64,000 nucleotides of DNA, taken from Thalassotalea marina. Its GTDB lineage: Bacteria; Pseudomonadota; Gammaproteobacteria; Enterobacterales; Alteromonadaceae. Shown piece by piece: positions 1-64,000 of the stretch. The position numbers were made by a program, and so were the translations under genes. Every line of letters begins with the position of its first letter. Within the stretch, counting starts at the first letter, position 1. The stretch spans positions 1 to 64,000 of the forward strand of contig NZ_BNCK01000006.1 in the NCBI RefSeq assembly GCF_014656435.1. The letters run 5' to 3'. Below the pieces are notes generated by a model. It saw only the letters and a list, made by a program, of their open reading frames with translations, was not told where the DNA came from and searched no databases.

Positions 1-45
1 ATTGTTTTACGGCCTTTATGACAGAGCGAAGTAATAGATTTTGCT

Positions 46-128
46 GATTGATTAACCATTAGCTGCCTAGCGGCAGCTAAAAAAACACTATTGCCTATTG
101 ACGGGGATAAGGTTCATATGTGTTATGA
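46..128. repeat. Copy A of an ~85-bp imperfect repeat (about 85% identical to 62921-63007) with perfect palindrome AGCTGCC-tagc-GGCAGCT followed by an A-run
   Basis: Direct comparison with 62921-63007: an identical 29-bp core ccattagctgcctagcggcagctaaaaaa, then a similar tail ...attgc(c/t)tattga(c/t)ggggata(a/g)g(g/a)ttca..tgtgttatg(a/t)aa. It ends at the stop codon of minus-strand ORF 123-596. Confidence 0.7.
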
Positions 129-596
129 ATACACTACATTAACACTATGATTGTCATTAATAAAACCACGAAAATCATCGATAGAACAGCTATTTTGTTT
201 AACTGTAATCTCTTTTGGCGCTTTGGCAGGATAGTACAATTTGATTAATTGATTTTGGCCACTCACAAACTGGCAGCTGATTTTATTAACTTCTGTGAGA
301 TCAACTTTATATTTACGAAATATGTTTAAATAAAGAGTAAGGTCATTCCCTTCAATTTTAGCTAAAGGCTTTAAGCGAGTTACAGTTTTAAACAAATAGA
401 TTGCAAAGCCGAAAGGAAAATATATCGCGTACAGTAAGAGAGATTCATCTAGGTTACCTTCACCTAATCGAAAGTACGCAGCTCTATCAACGGCAAATGC
501 AAATATTAGCGGAACGTACAAAATCTCTGTGTTTTTTATTAAAATCTTATAAATCGGATCGTTTATTTTCTTTCCATTTCGATAGATCTTATTCAT
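123..596 (-). CDS. Hypothetical small membrane protein (two predicted TM helices at the N-terminus, soluble C-terminal part)
   Basis: 157-aa ORF with hydrophobic stretches ILYVPLIFAFAV and LLYAIYFPFGFAIYLF. I recognise no motif. Confidence 0.4.
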   Translation of the reverse strand: MNKIYRNGKKINDPIYKILIKNTEILYVPLIFAFAVDRAAYFRLGEGNLDESLLLYAIYFPFGFAIYLFKTVTRLKPLAKIEGNDLTLYLNIFRKYKVDLTEVNKISCQFVSGQNQLIKLYYPAKAPKEITVKQNSCSIDDFRGFINDNHSVNVVYS

Positions 597-706
597 TGGT
601 AAACACTATACCTTCCATGTATTCATAACGTAAAGCTTTGGGGAGGCTGGAGCGCAGCGTAAGCCGTCCCAGCCACGATAGTGGCGACAATAGCGCCTTG
701 TTATAA

Positions 707-1021
707 CTATATGCCCAATTCATTGCACAATTCATGGTGCTTTTCCGTGATAGCATCAATCAGTTGCAGGGAGTCAGACAGAATTAACATTTCTGGTGAC
801 AGATTATCTACTTTTATGGCAAAAGCTAAACCGCATCTACTAGACTGAAATGAGAAAGACATTTGAATCACATCATGGCTATTGTCTTTCACGCTATAAG
901 CAAATCGCTCAATATGTGCTAATTCCTCTTCGCTGATGCCTCCATCAATCAAATCGCCAATTTTTCTCCAAAATGCGGCAATATTTCTCAAATCACAATT
1001 TGCTGAAAATTCATAATCCAT
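707..1021 (-). CDS. Hypothetical acidic cytoplasmic protein
   Basis: 104-aa ORF immediately upstream of 123-596 and co-oriented with it. I recognise no family. Confidence 0.35.
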   Translation of the reverse strand: MDYEFSANCDLRNIAAFWRKIGDLIDGGISEEELAHIERFAYSVKDNSHDVIQMSFSFQSSRCGLAFAIKVDNLSPEMLILSDSLQLIDAITEKHHELCNELGI

Positions 1022-1151
1022 TGAAGGAACACCGATAGTTATAACAGCTTATTAGAAGGCTCAAGTCTCTCTATCACCAAGCTTAAACCTTAATACTTTT
1101 GTTTAAATAGTATTCCTGATACTTATAATTTTCAACGACTTATTTCTTTTG

Positions 1152-1224
1152 TGTCTCGCTTTCCACGCAGAAAGCGAGATCTATTCTCTATTTCTTGTAG
1201 AAAGCGAGACAAACGCTAAGCTGT
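1152..1224. repeat. Intergenic hairpin/repeat with three arm copies: gtctcgctttc (1152-1162), gaaagcgaga (1170-1179), gaaagcgagac (1201-1211)
   Basis: The 10-11 bp arms are perfectly complementary, so arm 1 can pair with either arm 2 or arm 3. cgctaagctgt recurs at about 1213 and about 1364. The element lies in a 560-bp non-coding region. Confidence 0.5.
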
Positions 1225-1530
1225 ATATAAATACAACACAATTAACTCTTCATTTTTATCTTCACTGAAAGAACATATGTGGACTTGGCGTTATGCCAAA
1301 AGAACTATCGAAAGTTACTTATATTGGATCAAGTATTTTATAAACTTTACAACAAGCGCCACCCGCTAAGCTGTCACAAAGCAGAAGTAGCGTCTTTGTT
1401 AAATTATTTGTCAAATGAAAAAGTTAAGCCGCATTGATATTTATAGGTCGCTCTTCGATGTTTATCAGGTGAAATTTAAGCCAATTTTTTAGCACTATCT
1501 TCCCAAACATAACCAAGAATATTGAGCATT

Positions 1531-1566
1531 AAAAAAGCAGCCAAGCTTTCACCTGGCTGCTTTTTA
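1531..1566 (-). terminator. Rho-independent terminator (bidirectional form) downstream of ORF 1583-2080
   Basis: aaaaaaGCAGCCAAGctttcaccTGGCTGCttttt: a GC-rich 9-bp stem with a T-run on the minus-strand transcript. Confidence 0.6.
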
Positions 1567-1582
1567 CATCGGTTAAATAAAT

Positions 1583-2080
1583 TTATTTAAATTCGATTTT
1601 TGCAACTTCTATTGAGCCATCAAAAGTACGAGTTTTAATATCACCGCGCCCTTCAATGTTTACCGTATTAACTTGGCTTGGCCAAATATCTCGCAATGCA
1701 GAGTGTTCAACCGTTAAACCGTTTAGCAAAAACGGTTGTTTCGTTTCTTGGTAAACCCAAAAAAAGCGACCATCAACTTCAAAGCCTACCGGTGAAAGCG
1801 CAATTGGCTCACCTTGATCATTTTTTAATGAAAAGCGTTGCATCACATATTCAAAGAACTTTTCTTGGGTTTCTTTTGAATTAATGATGTCTGCGTTTTT
1901 ACCAAAAATATGTTTTACCGCGTGTTCAGCATCGTGCAAATAAAATCGGTGACTGACTTCAATATTTTCAGTTCTTGGATTAAACAACACGGTACTGATT
2001 GCTGCTTTTTGTTGATGTGCTAGTGCCATGTCACTAAGTAACATCACACATAGCAATAAACCGTTAATTAAATATTTCAT
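1583..2080 (-). CDS. Secreted protein of unknown function, co-transcribed with the M1 peptidase
   Basis: N-terminal signal peptide (MKYLINGLLLCVMLLSDMALA). It lies 12 bp downstream of the peptidase gene on the same strand. Confidence 0.55.
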   Translation of the reverse strand: MKYLINGLLLCVMLLSDMALAHQQKAAISTVLFNPRTENIEVSHRFYLHDAEHAVKHIFGKNADIINSKETQEKFFEYVMQRFSLKNDQGEPIALSPVGFEVDGRFFWVYQETKQPFLLNGLTVEHSALRDIWPSQVNTVNIEGRGDIKTRTFDGSIEVAKIEFK

Positions 2081-2091
2081 ACTACTTTTGT

Positions 2092-4551
2092 TTACTTATC
2101 TTTGTTGTCGTCTTTATCTTTATCTTTATCTTCTTCGTCTTTTTTCAACTTGGTTTTGATTTCGTGCATTAAGTCGCGACGAACACCCGTTGAAGAGCTC
2201 TTAGATTTGAAACTTTCGATACGAGAAGGAATAATTTGTCGAGGGAAATGGTTGTTCTCAACATTAACATCGGCAGTTTCCCAACGAGGATCAACCACAA
2301 CACTAACTAAGTTTTTGCCTTTCTCAGTAACAATTAGCTTGCTAACTGCTTTAGGAGACTTACGCCAGATTTCCGCTGGAATGTACATGTTCTCTTTAGT
2401 ACCGTCTTCAAAAGACAATTCAAGAATGATAGGCATCACCAAGCCGCCTTTGTTAGAGAAGTCTAAAACATAGTAGTTTTTATCTTCTTTAACAGCGCGT
2501 TCTAGTGCTTTGCGCTCCCAATCTTTTAAGCCTTTCATAAACTTGTTGTACTTGTTACGGTCTTTATTGGTAACCGTCCAAATATCTTTTTCATCATAGA
2601 TGTCTTTGATATCAGAGAAGCGTTCAACCCAAAGCTTTTGGCCTTCTGCTTTGTTGCGCTCGTCTGTTAACGACATAGGCTTGTTCTTCTCAACTTCGCG
2701 CTCACGAGCAAAGTCAATATCTGGGTCTTCAGTGTCAATACGAAGTTTGTATACGCTGTCTAAAGAAATATCTACATGATCTGTAGTGTAGAACCAACCA
2801 CGCCAGAACCAATCTAAATCAACACCTGATGCTTCTTCCATTGTGCGGAAAAAGTCTGATGGTGTAGGACGTTTAAATTTCCAACGCTGTGCATATTCAC
2901 GAAATGCAAAATCAAACAATTCACGGCCTAAAATAGTTTCACGTAAAATGTTTAACGCTGCAGCAGGTTTAGTGTAAGCATTTGGCCCTAAGCGCAATAC
3001 GCTGTCAGACTGTGTCATGATAGGTACTTGTGTTTCGCCTTTCATGTAGTCTGTAATATCGCGAGGTTCAACTCCCCAAGGAATGTTTGGATCCCATTCG
3101 CGACCAGCAACACCGTCTAAAAAGCTGTTAAGACCTTCATCCATCCAAGTCCATTGGCGTTCATCAGAGTTAACCACCATAGGGAAATAAATGTGACCAA
3201 TTTCATGAATAACCACACCAATCAAAAAGCGTTTTTCCGCTAATGAATAAGTACGTGAGCCATCATCACGTAATTCTGTGCGCGGGCCATTAAAGGTGAT
3301 CATTGGATATTCCATACCACCTACTGGGCCATTTACTGATTGTGCCGTTGGGTATGGGTAGTCAAATGAAAAGCGGTTGTAAACATCCATGGTATGAATG
3401 ATTGACTCAGTCGAATACTTCTTCCACAGGTCGCCACCTTCTTTAGGGTAGAACGACATTGCCATTACCACTGGATTTTCGTCATTGTCTTGCTTAAAGC
3501 CACGAGCATCCCACATAAATTTACGAGACGACGCCCAAGCAAAATCACGAACGTTATCGGCTTTAAACTTCCAAGTTTTGGTTTTGTTTGTGCCTTCTTT
3601 TTCGTTTTCTAATGCTTCTTCTTCTGTCACGATGAACACGATACGATCAGCATCTTTTGCTTTTTCTAAGCGATTACGTTGTTCTTTTGTTAGAACATTC
3701 TTTGCGTTCGTTAATACACCAGTTGATGAAACAATATGATCAGCAGGTACTGTCATTTCTACCTGATAATTACCAAACTCTAAAGTAAATTCACCTTTAC
3801 CTAAGAATTCTTTGTTGGTCCATGCTTCATAGTCAGTGTAGGCATGTAAACGCGGGAACCACTGAGCAAATAAGAAAATGTCGTTACCACCTTCACGTGC
3901 ATCATCTGGGAAATGTTCATAACCTGAACGAGCATTTACTGCATCTTCTTCAACAATGTTAAAAGCAAAATCTAAAGAGAATTCAGTTTTTTGACCTGGC
4001 TTAAGTGGTTTAGGTAAATCAACACGCATGTTAGTGCCAACAATAACGTATTTTAGTTTGTTGCCACTTGCATCTTTTACATTGCTAATTTGGTAGCCAA
4101 CATCAACGTCATCAATAAATTGCTGACGACGTAAATCAGACAAACTAATTTTACCTGTTCTAGGATCTGACCCTTTCTGTTTGCCTAAACCACCAAAAGT
4201 TGTGGTTAAAGAGCTCATTGAGTCTTCTTTAAAGATATTTTGATCTAATTGTATCCACAAATATTTCAAAGTATCCGGAGAGTTATTGGTATAAACGATG
4301 TCTTGGCTAGCTTCAATGCGGCGCTTAGCTTCGTCTAATTTTGCTTTAATTTTATAATCAACTTGTTGTTGCCAGTAAGCATGTCCAGGCTCACCTGCCG
4401 CGTTACGGTATACGTTGGGCGTTGGTAACACTTCATCGAGTTGACGGAATTTATCTTCGAAATCCCCTTTAGTCTGCTTGATAGCAGCGGTAGCACTTAA
4501 TGAAGCACCACACACTAACAAGACAGCCAATTTTATCGTTTTTATATACAT
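2092..4551 (-). CDS. Secreted M1-family zinc metallopeptidase (aminopeptidase N-like gluzincin) with a K/D/E-rich C-terminal tail
   Basis: HEIGH (HExxH) followed by WMDEGLNSF (the gluzincin third ligand Glu). Signal peptide present. 819 aa. ATG with an AGGA RBS. Confidence 0.8.
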   Translation of the reverse strand: MYIKTIKLAVLLVCGASLSATAAIKQTKGDFEDKFRQLDEVLPTPNVYRNAAGEPGHAYWQQQVDYKIKAKLDEAKRRIEASQDIVYTNNSPDTLKYLWIQLDQNIFKEDSMSSLTTTFGGLGKQKGSDPRTGKISLSDLRRQQFIDDVDVGYQISNVKDASGNKLKYVIVGTNMRVDLPKPLKPGQKTEFSLDFAFNIVEEDAVNARSGYEHFPDDAREGGNDIFLFAQWFPRLHAYTDYEAWTNKEFLGKGEFTLEFGNYQVEMTVPADHIVSSTGVLTNAKNVLTKEQRNRLEKAKDADRIVFIVTEEEALENEKEGTNKTKTWKFKADNVRDFAWASSRKFMWDARGFKQDNDENPVVMAMSFYPKEGGDLWKKYSTESIIHTMDVYNRFSFDYPYPTAQSVNGPVGGMEYPMITFNGPRTELRDDGSRTYSLAEKRFLIGVVIHEIGHIYFPMVVNSDERQWTWMDEGLNSFLDGVAGREWDPNIPWGVEPRDITDYMKGETQVPIMTQSDSVLRLGPNAYTKPAAALNILRETILGRELFDFAFREYAQRWKFKRPTPSDFFRTMEEASGVDLDWFWRGWFYTTDHVDISLDSVYKLRIDTEDPDIDFAREREVEKNKPMSLTDERNKAEGQKLWVERFSDIKDIYDEKDIWTVTNKDRNKYNKFMKGLKDWERKALERAVKEDKNYYVLDFSNKGGLVMPIILELSFEDGTKENMYIPAEIWRKSPKAVSKLIVTEKGKNLVSVVVDPRWETADVNVENNHFPRQIIPSRIESFKSKSSSTGVRRDLMHEIKTKLKKDEEDKDKDKDDNKDK

Positions 4552-4898
4552 GTTGTATCCTGCTCAGCACTTGATTTACGCGAAAGATGACTCGCGCAGC
4601 CTTGTGATAATATAACAAACGACGAATAAATACTCGTCGTTCGTCAGATTTATTCCCCACCTTATCGTATTTAATTCACTTTTTCACTCAAATAACGAAC
4701 GAAATCATTCGTAAGTCAGATAGTTACAACACTTATTTGTTAAATTAAGAAAAACCTTGTTTACAACTCATTAAACTGTACTAGTTCAACACCGATCATA
4801 TTTTGTAGATAGCTTGCAAAAAACACTTTGTGATTAACCAACATTTGCAACTTTGTACTAGGATTAAATAAGGGTATCTGCACAGATAAAACACTGTT

Positions 4899-5828
4899 AT
4901 GGCCGAAGAATTAGACCAGGTTATTGCTAACGCACTACGAGAAGTACTCGAAGTAACTCCCAATGCTATTGGTATTTTTGACCAGTCACTTACTTTGATT
5001 TATTGCAACGATGTTTTAGCCGGTTTGTTCTGTATGACTAGAGCTGAAGCTTTAGGTAAAACACAAGAAGAAATTTTAAAGCGATCTTTTGATACTTCGG
5101 AAGGAATAAACATAGCGTCAGACGATTTTGATTCCTGGTACCAAGAATTAAACTGTAACCAACAGCAAACTCACTTTAACCAATTTGAAGCCGATACCAC
5201 TGAGGGTGTTGTGTTCAAAATGACACGTATGACACTAGATAGTGGTTTAATGGTAATGTTGGGCACCGAGATTACTGAGCTCAAACAAGTACAATCATCA
5301 CTTGAACTCGCACTGACTAAACTTGAATTGTTGGCGAATACTGATCAGCTTACTGGCGTATATAATCGACGATACTTTGAAGATATTGCTCGCAAAGAAA
5401 TTGATCGCTGTATTCGCTACCAACAAACATTTTCCCTATTGTTAATTGATTTAGATCATTTCAAAAACATCAATGACCATTTTGGTCATCATATTGGCGA
5501 TGAAGTATTAATTCATGTGACGTCTATTTGCCAGCGTCAATTGAGATTAACAGATACTTTGTGTCGTATTGGTGGAGAAGAATTTGCCATCATATTACCC
5601 AGTACAGAAGCCAGTGATGCACTGCAAATCGCGGAGCGAATTAGGGAGTCTGTTAACCAGGCAAACATCCCTGTTGATGAACATCAAACCAATATCACCA
5701 TGTCAATTTCCATCGGTGTCACTGAATATAAACGACACGACATGGCGATATCCGATACTTTAATAAGAGCCGACAAAGCACTTTATCGAGTAAAAGAAAA
5801 CGGCAGAAACAGTTGCCTGCTTATTTAA
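4899..5828 (+). CDS. PAS-GGDEF diguanylate cyclase
   Basis: RIGGEEFAIILP (GGEEF active site) and DQLTGVYNRRYF upstream. The N-terminal ~130 aa are PAS-like. No TM segments. Confidence 0.8.
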   Translation: MAEELDQVIANALREVLEVTPNAIGIFDQSLTLIYCNDVLAGLFCMTRAEALGKTQEEILKRSFDTSEGINIASDDFDSWYQELNCNQQQTHFNQFEADTTEGVVFKMTRMTLDSGLMVMLGTEITELKQVQSSLELALTKLELLANTDQLTGVYNRRYFEDIARKEIDRCIRYQQTFSLLLIDLDHFKNINDHFGHHIGDEVLIHVTSICQRQLRLTDTLCRIGGEEFAIILPSTEASDALQIAERIRESVNQANIPVDEHQTNITMSISIGVTEYKRHDMAISDTLIRADKALYRVKENGRNSCLLI

Positions 5829-5837
5829 CGGGGTTTA

Positions 5838-7160
5838 TCAAAGCAATCGATCAAGTTGCTGTTGATATTGCGCAACCGCCATTTCGTCAGCTTTTGCTTT
5901 ATCCAATGCCTGTTGAAAATGTTTAACCGCTTGTTTTGTGTTGCGCTCTATTAGATATAATTTAGCGAGTTCGCCAGATAATTGATGAACTTGGGGATGC
6001 TGTTTTATTCCTGCTTTCAATACTTTAATCGCACGTTCAACATTGTCATGCTCAGCAAAGAACTTAGCGTAGCTTGTAAATCGATTATTGATTTTGTATT
6101 CGCCTAAATAACGCTCAAACTCCTGAAACGCCTGATAATTATTTTCCTCAAGTGCGTATCTAAAAAGCGTAAAATGCGCCACTTCCCCTACCGTTTCAGG
6201 GACGCCATATTTTTTTGCTCTGCGTTTAAAATAGTCAACTATTGCCGTCACGCCACCAAAAGCTTCAACATCTTGTAATGAATAAAAAGTTAAGTCGTGA
6301 TAATCATTAAACTGCCATGTCAGCCCTTTGCTTAACGCGTCAAATGGCGTAGTAAAATGATCGATATGACCACTATAGTTATCATGATAATGATAATTCC
6401 AATCGACTGTCGCTCTGCCGGCTGCTTTAAACACCTCAATTAAACCTTCATGACCTACAAGCGCGTGTTTTTCTTTTTCACCCAACGACAAATAAACCTT
6501 TACACCTAGCCCCTTATTTAACGCTAGGGTGTCTTTGGTTCTAGCAATTTGTGATTCACTATAATATGGCCCACTTGCCAACAATAATCCTTGGAAAGCT
6601 TGTGGGTAGTCATTAAAAAGGCTTAAGCCAAACGAGGCGGCAAACTGCCAGCCAAAATAGAGGTTCTGACCACTGGTATGAAAGGCGTTATCAACTTTTG
6701 GCATAATGTGTTCAACCAAGGTTTTGCTTAGCTGTGCAGAATTACTATTTAATAACTGTGCACGCTGCCTTTTCGAGTTTTGTACAAGTTTTGCGGTGTT
6801 GATGCCGACAACAATAAAAGCGGGACTTGCCGTCATGGTATGAATACCGGCACTTAACGTTTGTTGAAAACCTATGGCGTTGTAAAGGTAATGTTGCCCG
6901 TCCATAACATATAGTACAGGCAGGCGAATGTCTTTGCTGTTGCTGGGAACAAAAACGTCAAGACTTAAGCCTTGTTCTAGCTTAAGTTGATAAAAGTGTC
7001 CCATGTCATTGTTATAAACGTTAGTAAACTTGTGGTCTTTGGCAAATGACATCGAAGAACACAAAACGGTCAGCCAAACAATGGTTTTGCATAAGTTACT
7101 GATTAATGTTGCTGTTGATATGCTACTGAAATTTTTATAGCGCAATAATGATAAAAACAA
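5838..7160 (-). CDS. Secreted esterase-family (alpha/beta hydrolase, enterochelin-esterase-like) protein with C-terminal TPR-like repeats. It may be catalytically atypical
   Basis: LPVLYVMDGQHY motif typical of the putative-esterase fold. Where paralog 9798-11105 has GHSYTG, this protein has FGWQFAASFG, so no clear GxSxG. The C-terminal 100 aa form helical TPR-like repeats. TTG start preceded by AGGAAAGGGG. Confidence 0.6.
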   Translation of the reverse strand: MFLSLLRYKNFSSISTATLISNLCKTIVWLTVLCSSMSFAKDHKFTNVYNNDMGHFYQLKLEQGLSLDVFVPSNSKDIRLPVLYVMDGQHYLYNAIGFQQTLSAGIHTMTASPAFIVVGINTAKLVQNSKRQRAQLLNSNSAQLSKTLVEHIMPKVDNAFHTSGQNLYFGWQFAASFGLSLFNDYPQAFQGLLLASGPYYSESQIARTKDTLALNKGLGVKVYLSLGEKEKHALVGHEGLIEVFKAAGRATVDWNYHYHDNYSGHIDHFTTPFDALSKGLTWQFNDYHDLTFYSLQDVEAFGGVTAIVDYFKRRAKKYGVPETVGEVAHFTLFRYALEENNYQAFQEFERYLGEYKINNRFTSYAKFFAEHDNVERAIKVLKAGIKQHPQVHQLSGELAKLYLIERNTKQAVKHFQQALDKAKADEMAVAQYQQQLDRLL

Positions 7161-7500
7161 AATGATCCCCTTTCCTATTTAACCTCAGGTTTGTATAAGA
7201 AATAGTGCTAAATCAAAGAAAACAATAAGTTAGCAATCTCTTATATTTCTAGGACGATATTTTTGTCTGAATTAAAGGCATTTTGCAGCAGGAATAGCTA
7301 GCTATTTCGCTTCAAAATAACGCAGAAGTCAGTAAAAATAGCACCTAGAAACGCATTGTTTATGCGAAGCTGAGGTTATTTAATTAATTTACGCCTTTTT
7401 AAATGGCAGGGGCAAGCAATACAACCTTAAACCCAGTTGTTTAACTGATGATGAGCTGATGTTTAACTGATGCTTATTCTATTGCTTAAATATCAACAAG

Positions 7501-9579
7501 TTAAAATAGCTTAACTAGCTCTTTTCGAGCAGAAATTATTTGAGTTGTTAGTAAGTTATCGGCCTTTACGTCAGTAATAAAGGTGGTTTTATCTTTCAGT
7601 GTCATCAGTGTGTTAATGCTTGACTGGTTATACGATTTACTCATCAAGTGTCGGGTTTTATGGTTAGTCCAATAAACGCCATCAATCGCAAAAACTGCCA
7701 CATCCACTTGTTCAGCCAGAACTTCAGGGCTGGTTTGTTGCAGTTCAGCCATCGCTATTTGCATCAAGCGATCATCTCTATCAAGTACGTATAAGGTGTC
7801 ATCTCTAATCGCGGCACTTGCCACATTGTCGATGCCTAAAGAGGTTAGTTCACCATTTGTTAGATTCACCACATATAACTCTCTAACTTTATGATGGTTT
7901 GCGCTGATTAAAACTTCATTATCGCTATACCAATCTAGAACAAATCGAACAGGTACTGACACAGCATGTATTTGACTATTGCCCTGCAAGTCTACTTGCA
8001 CTAACTGGTCATTGGCAGAAAGTAAAAGATGTGTTCCATCAGGAGACCAATGAATGTCATTTAAATTGCTCCCTTGACGAAACCTTGTCAGAGGGTACGC
8101 ATGCTGTAGATCAGTTAACCACACCTGCTCTGAGCCATTTTTATCAGAAATATAAGCAATTAAATCACCATTAGGTTGAAACTTGGCTTTTCGTTCAACC
8201 GCAGTACTTCGGCTTAAACTTTTATAAGGCTGAAACTCTTGATTAAAACTACCTTGTACCGACTGCCAAGTTGCCTCATCAGCTAGGTTTATCAAGGCGA
8301 CATCAGTGTCTACATGTCCACGCACACCAACTAAACTTTGCATATCAGGTGCCGCAGTCACCATAATTATGCCCTTTTCAGCTATGGTTATCTCTTCTGT
8401 TTTACCCGATAAATAGAGATTAAAAGTGCCCGAATTATTGGCATAAATAAGGTATTCGCCATTGGCGGCAAAATTTGCTTCAACATAATCATATGCGCCA
8501 GATTGAACTGGACGTTCAATCAATACTTCAGATATTAACTGTCCCTGCTCATCCAGCAAGATAAGCCAATCATTATGATCGCTGTCTCTGGCGATAACAG
8601 CAAACGTGTTTGTCGCAGCATGGTGATCATAATAATAAATGCGCTTTTCACTATTTTGATAAATGGGTTGTTCAACTTGGGTTCTGTTGTCAACCTGCAT
8701 CAATTGATAACGATTTTGTATCATTTTTAAAAATGCGACTTTGTTATTGCCCAACCCATGGGCAAGTTCAATTAAGTGTTGATCACAACGATGTACAGTA
8801 TTTAATTTCGCAGGTGCAGTTAACGCTTGAGCAAAATCAACCGATTGAATAGACCAACAATTATTAGTGGAAGCTTGAGGAGTGCAGCTTTCTTGCACTG
8901 TGGTAAATATCTGACTGCCATCAGGTGAAAAGCTTGGCAAAGTGTAAACAGCGTCAACTTGTGTTAATTGGCTTTCTTTGCCTGACTCAAGGTGTTTTGC
9001 CCATATTTGGCTCTGGCAAGTGCCGATCATGCGGGTAAAAATTAAATATTGTCCGTCGGGTGAAAAAGTTGGAAATAAATCATTTTCTTCACTTTGGGTA
9101 AGTTCTTGTATGTAATTATATTTCACCATTGGCGACGATGACTGATGGTGCCAAAAAAAAACACTCGCGACTAATACCAGCAAAAATAAAATTAAGCCGC
9201 TTTTAAAACTAAAGCGCTGAGGTGATGTAGCAGTTTGCTCTAGCGTTTTGTTATTGGTTTCAATGATTTCAACACGGGCCGTTAATCGATAACCAATTTT
9301 TGGATGTGTAACAATAACCTCCTGGCGTTTTGCATCATCACCTAACACTTTCCTTAATTGTGCAATGCAGCGCTGCAAAGCATTAGGTACCACTTCAACA
9401 TTGGGCCAAATCGCATTTTTTATCACGTCATGCGTCACCACTTCATTTTGATGCTTGGCCAATAGCGCTAATACTTTTAGGATTTTAGGCTCTATCGATT
9501 GTGTATTATCGTCAATAGTCACGGTTGAATGTAAAAGGTCAACCAAAGTGTTATTAACATAAAAGCGAGTGGCAAACAT
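7501..9579 (-). CDS. ToxR/CadC-like membrane-bound one-component regulator: N-terminal OmpR/PhoB-type winged-helix DNA-binding domain, one TM helix, periplasmic TolB-like beta-propeller
   Basis: N-terminus resembles the trans_reg_C domain (LLAKHQNEVVTHDVIKNAIWPNVEV...IGYRL). TM segment LILFLLVLVASVFFW. The periplasmic part has repeated FSPDG, SFSPDGSQIF and WSPDGTHLLL blades. Confidence 0.7.
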   Translation of the reverse strand: MFATRFYVNNTLVDLLHSTVTIDDNTQSIEPKILKVLALLAKHQNEVVTHDVIKNAIWPNVEVVPNALQRCIAQLRKVLGDDAKRQEVIVTHPKIGYRLTARVEIIETNNKTLEQTATSPQRFSFKSGLILFLLVLVASVFFWHHQSSSPMVKYNYIQELTQSEENDLFPTFSPDGQYLIFTRMIGTCQSQIWAKHLESGKESQLTQVDAVYTLPSFSPDGSQIFTTVQESCTPQASTNNCWSIQSVDFAQALTAPAKLNTVHRCDQHLIELAHGLGNNKVAFLKMIQNRYQLMQVDNRTQVEQPIYQNSEKRIYYYDHHAATNTFAVIARDSDHNDWLILLDEQGQLISEVLIERPVQSGAYDYVEANFAANGEYLIYANNSGTFNLYLSGKTEEITIAEKGIIMVTAAPDMQSLVGVRGHVDTDVALINLADEATWQSVQGSFNQEFQPYKSLSRSTAVERKAKFQPNGDLIAYISDKNGSEQVWLTDLQHAYPLTRFRQGSNLNDIHWSPDGTHLLLSANDQLVQVDLQGNSQIHAVSVPVRFVLDWYSDNEVLISANHHKVRELYVVNLTNGELTSLGIDNVASAAIRDDTLYVLDRDDRLMQIAMAELQQTSPEVLAEQVDVAVFAIDGVYWTNHKTRHLMSKSYNQSSINTLMTLKDKTTFITDVKADNLLTTQIISARKELVKLF

Positions 9580-9797
9580 AAAACTTCATTAAAAAACGGC
9601 AATTCGCTCATTGTAGCGAGGGAAAATATCAATTGAAATAACTAACTAAAGAAGTGCCGAAATATCACTTTTTTAACTAGCGTAACAGCTATTACAGTAA
9701 TACATCAGCAATTCATCAGCCCGAAAACATTGTACTCTAGTGACAATTATTCAAAGGTAGCTTTAACTTTTGTTTTAAAATACAAATCAGAGGAACA

Positions 9798-11105
9798 ATG
9801 AAGATTTTTAAACAAGTTACTTTTTGCCTATTAACTATTTATTTAACTTTTGGTGTGATAAATCAATCTATCGCAAATGACACGATACAATTTAACACCA
9901 ACGAATTTAACGCTAATAAATCATTAGTCATAAAACTACCCGAAAGTTATCAGCAATCGCCCAATCGACATTACCCTGTTGTTTACCTGTTAAATGCTAA
10001 CGACTTTTATTTTGGTGATATCACCGAGCATTTTGAACAAACCATCACACGACTAACTTTGCAAAATCGCATTCCTGAAAGCATTGTTGTCTACGTGAAT
10101 AATAAATCTTGGTATCAAGACGCTATAAACCAAGGTGACAGTTTTACAACTTTTTTAACTGATGAGGCGATTACAGCAATCAGCAGTAAGTACCGAGTGT
10201 TAAACAAGCACATACTCGTTGGACATTCGTACACAGGTGCTCTTATGGCAAAAAGTTTTGCCAAGCTGAGTAAGGCATTTACTCATCAACTGATCATTTC
10301 ACCAATATTCCCAGACGTTGATTTTATCCGAGGTGCAGCCAATGCTCAGCAGCCGTCAATGACCAAATACCAGCAAGCACTCTTATTTGTTGACCCGCAA
10401 AATCAACTAGATGTTAGCTTATTAACTGACATGTTATCGGCATCACAATTGCCAGAGTATTTTGATGTTAGCGTTGAACAACACACGGGGCACTTCACTG
10501 TGTTACCTGTTGCAATAACTAAAGGTATGGCAAAGATCTATGCAGACTTTTTACTGACTGAAGAAAAGTCAACGCCACTTAGTCTTGAGCAAATCAAAAG
10601 CCAATATTTAGCCGTACAAAATAAATATCAACAACCTACTGAACGCCAAGACATAGACAGTATTATTACCGCTTTTGCCTCGAGCTATTTAGAACAAGGC
10701 TATTTTGAGCAGGCTTTTGATTTGTGGCAGCACAGTAAAACTAAATTTAGACATTATTTTATTAACAGAGCGGCACAGCGTTTCATGGCTAAACATAACT
10801 ACCAAAGCGCAGAGCAAGTATGGCTAGGGCTAGCTAAAATATTTCCAAACTCTCCTTACGTTTGGCAACACCTTTTAAACCTTGCTGATACAACAAACAA
10901 TAACAAACTAAAACAACATGCTACGTTAGGCTTTGATAGTGCCGTTAAGCAATTTACACAACAAGATCACGCCATGTGGCTGGCCTATATCGAACAAACA
11001 CAGTCGATCAATCAACAGTTAAAACAAGCAGTATTAATCCGAGTTCTGCAGCAAGAGCCAAATAATGAAAAAGCACAAAGTCTTTTACTTAAACAGCATG
11101 ACTAA
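9798..11105 (+). CDS. Secreted esterase-family alpha/beta hydrolase with C-terminal TPR-like repeats (paralog of 5838-7160)
   Basis: Signal peptide. HYPVVYLLNANDFYFG. Nucleophile elbow ILVGHSYTGAL (GxSxG). C-terminal helical repeats. GAGGA RBS before the ATG. Confidence 0.65.
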   Translation: MKIFKQVTFCLLTIYLTFGVINQSIANDTIQFNTNEFNANKSLVIKLPESYQQSPNRHYPVVYLLNANDFYFGDITEHFEQTITRLTLQNRIPESIVVYVNNKSWYQDAINQGDSFTTFLTDEAITAISSKYRVLNKHILVGHSYTGALMAKSFAKLSKAFTHQLIISPIFPDVDFIRGAANAQQPSMTKYQQALLFVDPQNQLDVSLLTDMLSASQLPEYFDVSVEQHTGHFTVLPVAITKGMAKIYADFLLTEEKSTPLSLEQIKSQYLAVQNKYQQPTERQDIDSIITAFASSYLEQGYFEQAFDLWQHSKTKFRHYFINRAAQRFMAKHNYQSAEQVWLGLAKIFPNSPYVWQHLLNLADTTNNNKLKQHATLGFDSAVKQFTQQDHAMWLAYIEQTQSINQQLKQAVLIRVLQQEPNNEKAQSLLLKQHD

Positions 11106-11149
11106 GTGACATACCTCACGCCCCAATTTAAGCGCTTTAAGAAGTTAAC

Positions 11150-14100
11150 TTACTCAATGGAGTTAACTTCATCACTGCTATCTACTTTTGTCTGATTTTT
11201 ATTGTCAGTTGACAGTTCTCTGCTGATTTTTTGGATTGGCGTTTCTTTTGTTGTCGAAGCTTTCCCCGCCGGATGATTCAAATTCGACAACACATTTACC
11301 AGCTCGCCGTCTAATTGCTGCTTGTCAGCAAGTGTCTGTGCAAGAGGTGAAAATACGCTTTCAAGTTGCTGAGAGAACAAGCCAAGCACTTCACTTAAAT
11401 CATGACCTTGCTCAGATTTAGCTGATTTGTTTGGCTTTAAATCACGAACAGCGTCAGTTAGCTCAGATAAGTTAACACTATTGGGTTGTTGTAATATCTT
11501 CGCCAAATTTGTCAATTCCTTCTGCACCAATGAAACTTGCGAAGCAATATTGGCCACAGGGTTGTCACTACCACCCAGATTTTTATGGCGTACGTACTCT
11601 TCTTTGATTTGTAACCAACGATGCTGATCTTCTGGAGTTAAGGTGTTTCTTAACTCACCAAGCTTAAGTAAATTCTCTTCAGCACCAACCGTTAATGTTT
11701 GTGCTTCACCGCGATAGTGATCGGCTATCAGCTGCTCAATTTCTTGCTCTGTCATCACAGGCACAACTTTTTCTGCCATTTTATTCATGTTGCGATAACT
11801 TCCCTGCAACTTAAATGGCGGCTCTATCCGATATTTATCATCTTGAGCGGCAGAGGCAATATACTGCTCGTTGGTTTTTAACACCGTTTGTTGTATTTGC
11901 CTAATGCGCTTAATCACTGCGATGATTTCGTTAACTTCTGCTTGAGAGTATCCGTGTTTTAAATCACTGGCATTGACCGGTTCGCCATCAGCTTGTTTGA
12001 TCAGCTGATACAAGTCATCCATATCTCGTGTTGCCAATGGTGCTAAATAACGGTTACTGGTTAATGAGTTTTCGATAAAACTCAATGAAAATTCATATTC
12101 TCGGCCACTTAGCGTGTCACCTAGATTATAAATATCTGCTCGGTTCGCCAACATGTCTGGGATAGTGAACGCTTCGCCAGACTCTGTATAAGGGTTGCCC
12201 GCCATGATCACAGCAAACTTTTTACCGCGTAAGTCGTACGTTTTGCTTTGTCCTTGCCATACACCATCAACCTTTCGAGAGCCATCACACAGTGAAATAA
12301 ACTTTTGCAAAAACTCAGGGTGAGTGTGCTGAATATCATCGAGATACAACATCACGTTGTTACCCATTTCAAACGCTAGGTTAATTTTTTCTACTTCACT
12401 CCTAGCCGTTGAGTTATTTGCTTGCTCGGGATCGAGTGACACTTGGTCATGACCAATAGAAGGGCAATTAACCTTAACAAAAGTCATACCTAACTTACTG
12501 GCAACATATTCAATTAACGTAGTTTTACCGTAACCTGGTGGAGAAATAAGTAACAATAAGCCCATTAAATCGGAACGCTTTTGGTTGCCTGCTGCGCCAA
12601 TTTGTTTTGCTAAATTAGCCCCAATGATCGGAAAATAAACATCGTTAATTAACTTGTTTCGTACAAAAGAAGATAAAGCTTTAGGCTGAAATTCACGCAT
12701 ATTCAGCTGGGTTCGCTTGTGCTCTAATACTTGTTGTTTTTGCTGATGAAATTGCTTAAATGCTGGCACATGTACATCAACAAATTCTGTTAACCTTGAA
12801 ACAAACTCTTGATAATTAATAGTCAGCTGACGATCAACAATATTGCCGTGTTGCCCTAAGAGTTCCGAGACTGTTTTGTCCGTTTCAGCGGACGAGCTAT
12901 AAAACTGAGCAGCCTCGCCAAAGGTCATTAAACATGCAGCTTCCACTAAAGTATCTTCTGCTGCCTTGATCTGTTGATTCTCAGAAAAGGCACTTAGCCA
13001 AGCATAATAAAGTGCATATTGCTGCCCTGTGTGCTGGCAGGCACCAATTGCTTGTCCAATAGAATGTTCTAAGTTATTAGCTTTGAGTTGTAGTTTTAGG
13101 TCTTTAACGAGAGTTTGACTGGCTTCTTTGGTCACAAAGCTAGAATTACCCTGTGACAATTCTTCGAGTAAATAACGTGCCGCCAAAGCAGGTTGAGCGC
13201 TCAACCATACATGTTGCTGCTGAAAATCACTCAACAGTTCAGTAAATTCAGCTAATAAATCGTTGCGCAGTCCACTAGAGCCAAAGGTTTGCTCCATCAT
13301 ATTTAAATTTACGCAACGGTTTTGTATATCGATACGACTATTATCATTGAGCTGCATGCACCAAAAAGCAAGTACTAGGCGCTTTTCTTGGCAAGGATAA
13401 GCAAGTAAACCAATATCAGCTTTTAACGATAACAAAGCGTTTAAAATCGCCACTGCGTCTTGGTCATGTACCCCCTTGTCATAACCTTCTTGATACCGTT
13501 GTTCGACATAACGTTGAACAACTTTTATCAAGCTATTATCACTTGCGGCGGCGGTTAATTCGGCGATAGCTTGCAGCCCTTTCTTTTCAGCGTCAAATAA
13601 AATACTTGCCGCCAGATATTCACCGCGATACACCGTGCTATTTTCTGATATTAGGTCTTGTTGCCATAAATATTGAGTACCAGCAAACATCGAGCTGTCT
13701 ATGACTTCAAAATATTCACTGCCAGAAATATGCAACAGCATCTCGTTATCTCTTGGCAGTAACGTTAGCTCTGGCTGTTGCTTATTCACGGAAAATTGAT
13801 GATCGCCAATTTTAACTAAACTGCCGTCTGCCGAATAAATATCTGACTTATCACGTAATGCTCGAACCGCCTGCTCTTTAGCGTTTTTTAACTTAGCGTC
13901 TACATCGTCAGCTTTAACATGATCATCTAAGGCTCTAAGCTGCTCAACTAACTGTCTAAGCTTTGTCACCATAGGGTCTGCGGCAAAATAGCTATTGAGT
14001 TTATCTAGGCTGTCAAAACCACTGGTTCGACGGTCGATTCCAGACAAAATACGCTCTGCCGCTGTAAATAACGTCAAACAGCGCTTTTGCTGCGCATCCA

Positions 14101-16387
14101 TCAATTGCTGTTTATGCTGCTCGAAGTTGTCATATACTTCATCGCGTTTTGCCAAGATTTCGCCATGAAACTCATCATAGTCACTAAATTGGCTTTCTAA
14201 TTCTTCCAGCTGGATCAATAACTGCGATAGCTGCTGATCACACTCTTGAGGTGTGTTACTGGCGTTGAGCGCACTGGTTACGCTTTGGTTTAGTAATTTA
14301 AATCGTGCGCCAAATTCAGCACGAGCTTCATCAATACCAACATTTTTCACTGCTAGATCAGCGTTAGCATTAACTCGGTTAACTAAACTAAAAACCGCAG
14401 AGATATCTTCCAGAATACGTGTACGTTGTCTGCTGTCTTCAATATCTATCGACAACATAGTTTGATTAAGTAACTCAAGCCCTGCAATAAGCGTTTCAAT
14501 GCGCTCTTTAATCGGTTTTAGCGCAGAAATTGCATCACATTGAGCCACTGCCTGTTCAATCGATTCTATTTCTTGATAATAAGGTGTTAATGCATTTTCT
14601 TGCTGTAAAAAATCAGCCGTTTGTTGGCTTAATGATTTGCTTAATTGGTCAAGTTGTTGGTCTATTTGATCGATGGCCTCAACATCAATGTATTTAAGTT
14701 CTTTGTGAGAAATAAGCTCACCTTTAAAGCCAGATAATGCCACCAAACCTTCAACATATTGTGCCGCATTATCTGCCGACATATCGGCCAATTCACTTGA
14801 AAGTTGCGCAAACTTCTCTTTTGCGCCAATCAATGTTTCATCTGAGTTTTGCTTAATTGCGGTAACTTTTTCAAACTCATCTAATGCCAATTCTGCCGCT
14901 TCAACCACCTGTTGTAACAATGCATACAAAGAAGCTAGCTCTGAATCATTTAACCAGTGATAGTGGTCAAACAGTTGCTTCGCCTCTTTGACCAAATCGT
15001 TAAAGTGCACCATGCTAGGCGTTTTAACGCCAATTAATTTAACCACGCTGTAAAGTGCAGAAATACCTCTTACTAATTCTGCATTACCTATTTTTCCAAA
15101 GAAGCTGTTATCCGCTGGTTGGCTGCTCGCGTGCTCTTCACTGCAAAATGGTGTTGTCCATATTTGCATTGAGTGCAGTCTTGATGGCTCAGATTCGGCT
15201 GCAAAAATTACTGCTCGGCCATTTTCGTAAATACTTTGACCATGACCGTAAATCGGGTTTTGTAGCGTTCTCGTAATTAAGTTATAAGCAAACAACGCAT
15301 ATTGGCCTGCACTTGGCTCATAAAAGATGTAGAGAAAGTCTTCACCGTTAGGTGACTTGATAATGCGGTGAAGCTCTAAATTATCGGATTTGTCATCAAA
15401 ACTTTTATGGTCACCATTTTGTAAGTAATAGCCACCGGGGAAAATAATGCCATGATCTTCTGGTAATTGAATACAGGAATTTGCAATGGCATCTTGTCGC
15501 AAGACCTGCTGAGTTTTGGTATTAAAAATTAAATGGCGAGTGTGCTCTTCACGATAAGGCTTCACCTTTAACAGGATCAGTTCACCAACCATAGCATAAT
15601 CAATATCAGCATCATCAAGTGACTGGTGTGTATCTTCCACTGGTTCACTATAAATGCCTTCGCCTGCCTCAGTATTATTTTCCACTTTGAGTGTTAGATT
15701 GCCACCCGTGCATTCTACAAACAAAGTATCAAACAAGTTGTAATGGGCAAACTTGCCACTTACTTGCTGGTCACGAGTTACACTTTGCCATTCAAAATCA
15801 AAGTTTTCAGGCTGTTTTAGTGCACGTTCGCCTCGGTTATCGATGTAAGTCACTTGGTGGTTAGCATCGATTGCCCACTGAAATACCCGAATATCATCGA
15901 GACGTTCACCTATCTGAAATATGGCAAACACTTTGCTGCCTTGACGGTAAACATGTGCTAGGAATGTTTTTTTGTAATAGGTGTATAGCTCATCAAAATC
16001 ACGAACAAATTCTGGCTCTTCCAGAAAACTGCCTTCAATAGGTAAGTCGACAATATCGACACCTTCGTCGGTAACTTCCAACTTATGCAAACTGAAAACA
16101 TCCGCCACGGTGATGTTACGTTTTAGACCCAAAAATACGTTGTAGCCAAAAAGTAAGATATCACCAATGGCTGCGATATCACGAGCAACGCAGTTGTTTT
16201 CTGTTCTCACTCTAACACGAGACTCAACCGCCATATCGGTATCACCAAAGGTATTGATACGATCGGTGTTAAGTTGTTGAATTTGTGTATTTAGCTCTGT
16301 ACCTAGGTGGGTCAGTCTACGCTGAATTAGCTCGTAAGAACCGCCTTCTGCAACAGCCTGATTAGTGACATTGTCCTGAATTGCCAT
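11150..16387 (-). CDS. Giant (1745 aa) multidomain protein: N-terminal ~420-aa beta-rich region, ~800-aa alpha-helical/coiled-coil middle, and a single AAA+ ATPase module (AAA_5/MoxR-dynein-like) at residues ~1270-1450
   Basis: Walker A ISPPGYGKTTL (DNA ~12520-12545). Walker B VMLYLDDIQH (DD rather than DE). Sensor-1-like AVIMAGNPYT and RADIYNLGD. ATG with a GGAG RBS. It is the last gene of the patatin/NfeD/flotillin operon. No TM segments seen. Confidence 0.75.
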   Translation of the reverse strand: MAIQDNVTNQAVAEGGSYELIQRRLTHLGTELNTQIQQLNTDRINTFGDTDMAVESRVRVRTENNCVARDIAAIGDILLFGYNVFLGLKRNITVADVFSLHKLEVTDEGVDIVDLPIEGSFLEEPEFVRDFDELYTYYKKTFLAHVYRQGSKVFAIFQIGERLDDIRVFQWAIDANHQVTYIDNRGERALKQPENFDFEWQSVTRDQQVSGKFAHYNLFDTLFVECTGGNLTLKVENNTEAGEGIYSEPVEDTHQSLDDADIDYAMVGELILLKVKPYREEHTRHLIFNTKTQQVLRQDAIANSCIQLPEDHGIIFPGGYYLQNGDHKSFDDKSDNLELHRIIKSPNGEDFLYIFYEPSAGQYALFAYNLITRTLQNPIYGHGQSIYENGRAVIFAAESEPSRLHSMQIWTTPFCSEEHASSQPADNSFFGKIGNAELVRGISALYSVVKLIGVKTPSMVHFNDLVKEAKQLFDHYHWLNDSELASLYALLQQVVEAAELALDEFEKVTAIKQNSDETLIGAKEKFAQLSSELADMSADNAAQYVEGLVALSGFKGELISHKELKYIDVEAIDQIDQQLDQLSKSLSQQTADFLQQENALTPYYQEIESIEQAVAQCDAISALKPIKERIETLIAGLELLNQTMLSIDIEDSRQRTRILEDISAVFSLVNRVNANADLAVKNVGIDEARAEFGARFKLLNQSVTSALNASNTPQECDQQLSQLLIQLEELESQFSDYDEFHGEILAKRDEVYDNFEQHKQQLMDAQQKRCLTLFTAAERILSGIDRRTSGFDSLDKLNSYFAADPMVTKLRQLVEQLRALDDHVKADDVDAKLKNAKEQAVRALRDKSDIYSADGSLVKIGDHQFSVNKQQPELTLLPRDNEMLLHISGSEYFEVIDSSMFAGTQYLWQQDLISENSTVYRGEYLAASILFDAEKKGLQAIAELTAAASDNSLIKVVQRYVEQRYQEGYDKGVHDQDAVAILNALLSLKADIGLLAYPCQEKRLVLAFWCMQLNDNSRIDIQNRCVNLNMMEQTFGSSGLRNDLLAEFTELLSDFQQQHVWLSAQPALAARYLLEELSQGNSSFVTKEASQTLVKDLKLQLKANNLEHSIGQAIGACQHTGQQYALYYAWLSAFSENQQIKAAEDTLVEAACLMTFGEAAQFYSSSAETDKTVSELLGQHGNIVDRQLTINYQEFVSRLTEFVDVHVPAFKQFHQQKQQVLEHKRTQLNMREFQPKALSSFVRNKLINDVYFPIIGANLAKQIGAAGNQKRSDLMGLLLLISPPGYGKTTLIEYVASKLGMTFVKVNCPSIGHDQVSLDPEQANNSTARSEVEKINLAFEMGNNVMLYLDDIQHTHPEFLQKFISLCDGSRKVDGVWQGQSKTYDLRGKKFAVIMAGNPYTESGEAFTIPDMLANRADIYNLGDTLSGREYEFSLSFIENSLTSNRYLAPLATRDMDDLYQLIKQADGEPVNASDLKHGYSQAEVNEIIAVIKRIRQIQQTVLKTNEQYIASAAQDDKYRIEPPFKLQGSYRNMNKMAEKVVPVMTEQEIEQLIADHYRGEAQTLTVGAEENLLKLGELRNTLTPEDQHRWLQIKEEYVRHKNLGGSDNPVANIASQVSLVQKELTNLAKILQQPNSVNLSELTDAVRDLKPNKSAKSEQGHDLSEVLGLFSQQLESVFSPLAQTLADKQQLDGELVNVLSNLNHPAGKASTTKETPIQKISRELSTDNKNQTKVDSSDEVNSIE

Positions 16388-16450
16388 GAAAAACTCCGTG
16401 AAGATTGGGCAGCCACTTATGTTATTTAGAGCATAAGTGGCTTAGTAACA

Positions 16451-18433
16451 CTATTTAACGTCGGTTGTATTTTTGTCACCTAAATTTAATAAGTTTGCCA
16501 ACATACCTTTTTGGCTATCGTCTGCGTTGTTCAGTGTTGATAACAACTTAGCCATATTAACGTTTTTCAATGTTTCACTGGTTTGATTAACCCCTGAAAG
16601 CACCCCTCCTAAATCATCCATAATATTGCGATCACCGTTTAATTGATCTTTGAACAGGCTTTGAACCGTTTCACTCTCGTTAACTAAGCCATCAATTGAT
16701 TTACCAACGGTAATAGACTTCATGAACTGTCTTAAGAACTCTCCGTCACCGCCCATGATATTAATATTGGCTTCTGCAAGTGCAGTTGCTAGAACTTGGG
16801 CTTGTTTTTCAGCTAAATCAACGCTGTTATCTAGTTTTGCAAGCGTCAACTCACGTTCTTGATTTAAGCGTAAGCCAAAGGTTTCAAATTCACGCGCTTG
16901 CTCTGACATGGCGTTTAATACTTCTTGTTTCTCTCTTAAACCTGTTGCCTCTGCTAGGGCTTTTTCTTCGATACCTTTTGCTTCGGCAGTCAATTTAAGT
17001 TCAAGCGACTTAGCAATCGCCTCACCTTCTTTCTCTTTAGCCTCAGCTTGCGCCAATGTTACTTGTGCATCAGCTAAACCAGCTGACGCGGCTTCTGCTT
17101 GGTTACCTTCAGCAAGGATCTTCTTAGCTTCCGACTGTTTAGACGCGGCTTTTAACTCTGCATCAGCAATAACTTGTAGCTCTTTCGCTTTAAATTCTGC
17201 AGCCTGCTCTTTAGCCTTAGCTGCTTCAATATCTTTAACTAACGCTTCTTCTGCTTCAGCCTGTGCTTTTATTACTTGTTCGTCTTTTAGGCGCGTTGCT
17301 TGTGATACCACGCGAAGATCTTTAATTCGCTCTTCTTCTTCCGCAACACTTTTTTCAACCGCTATACGCTCTTTTTGCACCTGAGCAATATTTTTACGTT
17401 CAACTTCTAGCGCTTTTTCTTTATCTATACGTAAAGTTTCTACTTCTTTTTCACGGTCAATAGATTCAATTTGACGAGCGCGAGTTACTTTTTCTTGTTC
17501 AATTGCCACAGCTCTTAAGCGGTTCTGTTCAGCAACTTCAGCTTCACGCATTTTGTTTTCTTCAGCAATAGCAACAGCTTGCTCTGTTTGAATGCGTGCT
17601 TGCTCAGACTTAGCTCGCTCTTCTTCAACAATTTTAGCTGTTTCTGCTTCTTCTCTTGCTTTAACAGTAGCAATCTCACGTGCTTGTTTAGCGGATGCAT
17701 CAGCCAACTGGCGGTCCAGCTCTAATCGTTTTTCTTCTGCTTCAATGTCTTGACGTTTAATTCGTATTTCTTCTTGGCGTTTTAAATCGTTAGTTTGAAC
17801 ACTTTGTTGCGCCGTTAATTCAGTGATTCTGCGAATACCTTCTGAATCCATAATGTTGTTTGGATCAAGATCGTTAATTGACGTTTGCTCTAAAAAGTCG
17901 ATGGCAACATCTTCTAAAACAAAACCAGATAAATCTTGCCCAATCACTTCTTTAATTTTGTCTCTAAAAATATCACGCTGAGTAAATAATTCAGTAAAGT
18001 TAAGCTGTTTACCTACCGTTTTAAGGGCTTCTGAAAATTTCGCTTCGAATAATTCTTGTAATGTTTCAGGGTACGCAGAACGTTCACAACCTACCTGCTT
18101 AGCAACACGTAAAATGTCTTCTTTAGTTTCATTTACACGGATATAAAAGGTGATGATGATGTCAGCACGAATATTATCTTGGCATATCAAACCAGAGCGA
18201 CCTTTACGCTCCAGTACCATACGCTTTGTTGAAATATCCATAACTTCTTTTTTATGGATAATTGGAATGACCATGCCACCAGTTGTACTAATGGTAGGCT
18301 CAGCTCTGAGCTTATTGATAATGAGGGCTTTGCCTTGTTCTACTTTGTTATAAAACTTCGCCACCATGATTAATAAAGAAAAGACGACTAATACGCCAAT
18401 GCCAATAGCTAGGTAAAGTGGTTCCATTACCAT
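16451..18433 (-). CDS. Flotillin-like SPFH/band-7 protein (YqiK-like) with a long E/A/K-rich coiled coil
   Basis: N-terminal TM (LAIGIGVLVVFSLLIMVA) followed by an SPFH core (…MVIPIIHKKEVMDISTKRMVLERKGRSGLICQDNIRADIIITFYIRV…). Then ~300 aa of EA-rich heptad repeats. 660 aa. Confidence 0.8.
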   Translation of the reverse strand: MVMEPLYLAIGIGVLVVFSLLIMVAKFYNKVEQGKALIINKLRAEPTISTTGGMVIPIIHKKEVMDISTKRMVLERKGRSGLICQDNIRADIIITFYIRVNETKEDILRVAKQVGCERSAYPETLQELFEAKFSEALKTVGKQLNFTELFTQRDIFRDKIKEVIGQDLSGFVLEDVAIDFLEQTSINDLDPNNIMDSEGIRRITELTAQQSVQTNDLKRQEEIRIKRQDIEAEEKRLELDRQLADASAKQAREIATVKAREEAETAKIVEEERAKSEQARIQTEQAVAIAEENKMREAEVAEQNRLRAVAIEQEKVTRARQIESIDREKEVETLRIDKEKALEVERKNIAQVQKERIAVEKSVAEEEERIKDLRVVSQATRLKDEQVIKAQAEAEEALVKDIEAAKAKEQAAEFKAKELQVIADAELKAASKQSEAKKILAEGNQAEAASAGLADAQVTLAQAEAKEKEGEAIAKSLELKLTAEAKGIEEKALAEATGLREKQEVLNAMSEQAREFETFGLRLNQERELTLAKLDNSVDLAEKQAQVLATALAEANINIMGGDGEFLRQFMKSITVGKSIDGLVNESETVQSLFKDQLNGDRNIMDDLGGVLSGVNQTSETLKNVNMAKLLSTLNNADDSQKGMLANLLNLGDKNTTDVK

Positions 18434-18500
18434 GTGTTCTTCCTCTTTGTAGATGTTGGCCTATATTAACGGCCTAAAATATGGGTAGGTTATATTCAAA

Positions 18501-19127
18501 TTAGATTGCATAACGTGCAACGATATAGACGTGCGAATCAGCGTTATATTCGATGAGTAACACTTTGTCGCCACGATTAAAAAGCTGATCTTCGGCGCAA
18601 CGAACATCAAGTAAGATTTCTGCACCGTCGTTAAAAATTTTTGCTTGACCAAATGTTGGCGTCACGCTGCTTGTTGAAATGGTTGCTTCTAAACCAACAA
18701 ACTTAGCACTGCTTGCCGTTTCAGCAGTGGCAAACATAGACTTAAATGGTCTTAACATGATTGCCGCTATTGGCAGTGAGATAAAAAAGATAACGACATT
18801 TGCAATCGCCCCAGCGCCAAAATACAGCCAACCACTGGGTAACAAATCAAGCACATAATACTGTGTGTAAACGCTGATTAGCCAACACACGAGAGCAACA
18901 ATGCTAATGACCAGTGTGAAAGGAATACCAGATAAGCCAAACGTTAACATAAAGCCAGATAGACCACCTATTGAACCATCGGCGTCAATATCCGCGTCAA
19001 CATCACCAGAGAAGTCTAAGTCGACCAGCCCTAAAAGACCAACAATCCAATAAACAACGACAACTCCCAATACCACAGAAAATATGACAGTTGGGAAGTT
19101 AGTAGAGACTTGAAATAGCTCTTCCAT
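18501..19127 (-). CDS. NfeD-like (YqiJ/YuaF-like) membrane protein with a C-terminal OB-fold
   Basis: Four hydrophobic segments, then a C-terminal beta-rich tail (KFVGLEATISTSSVTPTFGQAKIFNDGAEILLDVRCAEDQLFNRGDKVLLIEYN). It has the canonical position upstream of the flotillin gene. Confidence 0.7.
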   Translation of the reverse strand: MEELFQVSTNFPTVIFSVVLGVVVVYWIVGLLGLVDLDFSGDVDADIDADGSIGGLSGFMLTFGLSGIPFTLVISIVALVCWLISVYTQYYVLDLLPSGWLYFGAGAIANVVIFFISLPIAAIMLRPFKSMFATAETASSAKFVGLEATISTSSVTPTFGQAKIFNDGAEILLDVRCAEDQLFNRGDKVLLIEYNADSHVYIVARYAI

Positions 19128-19325
19128 GCTTCATCCTAAAAATACATCACCTAATAGCAAGGAGCATCTAAAGCAATGTGTATTATCAATAAGTTGATTA
19201 GTACCTAGCACCATCAACGTAAACAATTTGTTAATAATAGAGAAACTACCACACAAAAATACGACTGCCTATAAAAAATTTCTGCTAAGCCTTTGTGCTT
19301 ATTCAAACCTTGCTATTGAATTGAA

Positions 19326-21788
19326 TTAAATAAACTCAGTAAAAGGAACCAATTCATTCTTTAATAGCCAATATTGTGTAATAGGGTTATGAATTGGCGA
19401 GTCGCTAGGCACCAATTCGGTTTTACCCCAAAAAACGGGATACCCCATCAACTTTGATTCGGCTAGCAGGTTTTGCTCAGGTAAAACAATGCGATAATAA
19501 CCGTGTTTGTCTTTAAAAAAGCCATCGCGGTCTATGATCAATTCACCATTTTTAACATTGTAGCCAGTCCACACTTTTTGTTTGCTGTGCCAAGTTGCAA
19601 AACAAATCAGGTACAGTTGATTGTTTTGTTTGCTAAGCCTTATTGGGTGGCGATCATCATCAAAGGTATTTTTGCCATCAAGTTCAAAATCACCATCAGA
19701 AACTGGCACTCTAAGCTCTACCACCACCTCTTCTATCTGCTGATATTCAATGGCATTTATTTTGTCTTTAATAAAACTGGCCAACATGCTCAGTAATGGC
19801 CCATTAATTAAACCTAAATTTAACAAATTTGACGATGTGACCATTTGCTCAACGCGGTTTGAAAGTGCCATCAACCCCATTTTAAAATGGGCCATATAGG
19901 TGTCGTATTCAGGGTAGTTTTTATCAAATGGCGCTGGCAATGTTGTTGGAACTTTACCATGTGGGATCGCAGAGGCTTGCTGCATAAATTCCATTGCACA
20001 ATACCTGGCAACGTCTACCTCATAACGGCTTGGTATCGGCGACATAAAACCCGCAAATGCAGCTATAGGACTTCCCGGTAAAAATATTTTTTCGAAATTT
20101 TCATCAGACTTTTTATAAAATGGACCAATCGCAATGAGTTGGCTATTGCGACTTTTTGCCGCTAACCCACTAATAATATCAACAAAACTAAACACCAATG
20201 CCGTCATGATTTTCTTTTGTTCGTCTGCAGAAAACTCAGTGATGTCATTACTGACGTCAATTTGCTCTGCTAATGGCGATAAATCTGCGACAACGGAGTC
20301 TTTTTCATTAGCTAAGCGCCAGATTTCACCGGCAATAGTGGTTGGCAATGTAGGAATGGGATCTTTGTCAGATAATTCAGTTAAAAAATTAGCGATTTGA
20401 GCTTTTAAATTTAAAAAATTATCGTTATTTGGCGCAATAGCATTGGTAATACATGCTCTGAGCTCATTTCGCATTAATAACTTGTTTGCGATTTGAAAAG
20501 TGCGATGTTCCTCTTTTGCTTCGGCTTGTGCACTAGAAACGGTTGCCTGAGTCACTACTTGCCCAATAAGCTTATCCAGCGACGTTTTTTGATATAAATC
20601 GTTACCGTCAAATGCTCTAAAAACTTTTAGCGGCCCTGCTAACGCTTGTTGCGTCTGCCAATCGGTCAACCCAGGTAAATAATAATTAGGCTCAGCACCT
20701 ACGTTAGGGTCAACAAAAATTATCCTTCGTTCATAATTGGTATTTTTATCTAAGCCATCAATATGAGAAGCAAGTTTAAACGCTTCAGCAACAGGCTCGT
20801 TATTAAATGCTCCACCATCTATGTAGCTAAACCGCCCAGAGCTTTCTCCTTTATATGGCCATAAAGTCGACGGATATTCCCAGTTGTATCGCTTTAAGGT
20901 CACTGGCTCAAATGCCACCGGAAAACTGCCACTGGCGACAGCCGTTGCAACGATATGCTTCCAGTCGTCACCAGAGCGTAGGTCAAAGGTTTCATCAGGT
21001 ATTTGATCGCCCCAATGCAAACGGACCCAACGTTTAGGGTGCTGGTCTTGTTGGGATAGTTTTTCACTTGGCACCGCAGCAAAGTTAATATCAAATATTC
21101 GCATTTCTTTGTGCTGAAACGATGTAAGTGCATCATTGGTTGCAATATTGCTATCTTTGGCAACGGGATATAATTGGTAAGCTTTAGCATGAATTGGGTT
21201 TAAGTTGGCAATGCTGCAGCCATAAAGTACTCGATTAGCCAGCAACATGTGTTTTGCTTTATCACTGTTTTTATATTGCCCACTTGAAGGCATTAAATTT
21301 GCGCGAGCAATATCCACCACTGTTTTTTTATTGACCACACCACATTGAAATTTAAGCGGTGGAATATTGGCATCGCCATCTGGTTCTAACAATCGCTCTA
21401 AAGTAATTTGGTTAACCCAAATATCATTCATCACCTCTTGTGCCAGTTGAGCATCAACTAATTGCTGTTGCTTTTTATCACTAAACCCTTGCCACTTTTT
21501 GTCACTAATATCGTAAAGCGTTTTTAATGATTGTATTGCATTGTTTCTTTTTTCTGCGCCTTTATTGGGAAAAGCTAAACATTTGAGCATGATCCCTAAG
21601 CTCATTGCCCCAGCACTGGCACCAGCAAACACATCAATTTCAACACTATCATAGGGTTGATTTTGCCCATCGACACCATAAAGCAAGGCGAGTTTTATTG
21701 ATTCAGTCAGTGCAGCGCCACTAAATGATCCCAGTGAAACACCGCCGCCCATTGCAAATCCTAGTTTTAATTTAGTTGCCATATCCAT
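19326..21788 (-). CDS. Patatin-like phospholipase (820 aa) with a ~420-aa C-terminal extension of unknown function. It is the first gene of the operon
   Basis: Oxyanion-hole Gly-rich motif FAMGGGVSLGSFSG, nucleophile elbow GASAG (GxSxG), and catalytic Asp in YIDGGAFNNEP (DGG). ATG start. 350 bp of AT-rich promoter region upstream. Confidence 0.8.
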   Translation of the reverse strand: MDMATKLKLGFAMGGGVSLGSFSGAALTESIKLALLYGVDGQNQPYDSVEIDVFAGASAGAMSLGIMLKCLAFPNKGAEKRNNAIQSLKTLYDISDKKWQGFSDKKQQQLVDAQLAQEVMNDIWVNQITLERLLEPDGDANIPPLKFQCGVVNKKTVVDIARANLMPSSGQYKNSDKAKHMLLANRVLYGCSIANLNPIHAKAYQLYPVAKDSNIATNDALTSFQHKEMRIFDINFAAVPSEKLSQQDQHPKRWVRLHWGDQIPDETFDLRSGDDWKHIVATAVASGSFPVAFEPVTLKRYNWEYPSTLWPYKGESSGRFSYIDGGAFNNEPVAEAFKLASHIDGLDKNTNYERRIIFVDPNVGAEPNYYLPGLTDWQTQQALAGPLKVFRAFDGNDLYQKTSLDKLIGQVVTQATVSSAQAEAKEEHRTFQIANKLLMRNELRACITNAIAPNNDNFLNLKAQIANFLTELSDKDPIPTLPTTIAGEIWRLANEKDSVVADLSPLAEQIDVSNDITEFSADEQKKIMTALVFSFVDIISGLAAKSRNSQLIAIGPFYKKSDENFEKIFLPGSPIAAFAGFMSPIPSRYEVDVARYCAMEFMQQASAIPHGKVPTTLPAPFDKNYPEYDTYMAHFKMGLMALSNRVEQMVTSSNLLNLGLINGPLLSMLASFIKDKINAIEYQQIEEVVVELRVPVSDGDFELDGKNTFDDDRHPIRLSKQNNQLYLICFATWHSKQKVWTGYNVKNGELIIDRDGFFKDKHGYYRIVLPEQNLLAESKLMGYPVFWGKTELVPSDSPIHNPITQYWLLKNELVPFTEFI

Positions 21789-22154
21789 ATACCTATCCGT
21801 AGCCTCACCACTAAGATAGTTTATTTTTTAGGCATGGCAAATTAAAAACTACTTAATGCTCTTGTACGGAACAACACTGCGAGATAAACGTATTTCTGAC
21901 ATAACTCTAGCTAAGCAACATATTGATTTAGTTAAAAGATACTCTTCACTGCCAAACAGTTGAAGCAATATTGGTATGTTCTAATCAATGATCAGTCACG
22001 ACATTGTTATAGTATAACAATACCTTAGCCTGCATTGGTTAACTACTGGCAGGTTATCTCAACTTTTAGTCGTCCAAACGCATTTAAGCTGCAATTGGTG
22101 TCTTTTCGTCCTAAGTTATCGTGGAAAAATAAAATAATAATTTTAAGGACTCTA

Positions 22155-23852
22155 ATGAAAAAGCTCTCTTTAATGGCACTTTGTGCCTCTACAGCTTTTA
22201 GCATGTCAGCAAGCGGCAATTCAGACCTAGACATCGCTAATAAAATTCGCGCAGAAGGCTTCTACAACTCAGAAGTAATGCATACTTTACAATACCTTAC
22301 TGACAATATTGGCCCAAGGTTGTCTGGTTCTCCTCAAATGAAGGAAGCTAACGAGTGGACTTTAAAGCAGCTAGAATCATGGGGCTTAAAAAATGCTTAT
22401 TTAGACCCATTTGAGTTTGGCCGTGGCTGGACTCACAGCGCTGCGTCAATTGATTTAATTTCTCCACGTAAAGTGTCGTTCCACGGTATTCCAGTTGCTT
22501 GGACACCAGGTACTAATGGTGACGTTACCGCTGAAGTTATCATGTTTGAAGCGTCTTCAATTGAAGATTTGAAAAAGTACAAAGGTAAACTTCGTGGCAA
22601 AATCTTAATGATGGGCGAAGGTCGCACTATTGGTGAGCCTCAAAGAACTATTTTCAAACGCCATGAGTCTTCAGATTTAGGCAAAATGAAAGAGTTTCCA
22701 GTAAACCGTGGTCCAAGTCATCGTTCTGACCGTCATCCTCACTACCATGAAACAAGTAAACAGCGTTACCTTTTCAACAAAGCGTTAAATAAATTCTTGA
22801 AAGAAGAAGGTGCAGTAGCTGCTGTTTACCGTAGCTGGCGTCAAGGTGGATTAGTAGGTATTTGGGGTAAGTCACATCAAGTAGGCAATACCTTCCCAAT
22901 TCCAGCTATGGTAATTGAAGCAGAGCAATATAACTTAATTAACCGTTTAATGGATGATGGCGATAATCCAAAAATCACCATGAACGTTAAAGCGAAATTC
23001 CATGACGAAGATCACAACGCATACAACACTATTGCGGAAATTCCTGGTACATCGGAAAATCCAAAAGTTGTTATGTTAGGTGGTCACTTAGACTCATGGC
23101 ATGCAAGTGATGGTGCTGTTGATAACGGTGCTGGTGTTGCGGTTGTCATGGAAGCGGTTCGTATATTAAAGGCATTGGATATCAAGCCTAAAAACACGAT
23201 TCGAATTGCCCTTTGGTCAGGTGAAGAGCAAGGTTTATATGGCTCTCGCGCCTATGTAGAAGAGCATTTTGCAACGCGTCCAAAACCAACTGATAAAGAT
23301 GAAGCGGCATTACCATCTTACTTATGGAAATCTCCAGGATGGCCAATTCAACCAAAATCAGACTACGAAGACTTCTCTGTATACTTCAACATGGATAATG
23401 GTAGTGGCCGATTCCGTGGTATTTACACAGAAGGTAACGTTGCCGTTAAGCCAATTTTTGGTGGTTGGTTTTCACCATATTCTGATTTAAGCACGGGTAC
23501 TATTACAAACCGTTCTACTGGTGGTACTGACCATGAATCATTTGATGATGTAGGTTTACCGGGCTTCCAGTTTATTCAAGATCCTCTTGATTATTCATCA
23601 CGTTTGCATCACACCCATATCGACTCGTTTGACCATGTTCTTGAAGACGATATGAAACAAGCATCAGTTCTTATGGCGGCTTTTGTTTACCAAGCGGCGA
23701 TGAGAGATGACGTGTTACCACGTAAACCAATGCCACAAGGTCCTTCGAAGTTGCAGAAAGAACAAATGCAACTGAAGAGTGACAAAGAGCGCAGAAAACG
23801 TGAACGCGACGCTTTACGAGCTTTAGAAGCACAAAAGTTAATTGAAAAATAA
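22155..23852 (+). CDS. Secreted M28-family zinc aminopeptidase with a PA domain and a K/R/E-rich C-terminal tail
   Basis: Signal peptide MKKLSLMALCASTAFSMSA. M28 metal ligands GHLDSWH, DNGAGVAVVME, WSGEEQGLYGS, and a HTHID segment. I place the start at 22155 (ATG, AAGGA RBS) rather than the track's upstream 22035. Confidence 0.8.
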   Translation: MKKLSLMALCASTAFSMSASGNSDLDIANKIRAEGFYNSEVMHTLQYLTDNIGPRLSGSPQMKEANEWTLKQLESWGLKNAYLDPFEFGRGWTHSAASIDLISPRKVSFHGIPVAWTPGTNGDVTAEVIMFEASSIEDLKKYKGKLRGKILMMGEGRTIGEPQRTIFKRHESSDLGKMKEFPVNRGPSHRSDRHPHYHETSKQRYLFNKALNKFLKEEGAVAAVYRSWRQGGLVGIWGKSHQVGNTFPIPAMVIEAEQYNLINRLMDDGDNPKITMNVKAKFHDEDHNAYNTIAEIPGTSENPKVVMLGGHLDSWHASDGAVDNGAGVAVVMEAVRILKALDIKPKNTIRIALWSGEEQGLYGSRAYVEEHFATRPKPTDKDEAALPSYLWKSPGWPIQPKSDYEDFSVYFNMDNGSGRFRGIYTEGNVAVKPIFGGWFSPYSDLSTGTITNRSTGGTDHESFDDVGLPGFQFIQDPLDYSSRLHHTHIDSFDHVLEDDMKQASVLMAAFVYQAAMRDDVLPRKPMPQGPSKLQKEQMQLKSDKERRKRERDALRALEAQKLIEK

Positions 23853-23870
23853 ACTTTTGTTTAACCATTA

Positions 23871-23903
23871 AAAAAACGGTGGGCTTGCCCACCGTTTTTA
23901 TTT
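23871..23903. terminator. Bidirectional Rho-independent terminator between convergent M28 peptidase and katG
   Basis: aaaaaAACGGTGGGCttgCCCACCGTTtttatttg: a 10-bp GC-rich stem flanked by an A-run and a T-run. Confidence 0.8.
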
Positions 23904-23922
23904 GTTCAAAAGAAAATTCAAT

Positions 23923-26190
<2,268 letters not shown>

Positions 26191-26346
26191 AATAGACTTC
26201 CTTCTATCTCTTGCTTTTTAAGGGTTCTGCATGAGTATAGAAGTAATCTGACAAAGCGAAATTGAGTAAACTAGAAGATGACGTTCAGTTTTTTTAATCA
26301 ATGTTTTTATATTTAACAAAAATAGTAATTTACCTAGTTCACCCGC

Positions 26347-27285
26347 TTATAATCGAACAAACATACTGGTATCAACTTTCTCTGTGATGCTTTGATTTAA
26401 CAAGCCATTGTTTAACATAACTTCATCGAGGATTAACATGGTCGCTTCCAGTTTGTAACGATTAATATAGGTATTGTTTAACTCTTTATTGGCCAGTTGC
26501 ACTCCTGTGGTCATCTCAGGCCACTCTGCGGGAGGTAAGTTTAAATTTGTACCCACTATTTTAAGCACCTCGGGATCTTTGTTTAGTAGCCTATTATTCA
26601 CTTTATATAAACTGTTAATCAGCTGACTTAACGTTTCTTTTCGACTGTCTTTTGCATAGCGATTAACCACCATAACATCAATAATTGGCGCATCATCCAT
26701 TTGTGAACTATCAAAAAGTTTATGCATACCCTGATTTAACATGTGATCGCTAAAAGGCGGAAAGGTAACAGCGGCGTCAATTTCATTTTTTTGAACCATT
26801 TCAAAGTGTTTATCTACTGTGGAATTGACAATTTCTACGTCTTCTAACGTTAAATTTGCGTGATCAAGCAAACTACTCAACACCAAGCGGCCTAAGGCTG
26901 TCGTTTCTACGCCGATACGCTTATCTTTTAACTGCGTTATCGATTCAACTTGCTCAGATGCTAACACCTGATCTGCGCCATTAGAAACATCCATGACGGA
27001 AACAAAGTGCAGTTCAACGCCCTTTTCAATCAATATCATAGCTTCATCTAAGGTAAGGCAAGCAACATCAATTTTTCCCTGCTCGAATAATGACATGACA
27101 TCAGTGGCATTAGATTGGCGTATCAAAGTTAACGGTTCATCAAGCATATTAAGTTTGTCGATTACATATAACGATTCATACCCTATCCAATTATTTGTAC
27201 CAATTTTTAACGGCCTAGTTTTGTCTGAACAACTCATTAACAGTAAAGCGCTTATCAATAACAATGTTTTCCATACTTTCATCAT
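26347..27285 (-). CDS. Periplasmic substrate-binding protein (NMT1/SsuA-like ABC-type SBP fold) acting as a partner of the upstream histidine kinase
   Basis: Lipoprotein-like signal (LLISALLLMSCSDK). SBP-like fold of 312 aa. Its ATG overlaps the kinase stop in an ATGA arrangement. Confidence 0.6.
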   Translation of the reverse strand: MMKVWKTLLLISALLLMSCSDKTRPLKIGTNNWIGYESLYVIDKLNMLDEPLTLIRQSNATDVMSLFEQGKIDVACLTLDEAMILIEKGVELHFVSVMDVSNGADQVLASEQVESITQLKDKRIGVETTALGRLVLSSLLDHANLTLEDVEIVNSTVDKHFEMVQKNEIDAAVTFPPFSDHMLNQGMHKLFDSSQMDDAPIIDVMVVNRYAKDSRKETLSQLINSLYKVNNRLLNKDPEVLKIVGTNLNLPPAEWPEMTTGVQLANKELNNTYINRYKLEATMLILDEVMLNNGLLNQSITEKVDTSMFVRL

Positions 27286-29153
27286 TCACTCTCCACAGGC
27301 ACTAAGTTCGCCAATTTGTTGTGCAGTGCGTTAAAATTAATGGGCTTTGTTAAATAGTCATCCATACCAGCGGCTAAACATTTTTCTTTATCACCCTCTA
27401 AACTGTTTGCCGTTAATGCAATAATATGGATGTCTTTGACCGGCGCAGCGAGCTCTCTTATCTCTTTTGTAGCTTGATAGCCATCTTTAACTGGCATCAT
27501 GCAGTCCATCAATACCCCTTGGTGACAACTGCTGATCTGTTTTACCGCCTCTTCACCATTGCTGACGAGATCGACAGTACAACCCATTTTTTTTAACGCA
27601 TCTTTGATCACCACTTGATTAATGCGATTATCCTCAGCGACCAATAAGTGTAAATTTAACGGTTCAAATGTCAGGTTTTCAGCTGGTTTGTCGTTATGTG
27701 ATTGCTCTTGTCTGGTATCAAATGCTTGGTCGGCTATTTCCATTAGCACGGAAATTGTAAACGTACTGCCATGCCCTTCCTCACTTTTTACCGATAAATC
27801 GCCAGCCATTTTTTCGCATATTTTTTTAGAAATAGACAAACCAAGGCCAGTGCCTCCGTAATGTCTTGTAGTACTTGCGTCGGCTTGTAAAAATGGATCG
27901 AAAATAGAATCCAATTTATCTTGTGCTATGCCAATACCGGTATCTTGAATATCAATGGTTAATTTGACGCCTTCCTGCAGAGTTTGTGTTGTCGCAATAA
28001 TCGAAATACTTCCTGCTTGAGTAAATTTAAAAGCGTTATTGAGCAAATTATTCAGCACTTGAGTTAAGCGATGACTATCACCTTTAAGTTTTGATTGACT
28101 GATGCCCGAACCGTCAAACGTTAAATTAACCGCTTCATTGCCATTACTGGCCTGATAAATTTCAACTTGCGCGTTAATTAACTCAGTAATATCAAAGTTA
28201 ATTTGCTCTAAAGTTATACCTGTACTCTCAATTTTTGACAGATTAAGAATGTCATTAATGATCATTAACAAGTTTTCACTGCTTGAAAGCGCTAACCTAA
28301 GATACTGTTTATCTTTTCGAGACATATCTTGGTTATCAATCATTTTCAATAAGCTTAAAGATGCATTCATCGGCGTACGAATTTCATGGCTCATGTTAGC
28401 TAAAAACTGCTCCTTAGCTAGTGCAGCCTGCTTAGCTTCGGCCAAAGATTGAGTAATTTTATCTTCATTATCTTTGAGTTTTTTACCTAATCGATGACCA
28501 AATAACGTGACTATGCTGATGATCACTAATACAACCACAGAGATCACAGATTCATACTGTTTCATCTGCTTAGCTCTTAATAGTTGTCGTTGAAAATGTT
28601 GATTTTGAATTTCAGTAATATATTGGGTTATTTCACCAATGGCGTGCGTAGTTGCATATAATTCCGCATCCATTTGCGACATATGCCCACCTGCCCTGAC
28701 GTTTTCATTTTTTGATATTGCATCAAAAATGTCGTAGGTATGGCTTACCATAGCGTTCATGTTGCTATTAATTTCTTCCAGGTAATGCTCTAGCTCAACA
28801 AGTTGCTCGGTAGTAAAAGATGAATTTAGATTCGCTTTTGCGTGTTTAAAAGCGGTATTAAACCAAGTAAGGTTTTGTTTTAAAGCTTGAGATTCGGCAT
28901 TAATATCACGTGACTCAAAAATTCTATTTCCAGGCTCGTTAACGGCCTGAGCGATGTAGCCAAGTTTGACAAACTCATTGACACTCAATGACATTTTTTT
29001 GTTGTCATTAACCGAGCTTTCATAAGTACTCATTAACACTTGTGTTAATGACAATGCCGCGACAATAGTGATGATATCAATTAGGGCCAACACATAATAT
29101 ACATGGTGCCAACGCAACTTTTGTTTCTTAGTCGCCAATGTTGATTGTTTCAT
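27282..29153 (-). CDS. Hybrid sensor histidine kinase (TM, helical sensor, HisKA, HATPase_c, C-terminal receiver)
   Basis: H-box SHEIRTPMN. G-box GTGLGLSISKKI. Receiver LVAEDNRINQVV…MDCMMPVKDGY. GGAAGG RBS. Confidence 0.85.
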   Translation of the reverse strand: MKQSTLATKKQKLRWHHVYYVLALIDIITIVAALSLTQVLMSTYESSVNDNKKMSLSVNEFVKLGYIAQAVNEPGNRIFESRDINAESQALKQNLTWFNTAFKHAKANLNSSFTTEQLVELEHYLEEINSNMNAMVSHTYDIFDAISKNENVRAGGHMSQMDAELYATTHAIGEITQYITEIQNQHFQRQLLRAKQMKQYESVISVVVLVIISIVTLFGHRLGKKLKDNEDKITQSLAEAKQAALAKEQFLANMSHEIRTPMNASLSLLKMIDNQDMSRKDKQYLRLALSSSENLLMIINDILNLSKIESTGITLEQINFDITELINAQVEIYQASNGNEAVNLTFDGSGISQSKLKGDSHRLTQVLNNLLNNAFKFTQAGSISIIATTQTLQEGVKLTIDIQDTGIGIAQDKLDSIFDPFLQADASTTRHYGGTGLGLSISKKICEKMAGDLSVKSEEGHGSTFTISVLMEIADQAFDTRQEQSHNDKPAENLTFEPLNLHLLVAEDNRINQVVIKDALKKMGCTVDLVSNGEEAVKQISSCHQGVLMDCMMPVKDGYQATKEIRELAAPVKDIHIIALTANSLEGDKEKCLAAGMDDYLTKPINFNALHNKLANLVPVESE

Positions 29154-29329
29154 GCCTTCCTAAATGACAAACGTCTGAAATTTTTGTTGAAATACCATTC
29201 CTTCTTGTTCTAACTCTAGCGCTAATCCATGAAAAATCAATGAATGATATCGGCTAAAACCTTTTCTAGAGAGATTAAACTTTTAGCGGTAAATTTAACG
29301 CAGGTTAAATGCATTAAAGCTCCAAAATA

Positions 29330-30112
29330 TTATTCAACACTTGTGCTTAAAGTTGCGTTTTTAATTTGTTCGATATAGTAATAAATAGGCCAAGTATGCG
29401 GTTTACCCAAAAAATTAGCCTCGGACTTTAATGCAGTTATATCAACACCTTGGCTATGTTTTGGCGCTTGATTACTACCAGGTACGTTATCGTCAGTATC
29501 AAAATAAGTGTTGCTAGCATCAGCACATTGGCCAAAATGATTTAACCCATAATGCCAAAACACACCACCATAAACGGATACCGGGTCAAGATAAACACTA
29601 TTAACTATCACGGATTGCCCTTCTAATGTTTGTGACTTGAGCCCTTCACAAATCCCTAAATTGACAAAAGCTCCACAGCTGTGGCCGATTACTTCAACCC
29701 GTTTAAGGTGCTGATTGGCCATTAACTTTTTGGCGACAATCTCTCCTATACGCCTGCCGTTCACAGAACATGTAAATGCGTTGTCGGCATATCGCTGCCA
29801 ATCTAAGGCGATAACCTCTGCTTGCGGATTTTTTTCTTTCAATGCTTCCTTAAGGTCAATTGCCCAAGAGTCGGCGTTATCTTTTAAGCCATGAGAAACA
29901 ACAATAACATGTGTGCTTTCACTTTGAGGAACCGATATTTGGTAAGGGGTAAAAGGCCAAAAAATGTAGCCTAGCAATACTAGAGTGACAACAACAAAAG
30001 AGACAACGGGAAAGTAAATTAAAAAGAATAATAGCCAAAACACTAGAGGTGTATGACGCTGATAAAATTTTCTAAACAAAGCGTTAATTTTCATGACAAT
30101 TCGACAGTTCAA
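29330..30112 (-). CDS. Membrane-anchored alpha/beta hydrolase (lipase/esterase-like). The likely real start is the ATG at ~30094
   Basis: N-terminal TM helix. GHSCG nucleophile elbow (VIGHSCGAF). It overlaps the upstream PPTase stop. Confidence 0.55.
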   Translation of the reverse strand: MNCRIVMKINALFRKFYQRHTPLVFWLLFFLIYFPVVSFVVVTLVLLGYIFWPFTPYQISVPQSESTHVIVVSHGLKDNADSWAIDLKEALKEKNPQAEVIALDWQRYADNAFTCSVNGRRIGEIVAKKLMANQHLKRVEVIGHSCGAFVNLGICEGLKSQTLEGQSVIVNSVYLDPVSVYGGVFWHYGLNHFGQCADASNTYFDTDDNVPGSNQAPKHSQGVDITALKSEANFLGKPHTWPIYYYIEQIKNATLSTSVE

Positions 30113-30737
30113 TAAATGTTAATTGATTTTCAGCTGGCAACACACAGGTGCAAATGTAGTTATCTTGGAGCAGATGCTGCGACACTAAGTTGTTGGCGGT
30201 AAGTAATGCTTCACTCTCTAATGAGAATAACTTTGTGAGTGAAATCTTGGTTGCTTTTGAAAGCGCTTCTTTTAATGTCCAAGCTTGATAAAAAGCACTA
30301 AAGGCATCTGACGAGTGCAACACATGGTTAACTTCATCCGCTGTTAAACAAGACACTGCCAATGCCTCTACACCACGCTTACGATTAATAAGCTCAATAT
30401 CGATGCCAATTGTAAAGTGCTGGCCAACAGCAAATATAACTGCAACCGCGTCATTAGAGTGGCTTAGTGCGCCATAGGCAAATAGTTCACCTTCAACAGT
30501 AATGTTTAACACGCTGGTATTAGTATCAAAAAACACTGCTACCGCCTGTAAACCGCATCCAAGGTGTTTCGCCACAACGTGTTTAATAAACCCTCGCGAC
30601 GCCAAAAACTGCCGCTGTGCTTTGTTACTCGTTTTTGTTGAAAATTGCGCTAATTCATTGGCCTGTAATGCCGACTTATCAAGAGCAAATTTGGCAGCTT
30701 TAGTCGAAACCGCCACATAAATAGGTTTATTTTGCAT
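30084..30737 (-). CDS. 4'-phosphopantetheinyl transferase (Sfp/EntD family)
   Basis: PPTase motifs FTIGIDIE (GxDxE) and WTLKEALSKA (W/FxxKEAxxK). 217 aa. Confidence 0.75.
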   Translation of the reverse strand: MQNKPIYVAVSTKAAKFALDKSALQANELAQFSTKTSNKAQRQFLASRGFIKHVVAKHLGCGLQAVAVFFDTNTSVLNITVEGELFAYGALSHSNDAVAVIFAVGQHFTIGIDIELINRKRGVEALAVSCLTADEVNHVLHSSDAFSAFYQAWTLKEALSKATKISLTKLFSLESEALLTANNLVSQHLLQDNYICTCVLPAENQLTFIELSNCHEN

Positions 30738-30840
30738 TCGTCATAAACGCCTTTTTGCCTATATCAATTGTACAAATGTTTGAATTTAGGGCGTATAATG
30801 CGCCATTCGAATAAAAGATGGAATACTTTAAAGGAATCCC

Positions 30841-31227
30841 ATGAAGAATGTTACTTTCTCATTATTAATGTTGTTTGCTGTTGCTGGCTGTTCAACTTCA
30901 CAACCAATATACAACGCAAATACAACAGTTCCAGTGACTATTAGCAATGACGCGATGGAAAAAGCGATTGTAGAGGCACTACTGTTTAAACGTTGGAAAA
31001 TTTTGTCACAATCTGAAGGTAAGATTGTTGCTGGTATTGAAGTAAGAACACACTATGCTGAAGTGGAAATAACGTTCGACGCTAACAAGTACGAAATTAA
31101 TTATAAAGACAGCAATAATTTAGACCATTCATCAGCTAGAAATAAAATTCATAGAAACTACAATAAATGGATCAAATTGTTAGCCACTGAAATAGATAGA
31201 AATGCATATATGGCTAAAAGCCAATAG
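30841..31227 (+). CDS. Small lipoprotein of unknown function
   Basis: Lipobox LFAVAGC|S. 128 aa. Confidence 0.5.
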   Translation: MKNVTFSLLMLFAVAGCSTSQPIYNANTTVPVTISNDAMEKAIVEALLFKRWKILSQSEGKIVAGIEVRTHYAEVEITFDANKYEINYKDSNNLDHSSARNKIHRNYNKWIKLLATEIDRNAYMAKSQ

Positions 31228-31235
31228 CATTACCT

Positions 31236-31269
31236 GAAAAAAAGCACTAATTGATTTAGTGCTTTTTTA
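31236..31269. terminator. Bidirectional Rho-independent terminator between the lipoprotein gene (+) and the end of the pigment operon (-)
   Basis: gaaaaaaAGCACTAAttgatTTAGTGCTtttttacc. Confidence 0.65.
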
Positions 31270-31288
31270 CCTTCTTCTATTCAAAACT

Positions 31289-32098
31289 TTAATTAAACAC
31301 CCAGGCAAGTCCTAACCCAACTGAAACATTTTCTTTTTGTTGCACGAGAGGGCTGTTTTCATTTTTACTACCACCGATATGGCGATAAAGCACAAAGCCA
31401 GCAAGCCACCATTGCTGTTTGCGATAAACAAGCCCAGAAGATAAGCTGGTGCCTAGGTATCCTGATTTAGCATCAAACGCTGGGCGATGAGCAAGTTGAT
31501 ACTGTTTGTCTACCTGATAATAAACATCTTGATATGTTTCAGAGGCAAAGTTTACCGTTAAACGATTTTGCCAAGTTAACTGCCCCTGATTAACTGCAGC
31601 TAATGTATGTTGTGCATGTAACGCAGTGCCATATTGCCACCCAGCATCAGACAATGTAGAAAAATCTGTCATGATTGCTTTGCGCGTGAACAATTCAGTA
31701 AAGAGCTTGTTATCTGCTGACGGCGTACCTGACAAATAATATTTGATGGCGCCGCCAAGCTGGAAAGTCCAATCAATGTCAGGCATACCAGAGCGAATAG
31801 CCACATCATCACTGTTTACGGGCAACTGCGCTGACACCGAAAAATCAACATATAAACGTTGTGTTTGCCACAAGCTGCTGAGCAGACCATCGCGATCAAC
31901 TTTGATGTGTTTGTCTTGATAATACACATAAGGCAGTGGAACTATATGTTGGCGATAATCCTTTGCCCCAGCATATTCTGGAACATGAAGCGCAAAGGCA
32001 CCAACACCAATTTCAAAAATTCGTTCAGGCTGCTCGCCAGCCTCTGTTAACGTAGCGCACAAAAGTAATAGTGCACAAAACAATCCTTGTCGTTTCAA
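31289..32098 (-). CDS. MipA/OmpV-family outer-membrane beta-barrel protein (last gene of the aryl-polyene operon)
   Basis: Signal peptide. Alternating amphipathic beta-strands. C-terminal aromatic residue (...GLGLAWVFN). 3-bp gap to the upstream KS gene. Confidence 0.55.
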   Translation of the reverse strand: MKRQGLFCALLLLCATLTEAGEQPERIFEIGVGAFALHVPEYAGAKDYRQHIVPLPYVYYQDKHIKVDRDGLLSSLWQTQRLYVDFSVSAQLPVNSDDVAIRSGMPDIDWTFQLGGAIKYYLSGTPSADNKLFTELFTRKAIMTDFSTLSDAGWQYGTALHAQHTLAAVNQGQLTWQNRLTVNFASETYQDVYYQVDKQYQLAHRPAFDAKSGYLGTSLSSGLVYRKQQWWLAGFVLYRHIGGSKNENSPLVQQKENVSVGLGLAWVFN

Positions 32099-32101
32099 TG
32101 A

Positions 32102-33325
32102 TTAGTTCCAGCGTTTAAAAATAAGAGAGGTGTTGATACCACCAAAGGCAAAGTTATTACTCATTACATGATTGGTAACAATTTCTCTGCCAGCGCCTCG
32201 AACATAGTCAAGTTCAGCACACTCTGGATCAATAGTGTCTAAATTGATGGTTGGAGCAAACCAGTTGTCATTCATCATATTGATACAAGCCCATGCTTCA
32301 ATTGCCCCACAGGCACCTAGCGTATGGCCTAAGTAACTTTTAAGTGAGCTTATTGGCACTTGCCCCAACATTTGGTGTGTTGCATGTGTTTCTGCAATAT
32401 CACCGCGTTCCGTTGCTGTACCATGTGCATTGACATAACCAATTTGTGTAGCATCCAAGTTAGCATCTTCAAGTGCTAATTTAATCGCGCCAGCCATGGT
32501 TGCTTGTGTCGGTTGAGTTACATGCACACCATCGGCATTGGTGCCAAAGCCAACAAGCTCAGCCAAAATTGTTGCGCCACGAGCTTGGGCATGTTCTAAC
32601 TCTTCTAACACCAAAGTACAGGCGCCTTCGCCAATAACTAAGCCATCTCTTGAGGCTTCAAAAGGACGAGGGGATGATTTAGGGGCATCATTTTTAATAC
32701 TTGTCGCAAAAAGTGTATCAAAAACTGCAGCTTCTGTGACACAAAGCTCCTCTGCACCGCCTGCAACCATCACTTTTTGCTTGCCATATTTAATGGCTTC
32801 ATAAGCATAACCTATGCCCTGGGAGCCAGAAGTACACGCAGAGCTAGTAGTAATAGTGCGCCCTTTTAACTCAAAAAACACACCAACATTTACTGCCGTA
32901 GTATGAGCCATCATTTGAATGTAACTTGTTGCTGTTACGCCGGACATTTCACCATTTTTCATCAAGTTACCAAAAGGCACAATAGGATTGGTTGAACCAG
33001 TAGATGAACCATACGCAATACCCGTTGAACCATCAGTTAAACAGTCTTTATCAATTAAATCTGCTTGAGTAAGTGCTCTTTCTGTCGCCAGCGTTGCCAT
33101 TAATGAAACGCGCCCCATCGAGCGAACTTTCTGTCGTTTATAGTGTTTTGGCTTTTCAAAGTCTGTTACTGGCGCCGCTAAACGGGTGTTTAATCCGTCA
33201 ACATAATCCCATTCAGACATGTTGACGACTGCATTTTCGCCTTTAACTAACGCGCCTTTAAATGTTTGCCAATCTTGCCCTAAAGACGTGATGGCAGACA
33301 TTCCAGTCACAACTACACGTTTCAT
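32102..33325 (-). CDS. Beta-ketoacyl-ACP synthase (KAS I/II-like, elongating KS)
   Basis: Active-site Cys in TSSACTSGSQGIGY. His residues in NAHGTATERGD and GHTLGACGAIEA. TAATG overlap with the upstream gene. Confidence 0.85.
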   Translation of the reverse strand: MKRVVVTGMSAITSLGQDWQTFKGALVKGENAVVNMSEWDYVDGLNTRLAAPVTDFEKPKHYKRQKVRSMGRVSLMATLATERALTQADLIDKDCLTDGSTGIAYGSSTGSTNPIVPFGNLMKNGEMSGVTATSYIQMMAHTTAVNVGVFFELKGRTITTSSACTSGSQGIGYAYEAIKYGKQKVMVAGGAEELCVTEAAVFDTLFATSIKNDAPKSSPRPFEASRDGLVIGEGACTLVLEELEHAQARGATILAELVGFGTNADGVHVTQPTQATMAGAIKLALEDANLDATQIGYVNAHGTATERGDIAETHATHQMLGQVPISSLKSYLGHTLGACGAIEAWACINMMNDNWFAPTINLDTIDPECAELDYVRGAGREIVTNHVMSNNFAFGGINTSLIFKRWN

Positions 33326-34050
33326 TATACTAACCCACCATTTACTGATAACACTTGGCGTGTCATGTAAGCAGAGTCGTCAGACATTAAAAATGCCACG
33401 GTTCCTGCAACTTCTTCAACCTTGCCCATGCGTTTAATCGGCACTAATTTTAAGATTTCATCAACAGGCAAATCGTCGGTCATTTCAGTTTCTATCAACC
33501 CAGGCGCTACACAGTTTACGGTAATTTTTCTTTTGGCTAGCTCTAACGCCAAAGCTTTAGTTGCACCAATAATACCTGCCTTGGCGGCACTGTAATTAAC
33601 TTGGCCTCGATTACCAGCAATACCAGATACTGACGCCATGGTGACAATACGACCACCCTTTCGAGCTTGAACCATAGGCATTACCGTTGGATGTACAACA
33701 TTGTAGAAACCTTCCAATCCTGTTTTTATAACGGCATCCCAATCATCACCTGACATGGCAGGAAACGCCATATCTCGTGTAATACCTGCATTGCAGACTA
33801 CGCCGTAATATGCACCATATTGTTCAATATCTTGCTCAATGGCTTGTTGCGCTAATTGGCGATCACAAACATCAAATTGCAACACAGATGCATCTTGCCC
33901 CATGTCTTTTATTTCTTGAGCAACCGCTTGCGCTTGTTCTATTTGGCTGCGGCAATGTACAGTAATGTCAAATCCTTGCTTTGCTAACCTTAATGCAATG
34001 GCTCGCCCAATACCGCGACTTGAACCCGTTACTAATACACGTTTATTCAT
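33325..34050 (-). CDS. 3-oxoacyl-ACP reductase (FabG-like SDR)
   Basis: VLVTGSSRGIGRAIA Rossmann motif. YSAAK catalytic YxxxK. Confidence 0.85.
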   Translation of the reverse strand: MNKRVLVTGSSRGIGRAIALRLAKQGFDITVHCRSQIEQAQAVAQEIKDMGQDASVLQFDVCDRQLAQQAIEQDIEQYGAYYGVVCNAGITRDMAFPAMSGDDWDAVIKTGLEGFYNVVHPTVMPMVQARKGGRIVTMASVSGIAGNRGQVNYSAAKAGIIGATKALALELAKRKITVNCVAPGLIETEMTDDLPVDEILKLVPIKRMGKVEEVAGTVAFLMSDDSAYMTRQVLSVNGGLV

Positions 34051-34502
34051 TATTGTTCCTTTAAAAATGCTATTGGGTTTTCAGGTTGAAAGGCATTCAC
34101 TTTCGCCTGTGCAATCACTTGGTTTTCACGTTCTATTTTACATTCAAAAACCGTTAAACCTGAGTCGTCTCGATAGAGCTCTTCAACATGAACTTGATAA
34201 CTTTCACCCAATTCAAATGCAGGTTGAAACGTTTGATATTTGCGACTACCCAGTAAAAAACCTATATCAATTTTTTTATCTTTATCTAATGCATTAGCAC
34301 CAGCAAAAGCGGCGATAGTTTGAGCCATATATTCAATGCCGATATAGCTTGGGACCCCTTGAAGCTGTTCTTGATAAAAGGGAGAAGTTGGCAAAATATC
34401 TACCTCACAGGTCGCCGAGTCAGCCGTATAGTGAGTTAATCGAGACAACAAAATCATTGGTTCGCGATGAGCAATCACCTCTTCAATCGCGTAGTTTTTC
34501 AT
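34050..34502 (-). CDS. Hotdog-fold 3-hydroxyacyl-ACP dehydratase (aryl-polyene type)
   Basis: 150-aa hotdog fold. Translationally coupled between the KS and FabG genes. Confidence 0.6.
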   Translation of the reverse strand: MKNYAIEEVIAHREPMILLSRLTHYTADSATCEVDILPTSPFYQEQLQGVPSYIGIEYMAQTIAAFAGANALDKDKKIDIGFLLGSRKYQTFQPAFELGESYQVHVEELYRDDSGLTVFECKIERENQVIAQAKVNAFQPENPIAFLKEQ

Positions 34503-35689
34503 GCGGTTTTACCCAAAATAACACTGATATTATTGCCACCAAAAGCAAAAGAATTAGACAAAGCATTGTCTAATCGCTGTACTGAGTGGCCTTGAGAAAC
34601 GGCAATTCTAGCAAGATCAGGCGCAATTCCAAAGTCACTTTTATTTTTTGGTAAAGCACCGTGTGTATTGCGTGGTGAAAGTAACAGCCACAGTAGTGCA
34701 GCTTCAATTGCGCCAGCAGCCCCTAAGGTATGGCCAGTAAATCGTTTGGTTGAGCTGCAAGGTACTTGCTCGCCAAACACCTGTGAAACTGCAAGTGTTT
34801 CCATGGCATCATTTTTGGGCGTCGCCGTCCCATGTAGGTTGATATAATCAATGTCTTGCCCTGATAAACCTGCATCGTTTAACGCTTGCTGCATCGCTGA
34901 TTGAGCACCAATCCCTTCTGGGTGTGGCGCAGAAATATGATGAGCATCAGAGGTTTCACCTACACCACGCAACATGATAGGGCTAGTTTGACGAGACATA
35001 ACAAATAAAGCCGCCCCTTCACCAATGTTAATGCCGTCTCGTTCAGCTGATAATGGGTTACATAAAGTCGCTGCAATTGACTCTAATGCATTAAAACCGT
35101 TATTGGGTAAATGGCTTAGCGTATCTACACCACCACAAATAACAAGGTCAGCTAAATCACTTTGCAATAACGCTCTGGCGCTGGCCAAGGCTTTTGCACT
35201 AGAGCTACAAGCGGTAGAAATACTGTAAACAGGGCCTTTGGCACCACTTACCGTCGCAATAAAGTCAGCGGGTGACACCATTTCTTGTAGTGCGTAATCA
35301 AAATCACTTGGCCATTGCTGATGGTCACAAAATACTTGTCGCGCCACTTCCCCTTCTTTAATGCCCGAGGTACTTGTGCCAACAACGACTGCTATGCGTG
35401 TTGCTGGCATATCTTGCGTTAACATATCAATAGCGGGCTTAATTTGCTGATAGGCCAACATCGCTAATTGATTGTTTCGAGTTTGCATCGCTGGCTCATA
35501 ACCGTCCAACAGGCTTTGCATATTGCTGGTTTCAGCAACTTGACCACACCAAAATACTTTGTCGCTATCTAACGCTTTTGACCAAGGTTTTAAGTATTCT
35601 TCATCGGCCTTGTTGATCAGCGAATCAAAAACGCTATCTTTATCATGACCAAGGGAACAAACAATACCAACATCGTTTAAGAAACTCAT
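34499..35689 (-). CDS. Beta-ketoacyl-ACP synthase (second KS)
   Basis: STACSSSAKAL (Cys), NLHGTATPKND and GHTLGAAGAIEA. Confidence 0.85.
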   Translation of the reverse strand: MSFLNDVGIVCSLGHDKDSVFDSLINKADEEYLKPWSKALDSDKVFWCGQVAETSNMQSLLDGYEPAMQTRNNQLAMLAYQQIKPAIDMLTQDMPATRIAVVVGTSTSGIKEGEVARQVFCDHQQWPSDFDYALQEMVSPADFIATVSGAKGPVYSISTACSSSAKALASARALLQSDLADLVICGGVDTLSHLPNNGFNALESIAATLCNPLSAERDGINIGEGAALFVMSRQTSPIMLRGVGETSDAHHISAPHPEGIGAQSAMQQALNDAGLSGQDIDYINLHGTATPKNDAMETLAVSQVFGEQVPCSSTKRFTGHTLGAAGAIEAALLWLLLSPRNTHGALPKNKSDFGIAPDLARIAVSQGHSVQRLDNALSNSFAFGGNNISVILGKTA

Positions 35690-36240
35690 GAGTTTTGCCT
35701 CAGATTTTTAATGCTAAGCTGGTAGCCACGTGTTTTATGCGAAAAGTGTATCAGCTGCTCGGTATATCGCACTTCAATCACTAAAGTATCCTGATGATAA
35801 ATACGACGATACCTATCACCATTTTCTATCTCTTCAACTAACCTAGCGCCAACAAGCTGACTTTGCACGTCATTCAGTGGCAAGTGTATGACTTGCATAT
35901 CCGCCAAAACATACTCTGCCTTCATCGGTATTGGGATATATCGCTTTGTTGATATCTCGCCTGTTGCACTTTGCGTTAATTCAAACAAGGGAACACCTTG
36001 CAATGACACACCTACCATCACAAATTTATTATGGTTAACTTCAGTGGTCACCAGCATTTGATGGCTTTGTTGAGCAAATTGTCCAGTGACTAACACCTGA
36101 GTATCAGCAAAGGTATTATTTTGCGTTAACACTTGTAATGGCCAATTAACACCTGGCGACAATGTCACTTGACCAGCAGGTAAAGTCACACTGCAGCCCA
36201 TTAATCCCATAAAAAAAACTAGGCTTAACCATTTTTGCAT
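35686..36240 (-). CDS. Lipoprotein of unknown function (the DUF3261-like position in aryl-polyene clusters)
   Basis: Lipobox MGLMGC|S. Co-operonic with ATGA overlaps. Confidence 0.5.
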   Translation of the reverse strand: MQKWLSLVFFMGLMGCSVTLPAGQVTLSPGVNWPLQVLTQNNTFADTQVLVTGQFAQQSHQMLVTTEVNHNKFVMVGVSLQGVPLFELTQSATGEISTKRYIPIPMKAEYVLADMQVIHLPLNDVQSQLVGARLVEEIENGDRYRRIYHQDTLVIEVRYTEQLIHFSHKTRGYQLSIKNLRQNS

Positions 36241-37466
36241 AATTGCGCCAATACGTTTAAACGTCGTTCACTTTGAGCGACATACGGGTTTTCTATATCC
36301 CATGCATAACCTGCCAATATTGAGCTGATCATGCTTTTCACTTGTTGATCTTGTTGACCGTAGAAAATAACATCTTGAAATCGCCCATCATACCACGCGG
36401 TGACAAACGTTCTAAAACAGTCTACACCTGCTTTTAATGGCTTTGCATAGTCATTTTCTAGATCTATAGACTCGCCATTAAGTTTGCGAACAATTAACGG
36501 CGCAATCAGTGAGGCCGACTTTAATGCGATGGTTACCCCAGAAGAAAAAACTGGATCTAAAAATTCACCAGCATTACCTAACAACGCAAAATTGTTGCCA
36601 TGTAAACGCGACACATTGGCTGAATAACCTTTGATTGTTCTGACATTGTTTGCCAACGTAGCTTGGGCAAGAAGCGCTTTTAAATTGTCCGCTTGTTCGA
36701 TAAAAGACAATAAGGTTTGTTGCTCGGTTAAGCTAGGGTCAAACCGCGCTGGCTCACCCACAACCCCGACACTGGCTGTGCCGTCTGAAAAAGGGATCAG
36801 CCAATACCAAACATCTTTGTACTGTGGATGCACAGTGATCAAAATTTTATCGCGGTCAAAGCTAGGATCAGTGATTTGGTCATTAAAGTGCGCAAAAAAT
36901 GAATGACGTACAGGAAAATCTGACGGCGTTTCTAAATCCAGTAAACGCGGTAAAACACGACCAAAGCCGCTAGCATCTAGCAAAAACTGACCTTGAACTT
37001 GATACTCGTTACCCTGTTCATCTTGTACATCAATTGTTGGCTGGTCATCAGCAACATTTACCGCAAGCACTTGATGACCATATCGAATTTCAACGCCTTG
37101 CGCCTCGGCACCATCAGCAAGCACTTTGTCAAAATCAGCACGTTTAACTTGAAACGTTGTGCCAGGTCCAGTGCTAAATTTCTGTGTAAAATCAAACTCA
37201 ATGTCATGAACCTGATTACAAAATGCCGCACCATTTTTAAACTGAAATGCCAATGACGGTGCTTGTTCTGTAACCTGATCAACTAATCCAGCTTGTGCTA
37301 AAAATTCCATACATTGGGGCAATAAACTTTCGCCAATAGAAAAACGTGGAAAGTGTTCTTTTTCGACAATAAGGACCTTAATTCCCTCTCGCGCTAACAT
37401 CGCGCCAGCAACGGCACCAGAAGGGCCAGCACCTATGATAATGACATCAACTGTTTCTGTTTTCAT
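36225..37466 (-). CDS. Flavin-dependent halogenase-like FAD monooxygenase
   Basis: GxGxxG VIIIGAGPSGAVAG. Halogenase signature WxWxIP present as VWYWLIPF. IGESLLP segment. Confidence 0.65.
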   Translation of the reverse strand: MKTETVDVIIIGAGPSGAVAGAMLAREGIKVLIVEKEHFPRFSIGESLLPQCMEFLAQAGLVDQVTEQAPSLAFQFKNGAAFCNQVHDIEFDFTQKFSTGPGTTFQVKRADFDKVLADGAEAQGVEIRYGHQVLAVNVADDQPTIDVQDEQGNEYQVQGQFLLDASGFGRVLPRLLDLETPSDFPVRHSFFAHFNDQITDPSFDRDKILITVHPQYKDVWYWLIPFSDGTASVGVVGEPARFDPSLTEQQTLLSFIEQADNLKALLAQATLANNVRTIKGYSANVSRLHGNNFALLGNAGEFLDPVFSSGVTIALKSASLIAPLIVRKLNGESIDLENDYAKPLKAGVDCFRTFVTAWYDGRFQDVIFYGQQDQQVKSMISSILAGYAWDIENPYVAQSERRLNVLAQLCKNG

Positions 37467-39684
37467 TTTCTTCCTTTACAACGAGTGGCGCCAAAACATA
37501 AACCAAGATCAGGCCAAATGTTACGGTTAATCCAAAATGATAAATCGCTGGTGTTTTACTCAAGGCTAACATGCCAAACACCATTAATGAGGACGCCGAC
37601 GAGAGGCTAATTGCTAACACATTGCCTTGTGTTACCTGCCGCTCGCGATAAAAAATAAGATAATCTACTGCTAAACCAATCACTAAAATGGCACTGAGTA
37701 AATTGAATAAAGTTAAATGACCTTGCACTTGTTGCGCTAGCACCAATGCACCATAAATAGTGCCAGCCAATACGACACTGGCTTTTAATGCGGTTTTCAC
37801 ATCAAAACGCCAGCAAAGAATAAGTAAAATAATGCCAACAGCGAACATTAACCAATAACTAAGCTGATGCCTAAAATGTATCAATACCTTGTTTAACGAC
37901 GTCTGTTTATCAAACATCATCATGTTTGGCTCTGATGCAATAAGCGCAGACACTTGCTCACTACTGATACCGCTAAGTTCAACAATAGACACATGATTAT
38001 TATCAACAGTTGTATAAAGGTGCGAAAAATAGTCCGTTACCGTTTCTTGGTTAAGTGTTTGATAACTTAAAAACCTTGGCCGCTCGTTGACGCTAAAGGT
38101 TGGCATCATGTGTTGAAGCGCGGCAAACACACCACTAGATTCAGCCTGCTGATAACGGGCAAAATTGTTGGCCTGCCTCTGTTCAGATGGCAACCAATCA
38201 CTTAATTTATTGATTTTAACTTGTGGGTAATGACTATGCAGTTTAGTGGCTAAGCTTTCTTCTTGTTGCAACAGCTCCTCTAAACTATCGGCGTAAACAA
38301 ACACACGGACTTTATCTTGCTGTTGCAATAATTGACCATGATAATGCTCCGCTTGCAACAAGGCAGTAGAGCTGGCATTAAACTGTTTAATACTGTCGTC
38401 AAACGATAAGGGCTTAAAAAAAGACCACACAATAAACGTACCCACAAAGACGATGGTAAATTGCTGAGCTCGCTTGATGTATCGCTTAAACACCACAAGT
38501 TCAATTGTTCTTTTGTTGGATAAATCTGCTCGTTTTATTAAACGCTCTTCCAGTGTCAAGCTAACTAACAAAGCGGCAAAAAGTCCAGCACCAACAAACA
38601 CGGCGACCTGTTTTAAAATGGCTAATGGCGTAAAGTAAAACAAGGCATAACATAAAGCGGTGGTTAAAAAGGCAAACACAAGTGTTCGGCTAACCTTAAC
38701 TGACGTTTTAACCTGATGATGTGACAATACATGCAAGCTATAATCTACAGCCAAACCAATGAGTGTGACACCAAAAACTAATGTCATTAAGTGCACTTGC
38801 TCAAAGCACCACACTAATGCGGTAAAGCCCGTAAACATAGCCAAAGCAACCGAGCTAACCATCCAGATCAACGGGGCAAACGCTTTAAATGCCCACATCA
38901 CCAATAACATGGTGCCAAATAAACTCAGCGCGCCAAAGGTGTTCATTTCCCATTTGGCCTGTGCTGCATTTTGTGCAGTGTGAAGTGCTATGCCTGAACT
39001 GGTAATTTTCACATTAGGGTAAAGTGTCGCTAACCGTTGCTGCTCGTTAGCAAGGCGGTTTGCCACCTCAATGGCATAATCAAGCTTATTCATTTGACTG
39101 TGCTGTGGCGCAATATCAATAAAAGCCAGTACCGGTTTGCCTGCTTGGTGAGCAGCAACAAAGCGGTTGTTTTCAACTTGTAAATTAACGTTATTACTTA
39201 ACAAATAAGCCAGGTAGCTAGCACTAGCTAAGCTTGGGTCTTGACTAAAAGTTTTACTGACAAATGGCTGAGCTATTTGTGATAGTTGCTGAGCAAAAAA
39301 TGAATGAAAACGCTCAGTAGAATCAAGTTGCGCTTGGTAACTTGGACTTAATAACAAACCAGCATAGGGTGTATAAACATCGGCTAATTTTTCCAACACT
39401 GCGGCATCTGCCACTTTAAGTTTCCAGCCTTGTTTGTTAACAAACTGCACAAACTCGTCATAGGCAGCTGTTTTTTTATCACCAACAAACGAAACCACCA
39501 GCTGATTGCTCAGCCGCTCAAATAATAGCGACTCGGCATCTAAAATAATTTGTTTATCATTTCCTGCTGGCAGCACAGATAACATGTCTGCTTGAAACTT
39601 TATCCCCTTTGTTATGGCGATAACAAAAAGCACACTGATGATCAGTGTATGTAAAGCAAGCACATGTATTTTAGCCAGCTTCAA
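37447..39684 (-). CDS. MMPL/RND-superfamily membrane exporter
   Basis: 745 aa with two clusters of ~6 TM helices and periplasmic loops. TTG start preceded by an AAGGAG RBS. Confidence 0.7.
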   Translation of the reverse strand: MKLAKIHVLALHTLIISVLFVIAITKGIKFQADMLSVLPAGNDKQIILDAESLLFERLSNQLVVSFVGDKKTAAYDEFVQFVNKQGWKLKVADAAVLEKLADVYTPYAGLLLSPSYQAQLDSTERFHSFFAQQLSQIAQPFVSKTFSQDPSLASASYLAYLLSNNVNLQVENNRFVAAHQAGKPVLAFIDIAPQHSQMNKLDYAIEVANRLANEQQRLATLYPNVKITSSGIALHTAQNAAQAKWEMNTFGALSLFGTMLLVMWAFKAFAPLIWMVSSVALAMFTGFTALVWCFEQVHLMTLVFGVTLIGLAVDYSLHVLSHHQVKTSVKVSRTLVFAFLTTALCYALFYFTPLAILKQVAVFVGAGLFAALLVSLTLEERLIKRADLSNKRTIELVVFKRYIKRAQQFTIVFVGTFIVWSFFKPLSFDDSIKQFNASSTALLQAEHYHGQLLQQQDKVRVFVYADSLEELLQQEESLATKLHSHYPQVKINKLSDWLPSEQRQANNFARYQQAESSGVFAALQHMMPTFSVNERPRFLSYQTLNQETVTDYFSHLYTTVDNNHVSIVELSGISSEQVSALIASEPNMMMFDKQTSLNKVLIHFRHQLSYWLMFAVGIILLILCWRFDVKTALKASVVLAGTIYGALVLAQQVQGHLTLFNLLSAILVIGLAVDYLIFYRERQVTQGNVLAISLSSASSLMVFGMLALSKTPAIYHFGLTVTFGLILVYVLAPLVVKEENENRNS

Positions 39685-39689
39685 CTGCC

Positions 39690-40268
39690 CTACTCCTTAG
39701 GCGATGAATTTTCTGCATGGGGAAACACGTTAATTTCGGTGTAATTGTCATTAGGTTCATTCAACCGAATCGATAACATGTTGTTGGCATGACATAACAA
39801 AATAGTATCAGCAATCATAGACATTTGCTTATCGATAGGGGCTAACAATACACATTGTGATTGCTCTGTAGCTGACAACTTAAAATAGGACGATAGCGTT
39901 AATATATCGCCAGTAACCAAGGCATTAATCACACGGATAAAACTTTCAGACAGCGGTAATTGAGTACGTTGGCCATTGGCGTCAATTTGCCAAAGGTTTT
40001 GGCCATCAAACGTTAAAGTAGTTGGCACAGGCGTTTGTGTTGCCCAAATAAATTGCTCAGCATCTTGTTGATAATGACCTGCTGACACAAAAGGCACAGA
40101 CAATACTTTAAAATATTTTTTTTGCTCAAACTTGCCTTGTTTGGCCAAGGTGTTTGGCAAATTTAATACCTTACTCGCTTGTTCTGCTGTTAATGTCGTT
40201 GCTTGCGCATTAAACAACAGAAAAACGAGTGAAATAAAGGTGATTAGCTTAAGCATTAGTCTAACCAA
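39690..40268 (-). CDS. LolA-like outer-membrane lipoprotein carrier-family protein (the likely real ATG at ~40256 overlaps the upstream stop as TAATG)
   Basis: Signal peptide, ~190 aa, LolA-like size and position between the thioesterase and the MMPL exporter. Confidence 0.55.
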   Translation of the reverse strand: MVRLMLKLITFISLVFLLFNAQATTLTAEQASKVLNLPNTLAKQGKFEQKKYFKVLSVPFVSAGHYQQDAEQFIWATQTPVPTTLTFDGQNLWQIDANGQRTQLPLSESFIRVINALVTGDILTLSSYFKLSATEQSQCVLLAPIDKQMSMIADTILLCHANNMLSIRLNEPNDNYTEINVFPHAENSSPKE

Positions 40269-40684
40269 GGTTTAAGTTTTTCTAGGAAAATTGCCGGGCT
40301 TTCAAACTGCATTTCTTTACTATTAATACATACCGCCACTTGGATGGTATATGCTTTAGTCAGTTTTTTTCCGGTTTTAACATCTGATATCACGTAATCA
40401 ATTTTTAAACGAGATTCATATTCTTTTAAATAGGCATCAATGCGTATTTCCTGTGAAAACACAGCAGATCCCACATACTTTAACCGCATATCAATAATGG
40501 GCCATGCAAAGCCGGAGTCATGCATTTGCAAGTAGTCGTAGTCAATTTTACGCAACAATTCTCGACGCGCTTCTTCTAAATATCGCGCGTAGTTACCATG
40601 CCATACAACCTGCATAGGATCACAATCTTGAAAAGGCACATCAACAATGGCATGTGCGCTTAACAATGCATTTTTACTATTCAT
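40256..40684 (-). CDS. Hotdog-fold acyl-CoA/ACP thioesterase (4HBT/YbgC-like)
   Basis: VVWHGNYARYLEEAR motif typical of 4HBT thioesterases. I place the start at the ATG at 40684, 2 nt after the ammonia-lyase stop. The track's 40717 start is TTG. Confidence 0.65.
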   Translation of the reverse strand: MNSKNALLSAHAIVDVPFQDCDPMQVVWHGNYARYLEEARRELLRKIDYDYLQMHDSGFAWPIIDMRLKYVGSAVFSQEIRIDAYLKEYESRLKIDYVISDVKTGKKLTKAYTIQVAVCINSKEMQFESPAIFLEKLKPWLD

Positions 40685-42212
40685 AAAGAGCCCAACGCTT
40701 TTCTTGAATATGAGCAATGGTTTGCCTTAAGACTGACTCTAGTGGTCTATCTTCAGATAAATCATCAAAATACTCACTGATATCTTGATACATTGCCACT
40801 AAAGCTGGTGATAAAGACGTTAACGATACTTCATCTTTGCTGATACGTATTCTAATCGCTTGTACCGCAGCCAATAGCGTGCTGGCTAGTACTTGTTCGG
40901 TTAATTGCAGCACACGTAAACCGTCTCTTGCTGCAATCGTGCCCATACTAACTTTGTCTTGATTGTGACATTCAGTTGAGCGAGAAAACACACTTGCTGG
41001 CATAGTCAGTTTTAGTGCTTCAGCGGTATAGGCTGACGCGCCAATTTGCACCGCTTTAAAGCCATGATTGATAAAGCGACGGGTATCACAACTTGACGAT
41101 AAATTTGCCGGCAAACCGTTGTTGTAACGGGTATCAACCAAAGAGGCAATTTGTCTATCAGCCAAGTCAGCTAAGTTAGCAACAGCTGTTTTTAAGCTGT
41201 CCATCACCATGGCAATATGACCACCGTAAAAATGGCCACCATGTAAAACGTGTTCGCCTATACCATCAATAATCGGGTTATCGTTGGCAGAATTTAATTC
41301 GTTTTCAATGGTAAGTTTGTAAAAAGGTAAACTGTCTTGTAATACACCAATAATATGCGGAGCACAGCGAATTGAATACCTATCTTGCAAACGGTCAGCA
41401 TTTCTTGGGTGTTCGTGGTGATTTAAATCATCACGTATCCAAGCGGCAATTTGCTGTTGTCCTAAGTGTGGTTTTACCGAAAACAATATTTCATCAAAAT
41501 GGTGGCTATTCCCTTTTAAGGCAATGCTCGACAACGCGGTAATACGTGTTGCCAATTTTGCTGCATATTGTGCTCTGTCATAGGCTAAACATGAAAGCGC
41601 TGTCATAACAGCCGTGCCATTCATTATCGCTAAGCCTTCTTTTGGTCTTAACGTTAACGGCGTTAAATTTAGCTCGGCCATCGCCTGTTTACTGTTGACC
41701 ACTTGCTGCTGGTAAAAAACGTCACGTTCACCCACCAGTGCACCTGCAACATAAGAGAGCGGTGTTAAATCACCACTGGCGCCAACAGACCCCTCTTGAG
41801 GGATCACAGGGATCACATCGTGATTAATAAAGGCGGCTAGTAACTGCAATAATTCCCAGCTCACCCCAGAATAACCTTGGGTTAACGAGGCTAGTCGGGC
41901 AGCTAATATTGCTTTGCCTTGTACAAGGCTGAAAATATCGCCTAAACCACAACCGTGAAAACGTGTTAAGTGCAATGGTAATTCGCGTACTAAATTCAAT
42001 GGAATTTCTGTGGTTACCGAATCACCATAACCGGTTGTTACGCCATAGATAACCCCTTCTTCAGCTAATAAGCTATCTAGAAAATTAACAGCGCTATCAA
42101 TACGCTTTGCAAAGCTTTCATCAGCTGAAATTTTAACGCCACTTTCACTGGTAGCAATTGCAACGATGTCGTCAATCGACAGCCTACCATTGCCAAATTC
42201 TATTGCGTTCAT
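40677..42212 (-). CDS. Aromatic amino-acid ammonia-lyase (HAL/PAL/TAL family, MIO cofactor)
   Basis: GSVGASGDLTPLSYVA contains the ASG triad that forms MIO. Start taken at ATG 42212 (MNAIEFGNGRLSIDDIV, AAGG RBS), 7 bp after the upstream gene's stop. Confidence 0.8.
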   Translation of the reverse strand: MNAIEFGNGRLSIDDIVAIATSESGVKISADESFAKRIDSAVNFLDSLLAEEGVIYGVTTGYGDSVTTEIPLNLVRELPLHLTRFHGCGLGDIFSLVQGKAILAARLASLTQGYSGVSWELLQLLAAFINHDVIPVIPQEGSVGASGDLTPLSYVAGALVGERDVFYQQQVVNSKQAMAELNLTPLTLRPKEGLAIMNGTAVMTALSCLAYDRAQYAAKLATRITALSSIALKGNSHHFDEILFSVKPHLGQQQIAAWIRDDLNHHEHPRNADRLQDRYSIRCAPHIIGVLQDSLPFYKLTIENELNSANDNPIIDGIGEHVLHGGHFYGGHIAMVMDSLKTAVANLADLADRQIASLVDTRYNNGLPANLSSSCDTRRFINHGFKAVQIGASAYTAEALKLTMPASVFSRSTECHNQDKVSMGTIAARDGLRVLQLTEQVLASTLLAAVQAIRIRISKDEVSLTSLSPALVAMYQDISEYFDDLSEDRPLESVLRQTIAHIQEKRWALYE

Positions 42213-42219
42213 TTTTACC

Positions 42220-43173
42220 TTATTTATCGTTATTTCGTATTGACCCATCGTCTTTTTGCCAAAAATCGAAAAAGTTAAACCATTGAAATGGGTATTGCAG
42301 CGCATAATACTCCAATCGCTGTGCATATGCAGTGATTAATGCGCTAAGTGTTTCTTTTCGTTGTTTTCTTGGTAATTTCAACTGATCTGATACTTTCTCA
42401 AAAACCAGATGAAAACCCTGTGATTCTTTTAAACAAAATAGCCAATATACAGGGCACTCTAATAAAGCGGCTAGAATAAAAGGCCCTTGAGAAAATGGTG
42501 CATCTTGACCTAAAAATGGCACGTACTCTACTCGGCCAGCTTGAGTGACACTGGTGCGATCACCAACAATCACCACCATTTCACCACCGTCGACTTTTTC
42601 TTTCAACATGATAGCCAAAGCTGGCGACATCTCAGTGACTTGAATCAAGTTTACTGACACTTGTTGATTAACACTTTGCAGCACTTCATTAAATTTGACG
42701 GCATTTTCAGTAAACACCAACACATTGATCGGTTTTTGATATTTTCCTTGGCTTAACGCCCTACACACTTCTAAATTACCTAAATGTGAGCCAATAAAAA
42801 TAGCCCCTTGGCCTTGCTCAACCAGTTGCTTAAAAGTTGAATCGTCGTTGTAGGTAATATTTTGTTGAGTAATATGACCAAGCCAAGCATCAAGTTTATC
42901 AAACGCCGAATCAGCAAACTTGCAAAAATGTTTTAGCCCAACTGTAAAACTGGGTTTAGGTACAGATGGCGATATTTGATGCGCTTTGGCGAAAAACTGA
43001 TATGACGCTTCACGTGCACTGCGGCCAGTGACACACATAAATAACACCACGGGGAATAGAAAAACCCACAACACACGACGGCCAAAGACTCGATAGACCC
43101 AAAGCAAAATTTTTATGCCTAAAATTGAGCCACGCTCTTGTTGACGTGACCAATGCTGTTTGGCCTGACTCAT
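42220..43173 (-). CDS. LpxL/HtrB-family lipid-A-type lauroyl/myristoyl acyltransferase-like protein
   Basis: N-terminal membrane anchor (ILLWVYRVFGRRVLWVFLFPVV). ~310 aa. ATGA overlap with the GT2 gene. Confidence 0.6.
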   Translation of the reverse strand: MSQAKQHWSRQQERGSILGIKILLWVYRVFGRRVLWVFLFPVVLFMCVTGRSAREASYQFFAKAHQISPSVPKPSFTVGLKHFCKFADSAFDKLDAWLGHITQQNITYNDDSTFKQLVEQGQGAIFIGSHLGNLEVCRALSQGKYQKPINVLVFTENAVKFNEVLQSVNQQVSVNLIQVTEMSPALAIMLKEKVDGGEMVVIVGDRTSVTQAGRVEYVPFLGQDAPFSQGPFILAALLECPVYWLFCLKESQGFHLVFEKVSDQLKLPRKQRKETLSALITAYAQRLEYYALQYPFQWFNFFDFWQKDDGSIRNNDK

Positions 43174-43904
43174 GGCTTCGACCTTCTAAACAGCAATTTA
43201 GGCAAGCGCAATAACATGCCAAAACAAAGTTTAGTATGCATCCAAGAAATACGGACATTGTCTTCAAAGGCACGAAAATGTGAGGTACCCGCTTCAGGAT
43301 AAATCACTTTTGTATCAATAAACTGAGTATTAGTACCTCGCCAGTACAATCGCACAAGTATTTCTATATCAAAGTCCATGCGTTTACCAATATTGACCTG
43401 ATTAATTAACGCAACACTCGGTTTTAACGGGTATACACGAAAGCCACACATGGTGTCTTTTAACTGCAAAGATAAGGTTTCGACAATGACCCAAAAGTGG
43501 GTAATGTAGCGCGCCCAATATCGATGTTTTGGAATAGAGTCATCATATACTGGCTTGCCGCTAATCACGTCTTCCGGGTGTTGATGTGACAGAGTCAACA
43601 AGCGAGTAATATCGTCAAGGCAATGTTGCCCATCAGCGTCAACTTGTATCGCGTAGTCAAAGCCGTTTGCTAACGCATATTTTAAGCCCGTTTGTACCGC
43701 GCCACCTTTTCCTTGGTTAACGTCGTGATGTAACAAAGTTAATGATGGCGTTGAGCCTTCTATGGCCACTAACTGTTGCTTAACGGTTTCGTCACTCGCA
43801 TCGTTTACCATAATGATCGGCAGCTCAAAGGCTGTTAACGCACTGATCAATGAGTCGATACATGCAACATGGTTATAATTGGGGATAACAAAACAATAAC
43901 GCAC
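43170..43904 (-). CDS. Family-2 glycosyltransferase
   Basis: CFVIPNYNH…VNDASDE…QVDADGQH (DxD). Confidence 0.75.
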   Translation of the reverse strand: MRYCFVIPNYNHVACIDSLISALTAFELPIIMVNDASDETVKQQLVAIEGSTPSLTLLHHDVNQGKGGAVQTGLKYALANGFDYAIQVDADGQHCLDDITRLLTLSHQHPEDVISGKPVYDDSIPKHRYWARYITHFWVIVETLSLQLKDTMCGFRVYPLKPSVALINQVNIGKRMDFDIEILVRLYWRGTNTQFIDTKVIYPEAGTSHFRAFEDNVRISWMHTKLCFGMLLRLPKLLFRRSKP

Positions 43905-43915
43905 TACGGTTCCTT

Positions 43916-44275
43916 TTATTCTGCTAATGTCACAATGCGACCAGAAGCATGAGTGCCTTTTTCCGATACATATTTAAAGGTAAATTTATTGGCTGATTTT
44001 TGTGTCAGAATTAATTTCACCTCTAATTCTGGTTGAATCACCACTTGAAACTTAAGCACTTCAACATTTTGCACTACATGAGACGATAAGGTTAAATACT
44101 GGCTAGCAAAATGAACCGCCCAATCTAACTGTGCAACGCCAGGCAATACAGGCGCCTGCGGGAAATGGCCTTTAAAATAGTCGATTTCAGCACTGATATA
44201 TAAAGTGAGTTCGGTTTCATCGCCAACCGTGTTTACTTTGACAAGGTCAGGCAATAAGTGATTGAGTTCAGACAA
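43916..44275 (-). CDS. FabZ/FabA-like hotdog dehydratase
   Basis: GHFPQAPVLPGVAQLDW, similar to the FabZ HFPGxPVMPG motif. Confidence 0.7.
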   Translation of the reverse strand: MSELNHLLPDLVKVNTVGDETELTLYISAEIDYFKGHFPQAPVLPGVAQLDWAVHFASQYLTLSSHVVQNVEVLKFQVVIQPELEVKLILTQKSANKFTFKYVSEKGTHASGRIVTLAE

Positions 44276-45611
44276 ACAATTTCTCCAATTCTTTCACGGG
44301 CAATTTACCTTGTGCGTTAAAAGGAAGTTCAGTTAGGTATCGCCATTTACGCGGTATTGTCACTAATTCAAAATGTTGTTGTAAATGTATTTTTAACTGC
44401 TGACTGACCTGACGTGCCCCCTCCTGTTGCAAGTGTTGCCAGCCTTTTGCATTTAATTGAACTACTGCAGCTAAAACCGTGCGCTTTCCTTCTAAGACCA
44501 ATAACTTAATATCTGTTACCCATTTATGGTTTTTACAGCACAGCTCCATTTGCGTCAGATTAACACGCTTTTCTTCCAGTTTAATGGTTCGGTCAATTCG
44601 CCCTAACAGCTTTAACTTGCCGTCAATGAGTTGACCGGTATCATCTAATGGCATGTGCTGCTGGTGAATAAACGGCGAATTTAAAATCAAGCGGCGACTC
44701 TGTGGCTCGACTTGACAACTAACACCAGGAAAAAACTGCCATAAATCATCTGACGGTGCACTTTGTTGGCGATAGGCAATGCCACCAGTTTCAGTGCTAC
44801 CGTATACTTGAGTCACAGCAAGGCCTAATTGATAATGTAAAGTCAGCGCATCTTGAATTGCCAATAAACCACCAGAACTGAAAACATAGCTCAATCTATT
44901 GGCAACGTCAGTAATTACGTTATCTTGCTTAAGCCTTGATAAAAATGCTGGGCTAGAAACCAAGATAACTTGCTGGTGTTGCTTGATTAAACTGGCAAGT
45001 TCTTCAGGGTATTCAATGGTATTTGTCACCTGACACTGCAGCTTTAACGGCAACAATGCACGAAACAAAAGTCCATAAATGTGTTGATGCGACACCGTTG
45101 AAATAAACACACTGTCAGCTTGTATCTCAAACAAGGATGCCAGTGTTGCTAATTCGTTGTTAATTAATGGCCAATCTTTAACTATCGCTTTAGGTTTACC
45201 TGAAGAGCCTGATGTAAAAAAGACAATGTTGCCTTCAGTTGGCCAAGCTAAAGGCGCATTTTCAGTTTGTTGTGGCGTAGCTTGTACTGTTGATGCGTGT
45301 TCATCTAACAATGTTTTTCCACTAACAGACACCGCACCACAGCAATAATCGACATGTTCAGCTAATTCATTAAGCGTACCTAGTTGATCATTAGGCGGTA
45401 ATACAACTGTATGTTGCTCAAGTCCTAATGCTATCAACCGAGTTAAAAAAGCATAAACATCAGCTTCAAACAACAATACCTTGGCAACGACACCATGGGG
45501 AATGCTCTGCCTTAAAACGTTCCTAAAGTGAGCAACGTCATTAATAAAGGTTGCGTCACTAAAGTTTATTGTCTTTTTACTAACTGGCGCAGCGGATGAA
45601 GAATTATTCAT
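44268..45611 (-). CDS. AMP-dependent synthetase/ligase (aryl/acyl-CoA or -ACP ligase)
   Basis: FFTSGSSGKPKAIV (AMP-binding box I) and VYGSTETGG. Confidence 0.8.
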   Translation of the reverse strand: MNNSSSAAPVSKKTINFSDATFINDVAHFRNVLRQSIPHGVVAKVLLFEADVYAFLTRLIALGLEQHTVVLPPNDQLGTLNELAEHVDYCCGAVSVSGKTLLDEHASTVQATPQQTENAPLAWPTEGNIVFFTSGSSGKPKAIVKDWPLINNELATLASLFEIQADSVFISTVSHQHIYGLLFRALLPLKLQCQVTNTIEYPEELASLIKQHQQVILVSSPAFLSRLKQDNVITDVANRLSYVFSSGGLLAIQDALTLHYQLGLAVTQVYGSTETGGIAYRQQSAPSDDLWQFFPGVSCQVEPQSRRLILNSPFIHQQHMPLDDTGQLIDGKLKLLGRIDRTIKLEEKRVNLTQMELCCKNHKWVTDIKLLVLEGKRTVLAAVVQLNAKGWQHLQQEGARQVSQQLKIHLQQHFELVTIPRKWRYLTELPFNAQGKLPVKELEKLFV

Positions 45612-45615
45612 GGAT

Positions 45616-46146
45616 TTAACTATGTTTAACTTTTTGCCTAACTAACCATTCAATGGCAAATAATAATGCAACTAGGATATACGATATCAAGCCGTTATAG
45701 AGTATCCACGCTTGTTTAGACAAGCAAAGCGCACTGTATAACGATACCGCAGCATTTAATGCAAAAAACGCACACCATACTTTTGTCACATTTTCAGTGT
45801 ATTTAACCGCTTTATCACTTAATTCTGGCTCTTTAATACGAGCAAATGTTTCAATAATACTCGGCTTATTGATCAGCGAGTAGGCAAACGCCAACATCAT
45901 AGCGATGTTAACCGCCACCGGATAAAGCAAGATGCCCAATTCATTATTGGCAAATGCAGACATCAACAACACCATCGCACCCAAAGCAAAAGCAACAGGT
46001 AACCAAGGCATTTTGGCTAACAATGGTTTTGACAAAAACAAACGTAAACTGATCAAGGCAAGCAGTGCAATGCTTAACCATCTTGGTGGTAAATATTGTA
46101 ACCCGATATAAACAACAAATGGGTAGGCTACAAGTAGCATACCCAT
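45616..46146 (-). CDS. Integral membrane protein of unknown function (aryl-polyene cluster-associated)
   Basis: Five hydrophobic helices. 176 aa. Confidence 0.5.
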   Translation of the reverse strand: MGMLLVAYPFVVYIGLQYLPPRWLSIALLALISLRLFLSKPLLAKMPWLPVAFALGAMVLLMSAFANNELGILLYPVAVNIAMMLAFAYSLINKPSIIETFARIKEPELSDKAVKYTENVTKVWCAFFALNAAVSLYSALCLSKQAWILYNGLISYILVALLFAIEWLVRQKVKHS

Positions 46147-46166
46147 TGATATGTTTAAGATTGTGT

Positions 46167-46418
46167 TTACGCGGTTAATAGTAGTTTCTCTATTTCGTCA
46201 ATCACATCTTGTACGGTTCTAACACGTCGAAATGCGTCAGGATTAATTTTCTTACCTATGATTTGACTTAACTTAACCACTAAGTCAACAGCGTCAATAC
46301 TGTCAAGTTCAAGGTCTTCATATAAATTGGCTTCAAGCGTAATATCGGCCTCGTCTATCTCAAAATCTTCCACTAAGATTTCGGTTAATGTCGCTAACAT
46401 TTCTTCTCTAGACTTCAT
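46167..46418 (-). CDS. Acyl carrier protein (second of a tandem ACP pair)
   Basis: Phosphopantetheine site LELDSIDAVDL. The ATG at ~46418 (MKSREEML…) is 8 bp after the preceding ACP stop. The track's start at 46460 would overlap it by 34 bp. Confidence 0.7.
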   Translation of the reverse strand: MKSREEMLATLTEILVEDFEIDEADITLEANLYEDLELDSIDAVDLVVKLSQIIGKKINPDAFRRVRTVQDVIDEIEKLLLTA

Positions 46419-46426
46419 GGTTTTAC

Positions 46427-46687
46427 CTACTTCTCTCTCACGCTTTCTATGAAGGCACATAAACTGTTTACTGATGCAAAGTGCTGTTTAGTTTCTTCTG
46501 AATTTGCATCTAGCTTGATATCAAAACGCTTTTTAATAGCTAAACCTAGCTCTAATGCGTCGATGCTATCTAGACCTAAACCATCGACAAAAAGTGGCTC
46601 GTCGTCTTTTATTTCGTCTACTGTGATGTCTTCGAGATCTAGTGTCTCGATTATTAACGTTTTAACATCAAGTGCTAAACTACTCAT
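46427..46687 (-). CDS. Acyl carrier protein (first of a tandem ACP pair)
   Basis: LGLDSIDALEL. 86 aa, acidic. Confidence 0.8.
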   Translation of the reverse strand: MSSLALDVKTLIIETLDLEDITVDEIKDDEPLFVDGLGLDSIDALELGLAIKKRFDIKLDANSEETKQHFASVNSLCAFIESVREK

Positions 46688-47451
46688 GCTTTTTTTAGTT
46701 CCTGTATAAAGTGTTGTTCTAAAACGGCAGTAAATTGTCTGCTCATTTTACTCATGGCTTGACCTTCAGCCATTTCAAAGTTGGGAGTGCTGTTTGATAT
46801 TCTTAAAGTGAATAACGCTCGCCTTTGTGGAATATGATACCACTTTTCAGCTTTTGTTAACGTAGTTGGCGTAACATTTATAACAACAGTGGTTATTGCT
46901 GCTCGACACCTTAGAGCAATATTGGCTGCACCACGCTGAAACTTAATTGTTTTACCGGCAGTGGTACGTGTGCCTTCTGGGAATATAATTAGATTATTCC
47001 CGGCGGCTAACGATTGATTGCAATCGTCCATCACACCGTCTGCACTGTCGTTACTGATATAACCGGTATTGTTCAATATCGCTTTCATAAAAGGATTTTT
47101 GAACAAACTGGCTTTAACCACACAATCAGCATTGGGAATAATAGAGATCAACACAACAACGTCAATTAAAGACGGATGATTAGCCATAACAATATGGCCA
47201 CGTAAATTATTTAATTCTTGTTTGTTTTCAATGTTAAATCGAATAGTGCCGGTAATGTTCAATACCTGTACAAAAAACTTAAAAAGATAATGCACCATTT
47301 GGCGAGTTTTTTGGTTTCGCACCATTTGATCGCGATACATTAAACGTTGTAAAGGACAAACAAAAATTGAAATAAGTAGCCCACCAAGACCAAACAAGGT
47401 GAAACAAAATGCCGTTGAACACAATCGCCAACAATAACTTAAATACTTCAT
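46684..47451 (-). CDS. 1-acyl-sn-glycerol-3-phosphate acyltransferase-like (PlsC family)
   Basis: HxxxxD acyltransferase motif in MANHPSLIDVV. FPEGTR motif. Confidence 0.75.
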   Translation of the reverse strand: MKYLSYCWRLCSTAFCFTLFGLGGLLISIFVCPLQRLMYRDQMVRNQKTRQMVHYLFKFFVQVLNITGTIRFNIENKQELNNLRGHIVMANHPSLIDVVVLISIIPNADCVVKASLFKNPFMKAILNNTGYISNDSADGVMDDCNQSLAAGNNLIIFPEGTRTTAGKTIKFQRGAANIALRCRAAITTVVINVTPTTLTKAEKWYHIPQRRALFTLRISNSTPNFEMAEGQAMSKMSRQFTAVLEQHFIQELKKA

Positions 47452-48164
47452 AAGGCGAGCTTTATTTGACCTGTGTTTCTTGCGCCAACAATATGATGTT
47501 CCGCTAAACTATTGTTGTTCATTGCATCAATAAAGGCGATGGCCTGAGGTATATCTTTATCTGGTAGCGTTTCATGACTTGGTATCAAGTCAAAAGTACA
47601 AGCTCGGCCATGTTCGGCTTGTTTTGACAGGATAAAAGCAACGGCATGATCAATTTGCTTTTCATCACTGAAAACTTGGTATTCTTCGGGTAATGCTTGG
47701 TCACAATGTATAACCAATATCTCTTGGATTTCAGAACTTTTTAATCTGGCGTAAGCATCAATAACACCAGCTAAAAATGTATCTTTACCGGCTGATACCG
47801 TATTGGATGCAGCAACGTTGTTAGTCAAAATACTCAATAAACCTGCTGACGCGTTATGCACCGACATACTAAAAGCCGTAGGTGATAGACTTTCTTTAGC
47901 AGCGACGGTATCGAGTAGCCCAGCCGTTTTATGAATATCGCCGTGCCTTGTAGAAAATACCACGGGGATTTCTTCTCTTCCGTCTAAAGCTTGGTGTGCA
48001 CAGTGTAGCGCTATTTTAGTAAAAGCACTTAACCTGCGCCTTTGCATTGCGGGCACCCAATCTAAAACGGGTAATTGTTCCTTGGCAAAACGTTGACTTG
48101 AACCCTGTTCAACTATACTCGACTCTGCAATTAGGTAACTTAAATGATGAATGTAAAATTGCAC
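47448..48164 (-). CDS. Ketosynthase-like protein (KS N-terminal-domain / chain-length-factor-like). First gene of the operon
   Basis: 238 aa with a thiolase-like N-terminal half and no complete Cys-His-His triad. GTG start preceded by AGGAAC. ATGA overlap with the PlsC-like gene. Confidence 0.55.
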   Translation of the reverse strand: MQFYIHHLSYLIAESSIVEQGSSQRFAKEQLPVLDWVPAMQRRRLSAFTKIALHCAHQALDGREEIPVVFSTRHGDIHKTAGLLDTVAAKESLSPTAFSMSVHNASAGLLSILTNNVAASNTVSAGKDTFLAGVIDAYARLKSSEIQEILVIHCDQALPEEYQVFSDEKQIDHAVAFILSKQAEHGRACTFDLIPSHETLPDKDIPQAIAFIDAMNNNSLAEHHIVGARNTGQIKLAL

Positions 48165-48424
48165 GTTGTTGTTCCTAGTATCGAGTATATTTTGGTTACT
48201 TTTAAATAAAGCGGCGAATTATATCTGTTTATTTTTGATATTCAATCTTTCTATTCTTTGAGAAATAAAACATATAGTTAACCACCCATTAACACTGTAT
48301 CAACTTGGTTTATAAACTCTTTGTTCAATACATAAAAAACATCATTAAAACAGTAAATAAGGCTATTAAAAATAGCGATCTGAATTATACTTTTTTCAGT
48401 TGTAACAAGGATTAATCAATACCC

Positions 48425-50059
48425 ATGAATATTTCCACTATTAGAGTTAGATATACATTACTGTTTTCTATTATTGCCCTGTTATTTATTATTTCAATGG
48501 CTTTAAATTATTCGCTTATTAGTAAAACTGAAAGCGGCATTACCAGTTTTTCAAATACCTACAATCCTGCTATTTCTGCGGTACTTAATGCTGATAGAGA
48601 TTTATATCAAGCCAGAGTTGCTGAATTACAATTATTGTCCACTTCGCCAGGTTCAAAAGCAATTTCTTCTTTCAAAACTGATTTTGAAGAAAATGCCAAA
48701 CAAGCCTTGGACAGAATGCGCCAATACCAAGGCTTAATGTCTGGTTCTCCTGAAGTATTAGCCAAACTTAGCGGCTTTGACCAAGCCTATGAACAATGGA
48801 AAAAACAAGCTTCGCGTGTTATCCAGCTGATTAATAGCAGCCAGTTAGCAGAGGCAACACAACTAAGCGAAGGTCAATCACTCGAAGCGTTTAACGCACT
48901 TCGAGAGTTTTACAATACCGCAGGTGAAGAAGTAGACCGCTTAAGTCAAAGCGAATCTGAACAAACGATCACTTCAGTTAACAATCAACAAGTCGTCTTA
49001 TTTGTTATCAGCACCATCATTATTGTCGCTGTTGTTTTCATTGGCTATTTTGCACCCATGAGGCTCTCCAATGCACTACTAACATTGTCGACGCAAATCA
49101 AAGAAATCAACAGTGGCGATGGCGATCTAACGCGTCGTATTAATTCAACAAGGCAAGATGAAGTGGGACAAGTGGCCAACGACTTTGATCAATTGATAGA
49201 TACACTAGCAACGCTACTGCATTCAATAGTTGAACAATCTTCACAAGTAACCCAAAGTATTGAGCACCTCGCTGATGGCGCTTCACGCATTCAGGACACC
49301 AGTTTAGCGCAAACCGAACGTGTTGAATTAATTGTGACCGCGGTAAATGAAATGTCTTATGCCATTCAAGATGTTGCACAAAATGCGCAAGAAACGGCGT
49401 CTGAAATTGACGAAGTTAACAAGCTAACTAACCAAGGAAGTGAGGTTACCCGAGCATCGGTTGAACAAATTCAAATGCTTTCTGCCGCGGTTGATAATGC
49501 AACCGACGTCATCACCAAACTTTCAGTGAATTCTTCTGAAATCGCCTCGGTCATTGATGTTATTCGTGGCATTGCAGAACAAACTAACCTGTTAGCACTT
49601 AATGCGGCAATAGAAGCAGCTAGAGCGGGAGAACAAGGCAGAGGGTTTGCGGTGGTTGCTGATGAAGTTCGTACGTTAGCCAGTCGAACACAAGAATCAA
49701 CACAAAGTATTCAAAACATGATTGAAACACTACAAAACGGTGTTAAAGAAGCGGTAAGTTCAATTGGCGAAGGTAAACAAGCGACTATTACCACAGTTGA
49801 GTTATCTCAAAAAACGTTAGAAGCATTAGAGCAAATCACTTTGGCTTCTTCACGAGTTTCGGATGTAGCCACACAAACGGCAACAGCAACAGAAGAGCAA
49901 AGCCAAGTAGCACAAGATGTTAGCCAAAACTTAACTTTATTAGCTGACCAAACACAAGAGAATATGGACGAAGCACGCCACAACGGCGACACATCAAAAG
50001 CCACCAGCCAATTAGCTTATGCGCTGGCCAATTCAGTTAACCGATTTAAGTTAAATTAA
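48425..50059 (+). CDS. Methyl-accepting chemotaxis protein (periplasmic helical sensor, HAMP, MA domain)
   Basis: Two TM helices bracketing a ~170-aa periplasmic domain. Highly conserved signalling segment [30 protein letters not shown]. Confidence 0.9.
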
Positions 50060-50087
50060 TTGTTTGTTGCTGTAATTTAAACTAACC

Positions 50088-50122
50088 AAAAAGGCTGGTG
50101 TTTTATCACCAGCCTTTTTGGT
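50088..50122. terminator. Bidirectional Rho-independent terminator between the MCP (+) and GntR (-) genes
   Basis: aaaaAGGCTGGTGttttatCACCAGCCTttttgg. Confidence 0.8.
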
Positions 50123-50143
50123 TAATACCATTTGATATAACAA

Positions 50144-50890
50144 CTAAACCGAGCCTTCTTTTAAAATTTTAGCCACTTTTAAATGTTTGTCTCGGCTATT
50201 AGCAAGATGAGCTCTGGTTGCTTCTCTTGCTTGTTGTGGCTCTTTATCTTCTATCGCTCGAGCAATTGCAGTGTGTTCCTCGTGGATAATTGACAAATAC
50301 TGCTCTCGCGTTAATTTGTCGTATTCACTGATCAATGTACGTCTTGGAATTGCACCTTGGCCAATATAGCGAATAAAGCGGCCAAAATATGGGTTGCCCG
50401 AAGCATCAGCGATAGCTAAATGAAACGCCAAATCTTGCTCCATAGCATCACCACCAGCAAGCACCTCTTTACTAAAGGCTTCCAGCGCCTGCCATATCGC
50501 ATGCATTTGTTCGTCTGTGCGGTTTTTTGCTGCCAATGCAGCCATTTCAAGTTCCACTGACATACGCAATTCAACAATGTGAACCGCATCTTCTACCGAG
50601 GTAAACTCGGTTTTATCTATTGAAAAAGGTTTTTGGCTTGCCGCATCAGCAACAAACATCCCAACACCTTGACGACTAGATATTAAACCTTCGGCTTTTA
50701 AGGCGGCAATAGCTTCGCGAACCACGCTGCGACTTACACCTGCCTTTTCTTCAATTTCTTTCGCTGGAGGAAGTTTAGTTCCTGGCGTTAAATTTCCTTC
50801 AAGAATTTGCTTGCGTAAGTTGATCACCAAATCCTTGGTTAAATTACGTGAACTTTGCAGTTGCGAAATATTTAGTAGTTGCAGTCCCAT
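50144..50890 (-). CDS. GntR-family transcriptional regulator (FadR subfamily, FCD C-terminal domain)
   Basis: N-terminal HTH LPPAKEIEEKAGVSRSVVREAIAALKAEGLI. All-helical C-terminal domain of ~150 aa. Confidence 0.85.
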   Translation of the reverse strand: MGLQLLNISQLQSSRNLTKDLVINLRKQILEGNLTPGTKLPPAKEIEEKAGVSRSVVREAIAALKAEGLISSRQGVGMFVADAASQKPFSIDKTEFTSVEDAVHIVELRMSVELEMAALAAKNRTDEQMHAIWQALEAFSKEVLAGGDAMEQDLAFHLAIADASGNPYFGRFIRYIGQGAIPRRTLISEYDKLTREQYLSIIHEEHTAIARAIEDKEPQQAREATRAHLANSRDKHLKVAKILKEGSV

Positions 50891-51264
50891 GTTATTTCTT
50901 CCACACCTTCCCTTAATTCAGGGGTGTTATTTGAGCTCGCCATAAAATCATTGTAGTTTATATTATTATCGATTAAATGGCAGCGTTTAATCATATGAAG
51001 TCGGATAACAATATGAATTACATCTGTCATATTGCTATTACGAATACGAATAAAACCCCAAAAGTGAACGAATGTAAAGGCCGAGCTTTAGATTGATTGC
51101 TTTTGGAGTTGAACATTTTGTTTGATTTATCGTTTATAGAGCAAGTGGTTAAGGTCATTTTTACTTTCCTAACCACTCCCCTGCTTAAACACTTTTTTAT
51201 ATGTATGGCGAAAACACTTAATCAGTGTCACAAGCGTTTGCCATTACATTTAAGTATTTTTTAT

Positions 51265-52437
51265 TTACTGAGCTTTTTGTAATCGAATAACTTCAGCACC
51301 AGCACTTAAAAATGCACCTACACCATAAACTTCAGTTTTATTTGGGCCAGAATCACCGGGCGCCGCACCAACGGGTTGAACATATCCCAGCATGCCATTT
51401 GGTTGAATTGAGGTTTCTAAGGCATACCAACCGCGTTTTACTGTATTAATATATTCATCTTTTTCTAATAGGCCTGAATTAATTCCCCATGCTAAACCAT
51501 AGGTAAAAAAACCCGTTCCACTGACTTCTTTGTTTGGATAACCTTCTACACCGCCCAATAATCCCATTGGCCAGCTACCGTCAGGTTTTTGTAATCCTTT
51601 TAAACGTTTAGCCATTTGTTTAAACAAATCTTGATAAAATGCTTTGTGTTGCCATGTATCAGGCAAGTCTTGCAACATAATGGCTAAACCACCAAATACC
51701 CAACCATTACCACGTGACCAAAAGACTTTTTCACCATTTTTTTCACGTGCATCGAAGAAGCTAGAATCACGGAAAAATAAACTTTCTTCAGTGTCCCACA
51801 GGTAGTTATATGTCGCCATATACTCTTCATGCATAAAGTCTAAGTATTTTTGCTCATTGGTAATTGCAGCTAAACGAGCAAACACTGGTGGTGCCATAAA
51901 CAAGGCATCACTCCAGCCCCAGCGTGTTAATCTGTCGGTGCCTTTTTTCCATTCCAACGAGCCCGTCTTGCGGTTTGCCATGATCCAATCTAAGTGATTT
52001 TTTATCGGTTCAAACATCTTTTTATCACCAGATTGTAGATACAAATCAAAGTAAGCTTGTCCTACAGCATAATCGTCTGCATGATAAATACGACCTGGGT
52101 ACTTGTCATAGGTTGTATCACGAGTCCAATTGGCTTGTTCACCTCGCTCAACCACCCATTGCTGGTATCGCTCGTCACCTGAAACTTCTGCCAATTCAAG
52201 CATGCCAACGTATAACGTTGCGTTGGTCCAATTTGCAACACCATGTTGCTTAGTTAACTTACCGCCTTTGTTCCAATCTACTCGCTGTGTCCAATTGTTG
52301 ATTTGCCAATTGGCGACACGTTTCATGTTTGTTTCAATTTGCTCAACATCAGCCAGAGGCGGTGCTGACTGCTGATTTGCACAAGCCGTTAATACCAGTG
52401 CTGAAGATATAAATAATAAATGCAGTTTTTTTAACAT
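51265..52437 (-). CDS. Unsaturated glucuronyl/rhamnogalacturonyl hydrolase (GH88/GH105 family) lipoprotein
   Basis: Lipobox LVLTAC|A. WSRGNGWVFGGLAIML motif. (alpha/alpha)6 barrel-type sequence. Confidence 0.7.
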   Translation of the reverse strand: MLKKLHLLFISSALVLTACANQQSAPPLADVEQIETNMKRVANWQINNWTQRVDWNKGGKLTKQHGVANWTNATLYVGMLELAEVSGDERYQQWVVERGEQANWTRDTTYDKYPGRIYHADDYAVGQAYFDLYLQSGDKKMFEPIKNHLDWIMANRKTGSLEWKKGTDRLTRWGWSDALFMAPPVFARLAAITNEQKYLDFMHEEYMATYNYLWDTEESLFFRDSSFFDAREKNGEKVFWSRGNGWVFGGLAIMLQDLPDTWQHKAFYQDLFKQMAKRLKGLQKPDGSWPMGLLGGVEGYPNKEVSGTGFFTYGLAWGINSGLLEKDEYINTVKRGWYALETSIQPNGMLGYVQPVGAAPGDSGPNKTEVYGVGAFLSAGAEVIRLQKAQ

Positions 52438-52458
52438 GTTTACTTCTCTTGTTTATAT

Positions 52459-54006
52459 TTATTCGTTTTTAGCTGTAATTTTAAAAGCGTAAGCATACAT
52501 ATGCTCAGCTCTAAAATGTTCAGGATTAAATTCAGGCATATTGACCACTAAGTCTTTTCCTTCATTTTTCCAAGACAAAATTTGCTCACCCGCTAACAAG
52601 CTCACTTGACCCTGTTTTGGTAAATTAAAGTCTTTAATGCGCAATGTGTTACCGGGCCATTTAGGTGAAATCGCATAAAGTGCGTTAGTTTTGCGGGTAA
52701 AGAAGATATCTTTGGTCGCATAACCTGGTTCAGGATCAACCGTCAGTTTTAAGATATGTTCACCACTGACATATCTGTCATCTGATTTATATTCGCGATC
52801 ACCTTCAGACCACTGAACGGGCTTATGCCAACGTTGTGTCCCGTAAATTGCCTCACCATTAACCTTGAGCCACTGACCAATTTGCAACAACCTTTCTTGC
52901 ATGATCACCGGAATATTGCCACGCGCATCAGGCCCTACATCTAACAACAAGTTGCCACCGTGACTAACAATATCAATCAAGGTTAACACTAACGCGCGGG
53001 TTGAGGTGTAATCGGCAATATCTTCATTTTGGTTATATCCAAATGAAAAGCCCATGCCACGGCATTCTTCCCATACTCGGTGTAATTCACCACTTTCATA
53101 TTCTGTTGTGAGAAAACCACCGTGTTTTTTATACGTTTCTTTACCCCAGCGATCGTTAACCACAACCTTTTCTGCCACAGGTGATTCGTTGTATAACCAA
53201 GCCAACAATTCTGGCGTTTTCCAATCATCTGATGGCATGCTCCATTGGCCATCGGCCCATATGAGATCGGGTTGATACCGGTTAACCAAGTCCTTAAATT
53301 GTGGATAGAAGTGTTCAGTGACATAAGTTGGGCGCTTTGCCTCATCCTTCCACATTGGGTGATACCACTCATATAACGAATAATACAATCCCAGTTTTAA
53401 GTCTGTTTTGCGAATGGCTTGGCTAAACTCACCCACGAGGTCGCGTTTGGCACCAACTTCCATGCTATTCCATGCAAAACCACGTGAATTGGCTTCTTTA
53501 CTCGGCCAGAGAGTAAAGCCATCATGATGTTTGCTGGTTAAAACCACGTAACGAGCACCGGCGTCACTAAATAGTTGTGCCCATTCATCAGGCTCAAATA
53601 AGTCGGCAGTAAACTGCTGTGCTAAATCATAATAGCTGGTGTTTTCACCGTACGTGCTCACGTGATGATCTGGAATTTCATTTCCAGTAAATTTTCCGTT
53701 ACCCGACAATTTTCGCTCTTGCAACCAATATTGATACCACTCGGCATAGGTACCTTTGGGCGAATATGCTGGCACCGAATACGGCCCCCAATGGATAAAA
53801 ATACCAAATTTAGCGTCAGCAAACCAAGGTGCCAACGGGCGCGAATCGAGTGAGTCCCAATTAGGCTGATATTGCGCCACAGTTTCGTCAAGTTTTAAAG
53901 TTGGCGTTGTTGCACCAACAGTTAAACTGATACCAGCCACAACTAAAGGCATAATTTTGCAAAACAGTGCCTTGCTCAACGACGTTTTTTTTAAAAGATG
54001 CTTCAT
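52459..54006 (-). CDS. Alpha-L-fucosidase (GH29)
   Basis: YVVLTSKHHDGFTLWPS catalytic-nucleophile region. Signal peptide. 515 aa. 21 bp upstream of the GH88/105 gene. Confidence 0.8.
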   Translation of the reverse strand: MKHLLKKTSLSKALFCKIMPLVVAGISLTVGATTPTLKLDETVAQYQPNWDSLDSRPLAPWFADAKFGIFIHWGPYSVPAYSPKGTYAEWYQYWLQERKLSGNGKFTGNEIPDHHVSTYGENTSYYDLAQQFTADLFEPDEWAQLFSDAGARYVVLTSKHHDGFTLWPSKEANSRGFAWNSMEVGAKRDLVGEFSQAIRKTDLKLGLYYSLYEWYHPMWKDEAKRPTYVTEHFYPQFKDLVNRYQPDLIWADGQWSMPSDDWKTPELLAWLYNESPVAEKVVVNDRWGKETYKKHGGFLTTEYESGELHRVWEECRGMGFSFGYNQNEDIADYTSTRALVLTLIDIVSHGGNLLLDVGPDARGNIPVIMQERLLQIGQWLKVNGEAIYGTQRWHKPVQWSEGDREYKSDDRYVSGEHILKLTVDPEPGYATKDIFFTRKTNALYAISPKWPGNTLRIKDFNLPKQGQVSLLAGEQILSWKNEGKDLVVNMPEFNPEHFRAEHMYAYAFKITAKNE

Positions 54007-54133
54007 TTAAGTTTCCAATAGTTTTAACACAGTTTTGCTTACCCAAAATGGGAAGGTTCGGCCCAGACTCAGCTTAAAGGAGAAACATATAAGAACTAGG
54101 CCTCACCTAAAACAAAACTTTTTGCGTCAATGA

Positions 54134-57091
54134 TTAAAAGCGATATTGCACCCCTAAGTTATATTTAGCACCAGCACTAGCAACATAGTTAGTTAGCTGG
54201 CGATATTTTAGGTAGCGTTCGATATCTTGATCATCAACATTTACCGCAGAAAACGTCACTTTTAGATCTGGGCTGATATTATAGTTGGCCGAAATATCAA
54301 GCTGCCCCCTCTCGTGCTCCATCTCAGGTAAAAACTGACCTGTGCCATAACCTAAAATAGTGTTGGCGTTTCTTACAAAGGTGTCGCGCCAGTTATAAGC
54401 AAAACGTAAACTAAAGGTGCCATCGTCATAAAAAGCAGTTACGTTATAGCTATTTTTTGATAGTCCAACACGTGGGATTTCACTACCTTCGTCATCAACC
54501 ATTTCGCTGTTTTCAGTGCTATAGGTGTAGTTTGCACTCAAACCTGCATGTTGAATAATTGGTAACTCAGTAAAACCAAAAGATTGTACCCAGTTGGCTT
54601 CGAACCCTTTAATTTTTGTACCAGGCAAGTTAACCTTTTGATTTACTTTGTAAAGTAAACCATCAATTTTCATGTCCAGCTCGTAGTCAGGATAACCAAT
54701 GCTGCTGTCGATGTCTTTATAAAACACTGCACCTGCTAACATGCTGTCTTCATTCATGTACCATTCAACTGAAAGATCTAAGTTGTCTGCCAGCATGGGT
54801 TCTAGATTAGGGTTACCGGCACTGCCTGAGCCGTCATAACCAGGAATGCTGTCCTCACCATCAAGAGAGACACGAATTCCTGGTGATAAATCAGTTACCG
54901 CAGGGCGAGCAATGGCGCGATAATAAGCCCCCCTTACCAACAACTCTTCTGACAATTCAACATTGACGTTTAACGTTGGTAGCAGGTTGTTGTAACTGCC
55001 TTTTAACGTGATTGGATCCCACTGATCCGTTTTGATTTTGTAAAAACCACTCGATGTAGTGTCTGTTTTCACATAACGTAAACCTGCATTACCAAACACC
55101 CCAAAACCAGCAACTTCAGTATCAAAATCGGCTCTTACATAAAGTGCAGTGGTTTTTTCTTTTACTTCGTAGCTAGAACTTAAAATTTCGTAGTAGCCAA
55201 AGCCTGTTTCAGGATTAATTGCACGTAACTCTGGCAAGCCAAACATTTCTTGGAAATAATCGAAAGTACAAGTTGCGTCAATAACATTGCGATTAATATT
55301 ACCACTTCGGTGTGACATGACGTTGCCATCAATCACTTTATGGCACTGCAATGCTTTTTCCGCATATGCCTTTAATTGAGGATCGGTATTGGCATCAGGG
55401 TTTACCTTAATTTCACGTGCAGCAAATGCAATTTGTTGATCGCCAACAAACTGGTTTTTACTGGCGTTATAGTTAGCGTAGCGCTTGCTGTTAAATGAAC
55501 GTTCAGCAATGCGCGCGCCCATTTTAATTTGGGTAAACACTTCACCGTCTAACAGGTATGTTGCGTCAAATTTTAATGATGTGTCTTTATTGCGAACGTT
55601 TGAGCCACCACGATCCATTTTTACATATAAATAATGAGGATCCATGACATTCGCAGAGTCAAATGGTACAAGCTTGTCAGGTGTTTCACTGTAAAATGGT
55701 GCTTCGTACGCCTGAAAGTCAACAATATCTGAATTGGTTAAATCAAAATCGACGATGCCTGACCAATCAGCAGCACCAAAGTCTTTATCATGGTTCCAAT
55801 CCACCATCATATAGGTTGAATTTGAGTTAGTTTCTTTTGTACCTTTTGCATAAGAAAGTTCAGCACTTAACGATAACTTGTCGTTAACGTCGTAATCACC
55901 GCCTAAAGTGAATTTCTGCGACTCGGTATCTGAAAAGCCATTTGACGGTAAGCCGCCCATTCTAGCATTAGCACCGCTAACGCGACCTTTGGTCATGTAG
56001 TAAAAATCGCCATTAGGTTGGTTGGCTAACAATTCATAATGATTATCGCCACTGGCCATAGGCATCGCCTGTGGTCGACCAAGTCGCATACCGTGATATT
56101 GAGAATTTCTAGACCAGTTATCACTCGATGTGTACGTTGCATCAAAAAATATATTGGTAGCATCGTTAGGCTGCCATTGTGATGATAAACCCAGTGAATC
56201 ACGCTCAGATTCTTTTTGTAGCACACTAACAATGTAAAGTTGCTTCATGTAGAAAACATCGTTTTTATCTGATACGCCGTCCCCATTGGTATCAATGGCA
56301 TCATCGTAGCGCCATTGACCATTCTCACCACCTTCTGCAAATGGCGCAGCTGGGACCATATCGCCAGTTCGCCTTAACCAACCGCCAATACCATCGTCGG
56401 TACCGTCTGAACTTTCCGTGTAGGAGGTAACCGTTTTACGACCAGCAGTTAACATTAAGCCAAAGTCACCTAAAGCGGTATCGCGCAATTGCTGACCTGC
56501 AATCAAGTTGAAATCAGGCTCTACTTTGTCATTTTTTTCTAGGTACTTAGCTTTGGCTGAAACGTTAACAAAGCTAGGTTTATCCATTTCCAACACACGT
56601 TTTGTTTGCAGGTTGATGGTGCCACCAAGTGAGCCTTCAATACGATCAGCTGTTGGCGCTTTTAGTACTTCAATACCGGAAAACAACTCAGAAGGAATAT
56701 CTTGAAAGTTAACACTGCGGTTTGCACTAGTGCCTACTAAGGTTTGGCCATTAATTTCAACATTGTTATTAGAAATACCACGAATCTGTACAGTAGAGCC
56801 TTCTCCATCTGAACCTCTAGACATTTGAATGCCAGTAACACGCTGTAATGCCTCAGCAATATTTTCATCTGGCAGCTGGCCAATGTCTTCTGCCGAAATA
56901 ACATCTTTAATTTCTTTTGAGAAACGCTTTTCGTTCATCGAAGCTTTAATACTGCGCTTAATACCAGTAACTTCGATTACCTCAATTTGTTCTTCAGCTT
57001 GCGTTTCATTTTGAGTTTTAGCTTGCAGCTCAAACGGGGAAATAAAATACAACATTAATAATGTTGCCGCGTTGTAGGGAGACGTTTTCAT
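54134..57091 (-). CDS. TonB-dependent outer-membrane receptor
   Basis: TonB-box-like IEVIEVTGIK. Plug then 22-strand barrel length (985 aa). C-terminal ...QYRF. Confidence 0.85.
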   Translation of the reverse strand: MKTSPYNAATLLMLYFISPFELQAKTQNETQAEEQIEVIEVTGIKRSIKASMNEKRFSKEIKDVISAEDIGQLPDENIAEALQRVTGIQMSRGSDGEGSTVQIRGISNNNVEINGQTLVGTSANRSVNFQDIPSELFSGIEVLKAPTADRIEGSLGGTINLQTKRVLEMDKPSFVNVSAKAKYLEKNDKVEPDFNLIAGQQLRDTALGDFGLMLTAGRKTVTSYTESSDGTDDGIGGWLRRTGDMVPAAPFAEGGENGQWRYDDAIDTNGDGVSDKNDVFYMKQLYIVSVLQKESERDSLGLSSQWQPNDATNIFFDATYTSSDNWSRNSQYHGMRLGRPQAMPMASGDNHYELLANQPNGDFYYMTKGRVSGANARMGGLPSNGFSDTESQKFTLGGDYDVNDKLSLSAELSYAKGTKETNSNSTYMMVDWNHDKDFGAADWSGIVDFDLTNSDIVDFQAYEAPFYSETPDKLVPFDSANVMDPHYLYVKMDRGGSNVRNKDTSLKFDATYLLDGEVFTQIKMGARIAERSFNSKRYANYNASKNQFVGDQQIAFAAREIKVNPDANTDPQLKAYAEKALQCHKVIDGNVMSHRSGNINRNVIDATCTFDYFQEMFGLPELRAINPETGFGYYEILSSSYEVKEKTTALYVRADFDTEVAGFGVFGNAGLRYVKTDTTSSGFYKIKTDQWDPITLKGSYNNLLPTLNVNVELSEELLVRGAYYRAIARPAVTDLSPGIRVSLDGEDSIPGYDGSGSAGNPNLEPMLADNLDLSVEWYMNEDSMLAGAVFYKDIDSSIGYPDYELDMKIDGLLYKVNQKVNLPGTKIKGFEANWVQSFGFTELPIIQHAGLSANYTYSTENSEMVDDEGSEIPRVGLSKNSYNVTAFYDDGTFSLRFAYNWRDTFVRNANTILGYGTGQFLPEMEHERGQLDISANYNISPDLKVTFSAVNVDDQDIERYLKYRQLTNYVASAGAKYNLGVQYRF

Positions 57092-57672
57092 AATTTTGTA
57101 CCTTCTCTTATTGTTATCTAATTTTCTGACTTGTTTCTGAGTTATTATTTTCTACATTCTTTTATGATGTATGATATCTGACATGAGTATGCCACTAAAA
57201 TAAACAAATGAAAACACCAAGAGACATTTCGTAACATTATGAAAGCTGATGTGCGACAAAGACAAGAATATGAAAGCAAGAGAGGCTTGACAAAAACCAC
57301 CTCAACCCTTTGTTTTTCTTGAGACTTATTTAGCCAACACTTTAAACCAACTGAATATTTACACCCGAGATAAAAATTAATATACAGCTTATATTCTGCT
57401 GCGTTTTTAACGTTTTTAAACAAATACACAGCTGTACAAACCTTGCACTTGTCTGACATCTAAGGTTAAAGTCAGAATTTTAAATTGAACATAGAGTTTA
57501 GGTGTGTTTAAGCGCTTGCTACCTTACTTTGTCAGTAAAAAGAAAACACCTTGGTAGCTATTAGCCAAAAAAGATGGGAATAAACATGGCTACGTTAGGC
57601 CGTAACTTCGTTGGAATATATCTATTTAAATAAAGAGGTGGCTAACCTACATGTTAGCCAACCTCAAAACCG

Positions 57673-60486
57673 TTAGAACTTAAAGTTCATGCCAACACCA
57701 TAACGGGGGCCATAATCGGAATATGAACTGAAGTGAGTTTCAAATCGTCCATAGCTATGATTGGTTTCGCCATTTAAATTCACCGCTTCAGCAAATACGC
57801 TTAAGTTATCGTTTATCTCATAACTTGCGCGTGCATCAATTTGAGCATACTTTTTAACAAAGCTAGGCTCTGTACCTAAACCACTTAGGTATTTGTCACG
57901 CCAGTTATAGGCAATACGCGCTTGCAATGGCCCTTGATCGTAAAAGGCTACCAAGTTAAAGGTATCGCTAAGCCCTGTTAAAGCAAACGATTTTTTCCTA
58001 GTAGTTAAATCAGGTTTTGCATCAGAATCAACCCAAGTGTAATTAACCGTAAAGCCAAAACCACTTTCAAAACTGTGGGTTAAATTAGCTTCTATACCTT
58101 CAATGCTGGCATCTTCGCCATTACGAGGTCGAGTCACCTCAAATGACTTCCAGCTTTCGTTGGCATCAACACCTGTTACTTTGATATCAAAGATTTCTGT
58201 CGCTGTAGTGGTGATAATGAAATCTTCCACATCTTTGCGATATGCCGCTAGAGAAAACATACTAGACGGCGCGTAATACCAAGCTAAAGAGATATCAAAG
58301 TTTTCTGAACTATAAGGTGTCAACCTTGGGTTTTTACCTGAGGCAAATCGGTGAGTTTTTGTGGTGTAACCAAAGCTCATTGATGGTGCCAGTGAAGTCA
58401 ACCCTGGGCGCGTTAGTGTTTTTGAATATGCCGTTCGAAGAATCAAGTCATCTGTTATCTTAAGGGTAAAATTCGCCGATGGTAACCAGTTATCATAGCT
58501 ATTGTCAGCACCATCAGCACTAGCGCTATCACCATAAATTTTAGTTAAATTATCTTTATCATCTTGCTGTATCAACTCAGCTAGGTCGGTAATTAACCCT
58601 TTAGATGTTTGATCTGTATCGGAATACCTAATACCAGTGGTTAAATTCCACTGCATGCCAGAAACCTCTCCCGAGAAAAATAGATCGGCGTATAAAGACA
58701 ACACCTTTTCTTCTATAGTAAAGGCGTCCAAACGCTTTTGCGCAGTCCAACCGCCATTTTCAGCGACGGCCTTTTTAATGGCTTCACGCATTAAGGTGTT
58801 TTCTTCATCACTCTTTTTTGGATCGGTTAATAAGTCAATGGTCGCAGGGTTTTCTAACAATGCCCATAAGGCATTACTGTTAACCACGTAATGGTCGGCA
58901 CTTAACTGTGTAGTATTAGGGAACAAATTACCTGGCGTTACAATGGAAATCACATCAGAGGTTAACGGCACGTTTTGTCCATAGTGCTGATACACTTTAT
59001 TTAAATCATAGCCGTTAAGGTTTGACGGTGTGCGATATTGCTCATTGATTTTGTCTTTTTTAACGTAATGTGCGCCAAAATTTGCTCGCACTAAATAATC
59101 AGTGTCGAACTCATAGGTAAAGTCCAGCTTCAGTTGTTCATTATTACCTTCATAATAAGAGCCAGACCGTGTTTGACCACGTGGTTGCAACTTTGCAATA
59201 TTGGCTTCATTAATAGCAACTGCTGCTGGATCACGAGGAATTAATGACGGGTAATCACCAACGGTAAAGTCAACGTCGTAGCCTGACTGATTCACCATCT
59301 CTATGATCTGCACACTGTTGAGACCTCGGTTATCGTTTTTTGCTTTGGAAAAAGCGACATCAGCATTTAAACGCAATGCGTCTGAAATTTGCCACTGAGC
59401 ATTTATCCCCAACATAGCTGTGGTTGATGGCCTAAAACTGTTAGAACTGCGAAAACCGTATCCTGAAAAATCATCAGCATGTGTAAACTTGCCCACCGTT
59501 CTAAGATCGTTACCATGATCTATTACTTCAGCACTTTCTAACGCCCAAAACCAATTATCAGAACGTTGCCCTAACGAGTTAACATCAAGCTTTGAGTAAA
59601 TGCCGTCTAGGGTTAACACTAAATCATCATTAACTTGATATTGCGCAGCAAAATTAGCTCCTAAACGTTCGCGGGAGGTTTGAGTGTAGTTTCGATACAG
59701 TTGCTGAGGTCGGTAAACATTGCTTAGTGTTTCATCTTTTTCTACTTTGGGCGCACCATGTTCACGAAGTGGGATACTACTGAAGTAACGCATTAACGCA
59801 CTGACGCCATAATTTTCTGATTCACGCTTTTGGTAGGTAACCGATCCGAGTAGCCCCAACTTGCCGTCTAAGAAGTTGTCGGTAACAAAAATAGAGCCAT
59901 TAGGTGTGTATTTTCCGCTATTATCTTCCAATACAGCCTTTACATTTCCAGCGATTGTTGGTTTATCAAAATCAAACGGTTTTGCTGTTTTGATGTCAAC
60001 TAAACCGCCTATGCCGCCTTCCATCAAGTTAGCATTAGATGTTTTGTACACATTGACCTTGCGCACCAATTCAGACGCTACAGTGTCAAAGCTAAACGAG
60101 CGACTGCTATTATCTGTCGCAATTTCCCTGCCGTTAACAATCGTTGTACTAAAAGAAGGGCCTAAACCGCGAATACTCACGTAACGACCTTCACCACCAC
60201 TACGACTAATCGAAACACCTGTCACCCGCTGCAATGATTCAGCTAAGTTGGTGTCTGGGAACTTACCTATATCTTCAGCTGAAATGCCATCAAGTATTGC
60301 ATCGGCAAATCGCTTTTCATTCATAGATTTAACTAAGCTTGCTCTAATGCCTTGTACTTCGATTCGTTCCACTTGATCAGCGTCAGCTCCTTTCTGATCG
60401 AGTTGCTGCGCTTGCGCAAAACTGGATAATAGCGCCAAATTAATTGCTATAGTCAGTTTTCCGATATTTGTTTTTAACTGTTGCAT
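57673..60486 (-). CDS. TonB-dependent outer-membrane receptor (paralog). Start at ATG 60486 with an AGGAGG RBS
   Basis: Signal peptide MQQLKTNIGKLTIAINLALLSSFAQA. TonB box IEVQGIRAS. C-terminal ...MNFKF. The track's 60519 start is GTG. Confidence 0.85.
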   Translation of the reverse strand: MQQLKTNIGKLTIAINLALLSSFAQAQQLDQKGADADQVERIEVQGIRASLVKSMNEKRFADAILDGISAEDIGKFPDTNLAESLQRVTGVSISRSGGEGRYVSIRGLGPSFSTTIVNGREIATDNSSRSFSFDTVASELVRKVNVYKTSNANLMEGGIGGLVDIKTAKPFDFDKPTIAGNVKAVLEDNSGKYTPNGSIFVTDNFLDGKLGLLGSVTYQKRESENYGVSALMRYFSSIPLREHGAPKVEKDETLSNVYRPQQLYRNYTQTSRERLGANFAAQYQVNDDLVLTLDGIYSKLDVNSLGQRSDNWFWALESAEVIDHGNDLRTVGKFTHADDFSGYGFRSSNSFRPSTTAMLGINAQWQISDALRLNADVAFSKAKNDNRGLNSVQIIEMVNQSGYDVDFTVGDYPSLIPRDPAAVAINEANIAKLQPRGQTRSGSYYEGNNEQLKLDFTYEFDTDYLVRANFGAHYVKKDKINEQYRTPSNLNGYDLNKVYQHYGQNVPLTSDVISIVTPGNLFPNTTQLSADHYVVNSNALWALLENPATIDLLTDPKKSDEENTLMREAIKKAVAENGGWTAQKRLDAFTIEEKVLSLYADLFFSGEVSGMQWNLTTGIRYSDTDQTSKGLITDLAELIQQDDKDNLTKIYGDSASADGADNSYDNWLPSANFTLKITDDLILRTAYSKTLTRPGLTSLAPSMSFGYTTKTHRFASGKNPRLTPYSSENFDISLAWYYAPSSMFSLAAYRKDVEDFIITTTATEIFDIKVTGVDANESWKSFEVTRPRNGEDASIEGIEANLTHSFESGFGFTVNYTWVDSDAKPDLTTRKKSFALTGLSDTFNLVAFYDQGPLQARIAYNWRDKYLSGLGTEPSFVKKYAQIDARASYEINDNLSVFAEAVNLNGETNHSYGRFETHFSSYSDYGPRYGVGMNFKF

Positions 60487-61032
60487 TCTAGTTCCTCCTG
60501 CGAATAAATTGAGAGGCACTTAACTACGTCAAACAACCACACGTAATACATATGCTTATATGATAAGTAGTTTCAAAATTCCTCTTAAGCGTTCAATGAC
60601 CACTGATAAGTAGCGTCATTTCATTTGATGATTTTTGTTTTTATCAGATACAACCATCAATTAAAGTCATCTAAAGCTATGTTAAACATCAAGTAAACCA
60701 ACGCAAAACCACCCAACAAACCCTCATTAAAACAGCAAGTTAAACACATAAATCCCAAAAGGCATCATCTGTTTTTAATGCTGACATCTGTAATAAAGTG
60801 TTAAATGTGCACGAATCGGCAAATCGGTATTTGTTCACATATCACCCAGACAACTTGTCTGACATCCTACAACCCAAAAACCAGAATTGCTACTTTTTTA
60901 AGCACAAAACCCACTCCGAACCAGAAAAAACTGTAATATGTCACCTTATATGATATTAATAAGTTTGCTTTTGCGAAGATTAAGCCGCGTTGAGTATTTA
61001 TCAGTACTCGTTTCAGAATAAAAGAGGAATAC

Positions 61033-62292
61033 ATGAAACCTTTATCAGCACGTCAATTAACCCTGCCCTTTATCATCACTAGCCTTTGTGCTGGTATTAC
61101 CGGTTGCAATCAAGCTCAACAGGCTAGCTCAAACATTATCGAACTTAATGCAGTTAACCCCCTGAGTACTGACGTTGCAAACGCACCAATTAAAATTTCG
61201 TTGCAACAATTAACTGCTAGCAATAGTCAAGTTAACGAACAATGGGTACTCACCCAAGGTAACAACACCATATCGCAACAATGGATTGATACCGATGCTG
61301 ACGGCAAAGTTGACCATTTACTGGCAATAACTGACTTTAACGCCAATGAAAGTAAAGCGCTGATCCTTAGCAGCAATAAAGTAAAGGCCGCAAAAGATAC
61401 GGCTCAACGCGTTAATGTAGAGTTGGCGATAAAACAAAATGCCGAGCTTGTTGACGGTATATATCAAGGTGGAGAATTTAATAGTATTGATAAAGTCATT
61501 GTACCTAGTGAACATAAGGTGGGTGATCAACTTTATCGCTTTGAAGGGCTAGGTTGGGAATCTGAATTGGTAGGTTACCGCCTATATTTAGATCACCGAA
61601 ATACTGCTGATATATTTGGTAAAAAGCAAACCGACATGGTATTGGCACACGTGGGTGAACCTGGCAGCAACTACCACAAACCTGCAAATTGGGGCATGGA
61701 TATATTAAAAGTAGGCCCGTCGTTGGGTATGGGCAGTATTGGTTATATTGAAGAAGGAAAAGCACAAAGAATTAGCAGTGCTCGGGTTATCGACGCCACT
61801 ATTATTCAAGACGGTCCTATACACGCTATAGCCCAAGTTAGGCATTTAGGCGCAAATTACCAGCAAACACCATATCACTTGACCAGCCAATACAGTATAC
61901 ATGCTGGTAGTCGTTTAACTTGGCATCAAGCAAGCATTGAAGGCGCATCATTACCACTAGTTGCTGGTATTGTTAAACACCAAAACACTGAATTGCTTAG
62001 CTCTAACACCAACAAATCTTGGGCTTATATCGCAAGCTTTGGACCACAAAGTGAAGCGAAAGATGCTCTAGGTATGGTGATGTTTTACCAAACGAGTGAA
62101 GTACAAAAGGCCGCAGAAGATGATTTTAACTACCTTATTGTATTTAAAAATAAGCTGCAAAAAGTTAACTACGCCTTCGCCGCCGTATGGCAACAAGATA
62201 GCAGTGGTTTAACATCAAAAAGCCAGTTTGAACAATGGCTAAACCATGAACTAGACAAATTAAACAACCCTATTGAGATTCGCGTGCGCTAA
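61033..62292 (+). CDS. Lipoprotein of unknown function, divergent from the TonB-dependent receptor/GH genes
   Basis: Lipobox LCAGITGC|N. 419 aa. I assign no motif confidently. Confidence 0.5.
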   Translation: MKPLSARQLTLPFIITSLCAGITGCNQAQQASSNIIELNAVNPLSTDVANAPIKISLQQLTASNSQVNEQWVLTQGNNTISQQWIDTDADGKVDHLLAITDFNANESKALILSSNKVKAAKDTAQRVNVELAIKQNAELVDGIYQGGEFNSIDKVIVPSEHKVGDQLYRFEGLGWESELVGYRLYLDHRNTADIFGKKQTDMVLAHVGEPGSNYHKPANWGMDILKVGPSLGMGSIGYIEEGKAQRISSARVIDATIIQDGPIHAIAQVRHLGANYQQTPYHLTSQYSIHAGSRLTWHQASIEGASLPLVAGIVKHQNTELLSSNTNKSWAYIASFGPQSEAKDALGMVMFYQTSEVQKAAEDDFNYLIVFKNKLQKVNYAFAAVWQQDSSGLTSKSQFEQWLNHELDKLNNPIEIRVR

Positions 62293-62711
62293 TTAATTTA
62301 CTTAACCTTAAGCGGCACCAGGACTTATGGCTACTCAAACAATTGTGGTAGCCATACCAGCCTCGCTAAAAAGAGCACAACTCAACGATTAATTTGCAAC
62401 TGCAAACCAAATTTGACATATCGAATCCTTTCTTTTCTCAACATTTTTAGGCAAACTCCCACGCTAAACCAACGTTGAAGCTACCAATAATTAAAAGCAC
62501 ATTGCATACAGATTTAAAACAGCGAAATAAGCAATTGTTTTTATTCACACCCTATATTCAAAAATAATCAGCTTTTTATTTCCTAGCAATTAGTTAGCGA
62601 CTTTGTTACAAAAGTAACACTAAATAAATTAACCGTATACGAATTTGAAAACTCGATTCAATACAACAAACAGATGAAAAATACACCTCATTGTTAACTT
62701 AAGGAAAGCCG

Positions 62712-62906
62712 ATGAAAAAGTTTGAATATAAAATTGTTGATACTCGAGATGTTGATGCACCAGGATTATTTAAAGGCAAAAAGCGCGAAGACGTCGAAGC
62801 CTACTTAAATTCATTTGGCGATGAAGGTTGGGAGTTAGTAAATGTTGATTTTCGTGAACTTGAGGGTGGATTAGAGTTTGCAGGAATAATGAAAAGAGAG
62901 AGCTAG
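62712..62906 (+). CDS. Small conserved hypothetical protein (64 aa)
   Basis: Compact ORF with a GGAAAG RBS-like sequence. Its stop abuts repeat copy B. Confidence 0.45.
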   Translation: MKKFEYKIVDTRDVDAPGLFKGKKREDVEAYLNSFGDEGWELVNVDFRELEGGLEFAGIMKRES

Positions 62907-62920
62907 ATACATTACTTTCT

Positions 62921-63007
62921 GTTGATTAATTTACCATTAGCTGCCTAGCGGCAGCTAAAAAACTGCTATTGCTTATTGATGGGGATAGGATTCAGTTGTG
63001 TTATGTA
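62921..63007. repeat. Copy B of the ~85-bp imperfect repeat (see 46-128)
   Basis: Same 29-bp core with the palindrome. It lies between convergent ORFs 62712-62906 (+) and 63001-63354 (-), overlapping the stop of the latter. Confidence 0.7.
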
Positions 63008-63354
63008 AGTGGAATATCACCATAACCCCAAATAATTGTTCCTATAATTGCTAGTATAGGGCTCAACATTTTCGCAACACTGTGTGACATTTTCCATGCT
63101 ACGTTTAAATTTTTCAAATTATCGACACCTTGCAACAATATAGATTCTGCAATAATAGCGAATATAACTAATAAAGAGCCACTGCGTTGAAACCATATGT
63201 GTGGCGCTTCTCCTTTAGGCGGTTCAACTATAGAGAACAAAACTAACATAGGGGTTAAAATGCCAAGAAAAACCAGAAAATAACTCATAAAAATTAAATT
63301 TTTGCCATTTAAATTAAAAGCTTTGCCCACAATCAGACTCCTTTCTCGACTCAC
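63001..63354 (-). CDS. Small hypothetical membrane protein (three predicted TM helices)
   Basis: 117 aa with hydrophobic segments. Confidence 0.4.
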   Translation of the reverse strand: MSRERSLIVGKAFNLNGKNLIFMSYFLVFLGILTPMLVLFSIVEPPKGEAPHIWFQRSGSLLVIFAIIAESILLQGVDNLKNLNVAWKMSHSVAKMLSPILAIIGTIIWGYGDIPLT

Positions 63355-63426
63355 ATAACGAATGATTTAAACTCTCCATTCGGCATTAATAATCTTGGGT
63401 GTCCAGATAAATTCCCTCACCCTTTG

Positions 63427-63963
63427 TTAGCTTTTGAATGTATCAAAGTGTTTAGCTTTTTTGTATGCACAAAAATATTCCACCTTAACATCTAGCCGAT
63501 TTAACCGCTCTTTCATTTCTTTCAAAACGTTAGGAGAATCACACGGGAAATCTATGATTATTAAATCCTTAATCTCCCCTGCTCGCATTGCATAATCATC
63601 TCCTAGAGTTGATCGAAACCATTTACATTTGGTTCCTTTTGTCACATGCTTAATAGCGGCATCATAATCACAAGGCTTATTATCCAAATAAACTTGAAAA
63701 GACTTTATAAACGCGGGACCTAGCCCATTATTCATTAGCTGCAAATGGAGCTTTCCCACATTTCCATCCACGTGCTCATGCGCGAAGCTTGTCAAATGAG
63801 GCTGGACTGACAATACATTATGTCGCCTCTGAACTATTGCTTGGTAAATAGTAAAAAACAATGCACAAAGAGCGATAATCTCTGCACCATGATCACTGAG
63901 AAATTGCATCAAATCTCCGACTTCCTTTATAGCTAACGCTGCGTTAAGGGATGAATGCCACAT
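63427..63963 (-). CDS. Hypothetical protein with one N-terminal TM helix
   Basis: 178-aa ORF. No recognisable motif. Confidence 0.4.
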   Translation of the reverse strand: MWHSSLNAALAIKEVGDLMQFLSDHGAEIIALCALFFTIYQAIVQRRHNVLSVQPHLTSFAHEHVDGNVGKLHLQLMNNGLGPAFIKSFQVYLDNKPCDYDAAIKHVTKGTKCKWFRSTLGDDYAMRAGEIKDLIIIDFPCDSPNVLKEMKERLNRLDVKVEYFCAYKKAKHFDTFKS

Positions 63964-64000
63964 AAACCAGCTTTTCGCAGACCACTCTCACCACTAAAAC

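Follow-up and report, generated by a model that had tools for sequence, protein, structure and literature searches.

The locus described here raises the question of what a membrane-bound transcription regulator is doing between two genes for secreted esterase-like proteins, one of which carries a glutamine at the position of the nucleophile serine. It lies in the window that was analysed, a 64 kb stretch of Thalassotalea marina DNA (NZ_BNCK01000006.1, positions 1-64,000; assembly GCF_014656435.1), and all three open reading frames proposed in a first-pass annotation are present where that annotation had placed them. The gene est1 (5838-7160, minus strand) begins with TTG and encodes a 440 aa protein, secreted and of the IroE-like alpha/beta-hydrolase fold, that ends in a TPR tail, the regulator gene (7501-9579, minus strand) encodes a 692 aa transmembrane one-component regulator, and est2 (9798-11105, plus strand) encodes a 435 aa esterase, likewise secreted and IroE-like, whose tail is helical and TPR-like. 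The answer that we consider fairly probable is that the locus is a ToxR/CadC-type one-component module which activates the adjacent hydrolase genes and in which est1 would bind its ligand rather than hydrolyse it.

For est2 no Pfam esterase match was obtained; it matches PDB entry 3gff (E=2e-5), the IroE-like serine hydrolase from Shewanella oneidensis, which belongs with IroE and BesA to the PF00756 siderophore esterases. A word-indexed homologue search with est2 returned est2 itself alone, so that an exhaustive search was required, which gathered a family of 697 members at E<1e-3. Both active-site motifs read earlier are in place, VGHSYTG in est2 (10218-10238, plus strand) and FGWQFAA in est1 (6656-6636, minus strand). 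Ser144 (10227-10229, GHSYTG) and His232 (10491-10493, TGHFT) of est2 are invariant in 26 family members, and on sequence grounds est2 is probably an active Ser-His esterase of the IroE-like type. In est2 the aspartate of the LDG motif usual in that family is asparagine (LNA) and WYQD replaces the RxRD motif, and its activity is therefore not assured.

The start of est1 is preceded by a purine-rich Shine-Dalgarno-like stretch (AGGAAAGGGGA) that ends about 6 nt 5' of it. The protein matches Pfam Esterase (PF00756) over residues 65-233 (E=5e-6; 26.9 bits against a 22-bit cutoff) and TPR_14 over residues 363-401 (25.3 bits, with a cutoff of 23.5); the model has nine helices at 295-439. Its closest folds in Foldseek are 3gff (E=9e-12), 2qm0 and 6gu* entries, namely IroE-like, BesA and fungal siderophore esterases, and its profile matches 3gff with E=1e-43. 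On est2, TPR_14 reaches 18.2 bits, below the cutoff, and the est2 tail aligns with the est1 tail in hhalign. Compared directly, est1 and est2 share 18% identity and give a borderline pairwise BLASTP E value of 0.11, which alone would suggest that they are unrelated; this is ruled out by profile methods, as the two families align in hhalign with a probability of 100% (E=1.9e-46) over 373 columns that include the C-terminal helical part. The two had been called paralogous, and while their relatedness stands, a recent duplication does not; by the profile evidence they are ancient sister families. Both share with IroE, BesA and 3gff the fold, the periplasmic location and the histidine, and est2 also shares the serine; both differ from them in the extra C-terminal TPR-like domain, and est1 in having glutamine for serine.

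In est1 the nucleophile serine of the G-x-S-x-G elbow is absent and Gln172 (codon 6647-6645) is found there instead. That Gln172 falls on the position of the catalytic serine is agreed by the sequence alignment, the profile alignment to 3gff, the hhalign comparison with the est2 family and the AlphaFold model (pLDDT 90), in which Q172 forms the turn between strand 162-171 and helix 173-184; the serine is not displaced. Among the 16 homologues of the est1 clade (25-47% identity), 15 have GWQ and one (P0134) has GWE, so the exchange is a family trait and not a sign of decay. His268 (6359-6357, IDHFTTP) aligns with the histidine of 3gff and is, like Q172 and R133, nearly invariant in the clade, in which D87, Q89, G170 and W171 are invariant. 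We infer a loss of catalysis in est1, which is probably non-hydrolytic, as the first-pass annotation had suspected in proposing a non-catalytic paralogue. Most likely it would bind a ligand without hydrolysis and work alongside est2, a proposal in keeping with the co-transcription of est2-like and est1-like types in other organisms.

It is also conceivable that est1 is still an enzyme, either through a non-canonical reaction of Gln172, His268, Asp87 and Arg133 or through another nucleophile, in which case est1 and est2 might catalyse successive steps. Conservation of its pocket residues is as strong as in active enzymes, the protein is well folded, its predicted regulation resembles that of active hydrolases and the homologue P0134 has a glutamate at the position of Gln172. 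However, a binding protein would equally show a conserved pocket, conservation in the clade does not extend to the neighbouring serine that ends GWQFAAS, and to our knowledge no alpha/beta hydrolase has glutamine at the nucleophile elbow, an amide being unable to act as nucleophile. We regard a catalytic est1 as unlikely. A siderophore-esterase role, which the analogy to IroE and BesA would suggest for the locus, was not adopted because no siderophore uptake genes lie next to the module in the window and because the regulators pair equally with metallo-beta-lactamase (MBL)-fold and PF00144 hydrolases.

The regulator has a sequence identity of 100% with a T. marina protein that NCBI names 'winged helix-turn-helix domain-containing protein'. 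Its cytoplasmic residues 1-105 (9265-9579, minus strand) form an OmpR/PhoB-type winged-helix DNA-binding domain, with matches to Pfam Trans_reg_C at residues 29-99 (E=6e-14) and to the NCBIfam CadC and HilA N-terminal models at residues 3-117, and with a recognition-helix motif, VVPNALQRC (residues 63-71), that is invariant across 29 homologues. There is no receiver domain, the winged helix starting at residue 1 and no Response_reg match being found in Pfam. In the AlphaFold model (pLDDT 86.6) the winged helix is followed by a disordered linker (residues 109-127), a single hydrophobic helix, the predicted membrane span, at residues 129-146 (GLILFLLVLVASVFFW; 9142-9195, minus strand) and an all-beta periplasmic part of about 535 aa (residues 157-691). 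Pfam, NCBIfam and the model bear out the domain order of the ToxR/CadC-like membrane sensor with PD40 blades that had been proposed, but not its single TolB-like propeller, since the periplasmic domain models as a tandem double propeller and its top matches in Foldseek (LRP6 E1E2, Aip1 and EML1) are of that kind. The first propeller (8287-9111, minus strand, about residues 157-431) has a PD40 match at residues 159-187 (E=2e-13), four-strand all-beta groups in the model and four cysteines that are invariant in alignment A1 (C188, C232, C241 and C265), and the second (7507-8196, minus strand, about residues 462-691) is marked by further propeller Pfam matches at residues 460-575 and by Foldseek. 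The blades were read off the secondary-structure string of the model, and the blade motifs FSPDGQ, FSPDGS and WSPDGT are found in the sequence. Nor is the architecture as unusual as first thought, being common to about 50 full-length homologues and to hundreds of proteins named 'DNA-binding wHTH / Tol biopolymer transport system component' by JGI; this branch of regulators is large and occurs in many marine gammaproteobacterial genera, often in several copies per genome.

CadC of E. coli and ToxR and TcpP of Vibrio cholerae are ToxR-like transmembrane transcription regulators, a type of which a handful of cases are known, each with its own small sensor domain. The regulator resembles these three in its receiver-less OmpR-type winged helix, single membrane helix, C-terminal periplasmic sensor, conserved periplasmic cysteines and predicted adjacent or divergent target gene, and it would work like a member of the ToxR/CadC-type family with a different sensor. 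Unlike in CadC and ToxR, this sensor consists of two tandem PD40 propellers (about 535 aa), and neither the CadC periplasmic domain nor the small ToxR fold was matched in Pfam, residues 150-690 returning PD40/propeller families only. Unlike for ToxR and TcpP, no ToxS/TcpH-like partner gene is present at the locus, and unlike for all three, the predicted operator consists of two to three head-to-tail repeats with an 11-bp period and the predicted targets are secreted hydrolases. TolB is a soluble periplasmic protein made of an N-terminal alpha/beta domain and one six-bladed propeller. The regulator shares (F/W)SPDG-type blade motifs with TolB/PD40-repeat proteins; it lacks the TolB N-terminal domain, has two propellers fused to a DNA-binding domain and reaches 64.8 bits where the TolB equivalog model TIGR02800 requires 343, with the blades alone matching. 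A possible relative is WmpR, which is a ToxR-like regulator in Pseudoalteromonas tunicata. In the literature on ToxR-like and CadC regulators with TolB, PD40, propeller or metallo-beta-lactamase no account of this regulator type was found, and PD40 or TolB-type sensors go unmentioned in a survey of transmembrane regulators (PMC10269533). The regulator represents an uncharacterised branch of a known class, with a double beta-propeller sensor.

A bolder reading of est1 would make it a co-sensor that captures the hydrolase substrate intact in the periplasm, docks with its TPR tail on the propellers and switches on est2 and itself, a pseudo-enzyme serving a ToxR-type receptor as ligand-binding subunit in a manner comparable to the co-components ToxS, TcpH and VtrC or to binding-protein-dependent sensors. 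We consider this quite improbable, and the plainer reading of est1 as a ligand-binding protein working alongside est2 is kept in what follows.

The regulatory link through the intergenic regions that the first-pass annotation had proposed is both supported and sharpened by a conserved phased direct repeat in 9580-9797 as well as in 7161-7500. The predicted operator of est1 (7445-7472, minus strand) consists of three CATCAG hexamers, all perfect, that recur with a period of 11 bp; it points to est1 and starts 29 bp past the regulator stop codon. That of est2 (tattACAGtaataCATCAGcaattCATCAG; 9694-9719, plus strand) reads ACAG-N7-TCAG-N7-TCAG with the same period, that is, two perfect repeats and a degenerate third; it points to est2, with 78 bp between its end and the ATG of that gene, and is 115-140 bp upstream of the ATG of the regulator gene. 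With at most one mismatch, CATCAG-N5-CATCAG occurs three times in the 64 kb against 0.19 expected, and all three copies lie in the two intergenic regions that flank the regulator, each facing an esterase gene, with none elsewhere in the window. The CATCAG hexamer itself is more frequent in the window than expected (63 copies against 25), and at that frequency about 0.03 exact phased pairs would be expected. A scan of the region for sigma-70 promoter and terminator consensus sequences was uninformative, with no promoter enrichment (8 sites against 16 expected). In the pho box, short direct repeats one helical turn (11 bp) apart lie upstream of or overlap the -35 element and are read by tandem winged helices. 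The predicted operator is like those of PhoB and OmpR in having short direct repeats at 11-bp spacing and unlike the pho box in the repeat sequence, which is TTCATCAGC or, at more distant loci, AAATCAG/ACGTCAG; unlike PhoB and OmpR, the regulator is membrane-bound and not phosphorylated.

The repeat was followed through a comparison set of 79 related loci (1.15 Mb), in about 50 of which it occurs upstream of the neighbouring hydrolase gene. Exact CATCAG-N5-CATCAG matches number 16 in the whole set, 15 of them adjoining the regulator; when one mismatch is allowed, 47 of 54 are no more than 400 bp from the regulator and four more are just upstream of the divergent hydrolase at loci with a longer gap. 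The threefold pattern TCA[GT]-N7 gives 68 matches, at 49 of the 79 loci, inside a 600-bp zone upstream of the regulator that makes up 2% of the strand-bases, and only 8 outside, among them two pairs that precede other esterase genes (L015:681 and L058:9221). At the related loci the repeats end 65-115 bp before the hydrolase start, and at the orthologous position of L001 CATCAGctattCATCAG stands about 80 bp before the start of the est1-like gene. The gene pairing is conserved as well: at 67 of 76 loci a gene for a secreted hydrolase stands immediately upstream of the regulator gene and divergent from it, the partners comprising 39 MBL-fold proteins, 25 IroE-like esterases, two PF00144 proteins and one PD40 protein. 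Since three unrelated folds are represented among these partner hydrolases, the pairing does not imply one common substrate. At L080, L081 and 12 similar places an operon in which an est2-like gene (32% identity) is followed by an est1-like GWQFAA gene runs divergently from the regulator gene, and in L080/L081 a threefold TCAG operator lies about 65 bp upstream of that operon. Est1-like genes that adjoin a regulator (L084, L085, L086 and L001) have the operator, and those with no regulator nearby (L082 and L087) do not. From this co-localisation and conservation we infer that the repeats are the operator of the regulator.

The repeats might instead be read by another OmpR/PhoB-family regulator, for example a global PhoB-like one, with the membrane regulator a chance neighbour, as direct repeats with an 11-bp period reflect the general binding mode of the winged helices of that family. 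We consider this very unlikely, because the repeat tracks the regulator gene across dozens of genera and across different folds of the target hydrolase, is missing where est1-like genes stand without the regulator and is confined to the regulator-flanking regions within the 64-kb window, and because an invariant recognition helix, VVPNALQRC, matches an invariant TCAG core. That the three genes are neighbours with no functional link, est1 being a decaying copy, is barely credible: est1 and est2 are only 18% identical, the start codon of est1 is TTG and the spacer upstream of it is atypically long, but 16 clade homologues carry the same substitution, the est1 frame is intact and its fold confident, the trio recurs elsewhere as regulator plus operon, and the operator common to est1 and est2 and the conservation data already contradict it.

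In the preferred reading of the locus as a one-component module, the propellers of a regulator with a receiver-less cytoplasmic winged helix, one membrane helix and a periplasmic sensor of two tandem PD40-type propellers would register a periplasmic signal, possibly the substrate or product of the hydrolases. Several regulator molecules would bind head-to-tail to two or three direct repeats with the period of one helical turn (11 bp), a TCAG core and the local form TTCATCAGC, placed about 65-115 bp before the start codon of a neighbouring secreted-hydrolase gene and on the strand of that gene, and such binding would activate rather than repress the hydrolase gene in the style of PhoB, OmpR or ToxR. 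The targets in T. marina would be est2, with its Ser-His pair and TPR tail, and est1, in which serine is replaced by glutamine and Asp87, Arg133 and His268 are kept.

What is new here is the 11-bp-phased repeat with its TCAG core upstream of est1 and est2, the conservation of this repeat and the pairing of regulator and hydrolase genes, together with the arrangement, in other organisms, of an est2-like and an est1-like gene as a single operon behind this operator. With a candidate operator and with secreted hydrolases as the defined class of targets, the regulator system becomes directly testable. The predicted targets include many B1-like metallo-beta-lactamase-fold proteins. There may be a link with antibiotic resistance: should the regulators respond to xenobiotics or to ligands of the cell envelope, an inducible-hydrolase circuit would be widespread in the ocean. 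Furthermore, the locus presents what is predicted to be a natural pair of enzyme and pseudo-enzyme, a Ser-to-Gln esterase-TPR clade that would be co-regulated, and sometimes co-transcribed, with a probably active sister.

A peculiarity of the T. marina locus is the distance between the predicted operator and the start codon of est1, 284 bp against about 65-115 bp at the other loci. This spacer or leader (7161-7444, minus strand) contains no ORF, and an Rfam scan of 5700-11300 at E<=1 gave no match; the insertion of a mobile element in it is unsupported, with no second copy in the window or the 79 loci. Its 284 nt are strongly structured, with a predicted RNA fold of -73.2 kcal/mol (z=-3.78) and 24-nt inverted arms at 7180-7203 and 7355-7378, and owing to this length and structure the control of est1 may be more complex or weakened.

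The three open reading frames lie exactly where the first-pass annotation had placed them: est1 (5838-7160, minus strand, 440 aa, TTG start), encoding an IroE-like hydrolase-fold protein with a TPR tail, the regulator gene (7501-9579, minus strand, 692 aa), whose product is 100% identical to a T. marina NCBI entry, and est2 (9798-11105, plus strand, 435 aa), encoding the sister esterase. Judged from their N-termini, both est1 and est2 plausibly carry Sec signal peptides. The module has borders at both ends. On the left, a PAS-GGDEF gene (4899-5828) converges with est1 and shares a terminator-like hairpin with it; this short, GC-containing hairpin at 5802-5820, terminator-like on either strand, lies in the region of the 9-bp gap between the convergent stops at 5828 (PAS-GGDEF) and 5838 (est1). 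On the right, a convergent DUF3686-AAA gene (11150-16387, minus strand) encodes a 1745-aa protein with an AAA domain at its C-terminus as well as DUF7902 and DUF3686 (the latter annotated "ATPase involved in DNA repair", E=2e-186). Downstream on the same strand come two more reading frames (16451-18433 and 18501-19127, both minus), and the three may form one operon.

In the regulator, residues 29-99 match an OmpR/PhoB-type winged helix in Pfam (E=6e-14), and PD40 blades together with other propeller families match from residue 159 to about 575. The NCBIfam models for CadC and HilA match only within the first ~115 residues, and the protein falls short of the TolB equivalog model, with 65 bits where 343 are required. 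An AlphaFold model built from 29 homologues (pLDDT 86.6) consists of the winged helix (residues 1-105), a disordered linker (109-127), a single helix (129-146) and an all-beta region (157-691), and its top structural matches are the tandem double propellers of LRP6 E1E2, Aip1 and EML1. From the four-strand groupings of this model, the sensor can be read as a pair of propellers, one spanning roughly 157-431 and the other 462-691, with some six blades in each. The propeller proposed earlier as TolB-like is corrected accordingly to a double one. Across the homologue alignment, the recognition-helix motif VVPNALQRC is invariant, as are four periplasmic cysteines in propeller 1. The architecture had been called unusual, but it is common in databases: Pseudoalteromonas, Thalassotalea, Pleionea, Colwellia, Kangiellaceae and others contain about 50 full-length homologues with 28-41% identity, and hundreds more proteins share the layout under the JGI label "wHTH / Tol biopolymer transport system component". 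A literature search found no paper characterising a regulator of this architecture. Several copies can occur per genome (among the numbered related loci, L031, L073 and L078 from a single Colwellia MAG and L013 and L052 in P. umbrosa), sometimes as pairs within a single locus (L025, L065), which suggests paralogous circuits, each with its own hydrolase targets.

CATCAG hexamers with 11-bp spacing are seen in both intergenic regions beside the regulator. In the 64-kb window, CATCAG-N5-CATCAG with at most one mismatch was found three times against 0.19 expected. Two overlapping matches give the three hexamers of the predicted est1 operator (7445-7472, minus strand, oriented to est1), and one match forms the predicted est2 operator (9703-9719, plus strand, oriented to est2). 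The third repeat of the latter, at 9694, is degenerate, and the operator ends 78 bp upstream of the ATG, the canonical distance. The hexamer itself is over-represented on both strands of the whole 64 kb (63 copies against 24.9 expected from dinucleotide shuffles), probably through codon or dipeptide bias, since most copies fall within coding regions; the number of exact phased pairs expected from the observed hexamer frequency is only about 0.03. Among 79 loci drawn from the regulator alignment, 15 of the 16 exact matches fall within intergenic DNA flanking the regulator, and 47 of 54 one-mismatch matches lie no more than 400 bp from it, most of the others being just upstream of the divergent hydrolase gene across a longer gap. 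The general operator, on the strand of the hydrolase gene and ending 65-115 bp upstream of its start codon, comprises three TCAG-core repeats; the closer clade has TTCATCAGC, the more distant one AAATCAG or ACGTCAG. The pattern TCA[GT]-N7 x3 gave 68 hits in 49 loci within 2% of the sequence and eight elsewhere, including two pairs upstream of further esterase genes. These operator-bearing genes, in L015 and L058, lie 2-6 kb from the regulator, so regulons can include non-adjacent hydrolase genes. The TCAG x3 copies are at L015:681-717 (plus) and L058:9210-9246 (minus), and the esterase genes at 778-1668 and 8264-9154, respectively. This conserved predicted operator is new here, and its presence in both intergenic regions upholds, at the level of predicted sites, the proposed link between the regulator and the flanking esterases.

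The pairing of regulator and hydrolase, likewise an addition to the first-pass annotation, is family-wide: in 67 of 76 loci the regulator gene's immediate upstream neighbour, transcribed divergently, is a hydrolase gene. The partners encode metallo-beta-lactamase folds (39, distantly B1-like), IroE-like esterases (25), PF00144 proteins (two) and a PD40 protein (one). This diversity of target folds argues against one common substrate, a siderophore for instance; that the targets might be loosely united by hydrolysis of esters, lactones and lactams is speculative. Genes of the est1 family are recurring targets. In L080, L081 and 12 similar places, an operon of est2-like and est1-like genes with a TCAG x3 operator runs divergently from the regulator (in L080/L081, the est2-like gene is 32% identical with FAHSYGAAF, the est1-like gene reads GWQFAA), and an est1-like gene with regulator and operator also occurs in L084, L085, L086 and L001, while in two cases without a regulator nearby the operator is absent too. 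Given this recurrence, the T. marina trio is a conserved unit, although its arrangement differs in that est1 lies across the regulator from est2 with its own operator copy. Many of the more distant loci also contain small stand-alone periplasmic PD40 proteins of ~290-315 aa co-transcribed with the target esterase (for example L072:5025-5897, minus; L085:7693-9562, plus), and reading frames of ~145 aa lacking a Pfam match recur in L084 and L085.

A ToxR/CadC-style one-component system is the best-supported model for the locus. The membrane-tethered winged helices would bind the phased repeats head-to-tail, the general mode of OmpR/PhoB-family domains, the periplasmic propellers would detect a signal, and the bound regulator would then activate the adjacent hydrolase gene or genes. 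The original observation is confirmed and its interpretation supported with corrections.

The est1 model (pLDDT 90) shows an alpha/beta hydrolase with nine helices after it. Among solved structures, its fold is closest to 3gff, the IroE-like serine hydrolase of Shewanella, to BesA and to siderophore esterases from fungi. Aligned to 3gff, the family profile sets "FGWQFAA" over "VGHSFGG" and "DHxTTP" over "ETHQSV", and in the AlphaFold model Q172 sits at the nucleophile elbow, between strand 162-171 and helix 173-184. Clade homologues have GWQ in 15 of 16 cases and GWE in one; D87, Q89, G170 and W171 do not vary, and there is almost no variation at H268 and R133. As read from these alignments, replacement of the nucleophilic Ser is a family trait. 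A merely displaced serine is ruled out because the Ser ending GWQFAAS is not conserved in the clade, and the suggestion that est1 lacks a catalytic Ser holds; it probably binds a ligand without cleaving it. Other Ser-less nucleophile sites occur in esterase-family genes near regulators, LASGERFG in L078:4074-5231 (plus) and MSGFRVNG in L029:10918-11694 (plus), and the nucleophile may have been lost more than once near these regulators.

The flanking esterases had been described as paralogous. Pairwise identity between est1 and est2 is weak (18%, E=0.11) but the profiles of the est1 clade (17 sequences) and est2 family (26 sequences) match with 100% probability (E=1.9e-46, 373 columns) across hydrolase domain, linker and helical tail; they are therefore related as ancient sister families and not as recent duplicates. 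Close relatives of est2 are few: a word-indexed search returned est2 alone, and an exhaustive one 697 relatives, 12 of them at E<1e-30. Ser144 and His232 are invariant in the family, and est2 is probably an active esterase; it departs from the family motifs in having Asn for the LDG Asp and WYQD for RxRD.

The est1 operator lies 284 bp from the TTG start as against the usual 75 bp or so, and without about 199 bp the spacer (7161-7444, minus strand) would have the usual length. The spacer contains no open reading frame, matches nothing in Rfam and has no second copy in the window or the 79 loci. At -73.2 kcal/mol (z=-3.78), its RNA fold is far more stable than those of shuffled sequences, and it includes inverted arms of 24 nt (7180-7203 and 7355-7378). 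A structured leader or an insertion remnant are possible readings of the spacer. Within it, the perfect 14-bp palindrome AATAGCTAGCTATT at 7293-7306, nested in an imperfect hairpin that extends further (arms at 7280-7289 and 7309-7318), could be the site of another dimeric regulator or part of a leader structure.

Follow-up and report, generated by a model that had tools for sequence, protein, structure and literature searches.

Do the four closely spaced genes at this locus form a single system, or do they only lie side by side? The window, which is the whole 64,000-nucleotide stretch of Thalassotalea marina DNA analysed here, carries four minus-strand ORFs for a patatin-like phospholipase, a YqiJ/YuaF-type protein, a flotillin-like protein and a giant AAA+ ATPase (genes 1 to 4; Table 1). 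A sequence-only reading had taken them for an undescribed four-gene system, and its ORFs, coordinates, intergenic gaps (198, 67 and 63 bp in the order of the genes) and motifs were confirmed by ORF positions and a residue check. A divergent M28 ORF lies 246 bp upstream of the patatin gene. The interval most probably holds two separate things, a stand-alone patatin gene and a conserved three-gene module, that is, a known triad with an unrelated patatin neighbor.

Table 1. Features of the locus, with their positions in the window and the evidence for each.
Feature	Position	Strand	Evidence
Patatin-like phospholipase, 820 aa	19326..21788	-	Pfam Patatin, motifs; NCBI length 818 aa
YqiJ/YuaF-type (NfeD-like) inner-membrane protein, 208 aa	18501..19127	-	hhalign vs. 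E. coli YqiJ, hydrophobic segments
Flotillin/YqiK-like SPFH protein, 660 aa	16451..18433	-	hhalign vs. E. coli YqiK, composition
Giant cytoplasmic ATPase, 1745 aa, DUF3686 + DUF7902 + AAA+	11150..16387	-	Pfam, AF2
Patatin–yqiJ-like spacer, 198 bp, synteny breakpoint	19128..19325	-	tblastx synteny, site scans
Hairpin between flotillin and AAA+ genes	16411..16442	-	Fold analysis, kept in relatives
AT-rich region upstream of patatin, σ70-like site (candidate promoter)	21789..22034	-	Consensus scan, GC content
Predicted β-propeller domain of giant, aa 53-411	15155..16231	-	AF2 secondary structure, Foldseek
Predicted long α-helical/coiled-coil region of giant, aa 417-850, includes DUF7902	13838..15139	-	AF2, Pfam
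AAA+ module of giant, aa ~1265-1450	12038..12595	-	Pfam, motif invariance, PDB/Foldseek matches
13.5-kb extra segment holding the triad, between patatin and GGDEF gene	5829..19325	.	tblastx vs. L084

The product of gene 1 matches Pfam Patatin with an E value of 7e-10, above the gathering score, and the patatin motifs pointed out earlier are present: GGG (14-16), GASAG with Ser58, and DGG (324-326) are invariant across 22 family members. The protein shares the catalytic Ser-Asp dyad motifs and the glycine-rich oxyanion loop of patatin-like phospholipases (RssA-type; TIGR03607 family) but differs from them in being an 820-aa form with a C-terminal region of ~450 aa that is uncharacterised, and it scores under the TIGR03607 cut-off (32.9 vs. 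262 bits). No clear TM segment was seen in a hydrophobicity check, and the protein is predicted to be cytoplasmic.

Its place in a four-gene system did not survive comparison with other genomes. The patatin gene was found in none of 80 triad loci and in neither of the two closest relatives examined (overall, in none of 83 other triad loci), and the triad in none of 34 patatin-family loci, where the homologues sit in unrelated contexts. By tblastx synteny, a close relative (L084) has the order KatG–M28–patatin–GGDEF without the triad there and lacks the 13.5-kb segment, which comprises the triad and three genes that are not conserved (440 aa; 692 aa, Trans_reg_C+PD40; and 435 aa). This synteny identifies the patatin gene as a backbone gene and the triad as an indel segment. 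Judged by gene order, patatin is therefore not part of the conserved unit but a stand-alone gene of the chromosomal backbone.

The other three genes do stay together. At about 70 of 80 genome loci, where the giants are 47-74% identical, the genes for the YqiJ-like protein, the flotillin-like protein and the DUF3686–AAA+ giant follow one another in this order on one strand; the loci come from Colwelliaceae, Pseudoalteromonas, Pseudomonas, Cellvibrio, Hahella and others. More distant relatives, with giants only 30-34% identical, keep the order too. This conservation of order indicates that the NfeD/YqiJ–flotillin dyad is linked with the giant AAA+ protein as a deeply conserved three-gene module. 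Of the architecture proposed earlier, the linkage of the dyad to the giant thus stands and the membership of patatin does not; the four genes are not kept together, but more than the dyad alone is. Accessory genes that recur at triads elsewhere are membrane-related, with DUF2170/YjfI and PspA in 29-34 loci and a rhomboid gene in 10-15; a PLD(HKD) gene occurs in 12-13, a Zn-ribbon protein gene in 24-26, and TelA in the distant loci with 30-34% giants. No PspA, DUF2170 or PLD homologue lies within the 64-kb window, so a PspA link for the T. marina triad holds by extension only.

The module is also not undescribed. Ravi, Anantharaman, Aravind, Gennaro et al. (mSystems 2024) reported the same three-protein association in an operon class CesT/Tir–PspA–band-7/flotillin–YqiJ/YuaF–AAA+(β-propeller), in which the triad is often found with CesT/Tir(DUF2170)–PspA and PLD, as well as "abbreviated" operons with band-7/flotillin and YqiJ/YuaF, sometimes the AAA+ ATPase, and nothing else (PMC11237479). 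Domain architectures in the window match that description point by point, which identifies the window module, at the sequence level, as an abbreviated form of their PspA-associated band-7/AAA+ operon, although the patatin neighbor falls outside it.

A studied instance is bacABCDEF of P. aeruginosa, the 'biofilm-associated cluster' (PA14_16140-16200; PA3732-...), which is co-transcribed as seen by RT-PCR; deletion of bacA raises BacB-F 6-13-fold, and bacA and PA3731 mutants have biofilm, rhamnolipid, swarming and virulence phenotypes (PMC10948618, PMC2587700). The flotillin PaFlo3 is paired with a short NfeD, and the biofilm effect of ΔpaFlo3 in P. aeruginosa is only ~20% (PMC13086221). A P. 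paraeruginosa locus (L057) reads DUF2170–PspA–YqiJ–flotillin–giant–PLD, with the YqiJ, flotillin and giant 36%, 51% and 47% identical to the window proteins, and the published sizes of PA3730 (23 kDa) and PA3729 (76 kDa) fit the correspondence. From this locus and these sizes we infer that the triad is the counterpart of bacC-bacD-bacE, with BacC the short NfeD/YqiJ-like protein, BacD the PaFlo3 flotillin and BacE the giant, the last by way of the sister species and not the PA14 sequence. The core order is the same, but the window lacks bacA (DUF2170), bacB (PspA) and bacF (PLD), has no σ54-type site, and carries a patatin gene upstream instead.

The two smaller proteins of the triad are divergent members of their families. 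Neither Pfam nor NCBIfam detected SPFH or NfeD domains in the products of genes 3 and 2, even at E<=10, and within the gene 3 family Band_7 was matched by three of 32 members and Flot by two. Profile-profile comparison with hhalign, however, aligned the gene 3 family with E. coli YqiK (probability 99.9%, E 1e-34) and the gene 2 family with E. coli YqiJ (probability 95%, E 3e-8), bearing out the earlier SPFH and NfeD calls. Gene 2 encodes three hydrophobic (TM) segments followed by a C-terminal soluble domain. Gene 3 encodes a single N-terminal TM, a band-7 core and an E/A-rich coiled coil, the long coiled coil of the sequence-only reading, with which the composition of residues 215-510 (20% E, 19% A) agrees. 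The E. coli yqiJK and B. subtilis yuaFG(floT) dyads encode homologous proteins in the same gene order, but the window proteins, unlike these, are too divergent for the Pfam Band_7, Flot or YqiJ models, and E. coli yqiJK is followed by sibD/ibsD where the window has the AAA+ gene.

The giant is 100% identical to a T. marina protein that NCBI names 'DNA repair ATPase', and its Pfam matches are DUF3686 (E 2e-186), DUF7902 (E 6e-21, aa 598-677) and AAA (E 1.4e-8). No TM segments were evident in a hydrophobicity check. In the AF2 models, a helix (aa 16-47) precedes the propeller, for which Foldseek returned the clathrin terminal domain, DDB1, prolyl oligopeptidase, LRRK2 WD40 and IFT-A; the helical/coiled-coil region is mostly at pLDDT 70-90, and the C-terminal model is of low confidence (pLDDT 63.8). 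Walker A GYGKTT (1285-1290) and Walker B LYLDD (1347-1351), both recognised earlier, are invariant in 29 homologues; Asn1398 and Arg1416 are likewise invariant, and the Walker B motif is D-D rather than D-E. Sequence matches in the PDB were Rix7/VCP and Foldseek matches RuvB, NorQ/MoxR, ClpB and Vps4; the AAA+ clade is ambiguous, since Pfam AAA and AAA_5 give similar scores and the top Foldseek matches are RuvB and NorQ. Pfam, AF2 and Foldseek agree on a predicted architecture of β-propeller (DUF3686), long helical/coiled-coil region and C-terminal AAA+ motor.

Databases would make the giant a DNA-repair ATPase that lies beside membrane genes by accident. The Pfam text for DUF3686, 'ATPase involved in DNA repair', the NCBI name and weak RuvB-type matches limited to the P-loop region all lean that way. 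The RuvB similarity, however, is that of the generic AAA+ fold, with NorQ, ClpB and Vps4 scoring alike; Pfam detected no DNA-binding or nuclease domain in the giant, and no mention of DUF3686 was found in the literature searched. The gene for the giant lies in line with those for a TM flotillin and a 3TM protein at about 70 of 80 loci, and in distant relatives too, and we consider a repair role extremely improbable.

Transcription bears on a different possibility. The region upstream of patatin has 34.6% GC, compared with 40% in the window, and contains a σ70-like site (TTGCCA-16-TATCTT, 21840-21813), making it a likely candidate for the patatin promoter. The T. marina patatin might have been recruited as a lipid hydrolase working with the module, in functional analogy to the PLD (BacF) found in other versions; the triad, having lost its ancestral promoter/operator, would then share a transcript that starts at the patatin promoter. 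Patatin and triad share a strand, and the spacer between them contains no promoter-like or terminator-like site called by consensus scan and no significant RNA structure (fold z -0.66). In addition, the promoter/operator TTGACATAWTATGTCA, which 14 relatives keep ahead of their yqiJ-like gene, occurs nowhere in the T. marina window, and lipid-hydrolase-like genes recur at triads, among them the 229-aa PLD counted above, a 521-aa PLD in five loci and an α/β-hydrolase in six. Capture would nevertheless be a single occurrence, patatin keeps its M28/KatG synteny in the relative without the triad there, patatin lies upstream of the triad and the PLDs downstream, and consensus scans are no evidence about transcription. 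Taken jointly, capture and co-transcription seem unlikely to us.

An abortive-infection or anti-phage role had also been suggested, in which flotillin would be the scaffold, the AAA+ protein the sensor or motor, and patatin the membrane-lytic effector. This architecture resembles sensor-plus-effector systems, and patatin effectors occur in CBASS. Occurrence of the triad is patchy, both overall (in 427 of 185,579 species representatives) and among Pseudomonas species, and IS110 transposase genes flank the locus of one relative. However, PADLOC gave no match for three of the proteins and only P-loop-level matches for the giant (E of at least 6e-4), which is noise, and the recurrent neighbors are housekeeping or regulatory genes that form no coherent defence system. 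The supposed effector is not kept together with the module, the conserved partners PspA, DUF2170 and rhomboid point to envelope stress, and the P. aeruginosa phenotypes on record concern biofilm and virulence. A defence role is thus very unlikely.

The other earlier suggestion, membrane remodelling, is a reasonable one for the module. On the cytoplasmic side of the inner membrane, flotillin oligomers may build an SPFH cage or lattice that is anchored in the membrane, and the YqiJ-like protein would be the NfeD-type membrane partner of the flotillin. Docked by its propeller and coiled-coil arm, the giant ATPase might hydrolyse ATP to assemble, remodel or strip the flotillin scaffold; in genomes with neighboring genes for PspA/ESCRT-III polymers, these polymers may be a further substrate. 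Such activity would serve envelope-stress or membrane-maintenance work, as with Vps4 and ESCRT-III (and PspA/Vipp1) or FtsH within HflK/C, where an AAA+ motor works on or within a membrane-scaffold polymer. The likeness is one of functional analogy: the window AAA+ gene is coupled to an SPFH gene and in many genomes to PspA, but the giant has neither an MIT nor a protease domain, and its propeller and coiled-coil N-terminus is unlike Vps4 or FtsH. We offer an AAA+ protein servicing a flotillin/NfeD cage as a tentative mechanism, with the odds somewhat against it.

The absence of internal terminators noted earlier holds for canonical ones, but a hairpin with an 11-bp perfect stem, a 10-nt loop and no T-run lies between genes 3 and 4, at a position conserved in relatives. 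Fold z has a median of -2.97 over 65 distinct flotillin–giant gaps, 74% of which are below -2; for control yqiJ–flotillin gaps the figures are -0.2 and 11%. This conserved hairpin probably keeps flotillin in stoichiometric excess over the ATPase.

The YqiJ-like, flotillin-like and giant AAA+ genes are conserved as a unit among relatives of the Thalassotalea marina locus. A genome scan with the giant, the 1745-aa AAA+ protein, found 427 relatives among species representatives, and gene context was taken from 80 of those loci. About 70 of the 80 keep the three genes collinear and on one strand; save for L046, these are practically all the loci whose upstream DNA reaches far enough. The arrangement persists at distant loci whose giants share just 30-34% identity (L089, L090/L091). 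The sequence-only reading had proposed a four-gene unit that began with a patatin-like phospholipase. Linkage of the last three genes stands, but the patatin was absent from all 80 triad loci by tblastn and by family HMM, and it was likewise missing from L081 and the T. fusca locus L083, the nearest two relatives inspected.

The four minus-strand reading frames, the 198-, 67- and 63-bp gaps between them, the last two separating the adjoining, co-oriented triad genes, and the AT-rich upstream region (34.6% GC) were all confirmed. So were the proposed motifs, which are family-invariant: GGG14-16, GASAG with Ser58 and DGG324 in the patatin, and GYGKTT and LYLDD in the giant. The patatin has a Gly-rich oxyanion loop, a GxSxG nucleophile, a DG[GA] aspartate and a PF01734 match above threshold. 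Pfam supported Patatin and AAA domains and assigned the N-terminus of the giant to DUF3686 (E 2e-186) and DUF7902. For the YqiJ-like and flotillin-like proteins, direct Pfam/NCBIfam searches were empty save for FloT at E 0.054, with zero Pfam matches even at E<=10, and their family profiles matched no PDB sequence. In hhalign comparisons, the YqiJ-like profile (35 homologues) matched E. coli YqiJ with a probability of 95% (E 3e-8), and the flotillin-like profile (32 homologues) matched E. coli YqiK with a probability of 99.9% (E 1e-34); the original NfeD/flotillin assignment is therefore supported. The YqiJ-like protein has three hydrophobic segments, as for a 3TM protein of the YqiJ/YuaF type, its similarity to YqiJ extends over the C-terminal soluble part, where the OB domain of an NfeD-type protein would lie, and its gene lies directly upstream of the SPFH gene. 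The flotillin-like protein has an N-terminal TM segment, and members of its family match Band_7 and Flot.

The giant matches a Thalassotalea marina database entry at 100% identity and belongs to a DUF3686 family that comes to 686 representatives when clustered at 50% (E<=1e-3), mostly of 1600-2000 aa; a literature search for DUF3686 by name found nothing. It was modelled with AF2 as residues 1-1150 (pLDDT 75.8) and as the C-terminal 595 residues (pLDDT 63.8), and has no evident TM segment. By Foldseek, its β domain resembles propellers, including the clathrin terminal domain, DDB1, prolyl oligopeptidase, LRRK2 WD40 and IFT-A, with low global TM-scores. Matches to clathrin, IFT-A and Nups had raised the idea of a 'protocoatomer-like' propeller and helical region, but their TM-scores are only 0.06-0.13 and we do not claim it. 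The C-terminal part contains an AAA+ fold (Foldseek probability 1.0 to RuvB, NorQ, ClpB and Vps4), and N1398 and R1416, for the sensor-1/Arg-finger region, are invariant alongside the Walker motifs. Because the fold is about equally like RuvB, NorQ/MoxR, ClpB-NBD2 and Vps4, a clade assignment by Foldseek was ambiguous and was dropped; by sequence, the module is nearest Rix7/VCP. In the giant and, without variation, in 29 homologues, the acidic pair of Walker B reads Asp-Asp instead of Asp-Glu, with Asp in place of the usual catalytic glutamate.

The locus had been put forward as an undescribed system, but this association was already described by Ravi et al. (bioRxiv 2020/mSystems 2024; PMC11237479), with a PLD sometimes present. 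According to the same authors, 'abbreviated operons' with only the band-7/flotillin, YqiJ/YuaF and AAA+ types are widely distributed (PMC11237479). The window shares with this class the YqiJ/YuaF 3TM protein, the flotillin and the β-propeller/coiled-coil AAA+ protein, encoded by adjoining co-oriented genes. The full form carries a CesT/Tir(DUF2170)-PspA dyad, and some Proteobacteria carry a PLD (HKD), whereas the window has neither: no homologue of the dyad was found across the 64 kb at E<=0.01, and none of the 229-aa or 521-aa PLD. Since the dyad is missing, the module falls into the abbreviated form, and the locus is an ordinary member of it.

The counterpart in P. aeruginosa is the bacABCDEF operon, which is co-transcribed by RT-PCR and has a proposed σ54 site; BacB-F rise 6-13-fold in ΔbacA, and bacA and PA3731 mutants have biofilm, rhamnolipid, swarming and virulence defects (PMC10948618, PMC2587700). 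PaFlo3, the flotillin that pairs with a short NfeD, is BacD, and deleting it alone has only a mild effect (PMC13086221). From the gene order at a sister-species locus, DUF2170-PspA-YqiJ-flotillin-giant-PLD (L057), and from the published sizes of 23 kDa (PA3730) and 76 kDa (PA3729), which fit, we infer that BacE would correspond to the giant and BacF to the PLD. An eLife 2022 paper on Arc was set aside as a source, as PA3729 is merely pull-down background there.

Eight accessory gene types recur beside the triad (see table), none of them present in the window; other recurrent neighbours are housekeeping or regulatory. Just 3' of the giant lie clade-dependent lipid-hydrolase-like genes, namely the 229-aa PLD, the 521-aa PLD and a 271-aa α/β-hydrolase (in that order, L043-L045, L051, L057, L060, L064, L068-L072, L080; L006, L010, L013, L015, L018; L003, L004). 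The recurrence of different lipid hydrolases hints at a variable hydrolase partner. The Zn-ribbon protein (180 aa, PF13453) is divergent upstream in L002-L017 and downstream in L016, L042, L043, L050 and L062-L065, and its frequent companion in Colwellia is a 140-aa multi-TM protein without a Pfam match. TelA (PF05816) is another membrane-stress-type partner. In L081, the closest relative (giant 74% identical), fragments of an IS110-family transposase gene lie directly 3' of the giant.

Positions of features in the window, in the giant and at related loci
Feature	Position	Strand	Detail
GGDEF gene	window 4899-5828
Window-specific segment	window 5829-19325		13.5 kb; besides the triad, non-conserved genes: 435-aa ORF, 692-aa Trans_reg_C+PD40 regulator, 440-aa TPR-like ORF
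692-aa protein gene	window 7501-9579	-
Giant gene	window 11150-16387	-	1745 aa
Hairpin	window 16411-16442	-	11-bp perfect stem, between flotillin and giant genes
Flotillin-like gene	window 16451-18433	-	660 aa
YqiJ-like gene	window 18501-19127	-	208 aa
Patatin gene	window 19326-21788	-	820 aa
Giant, N-terminal helix	aa 16-47		AF2
Giant, β-rich (propeller) domain	aa 53-411		AF2 and Foldseek
Giant, long helices	aa 417-850		AF2; ~430 residues
Giant, small β unit	aa 858-895		AF2
Giant, helical domain	aa 921-1150		AF2
Giant, Walker A	aa 1285-1290		GYGKTT
Giant, Walker B	aa 1347-1351		LYLDD
Giant, Walker B acidic pair	aa 1350-1351; window 12335-12340		Asp-Asp
DUF2170/YjfI	upstream of triad	same	29-30 loci
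PspA/IM30	upstream of triad	same	29-34 loci
Rhomboid	downstream of triad		10-15 loci
229-aa PLD (HKD)	downstream of triad		12-13 loci
Zn-ribbon protein	either side of triad		24-26 of 80 loci
521-aa PLD	by triad		some Colwellia; 5 loci
α/β-hydrolase	by triad		some Colwellia; 6 loci
TelA	by triad; L089 13001-14221, L090/L091 13502-14608		two distant lineages examined
IS110-family transposase fragments	L081 14454-17234

Viewed from the patatin side, 34 patatin-family loci, of which 22 extend over 7.5 kb or more, had no homologue of any triad protein. One contig from a relative, L084, is close to the window (M28 94% identical, KatG fragment 96%, patatin 78%) and reads KatG-M28-(two-component system, 271-aa gene)-patatin-GGDEF. 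In the window, a 13.5-kb segment that includes the triad separates the patatin from the GGDEF gene; it is absent from L084, which instead has the two-component system between M28 and patatin. By this synteny, the patatin belongs to the chromosomal backbone and the triad was gained, or kept, through an indel; on gene order, the patatin is a neighbour of the triad by rearrangement. The segment showed neither flanking repeats nor an integrase or transposase. With the conserved part published and the novel-looking part, the patatin, a neighbour through rearrangement, the claim to a discovery is weak. The 692-aa protein encoded within the segment has an N-terminal Trans_reg_C domain (OmpR/CadC-type) and PD40/WD40-like β-propeller repeats, and resembles a one-component regulator of the ToxR/CadC kind that carries a TolB-like sensor.

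Among relatives drawn from L001-L037, L081 and L083, 14 Colwelliaceae carry a strongly conserved palindrome, TTGACATAWTATGTCA, followed by GTATRGT, about 60-100 bp upstream of the yqiJ-like gene. This element resembles a σ70-type promoter overlapped by an operator. The 64-kb window holds no copy of it, even with 3 mismatches allowed, and no promoter-like, terminator-like or σ54-like site was called in the 198-bp patatin-yqiJ gap, whose fold (z -0.66) is unremarkable and uninformative on termination. With the ancestral element missing and no site in the gap, read-through of the triad from the patatin promoter is possible in T. marina. In contrast to the Bac system, the locus has no TGGCAC-N5-TTGC-like σ54 site in 19128-19325 or 21789-22034; σ54-like sites across the window are at chance level (69 vs 73.6 expected). 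A PspF-like activator beside Pseudomonas loci was also considered and rejected: the cluster representative is a CoA-transferase, and the sole σ54-activator cluster is some 10.7 kb distant.

The rearrangement in T. marina might have removed the ancestral promoter/operator and put the triad behind the patatin, which would now be co-expressed with, and functionally coupled to, the flotillin-AAA+ machine; we consider this improbable. If true, the coupling would amount to a natural 'effector swap', with the patatin in place of the PLD of Bac-type operons, and would imply that the general task of flotillin-AAA+ modules is to keep a phospholipid hydrolase under control at the membrane. What novelty remains depends on this lineage-specific co-option, and we doubt that it occurred.

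Between the flotillin and giant genes, relatives (L001-L080) have hairpins equivalent in position to that of the window, with sequences that vary across genera. The median fold z is -2.97 over 65 such gaps, as compared with -0.2 for the yqiJ-flotillin gap. Such conservation suggests an attenuator or stabiliser, and the hairpin probably sets stoichiometry as a leaky terminator or by stabilising the mRNA. Together with the recurrent yet variable lipid hydrolases adjoining the module, this conserved intercistronic hairpin is a lead to come out of the analysis.

An anti-phage role, also suggested at the outset, is unsupported. PADLOC v2 gave no match for three of the four proteins and only P-loop-level noise for the giant (E>=6e-4), and the recurrent triad neighbours form no PADLOC system. 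From the conservation, architectures and associations observed, we infer instead that a flotillin cage with its NfeD-type partner would form at the inner membrane, where a cytoplasmic propeller/coiled-coil AAA+ motor may assemble, remodel or strip the flotillin scaffold, or co-encoded PspA polymers, during envelope stress. The comparison links this marine Thalassotalea locus with the bac operon of P. aeruginosa and with PspA/ESCRT-III-associated band-7 systems, and a compact triad without PspA or PLD could serve as a handy minimal system for reconstitution.

The database entry identical to the giant is labelled 'DNA repair ATPase', a name that stems from the Pfam description of DUF3686. The name has no support here, as Pfam finds no DNA-binding or repair domain and the gene context is one of membrane proteins. 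The same, likely misleading, label stands on thousands of database entries, against a gene context that points to the membrane. JGI names for homologues of the giant vary, from 'MoxR-like ATPase' even to 'biotin ligase'.

Follow-up and report, generated by a model that had tools for sequence, protein, structure and literature searches.

A giant single-module AAA+ ATPase of the DUF3686/DUF7902 family encoded with a YqiK-type flotillin and a YqiJ/NfeD-like protein in Thalassotalea marina

We analysed a 64-kb stretch of DNA from Thalassotalea marina (the window), which carries on its minus strand an open reading frame of 1745 amino acids (aa), running from ATG to stop at positions 11150..16387. 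The ORF is real, and NCBI holds an entry from T. marina that is 100% identical to the encoded protein, under the product name 'DNA repair ATPase'. On the same strand, 63 nt upstream of the ATPase gene, lies the gene for a YqiK-type flotillin of 660 aa (16451..18433), and a 67-nt gap separates this from the gene for a YqiJ/NfeD-like protein of 208 aa (18501..19127), as anticipated by the first-pass annotation, which had named flotillin/NfeD partners for the ATPase. The flotillin has one N-terminal transmembrane segment, an SPFH domain, an E/A/K-rich helical region and a C-terminal cap. Its N-terminal 230 aa, searched alone against Pfam, matched Band_7 (E=1.8e-8, aa 1-230), and hhalign aligned the protein with E. 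coli YqiK (probability 99.9, E=2.9e-33). The 208-aa protein, with three transmembrane segments and an OB-like C-terminal part, was aligned with E. coli YqiJ (probability 83, E=8.5e-6). Pfam searches with the full-length flotillin-like and NfeD-like proteins returned nothing even at E ≤10 because of the low-complexity E/A/K-rich region, and profile searches of both partners against PDB sequences gave nothing useful. Still on the minus strand, 198 nt upstream of these three genes, Pfam identified an 820-aa patatin-like phospholipase with an intact catalytic dyad (19326..21788).

The giant ATPase is a member of a known family and not an orphan. Pfam assigned DUF3686 (PF12458, E=2.1e-186) to aa 31-477, covering profile positions 1-448 of 448, and DUF7902 (PF25472, E=5.6e-21) to aa 598-677 inside the helical region, and these two together with an AAA domain define a family that NCBI labels 'DNA repair ATPase' and that comprises more than 4,800 clusters at 90% identity from at least 586 species in about 7 phyla. 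Homologues from four phyla share 40-45% identity with the T. marina protein over about 1,600 aa, and the sequence features described below are far beyond chance. When the AAA+ module was compared with a library of 1.84 billion representatives, 887 were retrieved at E ≤1e-3, all of them from the same family and none usable as an outgroup. Apart from one genomics paragraph, the literature yielded nothing on the family, neither a solved structure nor experiments on the interactions, oligomeric state, ATPase activity or phenotype of any member, and the ATPase is mentioned neither by Hinderhofer (2009) nor in the 2026 SPFH paper on Pseudomonas aeruginosa.

We then examined the layout outside the AAA+ core by Pfam, alignment and an AF2 single-chain model (mean pLDDT 83.9); all features are encoded on the minus strand. 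An N-terminal amphipathic helix with a heptad-like pattern (aa 17-47, 16247..16339) precedes an all-beta domain (aa 53-411, 15155..16231) that forms the core of DUF3686 and agrees with the beta-rich N-terminus of ~420 aa proposed earlier. This domain, the second most conserved region of the ATPase, is modelled with about 30 strands in a weakly propeller-like arrangement. Foldseek indeed matched it to several propellers with probabilities up to 1.0, yet with E-values of 9.5e-5 or worse and TMt ≤0.31, while an hhalign self-comparison detected no internal repeats (off-diagonal probability ≤1.5%) and Pfam no repeat-family domain (WD40, Kelch, NHL, PD40 and others) in the giant ATPase. There follows a helical rod (aa 417-850, 13838..15139) of about 14 amphipathic helices, 10-53 aa each, modelled as a bundle or as spectrin-like units, in which DUF7902 corresponds to three consecutive helices (aa 598-677, 14357-14596).

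The first-pass annotation had extended a coiled coil over ~800 aa of this middle region, but the AF2 model instead places two further domains after the rod. A small five-strand beta unit (aa 857-895, 13703..13819) carries the motif GxHxFxVNxQ...LT, of which G861, F865, V867, N868 and T875 are invariant among 67 sequences and H863, Q870 and L874 less strictly conserved. A globular all-helical domain (aa 921-1156, 12920..13627) bears the conserved, non-heptad motif RYxEGYxKGxHDxDA (Y965...H974, D975, D977) and matched neither any Pfam family nor any PDB sequence. Beyond the AAA+ core lie the lid and a conserved C-terminal helical extension (aa 1426-1640, 11468..12112) containing an invariant EPxFxLQGSYRNM motif (aa 1522-1534), and finally a variable tail modelled at low confidence (aa 1641-1745, 11153..11467), which is missing from the Streptomyces and Hymenobacter homologues. 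That a known domain might account for the N-terminal and middle regions turned out to be right in form: DUF3686 and DUF7902 cover parts of them, but both are of unknown function and classify these regions without explaining them. No convincing transmembrane segment was found in the ATPase, again as proposed earlier, the best 19-aa hydropathy window scoring 1.73 within a charged helix of a globular domain. The giant ATPase is thus soluble, so that a membrane link, if any, would depend on the flotillin/NfeD-like partners.

The AAA+ alpha/beta core (aa 1236-1425, 12113..12682) is MoxR/AAA_5-like according to both Pfam and AF2, as the first-pass annotation had suggested for a single module near the C-terminus. 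PF07728 (AAA_5) matched aa 1278-1401 with 31.7 bits against a cut-off of 22, PF00004 matched with 35.7 bits against 21.2, and the best structural matches of the module were the MoxR proteins CbbQ and NorQ. By motif regex, GK[ST] and hhhhD[DE] each occur only once in the entire protein. The former is the Walker A motif SPPGYGKT (aa 1282-1289, 12521-12544) within the P-loop I-SPPGYGKT-TL (aa 1281-1291), whose DNA coordinates, 12515-12547, match the ~12520-12545 given earlier for the sole P-loop. The Walker B motif (aa 1345-1351, 12335-12355) carries DD, in the context YLDDIQH, and the strings VMLYLDDIQH (aa 1345-1354) and AVIMAGNPYT (aa 1392-1401), read previously as Walker B and sensor region, are both present. 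Sensor 1 is N1398, and R1416 is the candidate arginine finger. In the AF2 model, a pre-sensor-1 beta-hairpin (aa 1372-1385, 12233-12274; strands aa 1372-1377 and 1380-1385, pLDDT about 77-90) is predicted between the Walker B strand (aa 1345-1350) and the sensor-1 strand (aa 1391-1397). A beta-hairpin insert in helix 2, which is typical of the MoxR clade, is not clearly seen in the model, which has between strand 2 and helix 2 an irregular, conserved 18-residue segment (aa 1308-1325), in the region of which N1307, P1309, G1312, H1313, D1319 and P1320 are invariant.

These motifs are upheld throughout the family. Among 323 members, PPGYGKTT occurs in 321, the Walker B DD in 322 (DDIQH in 320), the sensor-1 sequence M[AS]GNPYT in all 323 and PDMLANRAD in 318, and conservation along the protein is highest in the AAA core (mean major-residue frequency 0.85). 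The DD that had earlier been called 'non-canonical' is therefore the family norm. The same hhhhDD-IQ Walker B is carried by E. coli DnaA (ALLIDDIQFF), which hydrolyses ATP, so that DD is no sign of decay or inactivity, and the conserved motifs suggest that the ATPase looks active.

Other ATPase types were also considered. The sole P-loop (aa 1282-1289) lies inside the AAA+ fold and there is no split ABC-type head, with Walker A at the N-terminus and the signature motif and Walker B at the C-terminus across an antiparallel coiled coil, which speaks against an SMC/SbcC/Rad50-type ATPase; SMC_N, AAA_23 and Rad50 were not matched by Pfam, NCBIfam or a whole-family profile of 67 sequences run against all PDB sequences. 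A dynamin-like GTPase was rejected, since neither Pfam nor NCBIfam gave a dynamin-family match and the AF2 secondary structure shows a single NTPase fold, as was a second or degenerate AAA module, for which Pfam, NCBIfam, the motif regex, the family profile against PDB and the AF2 secondary structure all came back negative. The first-pass annotation, which had weighed such additional modules against its single-module reading, is in this respect upheld.

To what extent the three genes belong together was assessed in 85 sources, and the flotillin could be scored at the 82 loci whose upstream DNA exceeded 1.8 kb. All 82 have a flotillin gene upstream of the ATPase gene in the same orientation, in 79 cases as its immediate neighbour. 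In 78 of the 85 sources the flotillin is in turn preceded by a YqiJ-like gene, and annotated records of Pseudomonadota, Deinococcota, Actinomycetota and Bacteroidota show the same three-gene core. Matrices of pairwise identity for the three proteins are correlated (r = 0.89, 0.83 and 0.80) and the flanking genes vary even among close relatives; the three genes therefore move as a unit. This near-universal synteny backs the partnership of the ATPase with the flotillin and NfeD-like proteins, and its placement marks the ATPase as the putative third, ATP-driven member of a widespread cassette (YqiJ/NfeD-like protein, flotillin, DUF3686 AAA+). Such gene order proves co-inheritance and probably reflects co-expression, leaving unspecified which component would be the substrate.

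Beyond the core, 31 of the 85 sources have a CesT-PspA pair immediately upstream in the same orientation, as do pQBR103 and Hymenobacter plasmids. The other 54 sources, among them T. marina and all five Colwelliaceae relatives examined, have no PspA in the fetched flank, and no HMM match to PspA or CesT was found anywhere in the 64-kb T. marina window. CesT-PspA is thus an optional extension and not a defining feature of the cassette. Clustering of flanking ORFs from the 85 sources revealed no widely conserved family other than ATPase, flotillin, YqiJ-like protein, CesT and PspA. The patatin was discarded as a component, being absent from the 84 other loci and from the five Colwelliaceae relatives; within this sample it accompanies the cassette in T. 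marina alone and is probably no core part. Lineage-specific add-ons near the cassette include TelA, a rhomboid, a TerB-like protein and a Zn-ribbon protein, and IS elements occur near cassette loci.

This operon type has already been described from genomics by Ravi et al. 2024 in mSystems (PMC11237479), with the same three components, order and ATPase domain description as here and the same optional CesT-PspA extension, and the T. marina locus is one of their 'abbreviated operons' lacking PspA. Their account is a single paragraph without family name, structure or experiment. It notes a phospholipase D (HKD) gene in some Proteobacteria, whereas T. marina has the patatin-like lipase upstream, not conserved in its relatives. 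Their 'coiled coil' differs from the AF2 model, which shows short-helix bundles and two further domains, together with a propeller assignment that is weak.

Among known AAA+ systems, the module is structurally closest to the MoxR family. MoxR proteins are about 250-500 aa long and normally work with VWA/MIDAS partners (CbbO, NorD and ViaA). With CbbQ, NorQ and RavA the giant ATPase has in common the AAA_5 match, the hairpin before sensor 1 in the model and the xPDxLxxR arginine-finger context. Unlike them, it carries its AAA+ module after about 1,235 aa of other domains and has DD in Walker B where MoxR has DE. No VWA domain was found in the protein by Pfam, nor a VWA gene among the conserved neighbours by flanking-ORF clustering of the 85 sources. 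At the sequence level, no similarity to solved AAA+ proteins extends beyond the P-loop. In Midasin/Rea1 and dynein heavy chains a single chain strings together six AAA modules, whereas the giant ATPase has one and would need to oligomerise; its helical part resembles theirs only generically, since the Foldseek TM-scores are about 0.1.

The pairs HflK/C-FtsH and prohibitin-m-AAA protease likewise couple an SPFH scaffold to an AAA+ protein at the membrane, and the likeness is one of working principle, by analogy. FtsH is a membrane-anchored classic-clade AAA+ protease, whereas the giant ATPase is soluble, MoxR-like and without a protease domain. Unlike in the FtsH pair, the SPFH partner in the cassette is a YqiK-type flotillin, which from its homology to YqiK would face the cytoplasm.

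How might these components work together? SPFH cages pair with AAA+ machines, as HflK/C does with FtsH (cited in PMC13220708), FloA-NfeD is an ATP-independent holdase for unfolded proteins (PMC11222466), and for the operon itself a chaperone-like role or one in membrane dynamics has been proposed by Ravi et al. (PMC11237479). A setting of membrane stress is suggested by the upstream CesT-PspA pair in 31 of 85 sources and by the add-ons TelA, rhomboid, TerB-like protein and Zn-ribbon protein. Our preferred reading, in which we place about even confidence, is that the giant protein forms an ATPase ring in the cytosol and, when the membrane is under stress, remodels the flotillin/YqiJ assembly or the clients of that assembly. 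Flotillin and the YqiJ-like protein together would form an oligomeric scaffold of SPFH type at the inner membrane, on its cytoplasmic side. The soluble giant protein would oligomerise via its one MoxR-type AAA+ module, in all likelihood into a hexameric ring, and its N-terminal propeller-like domain, borne on a helical rod of ~430 aa, may dock onto the flotillin/YqiJ assembly or the clients held there. When the membrane or envelope is stressed, ATP binding and hydrolysis in the ring would drive the remodelling, opening, disassembly or unloading of the scaffold. A putative oligomeric mechanochemical role can reasonably be inferred. The analysis shows the linkage of the genes, the domain anatomy, the AAA+ clade and catalytic motifs that are intact and invariant; from these we infer binding between the partners, ring formation, the substrate and the physiological trigger. 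Against this reading count the failure to find a VWA gene among the conserved neighbours in the 85 sources and the lack of a clear helix-2 hairpin in the AF2 model.

Several other explanations deserve weighing. If PspA rather than flotillin were the substrate, the protein would act like Vps4, remodelling or disassembling polymers of PspA/IM30 (ESCRT-III superfamily), and flotillin and YqiJ would provide no more than a membrane platform. The CesT-PspA pair immediately upstream in 31 of 85 sources, in pQBR103 and in Hymenobacter plasmids points this way, and Ravi et al. list the operon with the partners of PspA and liken other PspA-AAA+ pairs to ESCRT-III and Vps4 (PMC11237479); we nevertheless consider it unlikely, as PspA is missing from the flank in 54 of 85 sources, including the T. 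marina window and five Colwelliaceae relatives, while flotillin linkage is, by contrast, universal. A static role is less probable still. With the canonical glutamate missing from Walker B and about 70% of the protein predicted as non-ATPase sequence, namely long helical rods and a propeller-like protein-binding module, one could picture a dead or slow nucleotide-binding scaffold in which DD abolishes hydrolysis, a giant tether of flotillin assemblies to other structures. However, across 323 members the Walker A lysine, the sensor-1 asparagine and the candidate arginine finger hardly vary, the high conservation of the AAA core is the pattern expected of a working active site, and DnaA, with the same DD-IQ motif, hydrolyses ATP.

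An anti-phage or abortive-infection defence system acting at the membrane would be in keeping with the patchy distribution of the cassette, its presence on large plasmids in four phyla, the differing flanks between close relatives, the IS elements nearby and the patatin-type lipase, a common defence effector, upstream in T. marina. We regard this as very improbable: the four proteins gave no significant match in PADLOC-DB v2, the ATPase reaching P-loop-level hits only, none better than E=6e-4 (IetA at 6e-4, mad8 and BrxF), 50,697 phage records contained no homologue, and PHROGs matches were to generic ATPases only. Moreover, the neighbouring genes in the window serve ordinary housekeeping and metabolism, the patatin shows no conserved association with the cassette, and 40-50% identity across phyla is unusually high for a defence gene. 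The database name itself, a DNA repair ATPase, is scarcely credible. It derives from inherited names alone, the Pfam title of DUF3686 ('ATPase involved in DNA repair') and the NCBI product name, for which no supporting paper was found in the literature. Pfam, NCBIfam and the profile against PDB sequences detected no DNA-binding, nuclease or SMC/Rad50-type ABC domain, the RuvB matches are restricted to the P-loop (21.9 bits against a cut-off of 282), and the invariant partners are two membrane proteins. The label 'DNA repair ATPase' on thousands of entries is thus without support in the present analysis.

The remodelling reading can be pushed to a bolder form that we find possible but rather doubtful. 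Six propeller-tipped helical arms of a megadalton hexamer would grip the flotillin/YqiJ cage while the MoxR-type ring pulls, making this the first machine dedicated to the ATP-driven assembly or disassembly of an SPFH scaffold, with an N-terminal beta domain of a previously unsolved propeller-like fold. If true, the function of this hexamer-on-cage machine would parallel that of Vps4 on ESCRT-III or of NSF on SNAREs.

The T. marina ATPase is one more member of a catalogued family, from an operon already noted in print. The cassette bears on the function of flotillins in bacteria and on how SPFH cages are opened, loaded or recycled, since it couples a YqiK-type flotillin and an NfeD-like protein to a single, very large and strongly conserved AAA+ ATPase. 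This coupling holds in hundreds of species from about 7 phyla, including the tractable hosts Pseudomonas, Stenotrophomonas, Myxococcus, Proteus and Streptomyces, and the cassette thus gives clean genetic access to an energy-dependent step in the biology of flotillins.

The ATPase ORF occupies 11150-16387 (-) of the window and runs over 1745 codons from ATG to stop, and its product shares 100% identity with the database homologue P0001, a Thalassotalea marina 'DNA repair ATPase'. The Walker A (I-SPPGYGKT-TL, aa 1281-1291, DNA 12515-12547 (-)), Walker B (VMLYLDDIQH, aa 1345-1354) and sensor (AVIMAGNPYT, aa 1392-1401) motifs quoted by the first-pass annotation were all present, and a regular-expression scan of the entire protein returned GK[ST] once and hhhhD[DE] once, confirming its single P-loop. 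The reported lack of TM segments was also borne out, as hydropathy detected no TM helix among the 19-residue windows and the top score (1.73) fell in a K/D-containing helix. The protein is a giant, soluble ATPase with one MoxR-like AAA+ module.

Pfam searches matched the full-length DUF3686 profile ('ATPase involved in DNA repair') to aa 31-477 (E=2.1e-186), DUF7902 to aa 598-677 (E=5.6e-21), and both AAA (35.7 bits) and AAA_5 (31.7 bits), each exceeding its gathering score, to aa 1278-1401, while NCBIfam gave nothing but P-loop-level RuvB matches, well under cut-off. This architecture recurs in over 4,800 clusters formed at 90% identity, and at least 586 relatives were confirmed when one genome per species was scanned with a pattern. 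We also used the AAA+ plus C-terminal module as the query for an exhaustive phmmer search of 1.84 billion representatives, which yielded 362 matches at E<=1e-30 and just 887 at E<=1e-3; the best 150 were all proteins of ~1,600-1,900 aa with the ATPase architecture, or fragments thereof. These counts and the uniform top matches show that the AAA+ module forms a tight family, isolated in sequence and confined to a single architecture. Source annotations of the family are inconsistent and unreliable. The closest relative, the database homologue P0002 (74% identity), bears the JGI name 'biotin-(acetyl-CoA carboxylase) ligase', and the labels 'MoxR-like ATPase' and 'DNA repair ATPase' are used for others.

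Over ~1,600 aligned residues, the T. marina protein is 40-45% identical to homologues encoded by a Pseudomonas plasmid, Deinococcus, Streptomyces and Hymenobacter. Among 323 full-length members, PPGYGKTT (Walker A) occurs in 321, PDMLANRAD in 318, and M[AS]GNPYT (sensor 1) in every one; for Walker B, 320 carry DDIQH and 2 more DDVQH. Since these two forms are near-universal, the 'DD' Walker B, previously called non-canonical, is a fixed trait of the family and not erosion. It also has a precedent in DnaA, as the E. coli DnaA Walker B (ALLIDDIQFF) shares the hhhhDD-IQ motif with the ATPase family, and no overall similarity between the two AAA+ modules was detectable. DnaA hydrolyses ATP. When regional conservation was expressed as the mean major-residue frequency over 78 loci, the AAA core scored 0.85, the beta domain 0.68, the lid and C-terminal helices 0.66, the helical rods 0.58, the helical globular domain 0.49 and the C-terminal tail 0.23.

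Two AF2 runs, with alignments of 67 sequences from several phyla, covered aa 1-1200 (mean pLDDT 83.9, pTM 0.48) and aa 1150-1745 (mean pLDDT 81.3). In the resulting models, a helix (aa 17-47) precedes an all-beta domain of ~30 strands (aa 53-411), followed by ~14 helices of 10-53 residues each, with short intervening loops and a heptad-like amphipathic pattern (aa 417-850), a five-strand beta unit with a conserved GxHxFxVNxQ motif (aa 857-895), a globular all-helical domain with a conserved RYxEGYxKGxHDxDA (aa 921-1156) and three strands (aa 1161-1191). The AAA+ alpha/beta core (aa 1236-1425) then leads into a lid and more helices to ~aa 1640, before a variable tail of low confidence (aa 1641-1745). 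The ~800-aa coiled coil proposed in the first pass is thus mostly helical, but it is modelled as bundle-type rods plus two further domains, and the estimate was too generous. Within the AAA+ core, the predicted order of Walker B strand, helix, beta-hairpin (aa 1372-1385) and sensor-1 strand marks the hairpin as a putative pre-sensor-1 hairpin, and the strand 2-helix 2 interval holds a conserved irregular insert without a clear hairpin. 

The highly conserved beta domain lies distally, on a long helical rod. For the first ~400 residues, a Foldseek search of the PDB returned propellers, all weak (E 9.5e-5 or worse, TMt <=0.31), namely the sialidase-type 2w38 and 3h6j, WDR91, DDB1, CyRPA, the clathrin terminal domain and the propeller of the trilobed protease. 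Longer alignments, at a TM-score of ~0.1, reached the propeller-plus-solenoid proteins IFT-A, an NPC scaffold nucleoporin and clathrin heavy chain, as well as dynein heavy chains. Since these matches were weak and profile self-comparison found no internal repeat, we describe the predicted domain as propeller-like and without a close relative among solved structures. Neither the single ATPase sequence nor the whole-family profile gave a PDB sequence match beyond the P-loop region.

The flotillin and NfeD partners, encoded by two same-strand ORFs upstream of the ATPase, had been called by eye. Pfam matched neither full-length ORF, the flotillin (16451-18433 (-)) being blank even at E<=10, apparently because its long E/A/K-rich stretch trips HMMER's bias filter; when aa 1-230 of the 660-aa protein were scanned separately, Band_7 was recovered at E=1.8e-8. 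Public contigs likewise show no entry for the family in their precomputed Pfam column. Built from seven sequences, a profile of the 660-aa family aligned to E. coli YqiK (probability 99.9, E=2.9e-33, 402 columns), upholding the flotillin assignment, while the 208-aa family profile aligned to E. coli YqiJ (probability 83, E=8.5e-6, 130 columns) across the TM region and the C-terminal OB-like part; NfeD and YqiJ_N Pfam matches were weak and seen in individual members. Hydropathy gave one TM segment for the flotillin and three for the YqiJ-like protein. As yqiJ-yqiK stand without the ATPase in E. coli, the latter is an addition found with only some YqiJK-type pairs.

The gene linkage of the ATPase to this pair is obligatory. 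We ran iterated HMM searches on all ORFs of 85 sources, made up of the window, 80 loci in genomes and 4 annotated loci on plasmids. These sources span Gamma-, Beta- and Zetaproteobacteria, Myxococcota, Actinomycetota, Deinococcota and Bacteroidota, as well as a 'Clostridia' MAG. A same-strand upstream flotillin gene was found in 82, the remaining 3 having <=357 nt of upstream sequence, and it ended <=700 nt from the ATPase start in 79. The YqiJ-like gene lay upstream of the flotillin gene in 78 of the 85, a CesT/Tir-like gene plus PspA directly upstream in 31, and no further widely conserved gene family emerged at these sources. In five Colwelliaceae relatives the three genes form a bare cassette, each time in a different genomic context. 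The three proteins give correlated pairwise-identity matrices (r = 0.80-0.89), which fits co-inheritance, although shared phylogeny would give the same result. Large plasmids of Pseudomonas (pQBR103), Deinococcus, Streptomyces and Hymenobacter bear the cassette (loci L001-L004), two Colwelliaceae-like contigs place it beside IS110 or IS4 transposases (L090 13454-16234; L085 15489-16820), and its flanks differ across all close relatives examined, which suggests that it moves as a module. At two loci (L036 8012-9912, L047 6570-9962) foreign genes separate the flotillin and ATPase genes, two tandem ~310-aa paralogues in one case and a ~3.4-kb block with ORFs of 512, 131 and 160 aa in the other; the adjacency is thus breakable with both genes kept.

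Membrane-stress neighbours recur around the cassette, namely PspA, TelA, a TerB-like protein and rhomboid, of which the last three are lineage-specific add-ons with membrane or envelope-stress themes. The TerB-like ORF of ~80 aa, borderline in Pfam (23.8 vs 24.4), sits between flotillin and ATPase in Pseudomonas and Lysobacter (L012 9610-9849, L014, L018, L024), TelA directly downstream in ten Xanthomonadales loci (L062 16041-17186 and nine more), and a rhomboid protease accompanies the cassette in nine loci (including L023 15222-15788), directly downstream in seven of them and at another position in the flank in two. A Zn_ribbon_TFIIB protein of ~180 aa, which may be an accessory or regulatory component, lies between flotillin and ATPase in Burkholderiales (L057 8448-9014, L075 9388-9936, L081 9351-9884) and divergently upstream in Colwelliaceae (L086 4269-4820, L087 4223-4771, L091 4405-4953), and is absent from the T. 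marina window.

In the window, the gene of an 820-aa patatin-like phospholipase (19326-21788 (-)) shares the strand of the cassette and precedes it by 198 nt. The protein has intact GGG(14-16), GASAG(56-60) and DGG(324-326) motifs, and its C-terminal ~450 aa lack a Pfam match. We considered it as a core component and rejected this; in this sample it is a local neighbour, since none adjoins the cassette in the 84 other loci or in any of the 5 Colwelliaceae relatives. Ravi et al. (2024, mSystems, PMC11237479) described operons joining CesT/Tir-PspA with three further components, to which some Proteobacteria add a gene for phospholipase D, so lipases may have become neighbours of such operons on more than one occasion. 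They also found abbreviated operons without PspA to be widely distributed and suggested chaperone-like or membrane-dynamics roles; the T. marina locus is one of these abbreviated operons. The first-pass observation was largely correct and its reading as an oligomeric mechanochemical or scaffolding protein sensible but incomplete, as it had missed the Pfam families of the N-terminal and middle regions, the DD norm and an operon already in print. Our literature search on the ATPase family found no experiment, structure or paper using the Pfam name; the family is known, computationally described and experimentally untouched, and the T. marina protein adds one member.

Elsewhere in the window, a long co-directional array (31289-48164 (-)) with an aromatic amino-acid ammonia-lyase (40677-42326), an AMP-dependent ligase (44268-45611) and a 745-aa ORF without a Pfam match (37447-39684) probably directs the biosynthesis of a secondary metabolite or pigment. 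A 692-aa protein (7501-9579 (-)), in which TolB/WD40-type propeller repeats are joined to a DNA-binding domain of CadC/OmpR type (Trans_reg_C), and a KatG-type catalase-peroxidase (23923-26190 (-)) are ordinary neighbours unrelated to the cassette.

The AAA+ module is near-invariant at its nucleotide-site residues and also at its predicted pore-facing elements, which comprise the GVW...TYD hairpin and the conserved insert that follows strand 2. We consider it an even call that the AAA+ modules would assemble into a ring, with the propeller-like domains and rods extending to the flotillin/YqiJ scaffold or its clients, and that ATP hydrolysis would remodel, open or unload this scaffold. HflK/C with FtsH serves as a precedent of principle, and S. 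aureus FloA-NfeD, an ATP-independent holdase of unfolded proteins (PMC11222466), as a second; beside such a holdase, an attached AAA+ machine could provide an energy-dependent release or refolding step. A Vps4-like action directed at PspA is unlikely, as PspA is missing in 54 of the 85 sources and in the window, and the motif invariance makes a hydrolysis-dead scaffold rather improbable. We doubt strongly that the system serves antiphage defence, given the lack of PADLOC or phage matches, the ordinary genomic context and the high sequence conservation. A role in DNA repair, for which the name is the sole support, seems most improbable, and the 'DNA repair ATPase' label should be regarded as unsupported.

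The wider value of the finding rests in the family: a strictly flotillin-coupled AAA+ machine of 1,600-2,100 residues offers a direct experimental route to the energising of bacterial SPFH scaffolds.

Follow-up and report, generated by a model that had tools for sequence, protein, structure and literature searches.

The locus described here lies in a 64,000-nucleotide stretch of DNA (the window), positions 1 to 64,000 of contig NZ_BNCK01000006.1 of Thalassotalea marina, a marine gammaproteobacterium of the Colwelliaceae. Its central feature is a long gene for a patatin-like protein, followed downstream on the same strand by three further genes, here called the trio. The features to which the text refers are these:

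19326..21788, minus strand: long patatin-like protein, coding sequence, listed with 820 aa but probably starting at the ATG at 21782 (818 aa)
20589..21788, minus strand: patatin catalytic domain, residues 1 to about 400
21729..21749, minus strand: Gly-rich oxyanion loop GGGVSLG, residues 14-20, with G14, G15, G16, S18, L19 and G20 invariant in 48 sequences
21609..21623, minus strand: nucleophile elbow GASAG, residues 56-60, invariant in the 48 sequences, with Ser58 as the predicted nucleophile
20919..20936, minus strand: patatin block III, ASGSFP, residues 285-290, with G287, F289 and P290 invariant and A285 nearly so
20811..20819, minus strand: catalytic Asp motif DGG, residues 324-326, invariant in the 48 sequences
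19734..20588, minus strand: family-specific helical region, residues ~401-685, with a small three-stranded sheet at 550-567
19329..19733, minus strand: family-specific beta-rich C-terminal domain, residues ~686-820
21813..21840, minus strand: promoter-like site, TTGCCA and TATCTT separated by 16 nt, lying 25-52 nt before the start codon, a consensus match only
19128..19325, minus strand: AT-rich 198-bp spacer from the patatin stop codon to the next gene, coinciding with a break in synteny relative to other genomes
18501..19127, minus strand: gene of a 208-aa membrane protein, downstream of the patatin gene
16451..18433, minus strand: gene of a 660-aa flotillin-family protein, downstream of the patatin gene
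11150..16387, minus strand: gene of a 1,745-aa protein with DUF3686, DUF7902 and AAA domains, downstream of the patatin gene

The open reading frame at 19326..21788 is a real gene under purifying selection, far beyond anything expected by chance. Compared with its counterpart in a sister genome, non-synonymous differences amount to 0.12-0.16 per site, whereas the synonymous ones have reached saturation (~0.75). Since lipase domain, helical region and beta domain all show this pattern, the gene is functional along its whole length. More than 230 full-length homologs of the protein were found. It is already present in the databases as a generic patatin-like protein: its NCBI counterpart (P0001, 818 aa, 100% identity) is named [quoted passage not shown] The true start is probably the third codon of the frame, the ATG at 21782. 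This is the start of the 818-aa NCBI annotation, and the initiator methionine of at least 90% of the homologs aligns at query position 3, the methionine of the homologs being located 2-8 residues ahead of the first strand. As for the promoter-like site, a promoter scan of the region upstream of the gene yielded no excess of such sites over shuffled sequence.

The first ~400 residues form the catalytic domain. The Pfam Patatin profile (PF01734) matches residues 12-336 with 39.8 bits (cutoff 27.7, E = 7.4e-10) over profile positions 2-190 of 191, clearing the gathering threshold, and the predicted structure has the patatin alpha/beta fold. The preliminary description of this locus, made from the sequence alone, held that the catalytic Ser-Asp motifs and the oxyanion loop are intact within the first ~340 aa. 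The alignment of the family (48 sequences, 29-79% identical to the query) bears this out: the oxyanion loop, a G-x-S-x-G elbow and a D-G-[GA] motif are all present, at residues 14-20, 56-60 and 324-326, and invariant in the 48, the motif positions having been checked by translating the open reading frame. Between the last two lies ASGSFP (residues 285-290), patatin block III in the block definition of Banerji and Flieger 2004. Judged by these motifs and their invariance in the family, the catalytic apparatus is intact. The oxyanion loop is nevertheless a variant: Ser18 replaces the Arg or Lys of the canonical G-G-x-[RK]-G, so substrate preference may be unusual. Signal peptides are absent from all 48 family N-termini, the protein has no strong transmembrane segment, and its location is presumably cytoplasmic.

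How does this protein compare with the known patatins? Plant patatin Pat17, PlpD and iPLA2-beta belong to the same PF01734 superfamily, but the T. marina protein is twice as large as a patatin domain alone, and its C-terminal module of ~420 residues has no counterpart in the solved structures or curated families. The only named long-patatin model to match is NCBIfam TIGR03607 (“patatin-like protein,” long bacterial patatin-related). The match reaches 32.9 bits, against a cutoff of 262.45, and covers profile positions 212-317 of 732. In T. marina and in nine distant family members it corresponds to the part of the catalytic domain from block III to block IV; the scores, 22-62 bits, stay far under the cutoff, with ~100 of the 732 positions matching and the C-terminal halves unaligned. 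The protein does not have the type Vd layout of PlpD either, which combines a signal peptide, a POTRA domain and a 16-strand beta-barrel. It lacks the signal peptide, no POTRA or outer-membrane barrel was matched by Pfam in its C-terminus even at E <= 10, and in contrast to the PlpD barrel its C-terminus is predicted to consist mainly of helices, next to a small beta domain.

This C-terminal part was modelled together with the catalytic domain by AlphaFold2 from the 48-sequence alignment, with good confidence (mean pLDDT 86.2, pTM 0.84). The model consists of the patatin domain (1 to about 400), a mostly helical part (403-680), which includes a long helix at 403-447, and a beta-rich part (687-811). 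Invariant residues of the tail include P479, E488, R491, K545, P556, L570, G572, F578, G580, F581 and R645, and the most conserved C-terminal motif, within the helical region, is made up of K545, P556, L570, G572, F578, G580 and F581. In the beta domain W740, P770 and W807 are invariant, and D704, D712 and G742 nearly so. When the tail was modelled alone, from an alignment that differs in depth from that of the full-length model, confidence dropped at the conserved segments 546-553 and 576-580 and in the overall arrangement. As the loss falls exactly at conserved segments, the models are suggestive of a tail that packs against the lipase domain. Two readings of these conserved elements were tried and rejected. 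The “GKS” at ~545 is not a P-loop: the GxxxxGK[ST] spacing is absent, and the site is preceded by a helix and followed by a strand, the reverse of what a Walker A loop shows. A PilZ-like, c-di-GMP-binding beta domain was likewise discarded, the RxxxR and D/NxSxxG motifs being absent by eye and no Pfam match being obtained; the idea had come from GGDEF genes located near several homologs.

According to the preliminary description, the residues from ~400 to 820 contain no recognisable motif, and domain and structure searches (Pfam, NCBIfam, PADLOC, PDB) agree. Pfam gave no match to these residues at E <= 10. Searched one by one, 20 tail sequences yielded no recurring family, only nine different single-member chance matches. 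NCBIfam and PADLOC did not match the tail, PDB sequence and profile searches with it found nothing, a PDB profile search with the beta domain alone returned nothing even at E <= 10, and comparison of the tail with solved structures produced no convincing fold match. A match of the C-terminal half to a housekeeping lipid-metabolism domain, which the same description had named as the result that would speak against its reading, was looked for and did not appear. In a HMMER search of 1.84 billion representative proteins, a tail profile obtained only 245 matches at E <= 1e-3. Among the 150 matches listed, the module occupies the part from about residue 400 on in all complete proteins, and each of the eight complete outliers examined, up to 1,154 aa long, has an N-terminal patatin domain. 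Short matches begin at residue 1-5 of the protein; the one that was examined sits on a 1.6-kb contig and is probably a fragment. Fusion of the module to any other effector domain was not found among the matches listed. Being found only with this patatin clade, the tail looks like a family-specific module rather than a sensor common to effectors, at least as far as sequence searches can tell. The architecture, a patatin domain with this orphan module, is without a curated family or a solved structure, and our literature search found no paper mentioning the long patatin family.

What do the surroundings of the gene add? Its neighbours in T. marina are an M28 peptidase, KatG, the 208-aa membrane protein, the flotillin and the DUF3686 AAA ATPase. 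Between T. marina and the sister genome, the M28 peptidase and KatG are 94% and 96% identical, against 79% for the patatin protein; evolution faster than that of flanking genes is also typical of accessory or conflict genes. Directly after its patatin gene the sister genome carries a convergent GGDEF gene, orthologous to positions 4899..5828 of the window. It follows that the block 5838..19127 occupies different places in the two genomes and that synteny breaks at the 198-bp spacer.

On a wider scale, the family is patchily distributed over at least six bacterial phyla, and most of the lineages in which it was found are free-living bacteria of the sea, fresh water and soil. From six phyla, 86 homolog loci were collected, and an all-against-all clustering of 673 neighbouring ORFs revealed no family common beyond closely related lineages. 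In four Gemmatimonadota loci an M19 dipeptidase directly precedes the homolog; it was set aside as lineage-specific. In Saprospiraceae and Aureispira the gene occupies a fixed position beside two genes that, judged by eye from their sequences, appear to encode phosphoglycerate kinase and an acyl-CoA dehydrogenase-like protein, so vertical inheritance looks likely there. Most contexts consist of ordinary genes of metabolism, transport or regulation, mobile or conflict genes being nearby only occasionally, and no homologs were found in plasmid and phage collections. The patatin gene appears to act on its own.

The explanation that we consider somewhat better than even is that of a stand-alone cytoplasmic Ser-Asp acyl hydrolase, belonging to a rare family of long patatins (~800-850 aa) whose tail serves as a built-in targeting or regulatory module. 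The N-terminal ~400 residues form a complete patatin domain that would cleave acyl esters of membrane or storage lipids. Its enzymatic activity and the class of its lipid substrates are presumably those of a phospholipase A, a lysophospholipase or a lipase, with Ser58 and Asp324 as the dyad and GGGVSLG as the oxyanion loop. The C-terminal ~420 residues, an obligate helical region plus beta domain, would have co-evolved with the catalytic domain. Packed against the lipase, this tail would most likely set where and when the enzyme meets its lipid substrate, either by targeting it to membranes or substrate or by controlling access to the active site. Such a role is proposed from the confidence of the model and by analogy with the non-catalytic parts of ExoU, VipD, iPLA2-beta and ATGL, which determine where these enzymes go and how they are activated (PMC12871566). 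In ATGL/PNPLA2 and other eukaryotic PNPLAs the principle is the same, in that the patatin domain precedes a long non-catalytic half governing localisation and activity (PMC12871566), but beyond the patatin domain no relationship to the T. marina protein in sequence or structure was detected.

A different explanation, which reduces the idea of the preliminary description to a single gene and which we regard as unlikely, would make the protein a latent toxic effector. The C-terminal module would sense a trigger (phage infection, a nucleotide signal or membrane damage), autoinhibition would be released, and the lipase would destroy the cell's own membrane in an abortive-infection-like response. 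The patchy distribution, the evolution faster than that of flanking genes and the large orphan module would all suit such an effector, and yet the rest of the record points elsewhere. PADLOC models do not match the protein at E <= 0.1, and the Pfam and PADLOC scans matched no cyclase, other signal-generating or defence family among the flanking genes. That no neighbour proved conserved across the family, that no homologs were found on plasmids or phages, and that the tail, unlike typical defence sensors, was not found fused to other effector domains argues in the same direction, as do the mostly metabolic or regulatory contexts and the seemingly vertical inheritance beside housekeeping genes in Saprospiraceae and Aureispira.

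The preliminary description had likened the protein to the patatin effectors of CBASS-type systems, and this analogy is not supported. CapV and CapE, patatin phospholipases activated by cyclic nucleotides, are encoded next to a CD-NTase cyclase. Their solved chains count 344 and 303 residues, compared with 820 aa for the T. marina protein, which has no identified cyclase neighbour, no defence HMM match and no conserved neighbour. The structural likeness is that of the fold common to patatins, as plant patatin reaches just as high a score. The gene hence appears not to be part of a CBASS-type signalling system. That the tail keeps the lipase inactive until some trigger arrives, as was also suggested, is possible. 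To see in it a new built-in sensor holding the lipase inactive until a specific signal (infection, envelope damage or a small molecule) is distinctly unlikely; if true, it would disclose a previously unrecognised single-protein, trigger-activated membrane-disrupting system, spread patchily across at least six bacterial phyla.

Could the enzyme instead act outside the cell? ExoU of Pseudomonas aeruginosa and VipD of Legionella pneumophila share with it an N-terminal patatin domain, a large and mostly helical C-terminal part, and the lack of a signal peptide, and their non-catalytic part targets membranes or binds an activator (PMC12871566). On that pattern, the T. marina protein would be a secreted or injected phospholipase effector whose helical C-terminal region targets a host or prey membrane or binds an activating host factor. 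We hold this to be very unlikely. The C-terminal parts show no fold similarity, no domain homologous to the membrane-localisation or Rab-binding domains was found, and neither a secretion system, secretion genes nor a chaperone context was seen among the annotated neighbours of the homolog loci.

There remains the relation of the gene to the trio, at the head of which it was first placed as the leading gene of an operon. The 198-bp spacer that separates it from the trio is three times longer than the gaps within the trio (63-67 bp). Scans of the spacer, which proved uninformative, detected no clear terminator or promoter (fold z-score -1.7). Its comparison with the region upstream of the Thalassotalea montiporae trio revealed only the similarity of an AT-rich background, in which no conserved promoter could be called. 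Since no terminator-like site was found, transcription may still read through from the patatin gene into the trio in T. marina. Other genomes tell of no such association. Within 10 kb, not one of the 86 patatin loci encodes a relative of any of the three downstream proteins. In the two further genomes in which the context of the trio was compared, T. montiporae and Pseudoalteromonas rubra, the three genes stand in the same order without a patatin gene and are preceded by a divergently oriented gene, so that there the trio has to be transcribed from a promoter of its own. Across Thalassotalea, Colwellia and Thalassomonas the identity of the flotillin is 85-91%; the patatin protein, by contrast, turned up in few relatives. 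These comparisons offer no evidence for a functional patatin-trio operon, and the patatin appears not to be a conserved partner of the flotillin/DUF3686 trio; the operon-leading position is thus not supported. That in T. marina the lipase is nonetheless co-transcribed with the membrane protein, the flotillin and the DUF3686 AAA ATPase for a joint remodelling of membrane microdomains, as the shared strand, the distance of 198 bp, the lack of a detected hairpin and the plausible action of both protein sets on or at membranes might suggest, is highly improbable given the long spacer, the patatin-less trios, a linkage seen in no other genome examined, the contrast in conservation between flotillin and patatin, and the GGDEF gene that comes next in the closest patatin homolog found (79% identity).

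A long patatin with a tail of unfamiliar sequence will not surprise the specialist, and an annotated, rare and uncharacterised enzyme whose surroundings suggest no system promises a modest practical return. Of more use is the negative result: the gene should not be counted as a CBASS-like effector or as a member of a flotillin operon. Its interest lies in the fact that regulated enzymes of the patatin type, which attack membranes or remodel lipids, turn up repeatedly, in pathogenesis (ExoU, VipD), in phage defence (CapV, CapE) and in lipid metabolism (ATGL, iPLA2-beta), and that in each case a non-catalytic partner or domain determines the biology. For the long patatins, solving the module of ~420 residues could uncover a novel mode of control for a patatin lipase.

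The patatin gene is located at a rearrangement hotspot, since the gene content on either side of it differs between the window and L006, the corresponding locus of the sister genome. On one side, the patatin gene of L006 abuts an ortholog of the GGDEF gene found at window 4899..5828, while in the window these two genes are separated by about 13 kb (5838..19127). This block is made of two esterase-like/TPR genes, a regulator and a flotillin trio, laid out as follows:

5838..7160 (-), protein of about 435-440 aa with a putative esterase domain at the N-terminus and TPR repeats at the C-terminus
7501..9579, CadC-like/PD40 regulator (Trans_reg_C plus PD40 beta-propeller)
9798..11105 (+), protein of about 435-440 aa, of similar layout as judged by eye
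11150..19127 (-), three-gene unit encoding a 208-aa membrane protein, a 660-aa flotillin-family protein and a 1,745-aa DUF3686 protein

The regulator is thus flanked by two paralogous-looking products, with that of 9798..11105 having no Pfam match. On the other side, L006 carries three extra genes between the M28 peptidase gene and the patatin gene, encoding a histidine kinase, a response regulator and a 271-aa protein.

The divergent neighbor of the patatin gene is this same peptidase:

22035..23852 (+), M28/M20 peptidase ORF, listed start TTG

That start is probably too far upstream: a signal-peptide-like MKKLSLMALCASTAFSMSA begins inside the ORF, at nt 22155, and the L006 ortholog is 565 aa long.

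GGDEF-domain genes also lie a few kb or less from the patatin homolog at several loci of other genomes, mostly gammaproteobacterial (L006 9898..10827; L004/L019 5636..7057; L005 6514..8001; also L041 and L082). Such genomes carry many GGDEF genes each, and this proximity may therefore be due to chance. The patatin protein itself showed no c-di-GMP-binding motif.

In Mucilaginibacter gracilis (L001 14330..21917), a complete bpMoxR cluster (bpX0-bpX4 and a MoxR-type AAA gene) is found just downstream of the patatin homolog, as is a DDE transposase; among the loci seen, only this one has this arrangement. L053 is labeled as a Luminiphilus MAG, but its neighbors suggest mis-binning of the contig: they are of the Saprospiraceae/Aureispira type, with pgk and, upstream, the same lipoprotein-like gene. 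L061, labeled as a Klebsiella pneumoniae MAG, looks taxonomically misplaced too.

Elsewhere in the window, a long run of same-strand genes extends from 29330..33325 (-) to about 48 kb. Its first genes encode a lipase-like protein (PF00151/DUF676), a 4'-phosphopantetheinyl transferase, MipA and a beta-ketoacyl synthase. This could be a cluster for lipid biosynthesis of the fatty-acid or polyketide type.

Within the trio, the 208-aa protein is of the multi-pass membrane type, has no match in Pfam, and holds the position usually occupied by NfeD. The 1,745-aa protein contains DUF7902 and an AAA domain along with DUF3686 (E = 2e-186), a family described as "ATPase involved in DNA repair"; no mention of DUF3686 was found in the literature searched. 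The trio's gene order is kept in Thalassotalea montiporae and Pseudoalteromonas rubra, and its flotillin shares 85-91% identity across Colwelliaceae. The pairing of flotillin and giant AAA ATPase is conserved and may merit separate attention.
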